A stretch of 64,000 nt of DNA from Lophium mytilinum (Eukaryota): contig MU004185.1 of assembly GCA_010093605.1 (NCBI GenBank), positions 22,534-86,533 of the forward strand, given 5' to 3'. The position numbers and the translations under genes are program-made. The stretch's first letter is position 1. The number at the start of each line of letters is the position of its first letter. The notes under the pieces were generated by a model. It had not been told where the DNA came from and ran no database searches. It saw only the letters and a list, made by a program, of their open reading frames with translations. This document shows, piece by piece, positions 1 to 64,000 of the stretch.

Positions 1-1379
1 TCTACTCTAAGGAACTATTATATAGTTACTTACTATATTATAATATTAGCTACTATATTATCTAAATAGAAAGAGTTAAGATATATAGTAAGTATACTAG
101 ACTTCTAATACTAATTAGATTATACTTACTATATATAGAGTATTTACTAATAGATTATTATACCTATAATATTAGCTTTATATAAACTATAGAGCTTATA
201 ATACTTACCTATTAGAGTCTATCTTATCTATAACTTTATCTATAATCTTGCTATTACCTTTACTATTTAAGGCTGTATTATCTACCCTACTGCCTTAATT
301 CTTTAGCATAACTTTATTAAGTAAACCCGGTAATTTATCTATAGTATCTTACTATTCTTATATATATATATCTTCTCTACTCTCTTTAACTCTATTATTT
401 AATACCTTATCTATATCTATATCTACTTCTATCTTATTCTTAAGTTAGGTAAATTCCTCTTCTATAACCTTAGTTACTAGTGTTAGGTAGAGAGATAATA
501 AGGCAGCGTACTACTCTATCTAAATCTAACCGTTATTATACGCTAGTTATATAAACTAACTTATATTAGCTAGCATTTTCTTCTTATCTATTTATTCTAT
601 AGTGTCTATTCTAGAGAGTACTTCTATAGCCTTATTTTATTATGCTAAGAATAATTCCGCTATAATCTCTTTATTAGTTATTTACGTAAGTATATAGAGT
701 AGTAATATAGTAATAAGAGCTAGTATTTAGTATTATATTATTAGTTCTAGTTATGCAGGAGTAGAAGCCGCTATAGTTTATTAAGCGCGTAAACTTGCGT
801 ATAGTATTATAGCTATCTATAGAGTATTCTAGAAGGTAAGAATAGTATATATACCTATATATATATATAGTATAGCTATAGGTTTAAGAAATACTTTATA
901 GAGATAGTATATAGCGGGTAAAACCTAGCCTAGAGCTCTATTATTATTATTTATAGCTTACTAAGATGTCTCTATACTAGAAGGTAGTAATAGAGAGGGT
1001 AATACCTCTCTAGTATCTAGAGGTAGTAGTAACGCAGGTATATAAGAAGATAATGTAGAAGATATAGATAATAGTAACTCTAATACTACCTCTTCTACTT
1101 CTTTATCTACTTAGGCTACTTCTTTATTTACTTTACTTTCTTTAGCTGCTTTTTCTTCTTCTTTAACTACTACTCCCTTAATAGTCTATATAATAGTATA
1201 CTTACTACTATTACTCTAATTTTACTCTATAGCTTCTATTAATTTTATATTACTTTAAATTTTAGGTATATATTAGGCCGCTCTTAACTTACTAGAGCGT
1301 ATACTACTGCTAGTAGACTACTAGGTATAAAAAAGTTATATTAATTAAGTAGGTTAAGAGGTTAGAGAAGTAAGAGAAT

Positions 1380-1590
1380 AAGTACTACTATAAGTAGCCT
1401 GCCCTAGAGTAGAATATTAGGTAGGTTTAGTAGATAGAGAAGAAGTAGTAGAATAGATACTACTATAGGTAGACTGCTATAGAGAAGTATATTATATAGG
1501 TTGCGTAGGTTAGATAGATAGAGAAGAAATAGTAGAATAGGTACTACTATAAGTAGACTACTGCGGAGAAGTATATTATATAAATTAAGT
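1380..1590. repeat. Short tandem duplication (84-bp period, plus a more diverged 75-bp-offset copy) within a RIP relic
   Basis: Motif tactactata recurs at 1383, 1458 and 1542. 1421-1504 and 1505-1588 are near-identical. Offsets are multiples of 3, consistent with a former coding repeat. Confidence 0.7.
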
Positions 1591-1864
1591 AGAGGTAGAA
1601 GGTAATAATTCTTCTATTAAGACGGGTTCTACTTAAGTTTATTAGAACCTAACTATAAATACTAGAAGATTATAAAAGATATACTAATTATAAGTTATAT
1701 AATAGTTTCCTCTAAAGGCTTTTAAGGTGCAATTAGTTATTAAAAGGGCGTGGGCGCAGGGCGGGTAGGATAAGGGGCCCTAATATTTATACTAGAAAGA
1801 CCTCTAGGGTTTTTAAAGATAATTAGAAATAGATCTAGAATAGAAGTAGAAGTAGGCTTACTAG

Positions 1865-2679
1865 NNNNNNNNNNNNNNNNNNNNNNNNNNNNNNNNNNNN
1901 NNNNNNNNNNNNNNNNNNNNNNNNNNNNNNNNNNNNNNNNNNNNNNNNNNNNNNNNNNNNNNNNNNNNNNNNNNNNNNNNNNNNNNNNNNNNNNNNNNNN
2001 NNNNNNNNNNNNNNNNNNNNNNNNNNNNNNNNNNNNNNNNNNNNNNNNNNNNNNNNNNNNNNNNNNNNNNNNNNNNNNNNNNNNNNNNNNNNNNNNNNNN
2101 NNNNNNNNNNNNNNNNNNNNNNNNNNNNNNNNNNNNNNNNNNNNNNNNNNNNNNNNNNNNNNNNNNNNNNNNNNNNNNNNNNNNNNNNNNNNNNNNNNNN
2201 NNNNNNNNNNNNNNNNNNNNNNNNNNNNNNNNNNNNNNNNNNNNNNNNNNNNNNNNNNNNNNNNNNNNNNNNNNNNNNNNNNNNNNNNNNNNNNNNNNNN
2301 NNNNNNNNNNNNNNNNNNNNNNNNNNNNNNNNNNNNNNNNNNNNNNNNNNNNNNNNNNNNNNNNNNNNNNNNNNNNNNNNNNNNNNNNNNNNNNNNNNNN
2401 NNNNNNNNNNNNNNNNNNNNNNNNNNNNNNNNNNNNNNNNNNNNNNNNNNNNNNNNNNNNNNNNNNNNNNNNNNNNNNNNNNNNNNNNNNNNNNNNNNNN
2501 NNNNNNNNNNNNNNNNNNNNNNNNNNNNNNNNNNNNNNNNNNNNNNNNNNNNNNNNNNNNNNNNNNNNNNNNNNNNNNNNNNNNNNNNNNNNNNNNNNNN
2601 NNNNNNNNNNNNNNNNNNNNNNNNNNNNNNNNNNNNNNNNNNNNNNNNNNNNNNNNNNNNNNNNNNNNNNNNNNNNNNN
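1865..2679. other. Assembly gap (N run)
   Basis: Run of n characters. Confidence 1.
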
Positions 2680-3049
2680 ATATATAATTCTTTATATATT
2701 TCTTCTATACTATATTATAGTAGTTATATATAGTAGTAGTTATACTAATTTTTAAGCGCGAGGCTATTCTTACGCTAAACCCTTTAAGTAATTTCTATTC
2801 TATGCCTATACACTCTATAGCCTCTCTATATCTACCTTAAGCTACTACTATAGCTTATAAATTAAATTAAAGTTAATAGAATACTATTATATTATATTTT
2901 AAGTATTATTCTTTATATATATACTCTATTTTATATTATAGTAGTTAAATGCAGCGGTGCAAGGTTATACTGCATGCAATTCTTAAAGATTAATTTTCTC
3001 TATATTAAACTTACTTCTCCCTATCTAACTCTAACCCTCTAGCCCCTAT

Positions 3050-6000
3050 AATAGAAAGCTAAATACTAGGCGCTATTAGTAAGTTAGGCTTATAAATTCC
3101 CCCCTTAGTAAACTTAGGCGTTTTTCTTAGCTTTCTCCGCGCACCTAATCTATTAGGCTTACTTAGTATACTATCTATAGTTTTACTACTATATAATTAA
3201 TACCCCTTTATACTTTAGCTATATTCTTTAACTATAGGTAGTATTTCTAATACTAAGTTTCTAATTAAGAAAGTAGTATTAGTAGCTTCTATTTCTCCCT
3301 ATCTTTAATACTTATTTAAAAGCTTATAGTATCTATAGTTTAATAGATTATAAGTAAACTAAAAATCTTTACTTATTATTCTACTTAGATACTAATTTAG
3401 TCTTTAAAACCCTATTATAACTACTAGTTATTACTATACTTAGCTAGAATTCTATTAATTTCTATCTAGATATTACTAAGTATATAGGTAGAGTATATAG
3501 CTTAGGCGCTTTATCTTTCTTTATATATATCTACTAGGGACTTATTAGTATTAAGGTACTACTAGTACTCTAGAAATTTAATATATTTAATTATATTAGC
3601 TAGCTCTTAGTTCTATAGGGTTTCTAATAATATCTAAAGAATAGGCTATATAGTAGGGTTAATAAAAGACGCCTTTAATACTTACTAGAATAAGTTAAAA
3701 AATAGTAGCTTTTTCTTATAGACTTTATTAACTCTAATAATTCTAAACTATATATAGATACTAGAGGCATCTTATATACTAGAGTATAGTACTTATTAGT
3801 AGAGCTAATCTAGTATATAGCTTTTAAATAAAAGTAGAGTTATAATAATAATATTTCTAGACTATTCTTATCTTAGACTATATTTTCTAACCTAAGGGCT
3901 AGAATATATAGTAATCTAAGAGTTAGATATCTATAGCTAGAGCTAATAGTTTTTAATATTATAACTAGCGCTACTTATATTATAATAGCTAATATATAGC
4001 TCTATTTTACCCTATTCTTTCTAGTTATTATTAAAGATATTCTAAAATTCTCTAACCTAGTTAGCTCTTAATAAGAAAGGAATAATAATTAGCGTATTTT
4101 CTAATACTAGTAGAATATAAGTAATAATCTCTTATAGCTTATATATATACTATAATAGATAATATAATTTACTACTACTACTTTCTAGGTACTAAAGCCC
4201 TTAAAAGTATCTTTATATAGATATCTTCTATTATAGGTTAGGCCGTTAGCTCTATAAATCTCTAGGCTTGCCCGGGACCTTATAACCTTAGTATAGTAGT
4301 TTTTAAATATAGCGTTTACCTAGTATATAACTAGTATTTCTATAGTTTTTCTAAGGCCCTATTTATCTCTATTAAACCCGCCTTATATATTACTATACTA
4401 AAGTAGTATCTAGATAATTACTAATACTTAGTAGTAGTAAAGATAGCGTTTTAAGCCTAGTAATAGGATTATCTCTAGATATATCTTAGAAGAGAGCTTA
4501 AATAACATGTATATCTTTATCTATAGCTTCTTTATTATATACTCTATAGTAGTAGCCTATATAGTTCTCTCTTAAACTACTTATCTTATATTAAACCTCT
4601 TAACCTCTATATATCTAATTTCTAGCTTACTAGATTTTATCTTAAAATATTATATAGTATATTATATATCTAAATACTAATTAGTATATTTAAATAGTAC
4701 TAATCTTTATTTATATAGTAGTTTCTAGCTTATACTTATTTTTTTTTAAATATAGGTAAAGTTATATACTCTTATATAAACTATACTACCTAGCTAAATA
4801 ATTCTCTTATTTCTTATATATTCTATAACTATTCTACCTAAACTATAGTAGAAACTATAGTTTAAAAGACTATAATAATATAACTAAACTAGACTAAACT
4901 AGATTTTTACTCTATCTATAGAAGTTATAGTAGAGCTCTAGATATTATATAATATCTAAATTAGATATAGTACTTCTAGGTAAGCTATCTTTTACTATAA
5001 GATCTAGTAGTATTATATAAGTGCCTCTATCTAGCTCTAGTCTAGTTAAAGTAGAGAGAGATTTAGTACTCTACTATATAATATCTTTAGGTAGATTAAA
5101 TAGCTATAGGTAAACTTTTTACCTTATTTACTATCTTAGGAAAGGGGCTTCTATTATTAGATAAGGGCGGGCTAGAGTTATAGTAACTATATACGTATTC
5201 TATAGTATAGTAAGCTTAATTTTTATTACTTATATACTTTATAGTATAATAAAGTTAATTAGTATTATAGTTATAACCTACTAAAAGGCTATTATTAGCT
5301 TAAGCTTCTTCTACTTTAATTACTCTATTAAGGGAGGCTAGTAGATTTTTAGCTGCTATAGTAATAGAGTTAATAGGTAGTAGAGATATAATAGAATAGG
5401 CTAAATAGAGTACTGCTAGAGGTATTAGTATAGAGGGGGCTTATATAGTTAGTATAGTTATAAAAGTATACTAAAGAGTCTATAGTATTTTAATCTTATT
5501 CTCTAAAATAGTAAGGCGCATATTATATTTATACTTATTCTTAGCTATCTAAGTAAGGTTAGCTATAAGGTATTTAGTAATCTTTTCTTACTCTATAGAC
5601 TACTTATTAGCTTAAATATAGTTCTTTTACTAGGCCTTAATATCTATATTAAGAAAAGTAATTATCTCTTTATAAGTATAAAGTTTATTTTTATATTCTT
5701 CTAGTTTAGTTTTAATATTAAGTAGGTGTTTAAGTTTCTTATATATAGCTTCTAACTTATTATTCTTCTTATTATATTTATCTTTAAGAACTTTAATCTT
5801 ATTTTAAAGGTTGCGCTGCACTTTCTAATTATTCTTATATATTTACTAGAGAATCTTAGTTATAGCTTAGTAACTTCTAAGAATATAAAAGAAGTAGATA
5901 GAATTAGCTTAGACTTATATAAGAAAGTTTTAAGAGTCTATAATCTTAATTAAGCTATTAAACTATTTATTACTAGGTAGAAGTAAATAGTCTAGAAATT

Positions 6001-6350
6001 TAGTAATATTATTAATAGTATTAAGAAATATACCCGGATTATAGCCCTAGCTAAAAGTATAGTACTTAATAATAGAGCTATAGACTATTAAATCTAGAGT
6101 ATATATAGAATTATTAATATTATTATCTTTAATAGTATCTTTATCTTAAGTAAGCTAATTCTCTTTCTCTTAAATAGGCTACTAGATATAGTCTATATAG
6201 ATTATCTAGATAGACTATTAAGTATCTATATAGATTATTTAGGTAGACTATTAAATATCTCTCTTAGTTAGCTTTTAAAGAGGCGCGCTCTTTAAAGTCT
6301 TATAAAAAGATTTAGAGAGCGCGCGGGACTATATATAGAATAGTAGAAAG
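3050..6350 (-). pseudogene. RIP-destroyed gene relic(s), partly coiled-coil-like, family unknown
   Basis: Minus-strand frames read as protein interrupted only by TAA/TAG (expected from CAA/CAG/TGG), e.g. KVQRNL*NKIKVLKDKYNKKNNKLEAIYKKLKHLLNIKTKLEEYKNKL near 5690-5820. Boundaries approximate. Confidence 0.5.
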
Positions 6351-7343
6351 TAGCTAAATAGTTATAAACTACTATATCTAGAGCGTTTAGGTTCTTTATT
6401 AGTAGAGGCTTTAGTATCTAGTAGAGGCGGTAAATTATTTATTATAAAGAGTATAGTAATAGTATTTAGTAAGGTAAGATAGTATAGCTATATACTCTTT
6501 AGTATTATATATATAGTTATATAGATATACTTACTAAGCTATTAAATAGCTTAGTAAATAGAAATTAAGGTTTAAAATATAAAGGTTAAAGTAGTAATAG
6601 TATAAAGAATTAGTACTAGTTAAAGTATTAGATATAACCTAATATTATAGTTATAGTATAGAGGAGCTTAGTATATAAGGTAACTAGATTAAATTTAAAA
6701 GGTTATATAAGAAATAGAAAGAAAGGCTTCTAGAAAAAAACTATATATATAGAGGAGAAAAGTATATAGGCGCTAGGCGGGCTAGTATATAGATAGCGCT
6801 AGGTAATATAATAGATATAGAAATAGAAGGCTAGTAATAGATAAATATATAACTAGAGAATAGAGTATAATCTATTATAATTATATATATTAAAAATATA
6901 TTATAATAGAAGTTATATTATAGCTATAATAAATATTACTTAAAACTTCTTTTATAAATAGCTTTTAAGCTAGTACTATATAGTTCTAGCTTTAGAATAT
7001 TCTTATTAAAGGTACTAGATACTTACTATTCTAGATACTACTAGAATCTACTTTATAATTATTAGTAAGTATACTATATAACTTATCTTCTATATTTTTC
7101 TTATCTAGCTTCTATTATAATATAGCTACTATTATCTATACTTTTACCTACTAGACTAGTATATAAATTTATAGTAGTCTAAGTATTAGTATCTAATATT
7201 AAGGTAAATAGCTTATCTAGTAAGAAAGGAAATAAATATTCTTACGGGGTAGGTAATAATAGTTAATTTACTTAACTACTTCTATAGTCTATACTACTCT
7301 TAGAGTTATCTTAAGCTAGATAACCCTTATTAGTATTTTAATA

Positions 7344-7811
7344 TCTAATCTATATTAACTTCTTATTATAGCTATACTATAAGGTAGCTATAGATTTTAA
7401 TCTTATAGTATTTAGAAAGCGTTTATAAAAGGCCTTATAGACCTTATTCTAGGCGGGCGTTATACCTATTTCTCTTAGATTCTCTATACGCTTTTACTAA
7501 TACTCTAATAGAAACGCCTTCTTAGCTTCTTTCTAGAGCTTATATTAGGCGTAGTTCTTAATATTATAATAGTATACTTATACGCGCTAGGCTTTTATCT
7601 TACTAATCTTTAAACTATTATTCTAGTTAACTTTTCCTTTTACTCTAAAGTTAGTATTAATTTTACTAGTAACTTAGTACTTTTATATAATTATAAGATA
7701 GTCTTTATAGGGCTTATAAATCTTAAATATAAATAGGTAGTATATAACTTTCTTATTAAGAAGAGTTATACTATTATTATTAAAATTAGGCTCTAGTAGA
7801 ATATAGGTAAA
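7344..7811 (-). pseudogene. RIP-destroyed paralog of the Myb/SANT-like gene at 10515-12433 (conserved core; relic probably extends further)
   Basis: Translation FTYILLEPNF...YLIII*KY*VTSKIN...KVN*NNSLKISKIKA*RV*VY...YA*YKL*KEAKKAFLLEY**KR...A*NKVYKAFYKRFLNTIR...IR aligns colinearly with FPYIFLEPDL...RLVITRKHRVTGTIN...KVDWEDQKCISKMNTWRAQNY...YARY...EEKAFLRDYWRK...LWESVLVAFVKQFPKTTR...IR. Confidence 0.9.
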
Positions 7812-8549
7812 GTTATAGTCTATAATATTATTTACTTTTATCTTAACTATTCCCTCTCTATTCTTTCTATTCTTCTTACTTTAGCTTTAATAGTTAGAAT
7901 CTAATTTAGATAGTTCTCTACTATTTTTATCTACTTTATAATTATAGTAAATAAATTAAGTATCTAAGAAGGTATTTTAGACGCTATATATTAAATTATT
8001 TAGGCTAGATTTCTAGCTATAGTCTTAGTAGCTATTATAGTAGCTATTTTACTACGTTAGGCTATTAGTATTTTAAATACTACCTGTATTAATACTTTAA
8101 CTATCTAGCTTATTCTACGGGATAACTATATTATTTATAATTTTAGCACCTCTTTTAATAGTAAATATTATAGCCCTAGCCCTACTACTATTAGAGTATA
8201 GAGATCTAGACTTAACTAGAGATAGTAGCTTAATATAGTTACTAGCTCTAGGCGCGGATCTAGTTAAGGCTAGTATATCTAATATTATATTTTATAGTTA
8301 GGCTTATATACCTATCTTTATATTTAGCGGCTTAATAGCTAGAATACCTCTATAACTTACCTCTTAGGTACTATTCTAGAAAGTAGAGTATTTAGGTTAG
8401 CTTATTCTTTTATAGTCTCTACTATAGAACCTATATCTTTTCTATTAGTATATATAGGTTAGGTAGTTTTATTTATAGACTAAGTTATAGAGGAATTTAA
8501 AAAACTACTTTTTATTATAGTAGAGCTATTACTAATAGTTATATAGATA

Positions 8550-10390
8550 AGATATTATTTCCGGGATCTCTCTATATAATCTAGATATAGTTATCTCTTA
8601 ATTAAAAGAAAATATACTAGATAGGGCACTTCTTATAGTAGTATTACGTATTTAAGATAGAGTATAAATTAGGGTATAATAGTATATATAGCTATTTATA
8701 TTCTAAGGTATAATATTAAAGTTAATATAATAAAATCTAGACTTTTTCTTAACTACTTTACTACTTACTATCTAAGGCGCTTTTTATAGAGGTGTTAATT
8801 AACTAAATTAAAGCCTAGATTAGAGTATATTAGTCTATTTAGGCTTTTATACCCCGGAATAAGATCTTATAGTTAATATTATAGAATCTAGACTTCTTTT
8901 TAACTATCTAGCTACTTACTAGCTAGGGTACTTCTTATAGTAGCGTTAGATAATTAAAATAACTTCTAAGTTATAGTAAATAAATACTTTTAGCTATTCT
9001 ATCTCTTAAATATAATATAAATATTAATATAATAGAATCTAGACTATATCTTAATAGACTAGCTACTAGCTCTCTAGAATACTTCTTATAGTAGTATTAA
9101 GTAGATAGAATAGAGTATAGTTAGAGGTAGATTAATATACTAGAAAGTTAGTACTCTAGAATATAAAGTTAAGGTTAAAGCTATAGAATCTAGATAACCT
9201 TTTATATAACTAGGTACTAGCTATCTAGATTACTTTTTATAGTTATATAATATAGATATATATAGTAGTTTACCTATAAGATATATATATACTTAGAATT
9301 ATAACCTTATATTATACTAGATTAAGCTACTCTAAGTATTTAAAGTCTATAGTACTATAGAGAATCCTCTACTTATATTTAATAATTAAATTAAATACTA
9401 TTCTATATAAAATATAATAATAAAATATAAGTATAAGGTAATCTTTAAGAGTATTTAGGGTACCTTAAAAGGCTATTTATACTCTAGGTATAATTTAAAG
9501 ACTAGTATTATAGAAACTAAACTACCTTTTAATATAGCTAATACTTATAGATAGAGCTACTTCTAATAGTAGTATTAGGCGGGTAATACTAAAAAACTAG
9601 TAATATTATATTTATTTCTATCTACTAGACTATAGCTTTTATACTCTTAAAGATATAAATATTTAGATAATATATATTAAGTAACCTCTTAGCTATCTAG
9701 TATTCTACTAGCTATAGTGCTTCTAATAATAGTATTAAGTAACTAAAACTTAAGTAGAAGTAGTAAGGTATATTTACCTAGATACTTTTATACTCTAGAT
9801 ATAATTAGAAGTTTAGTATAGTAGATATTAGACTACTTTTTAATATAGCTACTATCTACTATATAGGGTCCTCTTTATAGTAGTATTAGACTAGTAAAAT
9901 TCTAATTCTAGTAATAGAGTTTTTAAGTCTAAATAATTTTATACTCTAGATATAATTTAAAGGTTAGTATAGTAGAAATTAGACTACCTTTTAATATAGC
10001 TACTATCTACTAGGTAGAGTTCTTCTTAAGGCGGTATCTAATAAGTAAGATTTAATCTAGAGTAGTAAGGTTTACCTACCTAGGTACTTTTATACTCTAG
10101 GTATAGTTTAAATACTAGCGTAGTAGAAATCTAACTACCTTTTAATATATCTATTAACTATAAGCTAGGGTACTCCTTATAGTAGCGTTAAATAAGTAAG
10201 ATCTAAGTAGAAGGTATAAGGTTTACCTATCTAGGTACTTTTACGCTCTAGATAAGATTTAAATGCTAGCGTAGTAGATTTTAGACTACCTTTTAGTATA
10301 GTAAAGACCTACTAGCTAAGGCGCTTCTTACGGCGGCATTAGACGAGCAAGATGTTAGCGGGAGTAGTAAGATCTATGTGTGTCTAGAGA
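8550..10390. repeat. Diverged tandem array, ~151-bp period, ~11-12 units
   Basis: Anchor actctag/gctctag at 9792, 9943, 10094 and 10245, and aatctaga at 8734, 8885, 9036 and 9187 (151-bp spacing). Each unit also carries a cttcttatagtagtatt / cttcttacggcggcatt motif. Confidence 0.9.
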
Positions 10391-10514
10391 TCTAAACTTA
10401 GACCGTATCCAGGCGGAACGTCTAAGTGTAATTAGTCTAAGCACATGAAGCGAAATATAGAGTATAGTAAGAATATTTATATCATCTTTAATTACGCAAA
10501 CTATTAACAAGTAT

Positions 10515-12433
10515 TTATAACTCCTCTTCTTCTACCTCATCCACCCTCTCCCCACCGATCTTCTGCTTCTTGGCAGGCCTTGTCTGCCTCGTCTTCCGAG
10601 CCCGGGCCCCGGGGCCAGCCACCACGTCCTCAACATCAGCCTCGGCGTCCTCGTTCTTCCGCTTCTTGCCACCACCCGTCGTCTCACCCTGTCTAATCCT
10701 TGTCACCTCTGCGTCCCTGCTACACCAGGATGATATGGACGGCTGCTTCCTCGTCGTTTTTGGGAACTGTTTCACAAATGCCACCAAAACGCTCTCCCAA
10801 AGCGCCTTTGTGCCTGCATCACCCCGCTTCTTCATCTCTTTGCGCCAATAATCGCGCAAGAAGGCCTTCTCTTCGTCGGCGAACTCCACTCGCGGTGCGT
10901 AGCGCGCGTAGCCTTCCACGCCTCGGCGGTAGTTCTGCGCCCTCCAAGTGTTCATCTTGGAGATGCACTTCTGGTCCTCCCAATCCACCTTGCTTGGGTA
11001 TAGGAGACTCTTGTTGATAGTACCGGTGACCCTGTGCTTGCGAGTGATGACTAGACGGTCGTCGGCTTGTTGCCCAAGCTCGTACTTGAACGCAATGTGG
11101 AGTCCATTGTTGTCAAGGAATGGTCTACCTTCGGCGTCTAGGTCTGGTTCGAGGAATATGTAGGGGAACTTCTTCTTGGTGGACACCTTCTCTTCCGCGG
11201 CGTTGATGGACGCATCGTCTTTGATCTCTCCTTCGCTGTCGTCTCGGTCCTCGCCCATCTCCGCGGCTGCTTCACTGACAACGGGCTGTTTCTGCTGAAC
11301 CTCGGCTTCTGCGAGTTTCGGCGCATCTCTCTTGCGATTTGCGCGTGGCTTCTCGGTCCGCTTTTTCTCGGTATTTCGAGCATATGGATGGTAAGGGAGA
11401 GGATTGGCAGCAGGACGGGCGGCCACTTTCCTAGTCCTGAGCTGTCGTCCTTCGACTTGCAGATCTTGGGTTGTTTGGGTTTGTGGTCCTAAGTGGGCTG
11501 GATCTGGTGCTTGGGAAGGTCCTTTCGCGGTGGCTGGGTTGTCGATGTCTACGGGATTCGCGGCGGTGCCATCGCCGGTAGCCTCTAGACGTGCCGCAGC
11601 TCTAGCTCGGGCAGCCTCAATCTTCGCAGCATGAGCGGCAAGCCTCGCTTGTTTCAACTCATCAATAGTCGCCTCCACGTTGTGCTGGCTGTATTGGAAG
11701 CCTGCGCCCATGCCCAGGAGCTTCATGGCTTCACCAATATCTGATTGCCCGTTCTTCGCGGCTGCCTTTGAGTCGAACGCTTTTCCCAACTCAACTTGCT
11801 TCGACTTGGGTATGATCAATCCGCCGACTGATTTGTATCCAGTGTGAAGTGCGGCGCGAATGCGGTGTTTCTTGGTGGGTTTCTCGCTGATGAGGTATGG
11901 AGTATCTTCGTAAGTGCCAGTAACGACTCCGTTGGCATCGACTATGACTCCTTCTCCGAGAACGGCGTCATCGAATTGGCCGGATACCGCAAGGATCAGC
12001 TTCGCTTCGTCCCATGCCTCGGTCGCGGAGAGAGGGCTTCCCAGAGAGATGATTCGCGTCTTCGAATACGGAATGAAGGTGACACCATCGAGAATATCTT
12101 CGATGTGGTCTGCTAGGACGAAGGTTGAAGTGCGTCCGTTATGGGTCGCTCGTAGGAAAGCCGGTGATGGATGAAGCAGCTCAGACGGATTCACTGAGGG
12201 CGGAGGCGGTTGAGGTGCGGGCATTCCCATCGCTGCTCCTGGCGCAGTCTAGTACGTGTCAGCAGTCTTCATTACGGTGGCAAGGGCCTCTTTCGACAGC
12301 TACTTACAACTTGTGCTCCGTTCGCAGCAGCGCGTGTCGACTTCGCAGTGTCCTCGTTGAGCTTTTGTTGCAAGTTCGTAGTCTTGGCAAGCCTGGACGC
12401 TCGTCTCTGAGCCGCTGTGCTAGGGAGTGCCAT
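10515..12433 (-). CDS. Basic/acidic nuclear-type protein with putative Myb/SANT-like helical domain; 2 exons (12433-12308, 12248-10515)
   Basis: ORF 571 aa extends 5' via GTAAGT...CTGAC...TAG intron 12307-12249 to ATG MALPST at 12433. C-terminal DWED..ISKMNTWR...F.DEEKAFL...W..V..AF...FP...R pattern is Myb/HTH-like. K/R-rich NLS-like stretches. Confidence 0.75.
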
Positions 12434-13449
12434 CGGTGCGATGCTAGTATGCGGTACAGCTTGCGTTGGGATTTTTCTTGCGGGGCTGGTGTTGTGATGA
12501 TAGTCGAACGCGTATCGACTCAATCGCTGATTCGCGAGCGAATGATACGATGGAGATCTAGCGATGGATGGAAAGGTTTCGAAAGTTGAGATCGCACGGG
12601 TTGAAAGACTCTGAGTGGGAGGAGGTGGTGTCGTGGAGGTTGTGCGGAGCCCAATTCTTTGCGGTCCTTGGGGGTGCAAGGTTCTCGAGAAAGCAGCTAG
12701 CAAGACTCGTGGTCTACGAGTGACGGTGGATGCAATGGATTCCAAGATACCAGTCAGTGGTGGGTGTGGCGATTATCCGCTGTCTGACGATGGTGAGTAG
12801 AGCTTTCTCTTGCACGGCACTGCTAACAACAACAATTGGCCGGATCGGAGAAACTTCTCGGGTTCGTGGCGGACATCCAGAACCTTCCCTCCCTCTGATA
12901 TTCGGACACAGTCTTAAGCGTCAAAAACATGACCCGGCACCGGACCAAACATAACAGAATAAGAAAGCGCTCCCACTGCAGGATCGCTCTGCGGAGAGGC
13001 ATGCTCCGCTTCGTAGGGATGCTCGCAACCAGATCTCGCAAAGAGCAAATAGAATATCAAAGAAGGTGAGAACACGGCGTACTAAATCATACAGAAACAA
13101 ATGTAGCTCGTTGGCGAACTTCAGAAGCCCTCGCGAAACTCATCCCCTTCCACAAACACTTACTACCTCACATCAAAACCTTCCTGTATCCCCGTACACA
13201 TGTTCCTTGGTCAAGTCTAGAGATGGCGTAATGAGGTTCGGCTGGCCTTCAACAACCACAGGCGATTGCGTTATCGCCTCTTCAAAGAGCGAGCTTTTCA
13301 CTCCTCAGACCGTGATGGTGTAAGCTCGTCTGAAAAGATTCAATAAAAACTGACCCAGAAGAATAGCAACTTGCCGTCTCAAACCTTCGCCGGCGATCGC
13401 TTTATCCGTACGTAGCTATCGAAACCAGCCAACCTTTAATGGATCTTCC

Positions 13450-14100
13450 TCGTCTGGGTGGTTAAAGACACCCGAGTCCACCGGGCTCTGCGCAAGGACA
13501 TGCACTTGCTGGTCCTTTGTTCCGGCCTGAGGTAGCAAGCTTTGCGGACACGAACAAATCTTCCTTGATACCAGGTGTTCATTTCACCACATCTCCTCTA
13601 CCGCGAGGTCGCGAAGTGATCGTCCTCGCAAATTTCATAAGGATTGGTCCGTGGGAAATTTGACCTTCGATCGTGGCTCTCCAGCATCTCTCTCGAGGAC
13701 TCCGAGAGACTGCGGGGCCGCAACACAGCGGTGAACGCTTTTGGCATTTTCTCACTCCTCAGCAAAAGTGCCCAGGTTCCAAGGCTACTAGGCGTAAAGA
13801 CTATGCTCGGTCTTTAATTGACGTAGACGTGATGCGCATTGATGAGGCCTATGGGATCAATGATTGGTACGAGGAGGAAATGATCCGTGTACGGCTCTGC
13901 AGAGCCTCACGTGGAGTTCCCGTAAGCGTTGTCGATGAGAAGATGAACTTGGTGCTCGTGACGGAATCACATGAGCTCAATCAAGGTGCTGATGAGATAG
14001 CAGCGTTCCGGCGGAATGTGCACCAGGTTTAGCAGGGCGCGTGTTCGTACATCCTTGTCGCTGAAATGCTCCAAAGCTTTCCCGTATTAATCACGTATTT
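13450..14100 (-). pseudogene. Possible degraded gene fragment
   Basis: One minus frame reads protein-like (YGKALEHFSDKDVRTRALLNLVHIPPERCYLISTLIELM*FRHEHQVHLLIDNAYG...) with scattered stops. No family recognised. Confidence 0.3.
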
Positions 14101-14709
14101 AGGGCCGAAAGAGCGTCGAAGAATCTGCGCATACGATTTCCAAGTCCCCTTAGCAAAGCCCCTCACCTGGATCCAATCTCCATTTCAGCAAGGCGGGGCT
14201 CAAGGCTTTGAGTACCGTAGTTTTCTAGGAGATATCTTCGCATTCTAGCTGGCGAATGGAGTACCCAGTGCGATGATGCGCCGACGCGCCGACGCCCCAG
14301 ACAGTTGTAGGCCGACGGTGGTTATGTAGCTGTAGTAAAACGCTGGACCCGCAGTGTTCGGTGCGCTGGCGAAGGAGATGGCGCCGGATGGATAGGTTAT
14401 GGCAGTACAGCTGTAAAGCCCCAACTCGCGCTGGAATTTCAAGCCGGTTCGTAGATGTAATTCGCTAAAAGAAAGCATGGTGTTAACAGATGAGGGAGGT
14501 GTTAAGGCTGGAGAGAGTTGAGATGGAAACAAGCTTTGTGAACTAGACCCAATATAGACTAGCCTCACCATCGTGGGAGCGGAGCTATCCCGGGCCCAGT
14601 TATTCTGTCCGACCTTGGTCGCCTGTTGCCGTCTAACCTACAACGTGCTCCGTCTGTTACACCTGCAATAAACACGTCTCCGGAGTGCGACACCTTGACA
14701 ACGAGCGAA

Positions 14710-16641
14710 ATGCCCACCGGAATGCTCTCCCAGCTCGTCCCTGGAGAAACTATATCGCAGCGCGTAGCGCGCCGACATAGGGCGGAACGCGGCGAGAAGA
14801 AGAAGCGCCCAGAAGAGCATGGTCAGGAGGAACTGGAAGACACAGCTAGACTCAAGGATCGCAACTCCCGACGCCCTCACTCGGATAGTGAGGACGCCCT
14901 GACACCACACGAATCATTTGCCACCACCGAAGTATATGCCAACAGTCCTGTCCAGGCACCATCCACATCGCAGGCGAAGAAACACAAGAAACCCAGTGGT
15001 CTTACCAAAAAGCAGCGACGAAAGGCGGAGAAGGACAGGCGCAAATCAGAGGCAAAGAAAGTAATGTTAGGGGAGCGAAAAGTGCGCGAGCTGGAGAAGC
15101 GAAAAGAGCGCGAGCTGGAGAAGCTCGAGCGCGTTCGGAAGGAAGAAGCAGCCAGCCTTGCTCAAGACTCCATGTTGGGGTTCAAATGCACTGTTCTATC
15201 TTACGGCTCAAAGTATGGCTCTTTGGGTCCAGTGCCATCTCTCTCTTTCGACGTCTCTGACGTTGAGCTGCCCGACACCACATCACAACACGTTACTGAA
15301 TTCGGTGGAGCCGGCCTCAGAGACGCACTACTAAACTTCATCGTCTCGTACAAGGAGAACCGCAGTGTTTTCAGGGAAATGTATAAAGCTGCAGCGGCAA
15401 GGATTCAGAGCGCGGCGCTAGCCGCAGAGACAGCCAAGACGAGCTTTTCGATTGCGATTCAAGATACAATTGGAAGGCGTAGTAGCGTTGCTTTTGCGCA
15501 AAAGCTCGGAGAGAGACTCGAGGTGGAGGATGGGTGCGTAGTGACTATCGTGCACAGGGATCTCATGATTCTGGGCGGAAGGAAGAGAGTTCCATGCGTA
15601 TATTTCATGACCGCGAAGGGCTGCTATCGTGGGGACTGTTGTCCATTTTCCCACGACGCGCAGTACATTGAAGCAGCAAAAGACATGCTGTGCAAGAATT
15701 CCCTGGTCACAGGTGGTTGCAAGTACGGAAACTCTTGTGTCTTCTCCCACGACCTTAACCACGTCGCCCAGGAACATCAAGCGAGGCAACCCAGCTGGCG
15801 TCAAGCTGATGAGCAGATACCAACCGGAATCCCGAACACACTAGCATACAGTGCGACCCAGGCGCCATGGTCCAGAGAGCGGAAACCCAAAGAGGAAGAG
15901 GGTAAGGGGAACGAAGCCGAATTGCTCAATGCGAAGTCTCCTGCGAGCTGGTCAATGGATGGCATCTTCTGCGCCATTACGTCATATGGCTCCCACTTTG
16001 GTCCGCTGGCGAACTCTCCATCTCTCGGTTTCCCTGTCGATGACATCCTCGTATTCCCGACTGCCCTTGCAAAAGGCCTCAAAACAGGCATGTCCGGTTT
16101 AGTTCAGACTGCGGTGTGGGGGCGCGAGTACAATGTTCGACGGTTCGAAGGTATCTACCAGAAAGTTAAGGCAGTCGTCGAAAAAGAAGGCTTGAAAATG
16201 GTGTCTGGGACTATCTCCATTGCTCTCCGGGGTCAAGTCGGAAGGCAGACAAGTGTAGTCTTTGCGGAAAAACTTGGGGAGAGGTTGCGGGAGGATGGAT
16301 GTATCGTGAAAATTATGCACCGAGATATCGAGACATCATCTTCGCTGTACAGAAAGGGTACACTGACCACCAACTTTTACAAGAAGTTGAGATTACTGGA
16401 CAATAGAGATCATCAGATGGTCCTGAAAGTATCTTCGGATAACAGGAAGGCTTGCGATACGAGCGACGAATCCGATACGAGATCTTCATCCTCTGACGGC
16501 TCCGAGGACAAGCGCTCTGACGACGATGGACATGGGCGTTCGAAGTATCCCATGGATATGGACTTGGTATCCGACTTCGGGACGGGTGACGGAGGATGGG
16601 ACCAAGATGCGTGGTCACAGTATCGCAGAATAGTTCGTTGA
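14710..16641 (+). CDS. Putative RNA-binding protein: K/E/R-rich N-terminus, RapZ C-terminal-like domain, two CCCH zinc fingers, second RapZ C-terminal-like domain, acidic tail
   Basis: Long intronless ORF (first ATG 14710). Two C-x8-C-x5-C-x3-H fingers (CVYFMTAKGCYRGDCCPFSH; CKNSLVTGGCKYGNSCVFSH). Two internal repeats SYGSxxG...F.V.D...IA....GRxxSVxFAxKLGERL..DGC.V.I.HRD. Confidence 0.85.
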   Translation: MPTGMLSQLVPGETISQRVARRHRAERGEKKKRPEEHGQEELEDTARLKDRNSRRPHSDSEDALTPHESFATTEVYANSPVQAPSTSQAKKHKKPSGLTKKQRRKAEKDRRKSEAKKVMLGERKVRELEKRKERELEKLERVRKEEAASLAQDSMLGFKCTVLSYGSKYGSLGPVPSLSFDVSDVELPDTTSQHVTEFGGAGLRDALLNFIVSYKENRSVFREMYKAAAARIQSAALAAETAKTSFSIAIQDTIGRRSSVAFAQKLGERLEVEDGCVVTIVHRDLMILGGRKRVPCVYFMTAKGCYRGDCCPFSHDAQYIEAAKDMLCKNSLVTGGCKYGNSCVFSHDLNHVAQEHQARQPSWRQADEQIPTGIPNTLAYSATQAPWSRERKPKEEEGKGNEAELLNAKSPASWSMDGIFCAITSYGSHFGPLANSPSLGFPVDDILVFPTALAKGLKTGMSGLVQTAVWGREYNVRRFEGIYQKVKAVVEKEGLKMVSGTISIALRGQVGRQTSVVFAEKLGERLREDGCIVKIMHRDIETSSSLYRKGTLTTNFYKKLRLLDNRDHQMVLKVSSDNRKACDTSDESDTRSSSSDGSEDKRSDDDGHGRSKYPMDMDLVSDFGTGDGGWDQDAWSQYRRIVR

Positions 16642-17613
16642 CTGTAAAGATCATGGAGGTGTTATCATCCTCTCGTGCGCCTTCCCTATTCGCTCCTGCC
16701 AACGGTCAAGTCTCTGCCTCCTTTGTAAGTCAACCAATACCTTCTACGGCATCTGCAAAAGATAGCTGGGCGGCGAAATTTCCTAGCCAACGGCGTAGAT
16801 GTTGCAATGAGCGTATAATACTGCTACTTCTCTTTGAGAGGATAGTTCACTACAGGCCCGCTGCGATATCTACGTGAGGCTTTCAATTCTATTCACAAAA
16901 AGCCATACGTGTCAAAATCATGCTCTCAACTTTCCGAAACTTGCGCGCCCAATGTCCATGCTCTCTTAACGCTCTTCAACCTGATGCTACAAGTGTCATT
17001 AGTATGCGATGATCTCTAGGCATGGGAATAAGGTATCTGGTTTGAAGCTGATCACGAACCCTTTTCCTAGGAAGGGACATTGGCGCAGGCTATTTCTGAG
17101 CAGAGAAAGCTTCTAATCGCCTAAGTGGAAAGCTCAATTAACAAGAGCTTAACACTTTCCTACAGGACCCTAATACACTCGTCTCTAGCACCTTAGATGA
17201 GCTCATGAGTAGCCCCAGCTACACCGATTTTTTAGTATTATTCAGTGTGACGAGCAATACTACGGTCGGACCAAATCCACGTACAGTCGCTGGCTCGTTC
17301 TTGAACTAAAGGATTATTTCCACTTACGTCTACCTCGATCAAAGTGAGATTGCAACGACCTCTAGTGTTAGTATGCATTGTTATCAGTTCTGCCAGAGGA
17401 ACTCTCTCTTCTTAACTCATTGTGTATAGCCGAGTCGGCGTTGTATATATGTGTCACCTTCATCGAAACATTGTAGGCATCATCTTCACTCTAAATCTCT
17501 GAGAACTAGATCCGTAAACACAGCTAGACCCACAAACGCTACTAGTTCTCCACACTTCACTAAGTTTCAAGGATCAAGTGAGAATCTACGGAATTTATTT
17601 AGATAGAACTAGT

Positions 17614-18486
17614 ATGAACCAGTCGGGTAGTGACTTTCCCCGATCGGCAAGTAGTGATGAGATTCCTCATGCATGCAGCACTCGTCTTCCAGGACTCGGG
17701 TGTCTCAGTATCCAATGATGATGTTTAGCTCGAGAAAGGACCTGCACGAACAAGAATCAACCGCACATCGAAAACCTTGGCGCTTGCAAGGAAAAACTCC
17801 TGGCCGCCTTTCAGGCATTCGTCGAGCCTGTAGTGCTCGATGACTTTGCGGGCACTAGCAGACAAACCCGTTACTACCGCAATATGCTTCTTCGCCACAC
17901 AGGAATCGGCCAAAACTCAAAAGAAGTAGACCAAGTTGCTCGTGTACTACCTGTGCCTCGTGTACTACCTGTGCCTCGTGTACTACCTGTGCCTTCCGGG
18001 CTTGAACTTTTCAGTCGTTCTATCCGCGCTCGCGCTTTCGCTATGCGCGAGATTGAGGGCATGACCCCCAGATGGCTACGAAAGCAAAAATCCAAACGCG
18101 TAGATTGTATTGCCGAGGTTTTCATCCGAGAGATGCAGGCACTGATTTATGACAAAGCCGTGTCTGACATGAAGCAAGGCGACTTTGGTAAGCCTGTGTG
18201 GGCTGACCTCGAACAAGTTTATAGGGGATTTGGACCCGTTGTGGGCTGGCTAGGCGTGTTCTCCTCGGCATCGCTGCGGCCCTTGGAGACTGTCACAGAA
18301 GCCTGCGAGATTCCTGCAAGTGATCCCCAGTGCTACATATGCTTTGAGGATATGAAGAAGGGTACTCATCATGCACTTCAGACGTCGTTTTTTCACTTTT
18401 TCGGCGCCGAATGCTTAGCGAGTTGGTGCCGTAAGAGCCCAGCATGCCCTATGTGTATGGGACCCTTGAAAATGCTCTTGTGCTAA
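17614..18486 (+). CDS. RING-finger protein, degenerate (third Cys replaced by Phe); 5' structure uncertain, possibly pseudogene
   Basis: CYICFEDM...TSFFHFFGAECLASW...CPMC at the C-terminus. In-frame ATG at 17614 is separated from the main ORF by TGA TGA (17716-17721) unless an intron removes them. Confidence 0.6.
17941..17994 (+). repeat. Perfect 18-bp tandem repeat x3 (RVLPVP)3
   Basis: cgtgtactacctgtgcct repeated three times. Confidence 0.95.
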
Positions 18487-19734
18487 GACTCTCACACATT
18501 ATCTAAGCGGTCAGGCATCCCATGCTGCTTATGCTACAGAATTGACGATGATCAGGTGCCCTGGCATCGCCTTGGAATCGATAAATGCAGCCTTTTTCTC
18601 CCCACAATTTCCCCCAACTTTACTTTTTTGATTGCCGAGATGTTAGAGGGTTACCGACATGATTATTGGTTTCGATTATCTACATCTAACTGTACATAGA
18701 TATACTAAATTTCATGCACGTAAGAAACTCCCTCTTCCAGGTTGAACATCTGCTATAGTGCGAAGGTTCTTGCCCGCTGCCTTTGGTGAAACAACAGCCT
18801 GAATCCTCTTTCAACCTGGTAAGGTTCGACACCAAATTTTTTTAGCTCACACGATCGGCATCTTGTTGTCTATTCAGAAATCTGTGGAAGACGAGCTTGG
18901 ACACGATGCTCAGCCCATCAATCAGATCCAGGAGGCCGACGGCGTCCATACTGGACAGCACAAGGCTTTCGGAACCGACCCTGGAGCCCACGTCGATTCT
19001 TCATGCCCCTCATCTTGGCTGGTCCCGCTAATGGCCAAGTGGCGTGGGGAGTTAGATAAACGTATCTAATACTGTTTGGCTTCACTAGCCTTCTTAGAAG
19101 AATCAGTCTACCCGAATAAAAAATCAGACAGCCATTCGATTTGCCTATAATTTGGTAATAAACTCCCGCGGTGCCACTTTTGGCGGCCTCTCTGGGCGTT
19201 CTCGTGGTGTTGCTGTACTCCTCTCCTATTCTATCTAGCCATGAAGAGCTTTGGCAAGTTATAGTCTTTCTATAACCCATAGGCAATGCTCTCTCAACTT
19301 CCGTGGTCGGTTCCGTACTTACGAGTACGTACAAATGCCCACGGCCCCACCTTTTCCTCAAAGGTTTGTGTCATTTTGTATACTGTTATCTCTTTCGTCT
19401 GCCATTGTATCGGCATGTGCCCTTTTCAACATCAATAATCCCACGAATGTGTTGCGCCATAGTAGTGTTTCGCAGAGGTCTAACAATGTAATTCAATGGA
19501 CAATGATTCGAGGGCTTAGTCAGGTGATTCCCTATCACTACCCAGAATTAGAATTCATGATGAAGCATTGTTAGGACACATTCACGTCGAATCTTATAAA
19601 GGACCCCTACCTCGCGTTGCTTCTTTACGTACGAGTTCTCTCAAATACTCACTACCACCAACCACTTGACCCCACAACAATTCACACACCAAGGCACACC
19701 CCTTCTCGACCCGCAAGCTACAGAACTTATCAAG

Positions 19735-20598
19735 ATGGCACACCGACTTGACCCCCCGAAGTGGAACGTGACCCACTTCGACAACAAGTTCCCTGAGGCG
19801 TCCTCACAACATATCCCTAAAAATATCGAGAAGAAAGACACTGCCACTAGTCCTGTACCAAGCCGAACCGAAGTTCTGACGACAGAGAACTTCAGTTCGC
19901 CGAGTGGCCAGGGTCATGAAGTTGAAACGGGACACAGCCACGCCAGCCAACTCTTGCGTCTCCACGCCGCTATTCGGGAGCTGAGAGGCTTCAAGAAAGG
20001 TCGCCGTGAGTTTCTTAAGAAGTTCGGAGAAGATGAACAAGTCAGCAAAGATACGAAAGCACTGGCTGCTAAGATATTACACATCGACTGCACACTAGGT
20101 TTCGCCGGAGCGACTCTGACCCACGAAATGATACAGGACCTCCTCGCCGAGACTACCAGCCTGGTGGCAATCGAGAAACAGGTGATGGTTGTGCTCGAAC
20201 GCGCCATGAACGAGCGAGATGTCGACGAGTCCCGTGAAATGGAGGCTGTCTCGGCTCGCCCCGCCCTGGGTACGAAGTGGAAAGCAGAGGAGGAACGCCT
20301 CCAGCAAAATCGGCTTCCGCCATCGCAGCCTGAGACCTACGAGGTCTGTTTTCAATGTCTTATGGACACGCTCCAGGAACTCCGTGAGGACGCTAATCGC
20401 CGAAGACTTCTCCTCGAGGTATTCGACTTCGCCGCCCAGTACCGAGCCCAAGCCGTAATCTCCAAGTCAAATATGAACATGCTGATCCGCCGCGTCAAGC
20501 TTTCAGGAGAAGGTATGGCTGTGAGCCAACTGAACAGGCTCCTAGCTGATGCGCTTGAATTGACCAGCACAAAGCCAGCTGACTCCCTGGCCGAGTAG
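19735..20598 (+). CDS. Hypothetical alpha-helical protein
   Basis: Long intronless ORF (first ATG 19735) with a tataaa upstream at ~19595. No motif recognised. Confidence 0.6.
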   Translation: MAHRLDPPKWNVTHFDNKFPEASSQHIPKNIEKKDTATSPVPSRTEVLTTENFSSPSGQGHEVETGHSHASQLLRLHAAIRELRGFKKGRREFLKKFGEDEQVSKDTKALAAKILHIDCTLGFAGATLTHEMIQDLLAETTSLVAIEKQVMVVLERAMNERDVDESREMEAVSARPALGTKWKAEEERLQQNRLPPSQPETYEVCFQCLMDTLQELREDANRRRLLLEVFDFAAQYRAQAVISKSNMNMLIRRVKLSGEGMAVSQLNRLLADALELTSTKPADSLAE

Positions 20599-21328
20599 CC
20601 TGCATTGGAAATCACTCACTAGTTCAACGATGTGAATTGGGAGGAGCCTCGACGAGAGGGTTCTGATAGTCCTCCGGTTAGCCCACGTGCTGTCCCTAAG
20701 CATGAGTAGGCATTTGCGTTTGATTGGTTGTGACAGGGTCAATAGTCGAATCATTTTCAAGGTACGGTATCTACTTAGGGCGGAAGTTTGGTTAACCACA
20801 TGGTGATGAGCTGATTTGCTCTTGTACGCTGCGCATAGTCTTGTGGGGTACGAACCACTCATGGGAAAGCAGCTTCTGCTGGTCAACGCACGCAATATAT
20901 ACGAAAGATTGATAACGCAGTTAAAAATATTAGACACCTCCTACCAAAATACAGCAAGTCCCTTTTCTCAGCACACGTCTGCATGCTCGCGAGGCATAAT
21001 AATCTTCATACAGTGTACGAAACGTGAACGCCCATAATAGGTACATTTTTCCGGGAGAGGCAACCTCAGCTACGAGCTAAGGGATATATTTATTATGAGC
21101 TTCAAGTCTTAGCTAGCTACTCTCCAATACCATGACCACCTTCCTCAAGCATAAGCCTCCAATTTCGTGGACCAAAAAACACTAATTCGTGAAAAAGAAA
21201 TATTCACTTTCCGAAAGCTATCTTGGGGCGCAAGCCCCCGTTCCGAGCCTCAATTCCAACGTTGAGTGGCGGAGGTCTTGCTTTAGGACCATCGGTTATC
21301 AGCCATCCTTCATGGCTTCTTCCTTCAG

Positions 21329-21933
21329 TCAATCTGCTTCATTGATCTGAGCGATTATTCGCCCCACCTCCTCACGCCCCGCCTCCGATACACTCCCATC
21401 GTTCTTAATCTCCTCAAGCGCTCTCAAAAGTAATCGCCTAGCCTCGGGCCCAGCTTCGAGCGTCCTCTGTATATCCTCCTGGAAAAGCTGGTCGCACTCC
21501 TGCTGTGCCTGTACCACGGCCTCCCAGCGTTGGCGAGCTGCTTCTAGAGCTTGCTGAGCTTCATGCACACGACGGAGCATGGCCTGCCGATCCACTTCCC
21601 CCTCGTCCTCTCCGTACAGTTGCGTCCTGCACATTGGGCCTGCAAGATGTTAGCATACTAGTGTCTCTAGAGAGGGGGGATATAGTGAATCATATACTCA
21701 CACGTGGATACGTTGGGATTGCCGCTTGAAAACCATTCGGTCAGGCAGCTGCGGCCAAATATATGGCTGCAATTTGGAACTCCAATGACTTGGACTGGTA
21801 GATCATCAGCCCCAAAATCGAACTCCTCGTGGCAAATTGGACATTGTTCGGGCAAGTCTGGATGGTTCGCGTTAACTTGGACGGTGTTAATCTGCAAGAA
21901 CTGCAGGGCGTTGCCGGAGAGAGCGGTGGACAT
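21329..21933 (-). CDS. RING-finger (C3HGC3-like) protein with coiled-coil C-terminus; intron 21701-21640
   Basis: CPICHEEF...CSHIFGRSCLTEWF...T|CPMCR, joined across a GTGAGT...CTAAC...CAG intron. Confidence 0.9.
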
Positions 21934-23054
21934 TGCTGCAGGATTGGGAGGTTTTGCAGTGACTATGGTTTGGGGGACAACGGGTGTTGAGTTTAGAGAG
22001 CTGTGTGGCGTGGTGGGTGTGGTGTTGAGGTGGTTGCGGTTGAATAATTTCGTTTGAACTCTTATCTATGTAGGGCTATACTGCCATAGAAGGTGAATGT
22101 GGTAAAGGTGAACGCCGAGCGGTAGCGATGCAAGTCAAACAGCGATGAGTCAGATGAGCTATACACAGCGACACGATACTGCAGGGAAGAACTTTTATAC
22201 GGGCTCTTCGAAGGCTCCCTACCAGCGACTTCAAGTAGACTATGCACCAAGGCCTTTAAAAGATACCTTTGGGCGCCTATAAAGCAATGCACATCTACTT
22301 TTGAGATTAGAGGCTTGCGGAAACTCGTTTTAGCTCCTAGATACTTTCATAGGCACAGAGAATCACGTGCCGTACTATAGCAAGAATGAACGTCATCCAG
22401 CTTCGTACAGTACAAGCGCAGACAATCCGTTGGAAGAAGAAATTTCATATATCTGAGGGACGCAATGAGAAAACCATCCCATGTACTAGCTTATCGCTTG
22501 AGCTATAAGTTCATTCACCGCCTGCACGCCGGAATTTCCGGATTAAGACAGAAGCACGTGTGTCGTGGCTCATACGTACGAACTAGTCACGTGCTATCAA
22601 GGTCGGTAGGGGTGGGAGCTGTGAGGAGACGTCGGCGGTTTTAGAGACTCTCAATACGGACAAAGTGGCCATGCTTAATATGTAACAATGAAAGTCACCA
22701 AACAGACGTTTGAAAGATAGAGTAGAGCAGTAGAGCAGATAATAATGATTGGTCCACGCCCCACGAGCCGGCGCAGCCTCATCGGCTCGTAGAGTATTTC
22801 CTAATGGGGATAAGTGGGATCATCAGCCCTAAACTCCGCCCGTCGCATGATGAACATGGTGGAGCTTCGGCGATAGCAAAGTAGTGTAACTGCTCGAGTC
22901 AACTCGAGCCGAGAGATTTCGTCCTTTGCTTTGGAGTGACCATAGCTATCGACTTATTTAAGAACCGGAATCATGGTGGCCATCTCACGTTAGTACTCCA
23001 CATCCCAGCCGCAAATCTCCATCGCGTCCCCTATCTTATTCTCGTGTATCCATT

Positions 23055-24215
23055 ATGGCTCATAATTTGGCGCCAATCCGTATTGCGGGCAGACCTGTTG
23101 GGCCTACGGGATATGGCTTGATGGGTACGTATGCCTCTTTCGAAAATCTCGAGGAATTTCGAAGACGTGCTGACCTTGTGGCAGGATTGACCCGCCCTTG
23201 GGCGACTACGGGATATTCAGATGCGACCAAAGTCATGAAGACGGCCCTTGAACAGGGTGCCAACTTCTGGAATGGAGTAAGATCAGCCTGGTGTATTTCT
23301 GGCCACTATACTGACGTTGGTAGGGCATGTTCTACGGCACACCAAATGCAAACTCGCTGCAATTGCTCAAACACTACTTCACCGAGCACCCCGAAGATGC
23401 AGACAAAGTTGTGCTTAGCATCAAGGGCGCCTATGATCGAGCCACAAATATGCCTACTGGCAGCCCGGAGGCGGTTCGCACGTCCGTCGAAGAGGCTCTC
23501 CGAGTCTTAGACGGCACCAAGAAGATCGATGTCTTCCAGTGCGCCCGAGTAGACCCCAAAGTTCCTGTGGAGACCACAATCAAAGCTTTGGCGGAGCTAG
23601 TTACTGCAGGGAAGATCGGCGGCATTGGTATGAGTGAAGTCAGTGGAGCTACTCTCCGTCGTGCGCACGCCGTGCATCCAATTGCCGCCGTCGAGATCGA
23701 GCTGAGTCTTTTTTCGAATGAGCCTCTCACTAACGGGATCTTGGATACATGCCGTGAGCGTAAGTCGCGTCTTTCTGGGTGTAAGGGCCCATCAGGATAG
23801 CTCTTATATTGATGTTCTCATAGTTGGCGTTCCCGTTGTAGCATACAGCCCACTAAGCCGCGGTTGGCTCACTGGCCAGTATCGACGCTACGAGGACCTC
23901 CCCGAAGCTGGTGCAATGCGCTTTCTACCGCGGTTTCAGCCGGATGTATTTGACCAGAATTTGAAGCTTGTCGAGGCTGTCGAGACTCTTGCAAAACGCA
24001 AGGGATCCACGGTCCCACAAGTAGCCATCGCCTGGGTCCGTCACCAGGGCGCAATTCCTATTCCAGGTGCGACTAAGATTGAAAGAGTGGTGGAAAATTG
24101 CACAGAAGTGGAATTGTCAGAAAAGGAACAACGGGAGATTCAGCAAATGTTGGACAACTTCCCGATCCAAGGACAGCGCTATGGTGGGGAACACGAGGCT
24201 TTGCTGAATCAGTAG
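23055..24215 (+). CDS. Aldo-keto reductase (pyridoxal reductase-like); 4 exons
   Basis: GPTGYGLMG, FYG, SIKG, IDVFQCARVD, IGMSEVS, AYSPLSRGWL, IPIPGATK motifs. Introns ~23125-23184, 23277-23323, 23760-23823. Confidence 0.92.
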
Positions 24216-24593
24216 GAATGAAGCTGAAGACACGAGACATTGGGGGTATACAGGACAAGATAGCTCCTCCTATCAAATTTTTCCCATCCCTATTACATAT
24301 CACCTACACAGTCCTAGTTTTGATCGAGTAATTCGTTGATTCACCGTCTAATCACTCAGCCACGTTCATTGTCCACCCACTCCACCCACACAACAGAACA
24401 CAATGAGAGCATTCACGCAACAATTACCTAGATATATATTCGTGAAACCTTCCCTAAATTGAAGCTCAAAAAGCAACCCTTAAGAATCACAGACCACACC
24501 CCACCTTAACTCCCCAACCATTAGTTGTCTCCGTCACACCACCACCCACCAACCACATCTTTGGTCAACCACTCATCTTGTGGCCTGATTACC

Positions 24594-25175
24594 ATGTCTT
24601 CCACGATACCCCTCAACTCCACCGAGTTCATCGCCAACAGGCTTACCAATATCGATGCTACCAGCAATGTCGAAGTTCCGGATAAGTGCCCAATCTGTCA
24701 CGAGGACTTCAACGCGAGCCATCCCGCTGTCCAGATCACCAACATTCCGGATTGCACTCATATCTTCGGTCGAGGTTGCTTGATGTCTTGGCTTTCTTCC
24801 GGCAGGAACAATCAAAACACGTGCCCAATGTGTCGTCAGCGCTTGTATAGAGAGAGCGGGGATCACTTGGTACCGCGCATACCCATCCATCGTCAGTCGC
24901 TTCGCAATATCTTGGTGGGCTGGAGTACTCCGGCCGACACCATCGACCGTCTACTTCCCAATCGCGAGGAGCACGATGGGCAGGGTACCGAAGCCCTCAG
25001 TGATGATGCGGAGTTTGCTGGAGTCATTCGACATCTTGTGAGCAATAATGGGGAACGCGAGGGAGGTTTCGAGGCGCTTTTGCGCGGATTCGACGAGGCT
25101 ATGGCCCAAGCCGCAGGAAGAGCTGTGCGGGCGAGACAGGCGGGACAGGAGCATTATGAAGAGGACGACGAGTAG
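24594..25175 (+). CDS. RING-finger (C3HGC3-like) protein, intronless
   Basis: CPICHEDF...CTHIFGRGCLMSWL...TCPMCR. First ATG 24594. Confidence 0.9.
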   Translation: MSSTIPLNSTEFIANRLTNIDATSNVEVPDKCPICHEDFNASHPAVQITNIPDCTHIFGRGCLMSWLSSGRNNQNTCPMCRQRLYRESGDHLVPRIPIHRQSLRNILVGWSTPADTIDRLLPNREEHDGQGTEALSDDAEFAGVIRHLVSNNGEREGGFEALLRGFDEAMAQAAGRAVRARQAGQEHYEEDDE

Positions 25176-26123
25176 TTTGCATGAAGGCGAGCAGAATCAA
25201 GAAGTGGGGTCAGGGATGCTCCTCTCAGGGCCCGCAAGGTCGAGTCTGCACAATTGGTGATCAGATGGTGGAACCTACCTATGTTTTGCACGACCGTTTT
25301 GTGGCAGAGAGGGGCTTTGCATACGATGTGCCTGTTATTTGGAGCAGCTTGCAATGGTCAACTAGCCTCGTCTTTCTAGGCAGTGGACATTTTCTACGCA
25401 AGAAGCGATCAGGAATTCCTCATTTCAATTCCACTATCAAGGCAGGAAACAAAATTCCTTGGCCCAAAGCTTCTCGTCACCGTGCCTCCATGAGTTTCGT
25501 AGTATATCCATGGTCATTGAACGATCAACACCGGATTGCTGTCGACGGTGATAGAGAGATTATGTTTGGAAAGCTTCGCTAGCCATTACAGCCTCAGTAC
25601 GAGTAGAGCTGAATAAAGATGATTCACCAGTTGAAGACTACAGCCCATGTATATGTGACCACCCTCAGTGACTTGATAGAGACCCACGCTTAGCCCTATT
25701 GATACCACGGGTCTCTTGGCTGTGGTGTCTCGACGATTGTTCTGTGACTTGGTCGACCGTGAACATCATCTAAAAGTATCTGGACCCACCGATCATAGCA
25801 TTTATTAATGCTTTGCTCCGTACAAAAGGTTTTGGGAATGGTGCCTTTGAGTTACAGAGTGATTGCTGCGCATGGCCAAGGCAAGGACTATACTCCGGGT
25901 ACCACAGGAGGTCCAAATTTAGGGTGTCTCGCAATTCACCTTCGAGTCTACCCAAGCCGCTTTCACTATACATTCACCATCGGTTACGCTAGCGTCCATT
26001 TTCCCATGAATAAAACCCCAAGGGGGTTCTAAGTAGGCATCTAGACATCCATCATACCTGAATCAACCACTGTCCCCCAACACACCACACAACAACTCAA
26101 TACCATCTTATCATCACCTCATA

Positions 26124-27146
26124 ATGTCACCAACAATCCCCTCCGACGCCACCGAGTTCATTGCCAACAACCTTACCGCCATCGACGCCAGCCACGCAGA
26201 AGTCGAGTTGCTCGAGGATTGCCCAATCTGCCAAGAGCGTTTCAGCGAGAAAGATCCGCCAGTTCAAATCACCGACAGTGCCAATTGCAGCCACATCTTC
26301 GGCAAAGACTGCTTGAAGTCCTGGCTTTCCAGCGGTATGAACAACCAAAATACATGCCCCTTATGTCGGGCTAAGCTCTACGGCGTGACCGAGAGGTTTT
26401 CCTGGGCTCCGGACCACGGATGGGAGCGGATCGGTGCTGGAGGCATCAGGGGCACGTTCAGGGGGGCTGATTATGATGGTGTCACTGTTCTCAATACTCT
26501 TATTGCGAGGCTTCGCGAACGGCGGGCACCTTCTGCAATGAATACGATCCGCAATGACGAAGAATTGGAACAGGTCTCTGGCGAGCTTGGCCCGAGTCCT
26601 AGATGGGAACAGGGCCCTGAACTAGAGGAAGCTGGCAGTATAGGACAGCATGAAGGAGATGAGAGCAGAGAGCTTGAGGGAGAACGGAGCCTTCTAGGAT
26701 TCTGGGAAAGAACTCTCTCATTGAATCGAACACCGCGTCGAGCCCCATTGGGTCGAATGCCGCGTCGAGGTCCGTTTCCTAGGGTCGACAACTCTGCATT
26801 CCTTGCCTCTCGGTGTCAGCGGGAGGAAGACCTTCGACAAGAGCGCGGCCAAGGTCAACAGGTAGATGATGAGATCCAATTGGGATTCGCAGCAGCAGTC
26901 CCGGCGCCGCTCGATACGCCCAGCCCTGAGTTGTCCATGGGGAACCGGCTTGCTTCAGGATCTACGTCACCCTCTACTTCACGCTCGGCTTCACGTTCGG
27001 CTTCAGGATTTGCTGCCGACTCCGTTCCACGTTCAGCTTCACGCTCTACTCCACGCTCGGCTTCGCGATCTGCAGCTTCGGGATTTGCTGCTGGCTCTAC
27101 TCCACAATTTGCTCCCCGCTCTGATCCAGAGTCCAAGTCACTCTAG
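26124..27146 (+). CDS. RING-finger (C3HGC3-like) protein with disordered, SRSA-repeat C-terminus; intronless
   Basis: CPICQERF...CSHIFGKDCLKSWL...TCPLCR. Low-complexity SRSASRSASGFAA repeats near the C-terminus. Confidence 0.9.
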   Translation: MSPTIPSDATEFIANNLTAIDASHAEVELLEDCPICQERFSEKDPPVQITDSANCSHIFGKDCLKSWLSSGMNNQNTCPLCRAKLYGVTERFSWAPDHGWERIGAGGIRGTFRGADYDGVTVLNTLIARLRERRAPSAMNTIRNDEELEQVSGELGPSPRWEQGPELEEAGSIGQHEGDESRELEGERSLLGFWERTLSLNRTPRRAPLGRMPRRGPFPRVDNSAFLASRCQREEDLRQERGQGQQVDDEIQLGFAAAVPAPLDTPSPELSMGNRLASGSTSPSTSRSASRSASGFAADSVPRSASRSTPRSASRSAASGFAAGSTPQFAPRSDPESKSL

Positions 27147-28017
27147 AGCCTGGAATACGCTCTGAGGCTATCTAGCAAGGTGGGCGTTGCAGCTTGCTTT
27201 CGTGAGCTTCGCGAAGGCTAATGATGATGCGTTGATAGATTTTCTTAAGGAGTTCTCAGGGACTGGAAGTAGCTGGTATGCGAACCAAAAGGCGGCTTTC
27301 CGTTTTCATGCTCACATATCATTGTTTTGCGGCACCAGTAACGCACGTAGCTGCCCCCTTCGACAAGCTTGGTTTGGTAATGATAAAAATAGGCCACAGT
27401 TAGCTGTAATTATTTGCAACCTGCAAACGCACGTTCTTTCCGAAAGTTCCTGATTTGTTTTGTAGCTGACACAGCACGTACTCAGGATTTCGATATGAAT
27501 GAATGCTTTGAACAGTTCTCTAGGCAACAGATCATACCTAACAGATGCACACTTCAGTATACTAACACGATGACGGATTGGAGGTAGCCCCATCGATAGA
27601 TTTGTTCTCGCAAATGAAGACTGCGTAGTCAGTGGAGTCTTGAAGAGGGCTCTGCCTGATAATGTCTCAGGCCGCCTCGTGCAGTCACCCAAAAAATAAA
27701 CGTCCTTCTAATTCGACATCTGAAAGCATGTTGAAGCACCACGAACAGTCACCGGTACGTGGTAGATATCGAGGATATGATACGAAGCAAGCGGAGATAG
27801 GCGCGTGTGGACGCACATTCACCGTCATGTGATATAGTTGGCCAGAATCGAATATTTCATAGGACGTCCCCAGAGGGCGACCTCTTTCCGAACACACCCA
27901 TATATTAACCTGAGCGTTCCTACACCTTAAGCGCGACATGTCGCAAAAACCAACCACCACAACGTCCACCCAAATCCCAACTTCGGCGCCGTCCAATAAC
28001 CCAGCTTTTGCTCAGCA

Positions 28018-28727
28018 ATGGCCACTTCTACTATGCTCCCGCTTACGCCCGAGGCTTTCCTGTGCAACTTCCTCGTAGAACCGGACCCCGGCAATCCTGC
28101 ATTGTCGGAAGACTGTACATATTCCCTGTCCCAATCGCCCCCCATGCATGAGCCCTTACCAAGTGTACTAACTCCTCCGAGGCCCGATATGCCATCAACT
28201 GTATGACGAAGACCACTTTCCCATGCAAATCACACAAACAGAAGGATGCAAACACATTTTCGGCCTCCACTGCCTAACCAATTGGCTTACAAGCAACAAC
28301 GCCAACAACAACACATGCCCGTAAGGTTCCCAGTGCACGCGCAAGATTTCTTGAGTGCTGGTTTCGTCTACCCGTTCTAACGCTCGCCTCTTTGCAAGCC
28401 CTATGACATCTATACTAACGCGTATTTCGTAGACTTTGTCGCACCAGACTCTACGGACTCTCTCTCCGCGATGAGGGGATACGGGCTCAAGTGCGACTCG
28501 TTCAGTCGATTCAAGCGGAGGAGGAGTATGAACCTCAGGTCGATATTCTCGTGGACCTGATAAATCGGTATTGGGAGGATCATAGTCGGCACAATGCGCA
28601 GTTTCAGCAGCGCTTTCGGCGTGCTCGTAGGACCAGGTGGAAGGCGAGGCGGGATGCGAGGCGCACGGAGCGGGTTGCGCAAGCGCAAGAAGACGCTCAA
28701 CGTAACGCGCTCGAGGACGAGGAGTAG
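28018..28727 (+). CDS. RING-finger (C3HGC3-like) protein; introns 28115-28181 and 28321-28432
   Basis: Spliced reading gives ED|CPICHQLY...GCKHIFGLHCLTNWL...TCP|LCRTRLYG, followed by an R/E-rich helical tail. Both introns have CTAAC branch sites. Confidence 0.88.
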
Positions 28728-28877
28728 GGTCGGAGTGGCACTCAGCTCATTATATGCTGCCACTGTCTCTTGCAGATGAGTAACTCTAATATGAAAGAGA
28801 CCACACTATTTATTCCCTGCCTAGATAGGGACAGATGGTAAAATGCGGCTCTGTGTCGAAAGATCTGGCAAACTCGG

Positions 28878-31659
28878 TCATGGCTGGCCGTCTAGGAGTG
28901 CAACAGGACTTTGGGTAGTTCTTGTCAAATGCTTCGGCAGCAATGAAGCGCTGATACGTAAACCCTTTGCTAGATGGTTCATGACTATATCAAATCAGTA
29001 TTCTGATCAATGGCTTCCGGGCTTATATGTTAAGTGACTTACGAGGCCAAACCACTACTCGCTCAAACATCTGCGCTTGCAAATGATACAGATTCTCCGC
29101 AATCTCCAGCACTTTGTCCATATCTTCCTCAAAACCTCCTCTTTGTACATTGATGTCTTGAGAGCCAAGTAGCTCCACCACGGCTTGAATCAACTGGATA
29201 TCTTCCGGGTCCAAGTGGTGTCGCATTTGCATCGTTGTAGGCTCATCCGAAGTCGTGTTGATATCTTGCTCATGAGCCTCGAGGGCGCCGCGCGTTGCAG
29301 CCACATACGATAGCCAACCACATACAATCTGTGTGCAGTGGAAAGCAGTAATCGCAGAGATGACAGGGACATCAAACGCCTCGCCGCCCTCGGACCACCA
29401 TGGAGCCATTTCATGGGAGAGTCTGAGCGCGGATATTGCGTAAGATGCGACTTCGCGACATTCAGTGTATGGTTGACGTGCACATAATCCGCAAGCTTCG
29501 GCCTGCTCCGCTGCAGCAAGGTTTTCGTTGGGAGGTGTTAGAGAAGCGTTGTCGCTTCCAACGGAGCCGTCGAATATGCTTTTAAAGATTGCGTTTGTGC
29601 GCTGATAGTTCCGACTGTGGAGTGCATCCTTAGCGAGAGAGATATCAACTTGGAGAGCGAGTTTAGTGTGGTCAAATATGGGAAGGCAACCGAGTAGAAC
29701 TTTGTCGCCGAGGGTGAGATCCGTTTTGCGCTTCGGAAGACGTTGCCAAATCTCTTGCCAGGTGTCGAGTGCGTATTTGAAATCTCTCAGCTGTTTCGCT
29801 TCTTGTGGAGACGTTTCTTCGTGCCCTTGTTGCTGTTTCCTCCAGGCCCAAACGCTTTCGTTGAGTGCGAGGATCAGGACCAGACAACCGAACTCGCTTA
29901 CGTTGGAAATCAGATCATGATTCAGCCTGGCCGTATCCATTGGAGATTCCATCGCAGGCTGTTGAACCGTATGCGCGGCTATCATTGCTATTGCCATCTT
30001 AACCGTACGGTCAACTGACCCTAAGGCGTGCATGTCAATCGAAGTATCCGGTGGTGTATCGATTTTCGGCGGAAACAGAGATGATAACGTGCTTTGAAGA
30101 GGGCAGACATCAGCTGCTTCAATGCCCAGTGCTTTCCATTGCTCCTCGGTATCGGCCTCCCATAGTGCTTCCCGACAAGGCAGCTCCAGCTCAATATGGG
30201 AGTGGCCAATGAAGGGCTGGGCTGGGTTTATCAACGTCAATCCGGCACTGCAGACAAAGTAGGCGCAGAAATAGGTGCGTTTTCTTTCCTCGAACAGGGC
30301 CCATGTATGCCAATCTGAGCTTACAGCATCTTCCGGGTGTAGTGACGGTGGCATCGTAACGTTCAATTTACCTAGCCCTGCATCTTGCACCAAAGAAGCA
30401 AGGCAGCAAATGTGTTGGACAGCGACCTGCTCGAGCACTTGGTTTCCTTCGCAGAAGCAGAATTGGATGTATTGAATAAAAGCTTGGATAATGGAAACAT
30501 CTGGCGGGGGCATATCTGAGGATTCGAATGATGACCGCTTGAGGTACTTCCGCACCTCGGATCCGGTCTCTTCGAAGAACCTTTGCGCGAGGATCGGACA
30601 AAGGCTGTATGCTGCACCGAGCGCAATGATGGAATACAGAAGGCAACGGGGTAGTTTTCTCCCATAGCGGCTATTGAACGGCGCTGCGCTGGGATCGAGT
30701 CGAGGGTTTGAAATACAGTCTTGGAGATTTGTCGTACTGAGGTCTGCTGAAAAGAGCCGGAACGTCGGCAGGTGCAGTAGCGGGATATTTGGGTAGGAGT
30801 GAGTTTTGTAGGCGGCTACCAAACTCGCAATATCAATATTGGTAAGGATTTCATCAACGCTGCAGGTTCCGTTCTGGAATGTCCTAGGAACCGAGGGTGA
30901 GGAGAGGTTGGCCCTGACTATATCTGGCGAAGGTCGGGTCCAAGCTTGAAATCCAAATCCAAATGGGACGCCTAAGGATTGGGTATGTCGGTCAGAGAGC
31001 ATCTCGTCAAGAGGAGCCGGAAACTCGAATGTCGGGAATGGTCCGTCAAGCGGTCTGTCGGCCTCGAACCCAAGACGGGAGCTTACAGACGGGCTCGATA
31101 CCCGATGTCTACGTATCAGCGTGTTGCTTTGAGTATAGTTCATTCCTTCGTTTTCGTCAATGGGACCCTCATGCGTCGTCGAGCTTAGAAAGTCTCTGAC
31201 GTCGGGCCATAGCCCTGGGAATGCTTCCGCTACGGCCAGTGCGAGACCAATGTCGCGCGTGCCTCGAGTCGCGGTCACCAAGACGTCGTCGTCATTAGAG
31301 TCGGCGTTCTCCCGGTCTTGGTCCAGCTCTTGCACGTCCTCGCTGTCAAAGTTAATGTTGTCTGATTCATGGTACACCTGTTGAATGGCGTCTGGGGACG
31401 CGTCGTCTAGTCTCGGTCGTTTTGGGCTGGTTGGTGAGTCTGCGGTGGGTGGAGATGCACGCCTGTCCACATTGTGCACCGTCCTACAGTGGCGCTGTAG
31501 GCCATCCATTCGCGTGAACTTGCGATGACAGACTGTGCAGGACATGGCCTTGGGGCGCACGTGAGAAATTTCGTGTCGGCGGAGGTGATCCGGTCGGGCA
31601 AAGGTCCGGCTGCATGTCCTGCATTGGGACGGCTGACTAGAAGCGGGAGAATCTTGCAT
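28878..31659 (-). CDS. C2H2 zinc-finger transcription factor with fungal-specific TF (Fungal_trans-like) domain; last intron ~29042-28985
   Basis: CRTCSRTFARPDHLRRHEISH and CTVCHRKFTRMDGLQRHCRTVH. PLLHLPTF, EERKRT, LPC.EALW motifs. Terminal exon LMNHLAKGLR...GQP*. Alternative upstream ATG at 31719. Confidence 0.92.
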
Positions 31660-33290
31660 GATGAATGCCGCTGTGGATAGTAGAAGAGGTGGAATGGTGA
31701 ATGCCGTGGTGTTGAGCATGCAGGTGGCACGGAGGGATAAGTGGATTCCGGGGCAAAATATGCGGGGAAGAGGGTGGGAGCTAACCCGAATGAGCCATCG
31801 TCACTGCCCGTCTTTCGATTCGTCCGGCACATGTTCGCTTCATTTCATTAAAACGTTGCCGCAGCCACAAGATCCGCTGGATTTGAGGAAGTTCAGCGGA
31901 GCTTGAGCTATGACCGTTATTGACACATTAATCAGGAGCCTAATGCACTAGACCCCGGATATGACAAGTCCCAAGATGACAAGCGAGAAGCTTGTATAAA
32001 TTTGAAGCTAAGATGGAACTAGAAAGTACTAGTTGTATGTACAAACAGTGGAGCCGAGATAGGACCTTGGCTGAATAAGCCAGTACAAGAGAAGGGACAC
32101 TGTAGTGCATTTAAGTCTCAAATTGTTCTCTTCTCATGCATCCTCGATATTCCATAGCATGTCTACGAGTCGAATGTACGGCACTATCTTCTCCAGCCTC
32201 TTCTATTGACAGATACTCTACGTCTGCAAGACTGTGGTAGATACATGCGAAGCGCTTGCCATGAACATACTCGAAGTCAGATTCTCGTAGCGAATGTCGC
32301 GTTGCGTCTTCAGATGTGAAGGTGTCTACGGCATACCCAAGTTCAGAAGCGAGAAAGGGTTGAAGAGGGACAGCAAAGGATGCCGTGCACAGATATGGCT
32401 TGCCATCCATCCCATTATGTTGGCGCCAAATCTTGCAATTCTGCTTCCAGATGGATCCAAGTGTTTGTGGGGGGAGTTCATGATAGGTTTTGTGTTTGAA
32501 CAAAAGTTCAGGACATGCTACGTATCTGCGTGCTCGAGTATTCATTCGTGGCTTTCGGGCAAGGCTCGCCACTGGCATGCTTTGATGTCCCGCATTTGCA
32601 TCTTGGTCATCATGAAGATGAACTCTACTACGGGCTTGTCAGCATTTTTTCAATGCTTAAAGGAGAAGGAGAATGCATTACATGTTCCAACCTACCCTAC
32701 ATGAAATGGCTCTCTACTTCTCTGCTTCATACGTTTCGTACTGCCTCAGCTCCGCCATTCTGATCGGTTGACGCATGATTGCCTCCATGCATCGATAATC
32801 TGGCTCCACATTCTAGGCGAACGCTCTAGATAGCTACTGAAGATGTCGTGGGCTTCTGATTCTAGTCAGAGAGATTGAATCGGGGCAAAATCGGGGAAGA
32901 CGACTAAAAAAGATAATCCGCAGATGCTGCGAAAAGGCGGGGCACAGACGGGGGGGCGGGGCAGGTGCTCGGCCCGGAGAGTGCCCGGGTTCCATCAGCG
33001 AATCATAGCAGTCATCGTAAATATACGGCGCTGGCTGAAGATGAAGCCTTCAAGTCTCTAAATTCTGTGAAATGCATGTGAGTGATGGAATGGGACGAAA
33101 TGAAATTCAGAAAATTGGAAGTAGAGGACGTTGGAGAGAACGCTTATCCGCATGTAGTATAGCGCCACCGAATATTAACCGTGCCGATTTCGAATTTCGA
33201 ATTCCAACCACAGTATCAGAGCTACCCTCGTCATGAATGAATCTCCGTCATCCACACATCGAACCAAGCGCCGTGCCGCTGTACCACACA

Positions 33291-34267
33291 ATGGCAATCA
33301 TGAACAGGAAGCTCAGGAAGATGGCCGCTAAGAACGACGAGAAGTGTTGGTGTGAGGGCCCTGGGGAGGGTGGACAGCAGCCAAGCAGCTCAAGAGCTTC
33401 CGCAAATACTACAAACTCGACAGAGCACATGCAAGGCGTTGTTACGGGAAACGATCGCGCGCAACGTCTAAATCCCGCTGAGAGACCGATTTCGAGCACT
33501 CAGCTGGACAAACCGGTCTCTGGGAGCTCGAATCCCTCTACACCCGTCAAAGACAGTAAGACGTTCTTTGGAGCTTCCGAGATGAGTATGAAGCTGACTG
33601 AGCGATAGAAGCCACCAAACCCAAAAAGCGGCGACACACGGAGCTCTGCAGAGCGAAGAAGAGGCTAGTGAGGATACATCGCGCGGAGGACAAGCTCAAA
33701 CTCGTGGCCGCTGAGAAGGCTGCCGGAAACCCCCCACCAGCGCGTTGTCAGTTCTGCTCGGAGGCCCACTGGAAAGTAGACTGCCCGTCTAGGTTACTGC
33801 CCAAGGGACATCGGAAGAAGCTCAAAAGGGAGCGGGCCGCCTTGAAAAGGACCATGGAGGAGAGGCGCACACTGGTAGCGACCGAGAAGGCTGCTGGCCG
33901 GAACCCCGCGATGCCATGCGGGAACTGCTCTGGCGAACACCGGATAGAGGACTGCCCGGAGCCTGAAAAACTTGGGATACGTCGCGTCGAGTCCGAAGCC
34001 CCTCGGAAGGTCTGTCGCAACTGCTCTGGTCACCACTGGCAGAGGGACTGCCCAAACCTAGTAATGGCTGATACTGCTGTGGCTAAGATCAAGGATGCGC
34101 ATGTAGCCGCCCCAAATCCGGTCAAGATTAATCCTGTTGTAGCCAAGAGCAAGAACAAGAAGGAAGCGGTCTCGGATAAGCAGCCAGTGTCATCACGTAA
34201 TACGGTTGATCTCGCCAAAGTCGAAAATCTCCTCGATTCATTCTTTGCCGTAGAGGCCGCTGGCTGA
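33291..34267 (+). CDS. Lysine-rich protein with three C-x2-C-x3-H-x4-C zinc knuckles; intron 33556-33608
   Basis: CQFCSEAHWKVDCP, CGNCSGEHRIEDCP, CRNCSGHHWQRDCP. A GTAAGA...CTGAC...TAG intron joins the two ORFs in frame. Confidence 0.85.
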
Positions 34268-34854
34268 GGGCGATTGTTGAGTCTATATTTGGCACTACCG
34301 CGTTCATTCACTGCTGCCTTTGTGTCGCAATCACCGCTTTGAACTGAGGAGAGCGACACCATACTGGCGGTGATTTCAGCTGTCCCAATGTTCTCTTCGC
34401 AAACATTGAACTCCGACTCCAATGTTCAGTATCTTATAGTAATCCCCCTTGGAGACCCGGGAGCGCACGTTTGCAACGCTTGTATTGCTGAATAATTGCA
34501 GTACTAGCCAGAACCTCGACACCGACAACGGAATGAAGAAGCGGCGAAGCAATGACGTACAGGCATACTCAAGGGTGAGGAAGAACTTCAGAAGATGGAA
34601 CTTGGGCAAGGACTACAGTAACCTCTGGAATGGGACGACGAAGTATGCATCGATCTCTACATTTTGTCAAGCATAGCCTCACTGCAGATAGGAAGAGCTG
34701 CCAGTGGCTGGTCTTTATTCGAATAGAAGAACAGATCAGCCGTCGTTCTCATAAAATCGTCCCATTTTCTGACGTGTGAATGATTGGATGACTTTTGGTG
34801 GACAAGGAAAATCCCCAGTGTTGCCAATTTAAGGAGGCCGAGCTACGAAGCTCA

Positions 34855-36513
34855 TTATCTGTCTAGCTTGAACCCACCATTGCACGCCCCCTGAAAGAAA
34901 CCTTCAGAATCGTATTTCCGGCTCACTTCCTTGAGAAACTGCAGGTTATCCTTGCCGTACCCATCAAACGGTCGTTGCGCGCCCCCGCAATAGTTCAAAT
35001 ACTTGTACCGATGACCTGTTCCATGATCATTCGCAAAAGCATCGATCTGGTGGATCGCCGCACGCGTGATCTTCTCCGCATTCTCATCGTCTTTGCTCAA
35101 TGCCCAATTCACCGTGAAGTTGACAATGACAAGCGGCTCATCGGAGCTTGTGTCGAGACCAAGAGGATTCGAATCGCCTTTGCGCGCCCAGTCAGGGAGG
35201 AGTGGCTGGACGACGAACGTCCAAGACATGCCTTTGATGTTGGCCTTGCGAATCGATACGATGCCATCACGGTATGCTTTGTGTGCTGCTTCGAGAGTGA
35301 TGCGATCGTTCTTGATGGTTGTAGTGGCCCAAGTCTGGCGCCGGCCAGGTGGATTCAACGCGTTCATCTCATCGGTTGCACTTGTGAGGCTGCGGACTTT
35401 GCACGTGCTCCAGAAGCGCCAGAGCGAGGAGAACTGCGAGCTCTTCCAGCACGCAGGCCATTTCTTGTCGTCTGCAGGAGACTTGGTGTGTACAAGGTTC
35501 ACAGCGATGGCTTGGATGCCAAGTTGCTGTAGGTAGGTGAAGCAAGCGATTGGACCGGCGGCGTATTCATCGTGCGTCTTGCCTTCGTCGTTGGTTATGG
35601 CTCTATTGGTGAAATCATGGAAAGCTGAAAGAACTTTGGAAGCTTGAAACGATGGCATGTAGAGAAAGCCGCCCCAGATGTTGGTTGAGGGGAAAGCCCG
35701 AGCCGTGAAGCGCGTGACGATGCCGAAGTTGTTGGAGCCACCCTTGAGTGCGCGCCATAGATCAGGATTCGTTGTCTCCGAAGCCGTAGTCACGTTGCCG
35801 TCAGCGAGCACAAGTTCGTACTCAATGATGTTGGAGCACACGAAGCCAAAGCGCGGCGAGAAGAAGGACAAGCCGCCTCCTAGAGTGAGACCTCCGACGC
35901 CGACAGCCGAGTTTCTGCCTCCTGCAACGGCGAGACCCTTCTCTTCCAAGGCTTGTGAGACATGCAGCCACTTGCAGCCAGCTCCGATGACTACACTCGT
36001 CTGGTCTCCCGAAACCACGACTTGGTTGAAGAGGCTCATGTCGATGACAACGCCGCCTTTAATGCTCGCAGCGCCATCGACGGGAGAGTGGCCGCCTCCA
36101 CGCACCGCGAACAGCCCGTCCGCTTTCCCATCTGAGTCTGTGCTCCCGCTCTTCCGGTTGTCGAACTCGGTCTTGAGGATCTTGATAGCCTGGGCCAGCT
36201 CCTGCACGTTGCGCGGTCGCACGAAGCACGCCGGAGCAACCTCGCACTGCTGCTGCGCCCAGTACGAGTTCGCCGACTGCTTGAAGGCAGCTCCATCTTC
36301 AGGAGAAATGACACTAGCGGATAGTACCTTCACCAATAGCTCTTTAAGCTGACGGGCAGGCTCTGATAAGCTCGTCGTGAGATCCAGATGGAGGGGCTTC
36401 TCTGCCTCTGCATCGCGTCGAGTTTGCGAAGCTTGCACCCAAAGACGGCGCATTATGAAGACGAGGAGAACGATTGAAGCGAGAATAGAGGTCAAGGAGA
36501 AGGAGAGAAGCAT
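34855..36513 (-). CDS. FAD-linked oxidoreductase (FAD_binding_4 / berberine-bridge-like) with N-terminal hydrophobic anchor
   Basis: FAVRGGGH, VGVGGLTLGGG, DLWRALKGGSNNFGIVT, YLNY motifs. Confidence 0.93.
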   Translation of the reverse strand: MLLSFSLTSILASIVLLVFIMRRLWVQASQTRRDAEAEKPLHLDLTTSLSEPARQLKELLVKVLSASVISPEDGAAFKQSANSYWAQQQCEVAPACFVRPRNVQELAQAIKILKTEFDNRKSGSTDSDGKADGLFAVRGGGHSPVDGAASIKGGVVIDMSLFNQVVVSGDQTSVVIGAGCKWLHVSQALEEKGLAVAGGRNSAVGVGGLTLGGGLSFFSPRFGFVCSNIIEYELVLADGNVTTASETTNPDLWRALKGGSNNFGIVTRFTARAFPSTNIWGGFLYMPSFQASKVLSAFHDFTNRAITNDEGKTHDEYAAGPIACFTYLQQLGIQAIAVNLVHTKSPADDKKWPACWKSSQFSSLWRFWSTCKVRSLTSATDEMNALNPPGRRQTWATTTIKNDRITLEAAHKAYRDGIVSIRKANIKGMSWTFVVQPLLPDWARKGDSNPLGLDTSSDEPLVIVNFTVNWALSKDDENAEKITRAAIHQIDAFANDHGTGHRYKYLNYCGGAQRPFDGYGKDNLQFLKEVSRKYDSEGFFQGACNGGFKLDR

Positions 36514-37117
36514 GTTCGGCGTGAGTGAGGAGAGGGAGTGGTGGCGGCGTGAGCTGGGGCTCTGCGGGCTCTAGAATAAGTATTCGTTGAGAGAAGGAGA
36601 GCACGGCGTTTCAGAGGGTTGCCTGGGAGGGCGGGCGATCCGTCGCACCGGCTGCAGGTCACACCTGAGGGCCGCATAGATGGAGGCCGAACTGGGACCC
36701 GCGTCGTGTGAGGGGCAGGTGAAGGTTGGAGCGTGGGGAAGTGCAGGTAGTTCTTTGTATATTATACAGTGATACAACGCTATTGACATAATCACGCACT
36801 AAACGGGCAACAGCAATCAACCCTTCCATCCCTTCCTCGCTAAGATATTGACTTACTCAGCCAAACCCCGTATATCCATCCTTTCCTTCTGGCTACCCAT
36901 TTCCTACTCCTTCATCACCCAATACAACTGCTGCTGTGCTCCACCTCTCTCAACGGCTACTACGCTTTCTATATGCATCTCTATCTAATCATCTTCTCTC
37001 CACCTCCCCATGCCACCATTTCCATCTCCCAATCTCCATCTCGCAATCTCCCCAAAAGTCTCCGAAAAGTCTATCCATACTATCCATATATAGAATATAG
37101 GCAATCTACTTGGCCGC

Positions 37118-38999
37118 CTATTCATCAAATTTCACTTCTCCCGACGCGCGCTTCTTGACTAAAAGCACCATAAAGACACTCGGCAACCGAACCTTTCCAA
37201 ATGTCAAATACGGCCTCGCCTTCTCATCTTTGAGCTTAAATTCGTACTCGATCAGCAAATGCGAAAGGATCATCTTCATCACAACCGAAACGTAGAAGCG
37301 CGCTGGGCAAGCGTGCCGAATCGATCCCCAGAATGGGTACTCATAGCTTGGATGCGTCCATCGCGTCTCCGAAGCATCGATGCTTCGGTCAACGAACCGG
37401 AAGCCCTCAAAGCTGCTGGCGCGCGGCCAGATGGTTTCGTCTAGCATAAGCGCAACTTGCGGGATAGCGATCCAGTTTCCTGGCGGGATGTGGCACCCAT
37501 CAGAGCTCGTGTAGGGTTCCATAACTGTTCGCGGTGCGCTCACTTCCTCATGTCAGCTTGCAATGCCATGCTCCATCAAACCATAGCAACTTACAAAGTA
37601 GCCCAGGGCTTAGCCTGCTCGTCTCTTTGATAAAGCTGTCCAGATACGGCATGTCCTCATTCTTCATGCCGAAAGAGACGTCCGCACTCTCCGTCGCTTC
37701 AGCACGTAGCTTTTCGCGATACTCAGGATGCACGCAGAGCCTGTGGATGACGAATTGTGCAATCATTGGAACTTGGAAAGCGCTTGCGAAGAGTAGGCCA
37801 AGGGTAACTCGTGCGACCGCAGCAGCGTCGCGCAGCTTGGTCATCTCAGCTGTCCAGTGCGCGATGTGCTTTGCATCTGCAGCGCTACCGTCGAGCGATT
37901 TACGGGTGAGCCTAAGAATGAGATCGTAGACCTTTTGTCGTGTAAAGCCCCAGCCCATTGCTACGGGACCAATGAACCTGTATCAATCAGTACAAAGCCA
38001 TTGCGGGCGGACGAGCCATTATACTTACGGCATCAAAAGTCTTGGGACAAGGTTGACGATCGGGAATGCCTTGGCGCAACTCCAGAAAAATGCCATCACA
38101 TCGTCGTAAACCTGCATCTCACTAGCCTTCTCCTCTCCGAGGAAGGCCAACAGATTGACCCTCGTAAAGACTCGCAACAAGCTCGGCATCAAGAGAAGCT
38201 CACTCCATCCCTCCTCATCGACCTTGCTGTCGGCTACCTCCTTACGCACGGCGTCTGAGATCTGTGCTCGGAACGCTTCGCTCATCACAGGAATGTTCGA
38301 GCGTAGCTTATTCTTCAAGACACCAATCATGACGCGGAACGCTTCTGATTTAGGTCCTTTGTGGTCGGGAGCGACTTGCAAGCGCCCGAGAATTGGACCT
38401 GTTAAGGCCAGCTCGTGCAGCGCGTGCTCCATAGAGAGCACAGTCTCCGACACGCCTTCAAGTTCCTTGACTTGAGTACGATCACTCACGAAGATGACCC
38501 AGCGGTCAGTCATTGGGATGGCAAATGGTTTGCCGTTGGACTACCCATGTTAGCTTCGCCGTTTTCACTCGCGGTAAGACATACGGAGTCATATGCTCGC
38601 TGGAGTGGCGTCTCCGGGTCGAACACCATGTGGAGAGCTGTGCAATAGCGCCCAAGGATAGTGGGATAGGCGGCGATCATCATGTTACTCTGAACAGGTC
38701 AGCGTGCTGCAGTAGGATCGCGGAAAGATTGGTCTCACCGGTGCTTTCCACCAGAAGGTATGCAGAATGTATGCCGTCTGGTAGATCAAGAACAGGTAGA
38801 CGAGATCCAACCACTGCCATGTCAGGGTTGGCAAGGCATTTGCAAGACCTAATTGCTTGATACACGGCAACGTAATCGGTGCAAGCCAGGCAAGCGAGCC
38901 GCTCGAAGACTGCGCGTATGGGAGCGGCGAGTGCTTAGCGCACATCGTGGTCGCGGCTATATAAGCCATGAGAGGTGAGCTTGCATTGTAGGACTCCAT
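37118..38999 (-). CDS. Cytochrome P450 monooxygenase (secondary-metabolism type); ~5 exons
   Basis: ExxR (KETSR), FEGFRF and heme motif FWGSIRHACPARF. Exons join across canonical introns. Confidence 0.92.
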
Positions 39000-39822
39000 A
39001 TTGGCAATTGGCAGTGTTCGTCACCGTGTGGTCAAGAAACTGTCCCAAGTTCTGTTTTCAAGCCGAACGTCGTATCTCAGAATTATATATTGTAGTCATG
39101 ACGACCAATCTCTCGAATCGGCCTCATCCTGCGATGCCTTGGGTATTCTGGGCCACAATCGCATATCCAAGCCCAGGATCTTTCGGGGACCGACGGGTTG
39201 ACGTCAAGAGGGCTGACGGAGGGAAAATTGAAGAACCTGGTTAGTGATACTCTGCACAGCGTCCTGTGGAAGTGCCCAGGGAGGGATGTTTCTGTTCCAA
39301 CGGAGTGATGGACAGTCGTCTTGTCGGATAAAGATTGATACTGTACACCCCCAGAGCGTCGGTAACGGGGGCCAAAACAGCATCGTGCTAGCCAGAGACT
39401 TTCCTACGTTACTCCTTACCTCAGTTTGTGGCACTTTCGGCCGGATTCAGCCAACTCCACCTCGTCCCGCAATAGCACAAAATCGGTAACTAAGGAGCCA
39501 ATCAAGGCTCCGAAAGTTGGTCACGAACCCCTCAGCCTTGTGTAACGTTGTGCTCCTAGTCCGGCCGTCTTACGCCGCGATAACCGTGGTCGATAGCAAC
39601 TCGGGTCCGTTAGACGACTGTACTGACCGAATTGCCCAGCACAATCACGTAGATTTATTGAAACTGAAGAGGTACAGCGGGTCGTTTTACCTTACACAGT
39701 TTCACTAAACATAGGTGCTCACGACCACGTCGGCATCTCTCCCGGTATTAGAACAGCTTGACCCCACGCTGTGATGTGAATATGCCCTCATCTTGTCAGT
39801 AACCTGACTGAATCACCCCAGT

Positions 39823-41258
39823 ATGCCTTACATCGCACCCGATCCAAAGCTCCTCAAGAGCATTCCTCCTGAGATTTTTGAGACACTACCGGGCCAGCCA
39901 CCGCCACCGGGCATGAGCTCAAACTTCATTGATCCACCAACCCGAGTTCCAATTGTCCTTGGAGTGTCGATAACACTCTTTGTATTGGCATCCGTGTGCT
40001 ACCTGGTCCGGATGTGGACCAAGTCGTTGATCATGAAGAAGTGGCAGTGGGATGATCGTAAATCGTGCCATTCGCTTAAGTTCGGGTGTGTTGACTGACA
40101 ATTCTCTCAGTGACCATCACACTCGGCTTCATGTGCAGCATTGTGTACTTCGTTGCCATGATCTGGGGTAGCGTCTACGGCGCAACTGGACGTCATGCCT
40201 GGGACGTTAAGTTGGCAACGGAGCTGAATGTAGCTACACTTCATGTGCGTATTGCTTCGACCCTGCCATAGCTTCCATACTGATTGCGAGTTAGCAAGAC
40301 TACATCACCACCATCATGGTAACGCCCGCTCTTGGCCTAATCAAGCTCTCTCTCTTCATTCAGTACTACATGATTTTCAACATCCGGCGCTATATCCGCA
40401 TCTGCGTCTAGGTCGGCGCAACGCTTTCCGGTATCTTCTACGTCGCAGTCACCATCACGGCATTTGTGCTGAACAGTCCGTGGCACGGCGAGGCACTGCT
40501 GGACACGATCCTATCGTGGCATTACTTGAAGTTTGCCGAGTTCGCCATCCCGACTGGAGTCATCGGCATGGTAGTCGATTGGTATTTATTGTTCCTTCCT
40601 ATGCCAGCGCTCTGGATCCTACACATGAGCTTCGGACGGAAGATTGGTGTGATGCTCGTATTCATGACTGGTGGCCTGTAAGTTGCATACTCGGTTCGCG
40701 TCTGATGCTGAGACTAATGATTAGGGCTGCAATCGCTTCTACCATCACTCTCTACTACCGCGTCAAGATCCAGAACGACCTTAGCGACGCTCCCTGGAAA
40801 GTCGCGTAAGTCTTAGCTTCTAAATCTCGTCATTCACCCGCAGTCAGCTTGTATGTTTGTCAGTTATCCTAGACAAGCTTCTCGTTGTACACCAGCCCCA
40901 TATCAGGTGCATGATTAGACATTTAACTTGTTACCTCTATCACTCACTCATCTGGTCTAACAGGTACGTGCTGCTTTGGTCGCAAATCGAAATGTTCGCT
41001 GGCGTGGCGGCATCTAGCATGCCCTCGGTTCGTCAGTTTGTCTCACGCCAGGATGTGTTCAAGTCGTGGGGCCCGTCACTCAAACGGTCGATCTTTCGAA
41101 GCTCTTCGGCTGGTCAGCAGGAGAAGATGCCAGGACATGTCGCCACACTACGCGAGTGGATTGGGAGCCAGGTATCCAGGAAGGCTGACAGCCAGAAGGA
41201 TCCAGCCGTAGAGTCAGGCGGCGGCTCAGACACCTTGGTTCACCTAACGGTGACTTGA
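39823..41258 (+). pseudogene. Fungal rhodopsin-domain / PTH11-like integral membrane protein with in-frame premature TAG at 40409-40411
   Basis: PPPG..SNF.DP, R.WTK....W.WDD, G.HAWD, IKLSL...Y..IF, D..L..LP...LW.L.M..RK, E...G...S.P motifs. The frame reads YIRICV*VGATL. Confidence 0.8.
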
Positions 41259-42100
41259 GGATGATGTTTTGGTTTGTCGTAATCAGTGAGTAGGAGTCAC
41301 TCGATATGTTATTATTGAGATATCGTTGGAAGTTTGAGTCGGTTATCTAGTCAAAAGATTGCTTCGAGTCGAAACCAAGTATAAAACCCCCCCAGTTCGA
41401 ACATATTAGCAGAACACGAAGACACCCCGTTCGAAGGCTTCACGAAAGATGTTGGAAGTATCATTCAATGTAAAACTCCCGCCCTATGCTAGGCCTGATC
41501 TCTTTTCAGCTCAATCGAAGCTATTCCAATCTGGGTAGAGTACACAACCATCATCGCCTTCTCAACCCAATAACCCTTCATCGACAAACCAGATTGATAT
41601 TTCTCATAAGCTTAAGGCCCTTTAGCCAAAAAACCAGGTTGCACGAAAGGGAGCATATATGGGATGCGGATGCGGGTTCCAATTCGAAGAACAGGCTCCA
41701 GCAGTGACCACCGTTACAAATGACGCGGAGGATGAACTCGACGAATAGCAGTGCGGCTTGTAGATGTTCCTTGTGATGCTTATGCGATTATCAATTCTTG
41801 CTAGATGTGAGTCTGCTTAATGTGTCCCGGCCTGGTGTAGGACATAGCAGATTGCCGGATTCATCCACGTCCACTTTTCGAAATGCTCAACGAGGCATCA
41901 ATAAACAGCGGCAGGCTATTTACTCGAGTCGAATGGTAGTGAATTAGGCGACAATATAATATGTAAGCATTCCGTCAACGAAAGCCATAGAAAGCCGAAG
42001 CACTCAGTCCGTGTCCGTGTTCTCACTTCAGTATTTCCTGCCAACAACACCAACCTACTGTCCATTCCCCACACCACCCACCTTATTCCTCACTGGCATT

Positions 42101-43937
42101 ATGCTACTACCGGAGGTTCCTCGCGAGCTGCTTTGGGAGGTTGCCGATTATCTTCCCAATAGGAGCCTAAAGAACCTTATCGAGGTCCACTCACTTCTCC
42201 ATCTCGATCTTCAAAGCAGGTTGCATCAACGAGCAATATCGACAAAGCCAACCAAAGTTGCTCACATTGCTGGTAGGCGTCCTTTCCGAATCTGTGTACG
42301 GTCGCTTACCGCTAGGATGACTCAGTTCCACCAAGATAATCCTCCTACCTAAAACTTATAGCTTACTTCCATGTGTAGATAGGGATCCGTTGGAAGAAGT
42401 GGCACAGCAAGAAGGCCCTCTGGAGCCCGCAATGCGATGGGCCATCCGATACCGGCACATCTCCCTCGTCCAGTATCTTCTCCGCCACAATACCAATAAC
42501 CCGGACTCGATGGGGAATTGGCCGGTTCTGGACTGGCTGATGGAACACGACCGCGCCCCAGTGGACATCATCAACACTGTTCTGCAACACGCCACCGTGC
42601 ACGCCATGTCTATCGGAAGAATTAGCGTGAATAGGGAGGAAATCACGACAGCACTGGGCCAGTACTTGAGGCTTGTTCCGATGCATCTACTTGGGGACGA
42701 GGATTACGATGACCTCGAAGGATCCCTTTGTGAACATGGCAAGTTCTGTGAGTGCATATGGGACGTCAGCGAAGCTGAACTTGATGTGGTACGTCCTGTT
42801 CCATACCTCTGCCGTCACCTGAGCTATCTCAACACTTCAGGGATATGGAATGGAAGACTCTAGGAGGCTACTTAGTCGAGCTACTCTGAGCGACGGCACT
42901 TCGTCATCAATAGCAACATCAAAGCTAACAATGATCAGGTAAGATCACTGCTCCAATTAGGTGCCGATCCGATGGGCCGTGGCTACAAGTACCCCCTAGA
43001 CGATGATCTCGGAGGACTGCCAATACCCCCGGTGTTCACCTTCCAAGCTAGGAATGAACAGATCCTCAAAATACTCGTCCAAGCCGGAGCAGACATCCAC
43101 TGGCAATGTCCTAACACAGGCACAGCGCTCTACAGGGCTTGTTATAAAGACTTCCCTTCCACGGTAGTCAAATTCTTCCTAGAGCTCGGGGCAGATCCAA
43201 ATTGCACGCCAAACGCCCCACTACTCAATGGTCTAACCCCTGCGCCACTCGCTATCGTCATCAACCGAGACCAACCGTTGAAAGCAAACATGCTGCTTGA
43301 TTACAACGTCGAAAGCTCCTTCGTAGAAGAAAACGGAGAGGCCGACATACATATCCTCGACGCCCTCACGCCCAGTCCTGCCAGCATACGGGTTTATGAG
43401 CGCGTGATAGCTCGGACACCACATATCGACGTTGAGGCCGGCGGAGACACAGCTCTTCAGATGGCAATGGATACGGGTCGACTCCACCTCGCTCGCTCGC
43501 TGGTCGTCGCTGGCGCAGATATCGGCATCGTTGAGCACGAACGTAGCACACTCGACAATATCGCTCGCATGGACATGCGCCAGCTGTATGCAATTTGCAA
43601 CCGCCTTAATTTCCTAATCGACCACGCAATCAAGCTAAGTAGGAAAGATATTATCAGGATCGGATGTTTCGCTTACGACTTTCAAAGGAACAACTCCCGC
43701 TTGTGGATGCAGACCCGTCATCTTCGAATCTATTGGGAGGTATTCCTCAATGCTTTCGAGGCGTTGACGAGGTTCGGGCCCTCTCAGGAGCTAACTCAGA
43801 TTGAGCAGCTATGGGAAGCGGACCATAAAGATATTGAGCGGAGGCTTGGTGACGAGCACTACATTCGGTGGTCGTCAGAGGAGTGGGATATTTGCCGACA
43901 GAACCGATGGTGGATGGATGAAAAATACATCCAATAG
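42101..43937 (+). CDS. F-box-like N-terminus plus ankyrin-repeat protein; probable introns 42273-42378 and 42789-42875
   Basis: LPEVPRELLWEVADYL F-box-like start. Ankyrin motifs LLQLGADP, LVQAGADI, GTALYRAC...FLELGADPN, DTALQMAM...LVVAGADI. Confidence 0.75.
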
Positions 43938-44772
43938 CGTGGTCAAGACGACTGCCCACGCCGCTGTTGCTCGTATACCACTGTCCGAGGAGCTATTGCT
44001 TTTCACGATTCTAGGATCAGTATCGTCATCAATGAGATCATAGTCCTAAGCCATGTTACGGATGGCAAAGGGGATAGAGTCGTTGAAACAGCCACTCCCT
44101 TTGTGTTGGGCGGCGTAGATGTAGGCTCGCTCCTCTCTCCAGATACTTGAATACACCAGCATTCACATGAATTTTGCGGCTGCACATCATCTTTCTATCG
44201 ACTGGAGCAACTAGGCAGAATGAGGTACCTTCTTGACAAGACAAGAAGTTTTCCGCGTCAACCCGAGCGGGAAGCCGTTGTTAACATTATATAGGCAGAA
44301 GCAATGTTTAACTGTTTATGGCTGTCTGCTTGATTGATCTGGTACATCTATAGCAATATCTCACATCTATAGCAGTATTTCATTAGAAATAGTAAATACC
44401 TGAGAAACCGAAGCGCTTTCACGTGACTGTCAGGTAAGGCTAGTGGCATGTTTCGGCAACTCCGCTGTGTTCCTCACACCACCGCGCGTCCCATCTTCAT
44501 CAACAACGACTTCACGTTTCCATTTCAGCACTGTCTTTTTCGCCGCTGCGATTTCAGAACTTATCGTCATCAAGAGGTTGGGCGTACAAGCGCGAGATAG
44601 TCCTCACGAATGTTCTACGCAGCTCCCTACGCTAGTTTAACCCACGCCCATGCCACCGTCTCAGATCTCAGCGGCGGATAACAAGACATAATTCCTTCAA
44701 CCAATAATTTCTTCTTCACTCCCCATATTTCTCTAGCAAAGGATTCTGATGGAGCCTGTAGTGCTATGAACG

Positions 44773-47695
44773 ATGGACCCCGGCGGGCGTTTTCTCTGCG
44801 CTCCGGCGGACCCGTCTGGGACTATTGAACAAATCCCGTTCGTTGACGGGGAGCATGGTTGGGATGGAGGGCAATTCATGCTTTTTGCCAATCGGAAGAA
44901 ACTGCTTGATCACGTCCCTATTGCCATTCGTGAGGTCGATGATGGAACGCCTTATCTCGACGCAGCAGCTCGAATTTCGCTGACCGAAAGACATTCCTTC
45001 TACCAAACTTGGTTCTTCTTTGGCCTCCTTGCGGAATTCTCTACCATCAATGACCTGGACGATCACGCGGCTGATAGCGATGTTCTGAAAAAAAGGAGCT
45101 CAATACAGCAGCTATATGACGACTTTACAGAGGACGACGGCGCGAAAAAGTGTCTTAGCATCAGCAAAATGTTCGAAAGAAGGATCTTGTATTCTATGAT
45201 GTGCTCTCTGAGAGACCATGCAACGGGACAGGTCAGCAGGTTTGCGTACCTTTACAAATGCCTCAAGTTTACCTACCGCATGGTGAACATGGCGTGCAGC
45301 CAACTCGACAAGCCAAATTGGATGGCGAATCGTGCCCTAGGCGAGTTTCTAACCACCGCATTAGTGTACGCCTCCGGCTCCGGGTTCTTAGACATACCAA
45401 ACCCACCCGGAATCACGTTTCCGTGGGCCCAACATCCGCAGTACATGGGGCGTGGCCCAGTTCGGAAAAGAATGCTGGACGCAGGCTGGTGTGAAAGTGA
45501 TATAGACCGCATTGGCTTGACATACCAACGGCTGAACACGCAACATTTTCTAAGCCATCTCAAAAGGCACGATCGTCGTTGGGACCATTCATCTTGCTCT
45601 AGAGAGAAGTGTAATGCAGCTCACATCGTGCCGCAAACATACAAATTATCTCACGCGCAAGATGGCTGTGGTTGCTCAGAAATCTGTGTCGACCTAGAAA
45701 CTATCCAACAAGTTCTTAGAGATACGTCCACCTTTCCCATCTTACGCGTTCACGCAGACGGGGATCTCAAAAACATTACCATCGGTGTGGAACCATACAA
45801 GGGCGATGAAGACTATGTCGCAATTCTCATGTAAGCATGACAATCTAGAGCACTCTGCCTCCGTGTCTAACGAACAGCTCTCTTGGTGCAGGTCTGGGCC
45901 GACGGCCTTGGAAATCCCTATGACAACTCCCTACATCGGTGTCAGATATCTCGCTTGGCGCAACTGATCCACAGGCTCCAAGAAACAGTAGAAGCGAAGA
46001 CGTCAGAGTCCTGCCAACCTTATCTACTATGGATTGACACCCTGTGCTGTCCAGCGGTGGAGCCGCAGACAAAGGCCATTGCACTCAAAAGACTGCGTGC
46101 AGTATACACCAAAGCAAAGCATGTTCTTGTCCTCGATTCCTCGATTTATTCATTCCCGTCACAAGGAGTTCATCCCGCGGAGGTATGTCTTAGGGCTTTA
46201 GCATCCTCTAACTGGATGCGAAGGCTCTGGACTTTGCAAGGTAACACCGCCAGCTTGCTGAAGTGGACGAGAGGAAGCTGACATAATTCTCAGAAGGCGC
46301 ATTAGCAAGATCCCTCTACTTTCAATTTTCTGACCATCCGATCAGTATTGTCGATGAAGCAACGGAATTATACAAAGTTAGCACGCCGGACCCTAGATAT
46401 CGGGCGATTTTCCTCGATGTGTCAGCGGAAGTATGTCCTTTTTAGTGATACTTATATCAATGGTATGCATCCGTCGCTCACTCTGCCTTTTCTAGCTTTT
46501 CATCCTGCATGGCTTCTTTCAGAAGCACCTTGATGAGTCGTACTCGAACGAACCGATGTGGGAGCCCTCCAGTGTGTTCGACCAGTTATGGACCCTCCAA
46601 CGTTCTCTGCACTTTCGCTCTGTCTCAGTCGAGAGCGACGAGCCGCTGTGTATTGCGACTCTGCTATCTCTAGACCTGGGGGAAATTGCCACCGTTCAAG
46701 GCCTCGAGGCTCGGATGGTGCAAGTCTGGAAGCAAGTCGCCGAGAAAGGAAAAGGATTCTCGCCGCGTATCATCTTCTATGTCGACAATCCCATTGTAAA
46801 AAGGGGCTTCGGGTGGGCACCTAAAAGTCTACTGGGATCAGAAACCTATTCAGCTCTGAACTTGGGTAATTTGACCGGTCGTTTCTCTCCCTCGAGGGTA
46901 ACTGGCGAGCCGATCGACCCAGACTACCTAGGATTTCTCTCAAGCTATGGTCTTAGGGTCCGGCTTCCTGGGCAACGTATCTGCCTGAAGCTTTGGCGAG
47001 AAGACAGTCCTTTCTGGCTGTGGGAAGGGTTACTGGACACGCCTAGAGCACAAGAGAGTATCGTCTGCCGCGATGAATCTACTGGACGCTGGTTTCGTGT
47101 GTCTGACTACCTCCGATCCAAAACAGAACCTGAATTCCCAGATGAAGAGCTGCCCCCTTTCGATGACGCTCACCCTCATCCACTCATTGAGGATCTTCTT
47201 GAAGGCAAACTTTACCTTATCCAGGATGTTGAGCCCTGGAATCCCACCGCTGTAACTACCTGTCTGATGGTTCGGGTACGGCAAGACATTCCAAGTGACT
47301 GCGATGACGGCGAGTCCATATACGTCTATTCCCGCCGGACAGTTCTTTTTCACGAAGTGGACAGGACGTATGCGCGCAGCTTAGACGCATTCCGGGAGAT
47401 CGCGGTCCAAGTTGCCAAAGACGAAGTTACCCAGAGATTAATCGAAATCGGCAAATCGGAAAGCATTAAAAGCGTCATCTACCAAAGCGCCCTGGCTAGT
47501 GTCGTGCAACTTATGAAGGACTTGTTTGATAAGGCTTTTGATACCGACCCTCGGGTATCTGAGTATTTTAGCTCCAAGTTAGGAATGAATTCTGCCCCAA
47601 GCGGTTGGGCGGTAATTCCGTCCATGTTTCCGTTCGATGTAGTCCTTTCTGATATGCTTAAACACCAATCCTGGGTCGTGGATAGGGAGATTTAA
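44773..47695 (+). CDS. HET-domain (heterokaryon incompatibility, PF06985-like) protein; apparent 1-nt frameshift near 45826
   Basis: QTWFFFGLLAE, YVAI..|VWADGLGN, LWIDTLCCP, VYTKAKHVLVLD, WMRRLWTLQ|EGALA, R......DEPLCIATLL motifs. Introns ~45831-45891, 46241-46293, 46431-46495. Confidence 0.88.
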
Positions 47696-47994
47696 TGCAG
47701 TTGAACACAAGAGATCGCTTTGTTATAGTAGGCTATTTCTGGACATCTCTCCTTACAGTTTGGTACCTATGCAGGGCAGCCATGATCTTGACCATGCACA
47801 ATCGCTTTTTCCTTTTGTCGTTCTCTCGTCTCCTAGTTTCAAAGACTTGTGAAAGTTGCAGTAGCTATGATTATGCTGGTGACCTGGTGGCATTTTTGGC
47901 AACGAAGTCTTATATTTGAACACAGCCATTTCCGAGTTAGGTTACTAAGTGAAGGCTTGTATTCTCCACTACACCCTTCAAGGGACCGCCCCAA

Positions 47995-49106
47995 TCAATC
48001 AAATTTGACTGCAACCCTTCCCCGGAACTTCCCTTCCTTCATAAGATCAATCATCTCGTTGATCTGCTCTAATTTATAGTAGGCTATCTTGGATTTAATG
48101 CCATGCTTCACTGAGAAGTCCACAAACTCTGGAAGTAGTCTTGGGATCTTGTTCGAGCTTCCTATGACCCTGAATTTCCGCAGAGCAATGAACATCGAGT
48201 TGAACGACAACGGCTCTTGTGGTAATCCAACGACCATGAGAATTCCATTGATCCTCAGCAGATCGGTCGCGCTCTCGTACGCCGCTTTCGAGTTTGTGTA
48301 GTTCACAACAGCATGGCAGCCGCCTTTGGTGATTTCCTTTATCTTCTTCACGTAGTCCTTGTCCGTCCGAGTGTTGATTGCGTAATCTGCGCCGCACTCT
48401 TTCGCTTCCTCGAGTTGGATATCATTGATATCTAGGGCGATGATCTTGAAGCCCATGGCATGTGCGTATTGAACCCCTAAAATTCATTAGCCAGTTCCAA
48501 AGCTTCAAAGCAAACCTGCTCACCCAAGTGCCCAAGCCCTCCAACGCCAATAATCGCCATCCACTCCCCCTCCTTCAGTCCAGCTAGTCTACAGTCATCA
48601 ATCCCATGATAACTCGTCACCCCCGCACAAAACAACGGCGCCGCTTCCACCGCCCTCAACTCCGCTGGCAGCACGATCGCATTCCGCCAATCCACAGCGA
48701 TGTACTCCTGGAAAAACCCGTCCGCCGCATGCCCGGGCATCTTACACCCCTTCTCACACCACATCTGGTGGATCTGGCAGCCTTCACACTCGTAGCAGCA
48801 GTTCGTCGCGGGTAGGAAGCCGACCTCGTCGCCCACTTTGAAGCCTTTGCATTCGGGCCCTGCGCTGACGATCACACCCGCGGCTTCGTGGCCGAGGGTT
48901 ACGGGGACGTCGGACTCGAGCTTTAGGCCGATGTCGTTGGGCTCGAAGTTCATGAGGTCGGAGCGGCAGAGGCTGCTGCATATCGTCTTCACGAGGAGAT
49001 CTGTGGGCAAGGGCTTTGGAACGGGGATCTCGTTGATGTGGATTGCGTTGTCGCTTCGGTGGTATTGGGCAGCTTTTTGGGTCGCTGGGATCTTGGGGGA
49101 GACCAT
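47995..49106 (-). CDS. Zinc-dependent alcohol dehydrogenase (MDR family); one intron ~48477-48522
   Basis: CRSD, GHEAAG, structural Cys cluster CYECEGC...C, APLFCAGVT, GVGGLGHLG|VQYA. Confidence 0.93.
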
Positions 49107-49956
49107 CTTGACGCGTGGAAGGGTCTTTGGGGGTTTCGGACAAGAGAAGGCGAGGAGGAGAAAATGAGAGCTTTGTTTGGAAGCTGTGAAATTTGATATG
49201 GCTCGCGATGATTAATGGGTAGTATTTACGCGTCCTCGCGTGGATAATCATAGCCTAGTGTTCCATTATGGAGCCGTATGCTGAGGTTTGGTAAAAGGCC
49301 ATCACGGGGATCGGAGGTGTGAGACCGCAGCAACTATTGTAAGTTCTCAAAAGACTGAATCATTAGTCTCATAAGAGGAGCGTTCGAATATGCTAACAGA
49401 TGCAGGTGACGGTGCGGGAAGGTCATGGTACCGATGATGTGCAAGTGGCGGCAGCTCTCACAGCTACACAGGAAGTTTTGCGGTCGAGTTGAGCCATACC
49501 AAGCTAAGCATTGGGTCTCTAGGAGCGGGGATGCATGATGCATGAGCTTGTAGCTCTGAGTGTCACGTGACTTAGTCAGCAGGGATTTCCGTGAAGTCCA
49601 CCTCGCCCCTTCTCCTCTTCTCCCCCAATGACATGTCCACATCCCCGCGTCTTCTTCCCTCACCATCAGCTTTGTGCGTTCGGTCTTGCACCTCCGGGAC
49701 TTCTCCACCGCTAGCCACGCGCCGAACGGGAGCCCTAGTTGCGGGGTATCTCCACCAGATCATGCGCGACGGACATTGAAGTCCTTCCCCTGTTGAAAAC
49801 ACTAGCGCAATCCAGATCTCGACCGCACGGCATGGGATGGGATCGTATTGCGAGGCCGACTATGTTTTCTCGAGGCTGTACACTACTCAGTCGCACTTTT
49901 GATCGTGGAAAAGTCGATGTCACGTGTTTGGACAAGGAAGACTTCTTTACTGCTGC

Positions 49957-50818
49957 TCAACATACCCATCCGCCGTCAATTTGCTGAACAGTCCCACTAA
50001 TGTACTGACTCTCGTCGCAAAGCAGCCAGCATATCAACGACGCAATCTCCGAAGGCTCTCCTTCGCGCTTTATTTGCTGAACCCAGGGCATTCCCTCTCC
50101 TCTATGCTCCGACACTTTGTGGTACATGGGTGTATTTATGATTCCCCTTAAACCCACAGAGCACCTGTTAGACACGGCATCGCCTCGGGGAGGCCATCGA
50201 CTTACGGGGCTATGCAATTGACTCGAATGCCCTTCGTCGGTCCGACTTTCTTCGCGGCGCATTTCGTCAAGCCTACAACACCAAACTTGGATGCTCCATA
50301 TGCCGCGCAATTCGCAAATCCAATCAGACCCGCAACGCTAGATGCGTTCACTACGCTTCCCTTGTTGTTCATATATTGCAGCTCCGATCGCATGCAGTAC
50401 ATTATCCCAGTGAGGTTGACTGAAATAACGAAGTCCCAGTCGGATGTCTGCTGGTCCTCAACGGTGCCAGTATGGAATGTTTTGGGCAACACTCCTGCCA
50501 AGTTGGCTGCGCCATCTAGCTTCCCAAACTTTTCGACCGTCTTCTCAATCCAAGCTGCTACCTGTTGCTCACTTCGGACGTCTACAGCCGTAGCCATGAC
50601 TTGCCCACCGGACTTCTCGATATCGGCTGCTACGCTGAATAAAGATTCCTCCTGAATATCGGCCATCGAGACTTTTGCTCCTCGCGCGCAGAGCATCTTG
50701 CAAGTTTCTAATGCCATTCCTGTTGAGTTCTTAGCTTATAGTATAGATACGTTGGGGTGTACTCGCCTCCTCCGGCTCCTGTGACTACAATCACCTTTCC
50801 TCGTAAGTTATTTGACAT
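49957..50818 (-). CDS. Classical short-chain dehydrogenase/reductase; first intron GC-AG (50766-50720)
   Basis: VVTGAGGG|MA, NLAG, YGASK, IRVNCIAP|G, IDGG motifs. Confidence 0.92.
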
Positions 50819-51224
50819 GCTGAAGTGTGTTTGGAGCTCGGGCGGTTTCTATTCCAACGAGATTTCTTTTATTCATGCCATCAGCCCTTTCGTCCTTCTA
50901 TATCACGTTCTGTCAGAAGAATAGAGCCGTATTTCAATCTCCACATGTGCTTCCTAGCGTGGCTGGGTCGCGGAGCGGAGAAGTCCTACGCTACGGGAAT
51001 GGATTCGCGCGATGGAGCACGTACTTCTTAACCATCACGTGATACGCTCATCTTTTCAATGTTCTCGCCGCTGTGACTATAGGCCCAGAGCTAGGGACAC
51101 ACATTTAGAGAGAAGAAATGATGGTCTTTGAGGAAGATCAGGTCCACAGGGTAATTATTGCCACGAAAAGGTTATAATCAGAGGAACATGGTATGCCGCA
51201 AATATAACAGTTGAAACATCCACT

Positions 51225-53282
51225 TCAGCACCACGCCTTCCAATTCGGATCGTCCTCATCGAGCTCTGGCTGCGGCTCTCGCACCACCGTGCCGCTTTTC
51301 GTCAACACCTTTCTCACTTTCGCCTTACTCAAATACGGCGAATCGTCAACCTCCCGGATATAATACGCCCAATCGCAAGTCTGATCTAATTCCGTTTGAC
51401 TGAAGCCATTCCCCAACCAATCGAACCTGTTTCCCTTATATGCGACATCAAAATCGTCCGCACGCAAGTACTGCATCGCCTCGCAATAATGCAGCGAGCT
51501 GCCAGGCCAAAGCGCCGAGACGCGACCGTCGATGGTCCCGTGCTTGTACCAGCTACGGCAGCCGGCTTTCCAGATTGTATCGCGCATGAAGAGGTCAGTG
51601 CGAGCGGCGAAGTCGTTTATGGCAGCTTGTTTAGGTATGAAAGATTTGATGTTTTCGGTTTGCCAGCGGTCACACCAGCGGAGCATGTAGTCGGCTTGTG
51701 CCTCTGCGTCATCTGGTCAGTTAAAAGTCATACTGCGGTGCTTGAAGAACTACTTACCAATAGCTCCAACCAGAGGACCGCTCCCTATGGGGCAATTTGG
51801 ACCTAAGAAGTGGAGGTAATTTGGCTGCTCTGGCGCGCCAACTCCCATGTATGAGTGTGCCTCTCCCGCTGATCCCCACAAATCCTGAAGGTTCTTTCCA
51901 TTCTTTCCGTGTATAGGAAAACGGGGCTTAAATGAGGTGTCGAAACCAGTGGCGCAAATCAGAACATCCATTTCGTACTCCTTACCGTTGTCGCAGACCG
52001 CGCCCTGCTCGTTGATCTTGGTTATCTCGCCGTAGACAACCTCCACATTCGGCTTTTGCAAAGTCTCAAGATACATGATGCCCGGCGTCATTCTTCGGCA
52101 GCCGAATCCCCACTGCGGTATCAACTGCTCTTGAAGCTTCTGATCTATGAGACGCGTTCGCATCTGAAACCCAACTCGCTTCTTGGTAGTTTCTTGCATT
52201 TTGCTTCCGTTTAAAAACATAGGGTAGATCGAATTGACAGTGCTCTCGATGTTCTTACGCTGTTCTAAGAGGTGGCCTGGGCGGTTTGCGAAAGCGTCTA
52301 ATTCTTCTTTAGTATAAATGTGTTGATCGAGCCCTTGAATTGGAGCGACCCATGTTGGGCTCCTGAAAAATGTCGTCACCGCTTTGACCTTGGGGTATAT
52401 AGCTGGCAAGATCTGTATACCAGATGAGCCATTCCCGATTAATCCCACGTTCTTCCCCGCCAAATCAACGGATTCATCGTAATGCGCGCTGTGCAGAAGC
52501 TGGCCTTTGAAATTCTGTAATCCAGGTATGGATGGCCACTTCCAATTGTTGAGGATCCCAGATGCGTTGATTAGGATGTCGCAGCTCTCCTCCAGGATAG
52601 TGCCTGTAGTATGGTCTTTCACTCTCACGTTCCAGAGGCCTTCTACTTCCTCCCATCGTGCCTCGATGACTTCGTGGCTGACGCTGATATACCGGTCCAA
52701 ACTGTATTTTGCTGCGAAATCCTTGAAGTACTTGAAAATCTCCTTACTTCCCACGTATACGGCCGACCAATCTTTTTTCTGCTCCCAGCTCCAGACGTAG
52801 TTGTGGCCTGGGACGTCGCAAGCGCACCTTTGACCACCATGTTAGCAATGTCGGAACCTGATGGGTATGAATGTTACTCACCCTGGGTATCTGTTCTCAA
52901 ACCATGTCCCTGAAATGTCGGGGTTCTTCTCAAACACTCTGAGCGAGAAATTCTCAAATGATCGCTGGAGTTTGTATGCGAAACACAGTCCGGAGGCGCC
53001 AGCTCCAATGACTACGATTCGCATGGGGCGTTCGGAGTGGATTGGGCCTCCTAGTTCTTCGTTTCGATAATAGCCGTTCTCGCCATTTCGGCGTTTGGCG
53101 TTTGAAGGCGTTTGTGTGTCGAAATGACCGTTGGCGGCATGGCCTTTAACCCCGTTTTTGGGAAACAGAGACGACGCTTCTGGGGAAGTTTCGCTGATAA
53201 GCACGCCGTTGGCGTGCTTTCCATCGCCGTTGAAGTTTGAGTTTAGAGTTGTGACAACGGGAGGTGGGATTACATCCGCCAT
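51225..53282 (-). CDS. Class B flavin monooxygenase (Baeyer-Villiger/FMO type)
   Basis: IGAGASG, GTWFENRYPG|CACD, FKGQLLHSAHYD, IGNGSSG, GCRR, ATGF motifs. Two introns. Confidence 0.94.
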
Positions 53283-53493
53283 CCTTCCCTTCGGCAGCGT
53301 GAAAATGCCGCTAGAAATAGAGCAAAGTCTTGATAGACGAGATTATGAAGAATATCTCCCCGCAGGCTACGTATGTTTAGATCATATATCCGCGTTCTGC
53401 TCAGACTCTTTCTCGAGTTGGTCTCTCTTGGCATCATTCTACAGCGTCGGAAGGAGTATCACAACGACCGGCATACTATGCTCGGGATCAGGT

Positions 53494-53504
53494 ATGCGGG
53501 GTGC
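53494..53504 (+). promoter_or_regulatory. Putative CreA-type site within an 11-bp motif (atgcggggtgc) shared with the TF promoter
   Basis: Contains SYGGRG (GCGGGG). Lies in the divergent BVMO/SDR intergenic region. Identical 11-mer at 60208-60218. Confidence 0.35.
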
Positions 53505-53940
53505 CAAGGTACCGGCCTTCCAAAGCCATGGTCGGGAGATTCAATTCTCGCTTCTTGGTTCCCGTGGCGTAGGCGAGAGTCCTAGTGTTGGACTCTTCTC
53601 GGTTCTCGCTACGGCTTTCAATGTCCGAATGCTTGAGTCGACGAATCTTCAAGCATTTGCCTGAAGATTGCTCCCAAATTGGAAATTGTCTAAATTCGAC
53701 CCTAACATAAGGAGCGCGGTCATTCACTTTTCCAGGCTTTGCCTTTGCTAGCTCCGGATCTAAATGTACTGCCTGCAAGGGCCATACTCCATGCACAGCT
53801 ATTCACTTTTGCGGTTCATGCCAATATTCACTCATCTAGGACTAAAAAAGGAAGGATCTTACCACCAAAATCCACGAATCTGGACTCATTTTCTGACACT
53901 ATAGCCTACATCCATGAGAATTATTTTCTACTTCTGAACC

Positions 53941-54838
53941 ATGAAAACCGCCAAAACAGCCTTAATCACGGGGGGTGGTCGGTAGCCCCTTTCCCAGCAT
54001 CTTTTTCCCGTAACTGAATCCCCTCTTCAGCTAGTGGCATGGGCCTAGCAGTCGCCCGGGCTCTTCACTCCAAAGGCTGGAATATTGCCCTAGTTGATCT
54101 AGACTCTACAAATGGAACCAAAGTCGTCGCCGAACTCGGCTTAAACTCCATATTCATCGAAACGGATGTCACCGACTACGCTTCCCAAGTGCTCGCTTTC
54201 GAGAAGACAGTAGCCCGATTTTTGGATATAGACTTCGTTTTCGCGAATGCAGGCATCGCAGGCCGAGGCGGGTTCTACGACTAAACCAAGGATTGGCCGC
54301 CAAAGCCGCCATCAATGCTTCTGCAAAATGTATGCCTAACAGGTGTGGTATACTCTAGCTGGCTGGGTATGCATTATATGCGACGGAATGCGGTTCCAGG
54401 CGGGTCGATTGTCATGACTGCTTCAGGTACGTTCTCTAGCCAACCTCCTACACCCGCGTCGTTCTCCAGTCTAATGACGACGAAGCCGCTTCACTCTACC
54501 CTTCCCCAGATCTACCGCTCTACTGCTCAAGCAAGCACGGCGTATTGGGTCTGATGCGGTCCATGAGTATCCCTTTAGCAAAAGAGAATATTCGCGTGAG
54601 TTGCATTCTTCCTGGCGCAATCCATACTTCTCTTCATCCTGAAGACGTGTGGGCGCAATTTGGGAGGGAAAATTTCACTTCTATCGACCTGATTGTGAAA
54701 ACCGTGCTAGAGTTGCTGAATGGCGAAGAGGCGGCTGGGAAAGCGATGGAGGTGAGTGCCGGTGAGGTGTTTGATAGGAAACAGCCAAAGTTTTGTAACG
54801 AGACGATGCGATTGATTATGACGGATAAGGAATACTAG
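53941..54838 (+). pseudogene. Short-chain dehydrogenase (15-hydroxyprostaglandin dehydrogenase-like) with in-frame TAA at 54282-54284
   Basis: LITGG|ASGMG, FANAGI, YCSSK, ILPG motifs. Introns 53978-54030 and 54427-54485. Reading GFYD*TKDWPPKP resumes in the same frame. Confidence 0.82.
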
Positions 54839-55030
54839 TAATTCCGCATAGAAAGTTGGCAAGAAAGCTAACAAGTGCAAGCTGGAAAAGACATCTTGCA
54901 CATCTAGAGTAGTATATGTTGCAACAGTGATCGAGTGAGCTCATATTTGCTATCAGAGTAACTCCCGACAATATTACATGCTTTGCTTTCGTAAAGACAA
55001 TACCACCCACTTCAATTGGAACAAATGTTA

Positions 55031-57106
55031 CTAATGGAACTTATTCTTCTCAGCCAAAGCGTCGTTCTCCAAGAAAGTCTCAATCTTCTCATTCATCTTC
55101 GGCCCGATGTCCTCGCAGAAACATGCCAAGATGATACCAACGACCCCAAAGGCCATCGAAGCCAAAGCAGCATTTCTACATCAAGGTCAGCAAGAATCCT
55201 ACAACACGTCAGAATATGTGAGTCAATGATCCATACCTCAGTCCATAAGCAACAGCGTACTTATACGCCGTCCCAATCGCCTCGGCGCCCTGAGGCGTAA
55301 CCCCGGGAATCTTCTCAAGAGCAGCAGCTCCCAGTCCGGCAGCGGCAGAGACAGCGGCCATCGATGATTGAGGGATTCCAGCTGCCAGAGCGGCCTTGGG
55401 AATGAGTACAGCACCTCTCTCGGCGATGCCATTCGAGATTGCGCTTGAGTAGCAAGCGCTCGCAACAGCGCCGCCGGCGTACCGTGCTGTTCCTGCCAGG
55501 CCGCCCGAAAGTCCGAGCATAGTCTGGGGAACGCCGAGTTGGGTGTAAGTCACAGAGAGATAGGCTGCCCAGCCGTACGATAGTTGGCTTAGGGTCACGA
55601 AGGTAATCATCGTGACTTTGTTGTAGGGTGTCATCAGGGCGAGGAGGCAGCCAAAGAGGACCAGTGAAAATGTTGAAGCGATCCTGGAAATAGCGTGTTA
55701 GTTTTCATTAGAAGAAGAGAAGCGAGTCTTGGAACGTACATGGTGATTTTCCAGTGCCCAATTTTCCTTCCAAAAGCGACGAGGAGCATCGCTCCAAGTG
55801 GGAGTGCCAAGTTAGCCGGGAGCGTTAGCAGCAGCTGTGTGGAAATTGAGGTATTTGCATCGATATAGAAGGCATCTGGGGATTTGAAGTCAGTCAAGAT
55901 GGAGTAATAATGCGTGCTATCGAGGTTTGGCATGCTTACTGAGCATCGTAGGGTAAATGACCGCCGTGCCGTAGAAGAACCCAACGATGATGAAAGTGAG
56001 GCAGAATGGTACCCCAAATTCGCGACCTTTGTGACTTGAGAAGATTTCCTCGGGGCATAGAGGGAATCGAACACCCGAAAAACGTTCCCAAAGTCCAAAA
56101 GCAATGATGAGTACAAAGCCAACGACGAGACAGATAATGACCCTTTTGTCAGTGGCGGGAATGTAACTTGTGTAGACCACTAGATCCAGTTAGATTGTTT
56201 CATCACTCATAGGGCGAATACGTACTGCCTACGAGAACGAGAATGGCCCCGATGGTGAAGAGAATGGCTCCAACCCAATCCAAACCGCGTACGGCCTCTT
56301 TCCACGGAACTCCCCGGGGGTGTTTTGGAGGCTGATAAAAGATGAACAATCCAATAAAAGCAATCATAGTGAAAACGAAGCCTCCCCAGTAGACATATTG
56401 CCACCTACTATCGCTATTGATGATTGCATAGCGCCCTACCACGGGGCCTATGACGATCATAACGTATACGAAGCCATCGGCGAGGACCACACCGATGTGT
56501 CGATATTTGTTGGGAATCAATTCCGGTACCGCGATCAGAGCGACACCGGCCATGCCAGATCCAAAACCATTGAGACTGAGTCCGGCGATCAACATGCTCG
56601 TGTTGTGAGCGCGCGCGCACACGATATAGCCAACCGCAGTTACAAGGTTTGCTGCGAGTAGAAAGTATCTGCGGCCGAATAGATCGCTGTTAGCGCCGAA
56701 AATGAGGATGCTGATGGTAGCGCAGGTGGTGATGCAAGGAATAACCCAAGATGATAATTCAACTTGGCCCAATTTTGTCAATAGTTGGGAAGACATCGCA
56801 GCCGTTGTAGGAGTGGCCCTTTTCTATTTTAGCGACGATAATAAGAACAATTTCGAGAGAGATTGGTACCAGAATGGTGATCCGAAGGTCATAACCAGAA
56901 ACTTGAGATACATTAGTACTATTTATGCAAATAAAAGATGGTAGTCTCACAAAAATGCAAAGCCATGCCTTCGGAGTCGTTCGTTCCTCTCTCACACCCT
57001 CGTGTTCCGCCTTGGTCTCATCAACCGCAGTGGAGTTGGTTGGCGAGTGGGTTTCGATGTCTTCCGAATGCACGATATCGTGATCGGACTTTTCAATTGC
57101 AGCCAT
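55031..57106 (-). CDS. MFS transporter (TRI12/siderophore-transporter-like efflux family), multi-exon
   Basis: SDLFGRRY, PELIPNKYR, W.YVY, PPKHPRG, DWVG motifs and many hydrophobic segments. Terminal exon CEDIGPKMNEKIETFLEND...FH*. Confidence 0.92.
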
Positions 57107-57873
57107 GGTTTCTCACAAAGAGAGGAAGTGTCTTGAGACGAATGTGTAGTACGGCGATGCAGGACCAGAATGCAGAGGTTATCTCGGGCTTGATATAGAT
57201 ATAAGGACTATAAAATGAGACTCTCCACGCCTCAAAACTCAAATGAACTAAGCCGTTTTGTCTTGACTCAAATATGGCGCCTATCACCTAGCAAAAATGG
57301 AAAATGAGACGCCACAATTCCCTGGCGTCTCCATGCTATGGGATACGGATTTGTGGAGTATGGGGTAATCTTGCGGGGAAGCGCAACGATGATTCATTAG
57401 TTCCCTCTAGCGGCTCCTGCAGATTGGTCCCAGTCAATCGTCCTTGTCTCTGAAGGCACATGCGCACTACGGTCATTGAAGTCCGGGGGACGCGACTGAT
57501 CAACGCAACCATCGGCTGCGTTCTGCCGGCCAACATCACTGGCCACACCTCTATCCTATTGGTCTACGGCTAGTATGCAGGTGAGGTGGATTCACATGCA
57601 CATATTACCAGCTCCATGGTCTCGGAGTTGACTTTTTGGCATGGTCTGAAGGTTGTCGCCGCGGAGGCAGAAGACCGACTTTTCATAGTCTCTCCGGCAT
57701 TGGAGAGACCGTGGTCAAAAAAGGACCAATGAAGGCAAGCCCTTGGGAACGATCAGGGTTCCAGACGCAATACATCAGGTATTCCCGCCATAGGCAATGT
57801 AAAGTTTCTTCGTATACTACCAATAATTTGATAACCTTGCTACGCTTGCCGTACGGCTAATTTCTCTGTCGCA

Positions 57874-60097
57874 ATGGTCTATCCGGGCCAACTCCATTAT
57901 TCTGAGTTCAAAGCTCCAATATTGAATAGACCAATCGACGATCCAGGCCGCAAACTCCGGATCATTTGCATTGGCGCTGGAATCTCGGGAGTTACGACTG
58001 CAATTCGTTTCCGACAGCATTTAGGCGCAAACATAGACCTTCAGATATACGAGAAAAATGCGGGTATGGGCGAAGAGCACTCCCAGAGAATCAGCATAGC
58101 ATACACTGACTGGGTTTGGTAGATATTGGAGGTGTGTGGCTGGAGAATAAATACCCAGGCGTAGCCTGCGACATCCCAGCGCCGTGTTTCGCGTTTTTGT
58201 TTGAAGACAACCCTGATTGGTCTGAATACTATGCTGGAGGTAAAGAGATCAAGGACTATGTGCAGCGAGTGGCTACAAAGTATGGTGTCAGAGAAATGAT
58301 GAAGTTTCAGCATCCTGTGCAAGAAGCAGTATGGCACGAGGGAGACGGGAAATGGCGGCTCAAGATCCATGACATCCAGAATGATGTGGTAGGTCTTCAG
58401 GACTTCCTCATCTAGGTTGCACAGCTAATATCCTGACAGATGATTGAAGATGAGGCGGATATCGTGGTGATGGCGTGGGGTATGCTGAATAACTGGGAGT
58501 TCCCCAAGATTCCGGGAATTTCCATGTTCAAAGGCCCCAATATGCATACTGCTGATTATGACGAGACTTTTGATCCCACGGATAAGGTGGTCGCGCTTGT
58601 TGGGGGAGGATCAACTGGTGTGCAGGTGCTTCCGCACATCCAGAAGAAGGCAAAGAGGGTACATCATTACATGAGATCGCAGTGAGTACCTCCACTAGCC
58701 CCCATGTCTAATGCCAGAGTAGGAGAGCTGAATCGTCGAAATAGGAACTGGATAGCTCCTGTTGGGTTCGGGGCCGGCGAGCTTCAAAAGCGCCAGGCGC
58801 TCGAAGCCGGAAACTGTACGTAATGTAGCGAAACGTGATGAACCTCAGCTGACGGCAAACCAACTAGTTTCATATGCAGAAGAAGAACGTCGACGCTGGG
58901 CTGAAGATCCAACATCTTACCATGAGTATCGTCGGGGCATCGAGGATGGTATAATGGCATATATGGCAGAGTCGGGATTCACCTACGGTTCTCCAGAGCA
59001 GCAAAAGATGGAAGGAGAGTTCCGAGCGCGCATGAAACGTGCCCTGGGCCAAAGACCCGAGATCTTGAAAACGTTACTTCCAGAATTTCCTCCTGGGTGT
59101 CGTAGGCTGGTACCAGGGCCTGGGTACCTCGAGGCGGTCGTAAAGGATAACATCGAATGGATCCCGGAGCAGATCGAGAAAGTGACTGCAGAAGGCATTG
59201 TAACTAAGGATGGTATATTACACAGATGCGACGCTATCATCTGGGCGACTGGCTTCATTTGGTAGGCATAGCTCCTCATACTTTGAGAGGCGCATGCTGA
59301 TTATGATACCTAGTGATTTCAGAAGCCGCTTTCCAGTCACTGGCCGCGACGGAATTACTTGGAACCAAGTGATGGATCCGGAGCCTGAGGCGTATCTCGG
59401 AGTCCTTGTCGACAAAATGCCAAACTGCTTCCTGTACTTTGGTCCTAATTGCGCGCCTGGCGCTGGAAACGCCTACCTTGCTATAGAGACCGAATGCGAG
59501 TTGATGATCTCGTGTATCAAGAAGATCCTAAGAGAAAAGATCAAGTCGATTTGCATCAAGTCAGTATCTCAGCACAGTTATAGAAATTCGCGGGTAGTGA
59601 TCCTGATCCGTCTTAGGCAAGAGAGAGTAAAGCAATACGTCGCGCACGTCAATGAATACCTTAAGAACACCATCTTTGGACAGCCGGTAGGCCACGCACG
59701 AAAGCTATTTGACCAACACGACTATTAACTCCAACAGTGCAAATCGTGGTTCAAAAGAGGCGATCCAACCGGTCGAAACATCGCATACTACCCTGGAAAC
59801 TCGTTAAACCTGCTCTACGTAGCAAGGAATCCCCGATGGGAAGACTTTGACTATACGTACCTAGACGAAATGGGCGGCAATCCCTTGACGTGGCTCGGCA
59901 ATGGCTATACGATGGCCGACTACGATGGCAGTTCGAGGACTTCGTACCTTGATCCGGCGGTCATCGACTATCCGCCGATACCTGAGGCAGAGATTCCTGT
60001 GAATGAAAATACGACCAGTGAGAGCTATGAGCGGGTGGAGATCAAAGATCCTGCAGATGTCAGTGTTGTACTGCTCCCAAGAACAACTGCTGCATAG
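57874..60097 (+). CDS. Class B flavin monooxygenase (Baeyer-Villiger/FMO type), multi-exon
   Basis: IGAGISG, GGVWLENKYPGVACDIP, FKGPNMHTADYD, VGGGSTG, GCRR, ATGF, CKSWFK, PRWEDF motifs. Confidence 0.93.
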
Positions 60098-60207
60098 AAA
60101 GCTCGCACTGTATCGTCAAGACTGCGGTGACATTGGTTGGTGATCAGATTTATATAGACATCAGAGAAAGAAGAAGTTTCATGATGTTTCGGGCTTCGTT
60201 CTCCGGG

Positions 60208-60218
60208 ATGCGGGGTGC
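60208..60218 (+). promoter_or_regulatory. Putative CreA-type site upstream of the Zn2Cys6 TF
   Basis: atgcggggtgc ~135 bp upstream of ATG 60353. Identical to 53494-53504. Confidence 0.35.
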
Positions 60219-60352
60219 AAAACAAGCGAATCGTGGGGTAGACTAGCGAGGCGGCATGAAGATCAGCTAGTGAATTTAGTTCCCCTGCGGAGATCGACCT
60301 GCGACCTGCGACTCGCGACTCATCTCAATCACTTCCCACTATACTCCTAGCC

Positions 60353-62708
60353 ATGAATGAACAAACGTACCCCCGGCCAGTCCCTGCGTTGCAAAAAGAT
60401 GGAATGGGAGGACTGCCTGGTATCCAATCGTACTCTAATATCTCAAGCTTTACTCACCCTCGACCGGCTGCAAAGCCGAATCGCAAACCAAAGCAGCTGG
60501 CATGCATAAGTTGTCGCCGAAAAAAGGTCAAAGTAAGTATACTTGATACAACAGTAACCAATGAAAGCGTTAAAGCTCACAACACGTATTAGTGCTTACC
60601 TGGCTCCGGTGGGAGAGACGCCTGCTCCCTTTGCGCAAAGCTAAAGATCGAATGCTTCATCCCACAAGTCGACGAACGGCGCCAGTCGACCCCGAAGCGG
60701 TTGGTCAGAGATCTATGTGCTCAAATTGCCCAGCTTCAAGCCGAGTTAGATACGCATAAGCAGTACTGCCTCATGGGACCAGAGCAAGGAGACTCGTGCT
60801 CAGCCCAAGACGAAATTTTGAGCCCAGCATCCGAGTCTGGCAAATCTGACGGCTCAAAGTCTAGCAACTCCGACAATATGATCGTCCGGTTATGTGGGGG
60901 CCAACGCCAGCTCAACAGCGACAGAGTTGGCCGGCTACGTTTCTTTGGTCCAACGTCGAGTTTGCATCTGGCGGAAAGCGTGACGTCCTCGGTCTTGATA
61001 CGCGAATCGAACGGAACGAGATCGCAGCTGCAGTGGCAAGATGAGTTTCCTCTAGACCTTCAGCAGCATCTTTTTAACCTGTTTTGGACGTATCAGCATC
61101 AAGTGCTGCCTATCATACATAAAGAAGGTACATCCTTACTTGATCCAAAGCATAGTAGCGGGTTGACGCTGACTTCTGAACCAAAGCTTTCCTCCGTGAT
61201 ATGAACAACGGCCATACGAAATACTGCAGCAGGCTTTTGGTGTACTGCATCCTGACTAGAGCAGCGGCGATATCTGACCAACCAGGGCTTCGAGCTTTGG
61301 CTCTGAGCGATGATGCAGATGACGATCCGCCGTTCCTTGTCCGGAAGTGTGTCTCTTATCTAGATATCGAACTAAACAATCCGGGAATTACAACATGTCA
61401 AGCGTTGCAACTCCTCAGCGAGATGCACTGCGCAATATCGAATGATACAAAAGGCTGGATGTACGCTGGTAAGGACTTGCCGTTTCTAGCCTACGGTGGA
61501 TGGATAAAGACTCACGCACTGTAGGCGGAGCTGGCCGCCTAGCATACGAGCTTGGTCTACACAGCGATAGCACAGGTCTCAGCACGAGTTTGAACAAGGT
61601 CGATCTAGAAGTGAGACAATTAGTGTTCTGGAGCTGTTTCAATCTTGACAGGTAAAGGTCGAGAAACTCGTCTAGAAGACTCTCACTAACCGTGAAAGGC
61701 AATGGGCACTCTATCTTGGTAGGCCTCAATGTATAAAACTAGAAGATGTTTCGGTCAAGAGACCTGGAGATGGGTTATCGGACTTACCATCGGAAGAGAC
61801 GAAGATTGCAGTGGCTTGGACAAGCTTGCTGGAGATTGTTGGTCTGATATGCGATAATCTGTAAGCCTTGGTTTCGGAACATACCCTAGCGAAAGCGGCT
61901 CTGACGACCTAGAAACGGGGTCAAAACTATACGGCGAGAGATAACGACTCTAGACCAACGCCTCCGCAGCTGGCCATCATCTCTCGATCCTTCATTTCAA
62001 TATAATCCCCATCAATCTCCGGCGGTCATAATCTTGCAGTAAGTCTTGTCTGCGTACCTATTAACTGCGTGAGTTTCGCTGATGCCAGGCTGCAATAGCA
62101 TGCAATACGCCGCCGCCTTGATCCTCCTCCACCGCCCTGTCGCCCACTTCGGAACAGACTCTGACTCAACAGCACACACATCTGCCAGTGAAACCTCACG
62201 CCAAATCTGCGTACATAATGCCTGCTTGATCGCTCAGTACCTCCAAGAGTACTACGAGAAACACGGCAGTGTACTCACCATGTCCTGGGTCGCGCTTCAT
62301 ATCATCGCCACCGCATCAACTACGCTCGTCGCCAACATTGCTGAGCGGAAAGGCTCCATTGATTTCAAATCACAGCTCTCATGCCTGCAGACGTGCATGC
62401 GGTCATTGAACGAGTTGGAGAAGAGCCATGTGGTGACGAGGAGGGTGAGGAAGGTTATCCAACATGCGATTCGCTTGTTGGACTTGGATTCGACCATTGA
62501 CTCAATGACTACGTCGCTTCCCTACGTGGGTTCGTCGTCGTCGCAATTGGCTGGGTTGTCTGAGCCACTGGTGACGCCGAGTCAGGATTTGGAGTTTGGG
62601 CCTGCGAGACTGGAGACGATCCCAGAGGTGTTCCAATTCAACGATCTGCTACCTGTTTGGTCGCAGTTCGATATGTTGAATTCGTTCGAGTCTTACTTTT
62701 CGGGATAG
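60353..62708 (+). CDS. Zn(II)2Cys6 transcription factor with Fungal_trans domain, multi-exon
   Basis: ACISCRRKKVK|CLP......CSLCAKLKIEC. FFGPTS, GWMYAG, ELGLH, VFWSCF.LD, LGRP, ILLHRP motifs. Confidence 0.93.
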
Positions 62709-62923
62709 GAATCTTGGCTGCAAGAGCAAGTACTAGTCCTTTAGGGAATGCTCCATTAGGTGACTAAACCTAAATCACGTTTCGAGCGACTAGTCTTAAT
62801 AGAGTTCCAATATACTAGATACACACACGATCTATATATAGTCGATTCGAATTACGTCGTTAGGTCGTTAAATACAACCGACCCTCACTATTTACTAGCG
62901 TGAAATTCTCACATGAAAAGACT

Positions 62924-64000
62924 TTAAACATTAACAGTACAAGCGCCACCCGTAGGGACAATGCTAACAGCATCAAACTCAAGGTTACAACTGCTAACAG
63001 CGCACGTAGACCGGATAGACAAGACAGCGGTAGTACCTCCAGCCACAAAAGAGAACGAGTACTTGTACATCTGGCTATTGGAAGTCGTCAATGGAAGCGT
63101 CAGGACGGTAGTCCCATCCATGCTCACGACACTTGCCGAGTTCGAATCTCGCTGGTTCCAGAATGTGACGGTGTACGCGCCGCCGGGTGTCAGCTGTTGG
63201 ATGGTGTTGCTGATGGTGACTACGTCTTGCACATCGTGCAATTGGACCATTCCAACCATGGTGCCGTCTATGGCCGTGACGCCTATTTCAGATGCTGGTA
63301 TAAAAATGAATGCCGAATACTCGTTGTCGACGATAGGGGTGATATAATTGACACTCCAGTCTCCCCCGTATGACTCGAAATTGGCATCCTTTATATACCC
63401 GGGGCCACAGGTCGGCAATGGCGTAGCTGATGAAGTGCTCGAGGATGTGGAGGTTGTGGTAGGCGCAGCCGATGAAGTACTTGACAGCGTCGAGGTGGGC
63501 GACGCGGAGCTGGAAGCCGAGCTGAAAGGGATAAGCTTAGCGCCCATAACGCCCGTATTAGATTGTGCGTCGTTTGCTTCCGATTTCATGTAGCAAGGGC
63601 CCGGAGTTCCAGGGACATAAGAGACATCCACGCAGCCTGCGGTTGCGCTGCAAGTCTGTTTTACGAGTCAGCTACATAGCTTGTTGTGAAACGGTGTCTA
63701 CTCACTGAGATGCAGCTTTCGAGGCTAGATTTCCAGGATATGGCCAAATCTCCGTCGTAACGGTCCATAAAGCACTCGATGAGATATACTGAGCCAGTGC
63801 TGTCAACATAGCAAGAGCCGGCTGGTTCAGGACAAGAGAGTGGACTGGTCATGAAGCCGCCGGTGCAAACTCCGGGGGTCGAGGTTGGGGTCGCTACGGA
63901 GATGACCGATGAGGATGCGGAAGAGGTGGTTTGGGTGAGGTAGCAATTGAGGACGTGGACGAAGGGAGAGCGCCCTGCTTGACAGCGCCCCACACGCCTC
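62924..64000 (-). CDS. Probably secreted/cell-surface protein (PAN/apple-like Cys domain, S/T linker, C-terminal carbohydrate-binding-like domain); 5' end outside window
   Basis: YLIECFMDRYDGDL...SLESCI|..CSATAGCVDVSY....PCYMKS, a Ser/Thr-rich linker, then a DANFES..GDW beta-rich domain. Intron ~63659-63707. Confidence 0.7.

What the first reader, a model, noticed from the sequence alone, without database searches (positions are those of the whole stretch)
14710..16641. Fungal protein with two RapZ C-terminal-like domains sandwiching tandem CCCH zinc fingers
Seen: two internal repeats (~15181-15564 and ~15964-16329) flank two exact C-x8-C-x5-C-x3-H fingers. Each repeat follows the order of the bacterial RapZ/YvcJ C-terminal domain: SYGSKYG ~ SFGFKHG; FDVSDVELP ~ FDVRFLPNP; IAIQDTIGRRSSVAFAQKL ~ VAIGCTGGKHRSVYIAEQL; HRDL ~ HRTL. 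Established: the RapZ CTD binds the sRNAs GlmZ/GlmY and glucosamine-6-phosphate and helps target GlmZ to RNase E, and tandem CCCH fingers are eukaryotic RNA-binding modules. Both copies lack the N-terminal P-loop domain and have lost the GCTGG-HRS Cys/His. Inference: a chimeric RNA adaptor, possibly metabolite-sensing, in a domain architecture I do not know from any characterised protein.
Basis: partly seen in the sequence, partly recalled or inferred. Interest (0 to 1): 0.8.

Follow-up and report, generated by a model that had tools for sequence, protein, structure and literature searches.

The report
Fungal RapZ-domain pair with zinc fingers
A fungal gene encodes two copies of the C-terminal domain of the bacterial RNA adaptor RapZ on either side of two RNA-binding zinc fingers, a combination not found in any other protein reached here, but both copies have lost the phosphate-binding pocket that RapZ needs to work.

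Summary

None of the 206 proteins fetched combines RapZ_C with CCCH. The nearest relatives are unstudied fungal RapZ_C proteins. One of them (Mytilinidion) also has two tandem copies, but no fingers.

The metabolite-sensor reading is weakened. The RapZ pocket residues (C247, G249, H252, R253 and R184, invariant in 38 of 38 bacterial RapZ rows) are replaced in both copies. Mutating several of these residues abolishes E. coli RapZ activity.

Most likely this is a lineage-specific RNA-binding protein. The fingers would bind RNA, and the degenerate RapZ-fold pair would act as a scaffold or backbone-binding platform. This function is inferred. Expression is unverified and no orthologue was found. 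The scan has seen stand-alone eukaryotic RapZ_C genes before, on other DNA. Verdict: new variant of a known kind, moderate interest.

The parts
14710..16641 (+). Whole ORF, 643 aa plus stop, no intron needed (protein P0001)
   Evidence: The stop-to-stop frame runs 14563-16641. RIP-type dinucleotide indices are normal here.
14710..15168 (+). N-terminal Lys/Arg/Glu-rich low-complexity region (aa 1-153, pI 10.0, 40 K+R). It contains a 24-bp tandem repeat at 15074-15124. No domain found.
   Evidence: Only a sub-threshold Nop53 match (E 0.59).
15181..15567 (+). RapZ C-terminal-type domain, copy 1 (aa 158-286). Pocket equivalents: D252 T253 I254 G255 R256 R257 S258. K168 sits at the RapZ K170 position.
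15595..15654 (+). CCCH zinc finger 1, C-x8-C-x5-C-x3-H (aa 296-315). It follows a GGRKRVP basic stretch at the end of copy 1.
15691..15750 (+). CCCH zinc finger 2, C-x8-C-x5-C-x3-H (aa 328-347), 12 residues after finger 1
15751..15960 (+). Linker (aa 348-417) with no domain match
15961..16335 (+). RapZ C-terminal-type domain, copy 2 (aa 418-542). Pocket equivalents: G508 Q509 V510 G511 R512 Q513 T514. H429 sits at the RapZ K170 position.
16336..16638 (+). C-terminal tail (aa 543-643). It starts with a short basic stretch and then becomes Asp/Ser-rich. No domain found.

Best explanation
This is a real, lineage-specific fungal gene. Its product is laid out as: basic disordered N-terminus, RapZ-CTD-fold domain, two CCCH zinc fingers, about 70 residues of linker, a second RapZ-CTD-fold domain, acidic tail. 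The anatomy and the fold of both repeats are shown. The rest is inferred. The two canonical CCCH fingers are the RNA-reading part and bind single-stranded RNA. The two RapZ-fold domains have lost the RapZ phosphate/GlcN6P pocket, so they do not sense a sugar phosphate. They probably serve as a paired structural platform, possibly packing against each other in one chain as the RapZ CTD homodimer does. That platform would position the fingers, touch RNA by surface charge (copy 2 and the basic stretches after each copy), or recruit partner proteins. The Lys/Arg-rich N-terminus and the Asp/Ser-rich tail suggest a nuclear or nucleolar location. The tandem RapZ-fold arrangement is older than this gene, because a Mytilinidion protein has it without fingers. 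The insertion of the CCCH pair between the copies is therefore the new feature.
For: The ORF is intact at 643 aa. It is not affected by the RIP-like decay that has destroyed the block 4.4 kb upstream.

Both repeats match PF22740 and the E. coli RapZ CTD by profile. Of 54 P-loop-bearing RapZ queries, 50 hit copy 1 and 21 hit copy 2 by tblastn (best E 1.3e-8 and 3.7e-6).

CCCH: all eight zinc ligands are present with canonical spacing. Three Pfam CCCH families score above cutoff. The weak PDB sequence matches are all CCCH RNA-binding proteins: TTP, CPSF30, Roquin.

Pocket loss: R184, N188, C247, G249, H252 and R253 are each invariant in 38 of 38 P-loop-bearing RapZ rows. They read S, L, D, I, R, S in copy 1 and D, V, G, V, Q, T in copy 2. 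H190A, G249W, R253A, K170A and C247A/S abolish RapZ activity in E. coli (passages of PMC9841335).

Tandem precedent: P0003 (Mytilinidion resinicola) has two RapZ_C stretches and no CCCH. It groups with both window copies and P0012 in one clade with support 95/91.
Against: There is no expression evidence and no orthologue. The protein is a singleton in its 90% cluster, with 1 member on 1 contig. No binding of RNA, zinc or a ligand was tested.

Copy 1 is not basic (pI 6.1, net charge -1), unlike what an RNA-backbone platform would suggest. D182, which the E. coli CTD needs for self-association (passage of PMC7073468), is kept in copy 1 (D181) but is Pro in copy 2. That does not favour a RapZ-like pairing of the two copies.

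My AF2 alignments contained bacterial RapZ rows, so those models lean towards the RapZ fold.

The word-index searches scored only the 8000 candidates sharing most words. Only 150 of 299 phmmer hits were listed. Relatives with the same architecture could therefore have been missed.
Confidence: 0.5

Rival explanations
1. One reading: a RapZ-like, metabolite-sensing RNA adaptor. The RapZ_C copies would bind structured RNA and a sugar phosphate such as GlcN6P in the RapZ pocket and hand the RNA to a nuclease.
For: The fold and family of both copies are RapZ CTD. In E. coli the isolated CTD binds sRNA and GlcN6P on its own (passages of PMC7073468). The fusion to CCCH fingers places the domain in an RNA context. 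K168 and R256 keep the charge of RapZ K170 and K251 in copy 1.
Against: The pocket positions C247, G249, H252, R253 and H190 are replaced in both copies. T248 is replaced in copy 2 only and kept in copy 1. R184 is also replaced in both. Single substitutions at several of these positions abolish RapZ function (PMC9841335 passages). Other fungal members (P0124, P0151) still keep Cys and His-Arg, so the loss is specific to this subclade. RNase E and GlmZ/GlmY are bacterial (recalled).
Confidence: 0.1
2. The RapZ-fold domains have nothing to do with RNA. They are protein-protein or oligomerisation modules, or they bind an unrelated ligand at a new site. The CCCH pair alone determines the targets.
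For: The RNA/phosphate pocket is lost. Copy 1 is near-neutral. The domain is a mobile module found with unrelated partners: a flavin reductase domain in P0151, APH-type kinases in bacterial clusters, and the earlier scan notes on sugar-kinase fusions (unchecked leads).
Against: Nothing speaks directly against it. It overlaps with the best explanation, differing only in whether the pair touches RNA. Basic stretches directly follow both copies (GGRKR; YRKG...YKKLR), at the place where E. coli RapZ carries its basic RNA-binding tail (passage of PMC7073468).
Confidence: 0.25
3. A young or decaying orphan ORF with no function. It would be a chance-preserved fusion in a fast-evolving region next to a RIP-degraded repeat block.
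For: It is a singleton with no orthologue in the databases searched. The neighbouring ORFs mostly have no Pfam family. A RIP-like AT-rich block ends about 4.4 kb upstream. The conserved pocket is degenerate.
Against: The frame is open for 692 codons at about 53% GC. All eight zinc ligands are intact. Both copies keep the fold-core residues that are invariant in all 45 rows (G, S, V and the His of HRD) and model with high confidence, although they are only 37% identical. That pattern points to long purifying selection on the fold after duplication. The dinucleotide indices show no RIP in the gene.
Confidence: 0.15

Closest known systems
E. coli RapZ (YhbJ), RNase adaptor; PDB 5O5S (CTD), 5O5O/5O5Q, 8B0I/8B0J
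   Different: There is no N-terminal P-loop domain. There are two CTD copies in one chain rather than one. The pocket residues are replaced in both copies. CCCH fingers are inserted between the copies. The host is eukaryotic and lacks RNase E and GlmZ (recalled). The NCBIfam RapZ score is 29.6 against a cutoff of 244.
Unstudied fungal RapZ_C proteins: Mytilinidion resinicola BDZ99DRAFT_259644 (P0003), Cladophialophora carrionii CLCR_04576 (P0151), P0124, P0012
   Same: Eukaryotic, no P-loop domain, PF22740. P0003 also has two tandem copies and falls in the same clade as both window copies (95/91). P0012 is 46% identical to copy 1 over 79 aligned residues.
   Different: None has a CCCH finger: 0 of the 59 other RapZ_C-bearing proteins fetched. 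P0151 carries a flavin reductase domain instead. P0124 and P0151 keep the Cys and His-Arg of the pocket.
Tandem CCCH RNA-binding proteins (TTP/TIS11 family, CPSF30)
   Same: Two C-x8-C-x5-C-x3-H fingers. Finger 2 has the C-x-Y-G-x-x-C-x-F-x-H pattern. There are weak sequence matches to TTP (1M9O, E 0.0088) and to CPSF30 across both fingers (6FUW_C, E 0.0094).
   Different: The fingers are 12 residues apart and lack the YKTEL-type lead-in. The TIS11 family has an 18-residue spacing and that lead-in (both recalled). The fingers here are flanked by RapZ-fold domains.
6-phosphofructokinase, fructose-6-phosphate-binding subdomain
   Different: 3-11% identity. Only a subdomain-level resemblance, with no family membership.

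Membership tests
RapZ (RNase adaptor; NCBIfam NF003828) | N-terminal P-loop kinase-like domain (PF03668, Walker A) | tested here: not met
   No PF03668 match at E up to 10. NF003828 is matched only at model positions 155-278. For the N-terminal 150 aa of 54 RapZ queries, the best tblastn E in the whole window is 0.13, and none of the 8 best HSPs lies near the gene.
RapZ (RNase adaptor; NCBIfam NF003828) | Whole-protein score at or above the curated equivalog cutoff (244 bits) | tested here: not met
   29.6 bits
RapZ (RNase adaptor; NCBIfam NF003828) | Phosphate/malonate pocket H190, T248, G249, H252, R253, plus C247 and K170, needed for GlmZ binding and cleavage | tested here: not met
   Copy 1 has D189, T253, I254, R257, S258, D252, K168. 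Copy 2 has P450, Q509, V510, Q513, T514, G508, H429. The residue roles come from passages of PMC9841335.
RapZ (RNase adaptor; NCBIfam NF003828) | CTD homodimer within a domain-swapped tetramer | not testable with these tools
D182, needed for CTD self-association (PMC7073468 passage), is kept in copy 1 and is Pro in copy 2.
RapZ (RNase adaptor; NCBIfam NF003828) | Binds GlmY/GlmZ and RNase E | not testable with these tools
   These partners are bacterial (recalled). No assay was possible.
Pfam PF22740 (RapZ C-terminal domain) | Profile match at or above the gathering score (27 bits) | tested here: met
   Whole protein 56.2 bits. Copy 1 alone 37.8 bits. Copy 2 alone 25.9 bits, just under the cutoff on its own.
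Pfam PF22740 (RapZ C-terminal domain) | RapZ CTD fold | tested here: met
CCCH zinc finger (PF00642 / PF18044) | C-x8-C-x5-C-x3-H ligand spacing and a profile score above cutoff | tested here: met
   Two exact motifs. PF18044 scores 36.9 against 24.6 and PF00642 scores 30.6 against 20.5, with two stretches each.
TTP/TIS11 tandem zinc finger family | 18-residue inter-finger spacing and a (R/K)YKTEL lead-in before each finger (features recalled, not from a call) | tested here: not met
   There are 12 residues between H315 and C328. The lead-ins are RKRVP and AAKDML.

The most novel reading that the evidence does not exclude
The protein is a single-chain eukaryotic counterpart of the RapZ CTD dimer. 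The two RapZ-fold copies would pack in cis into a pseudo-dimer that clamps an RNA helix by shape, while the inserted CCCH pair reads adjacent single-stranded RNA. That would make a new kind of bipartite recogniser of structured RNA. It would also be a 'Rosetta-stone' fusion showing that the unstudied eukaryotic RapZ_C family acts on RNA rather than on sugar phosphates.
Probability: 0.15. Interest if true: 0.7.

Novelty: new variant of a known kind. Interest (0 to 1): 0.5.

Why it matters
The RapZ C-terminal domain has been studied only in E. coli-type RapZ. Stand-alone copies in fungi and protists have no known function. I found no paper on them, and earlier scan notes say the same. A natural fusion to canonical RNA-binding fingers is the first contextual hint linking the eukaryotic branch of the family to RNA. 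The two-copy layout also offers a natural single-chain version of the CTD dimer, which is the minimal RNA-binding unit of RapZ. The clean loss of the pocket in both copies, while the fold is kept, makes this protein a useful contrast for asking what the fold does without the pocket. The weight of the finding is limited because it is one gene in one genome with no expression data.

Tried and rejected
1. Pairing of copy 1 with copy 2 (complex prediction). Score 0.00 in both runs, verdict 'no answer', my alignments were not used and the controls were not run. No conclusion either way.

2. Expression. No RNA holder was listed. The single run listed held next to none of the words.

3. Word-index homologue searches with the whole protein and with aa 154-547. 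Only the protein itself was returned among 8000 scored candidates.

4. Metagenome scans. The core query gave 101 pattern matches and none was confirmed. The query aa 240-350 gave three loci (L001-L003) that match finger 2 only, with no RapZ_C HSP better than E 0.019.

5. The window's own genome could not be searched for paralogues. Within the window there is no further RapZ_C copy.

6. Cluster look-up for the names and sources of P0012, P0124 and P0167 was not available. The organisms of these three proteins are therefore unknown to me.

7. TTP/TIS11 membership was rejected on spacing and lead-in (the family features are recalled).

8. A hidden upstream P-loop exon was rejected.

9. Recent transfer from bacteria was rejected as the simple reading. 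The fungal copies lie apart from the clade of 33 bacterial CTDs plus P0167 (97/93). The tree is midpoint-rooted with long branches, so it says nothing firm about origin.

Full report
**What is there**

The window carries one uninterrupted ORF at 14710-16641 on the + strand, 643 aa. The stop-to-stop frame is 692 codons long, in DNA of about 53% GC. Pfam finds the RapZ C-terminal domain PF22740 with E 4.9e-15 (56.2 bits, cutoff 27) in two stretches. It also finds several CCCH zinc-finger families above their cutoffs: PF18044 at 36.9 against 24.6, and PF00642 at 30.6 against 20.5.

Scanned separately, copy 1 scores 37.8 bits over profile positions 2-120 of 121. Copy 2 scores 25.9 bits over positions 39-121, which is just under the cutoff on its own. 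A profile built here from the family covers aa 158-286 and aa 418-542. That profile includes the two window copies, so their own scores are by construction. The two copies are 37% identical over 132 residues, E 2e-25. A regular-expression scan finds exactly two C-x8-C-x5-C-x3-H motifs, at aa 296-315 and 328-347.

**Are the repeats really RapZ CTDs?**

- A five-row profile of the fungal repeats hits the E. coli RapZ CTD crystal chain 5O5S at E 1.4e-5 over chain residues 8-129 of 131.
- Of 54 P-loop-bearing RapZ proteins used as tblastn queries against the window, 50 hit copy 1 and 21 hit copy 2, with best E 1.3e-8 and 3.7e-6.
- AlphaFold2 models of each copy, from 45-row alignments, have mean pLDDT 84.6 and 87.6.
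- Foldseek against the PDB gives 17 and 15 hits at E <= 1e-3. Every one of those shown is a RapZ chain. 5O5S gives TMq/TMt of 0.67/0.76 and 0.71/0.78.
- My alignments contained bacterial RapZ rows, so these models lean towards that fold. The ESM Atlas's own model of this protein was made without them. It still aligns aa 154-290 to RapZ_C clusters at TM-by-query 0.78-0.80, and aa 374-547 at TM-by-row 0.67-0.68 for the two short RapZ_C-only clusters.

**What is missing**

There is no P-loop domain. No PF03668 match appears at E up to 10. The NCBIfam RapZ equivalog scores 29.6 bits against a cutoff of 244 and is matched only at model positions 155-278. The N-terminal halves of the 54 RapZ queries find nothing better than E 0.13 anywhere in the window.

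The RapZ pocket is also gone. Passages of the cryo-EM paper PMC9841335 and of PMC5737377 give the following. H190, T248, G249, H252 and R253, with C247 close by, form the sulphate/malonate pocket. That pocket lies against the GlmZ backbone and is the proposed GlcN6P site. H190A, G249W, R253A, K170A, T248D and C247A/S abolish activity.

In alignment A2, the 38 P-loop-bearing rows have D182, R184, N188, P189, C247, G249, G250, H252, R253, S254, V255 and A256 in 38 of 38 rows.

| RapZ position | Copy 1 | Copy 2 |
|---|---|---|
| K170 | K168 (kept) | H429 |
| D182 | D181 (kept) | P442 |
| R184 | S183 | D444 |
| N188 | L187 | V448 |
| P189 | P188 (kept) | F449 |
| H190 | D189 | P450 |
| C247 | D252 | G508 |
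| T248 | T253 (kept) | Q509 |
| G249 | I254 | V510 |
| H252 | R257 | Q513 |
| R253 | S258 | T514 |

Two other fungal members, P0124 and P0151, still carry Cys and His-Arg. The loss is therefore a feature of this subclade, not of eukaryotic members in general.

**Relatives and uniqueness**

- The word-index search returned only the protein itself, both with the whole protein and with aa 154-547. It is recorded as 1 member on 1 contig.
- Full phmmer of aa 154-547 against 1.84 billion representatives gave 299 proteins at E <= 0.001, of which 150 were listed. By my profile, 4 of these 150 carry a RapZ_C domain: the protein itself, P0003, P0012 and P0124. The other 146 match through the finger region only. 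I Pfam-scanned 20 of the 149 non-self rows: 3 had PF22740 and 17 had CCCH and other domains only. The 149 unlisted hits were not seen.
- A profile search among longer proteins gave 58 hits. These were the protein itself, P0003 (named by its source as an uncharacterised protein of Mytilinidion resinicola), P0151 (Cladophialophora carrionii, RapZ_C plus a flavin reductase domain), P0167 (RapZ_C only, source unnamed), and 54 with PF03668 plus PF22740. Apart from the query itself, none lists a CCCH family.
- Over all 206 proteins fetched, 60 have a RapZ_C hit, and only the window's protein also has a CCCH motif.
- Two metagenome scans found no relative beyond finger-only matches.
- Literature searches listed no paper whose title or abstract start deals with a eukaryotic RapZ_C protein. 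I saw listings only.

**Family tree**

The tree has 41 domain rows: 8 non-P-loop pieces and 33 bacterial CTDs. Five bacterial rows of A2 (P0200, P0202, P0204, P0205, P0206) were dropped unintentionally by a name filter in my script. The tree puts copy 1, copy 2, both P0003 domains and P0012 in one clade with support 95/91, unresolved inside. Copy 1 pairs with P0012 at 82/66. The bacterial CTDs plus P0167 form a clade at 97/93. The root is at the midpoint and several branches are long, so no direction of transfer can be read from it. P0003 shows that two tandem RapZ-fold domains occur without fingers. The inserted CCCH pair is what sets the window's gene apart.

**Context**

The neighbours include a fungal-specific transcription factor domain, a TRI12/MFS pump and oxidoreductases, which places the window in a fungus. 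Positions 1 to about 10,300 are 17-26% GC. Their dinucleotide indices are TpA/ApT 1.8 and (CpA+TpG)/(ApC+GpT) 0.04-0.14. The gene and the rest of the window give 0.6-0.8 and 1.2. By the usual thresholds (recalled), that is the signature of repeat-induced point mutation in the block, and its absence in the gene. The ORFs next to the gene have no Pfam family, except a RING finger.

**How it most likely works**

The following is shown:
- the domain order;
- the fold of both repeats;
- intact zinc ligands;
- absence of the P-loop domain and of the RapZ pocket.

The following is inferred:
- The CCCH pair is the RNA-binding element. Finger 2 has the C-x-Y-G-x-x-C-x-F-x-H pattern, and the weak PDB sequence matches are to TTP, CPSF30 and Roquin fingers.
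- The RapZ-fold pair is a structural or charge-based platform rather than a sugar-phosphate sensor.
- In E. coli the CTD dimer is the minimal RNA-binding unit, and a basic tail after the domain contributes to binding (passages). Here basic stretches follow both copies, and the roughly 130 residues between the copies would allow them to pair in cis.
- Two points count against this. Copy 1 is near-neutral at pI 6.1. The Asp that the E. coli CTD needs for self-association is Pro in copy 2.
- The basic N-terminus (pI 10) and the Asp/Ser-rich tail suggest a nuclear or nucleolar protein.

**Verdict**

The domain assignment and the apparent novelty of the architecture are supported. Earlier notes of this scan (unchecked leads) had already met stand-alone eukaryotic RapZ_C genes and bacterial kinase fusions on other DNA, so the domain outside RapZ is not new. 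The fusion with CCCH fingers between two copies is new. I class it as a new variant of a known kind, of moderate interest. It is limited by being a single unverified gene in one genome.

Noticed in passing
window 1-10300: AT-rich block (17-26% GC) with strongly RIP-like dinucleotide indices: TpA/ApT 1.8 and (CpA+TpG)/(ApC+GpT) 0.04-0.14. It contains 84-bp, 151-bp and 302-bp tandem arrays and a run of 815 N at 1865-2679, which produces false six-frame 'ORFs' there.
   Followed up: partly
window 24525-25175 (+) and 26037-27146 (+); also 17884-18486 (+): Two neighbouring RING-H2 finger ORFs are paralogues (53% identity over 107 aa, E 4e-36). A third, more distant RING ORF lies just downstream of the finding. 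That one carries a perfect 18-bp x 3.1 tandem repeat at 17939-17994.
   Followed up: partly
window 29023-56823: A run of ORFs typical of a fungal secondary-metabolite-type neighbourhood: a Fungal_trans transcription factor (29023-31800, -), FAD_binding_4 oxidase (34855-36570, -), ADH_N (48477-49211, -), an FMO-like monooxygenase (51750-52841, -) and a TRI12/MFS efflux pump (56203-56823, -). No core synthase was seen among the ORFs scanned.
   Followed up: no
window 10515-12248 (-): A 577-codon open frame directly at the edge of the AT-rich block with no Pfam family. It may be another lineage-specific gene.
   Followed up: no
P0003 (Mytilinidion resinicola protein, 343 aa): Its first RapZ_C domain starts at profile position 38, so the public gene model looks truncated at the 5' end. 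Each of its two domains is followed by a similar tail of about 55 residues, suggesting a larger repeat unit.
   Followed up: no
P0167 (325 aa, source unnamed): A RapZ_C domain with a fully bacterial-type GCTGG-x-HRSV motif follows a Cys-rich N-terminal region of about 200 residues with no P-loop domain. It groups with the bacterial CTDs in the tree.
   Followed up: no
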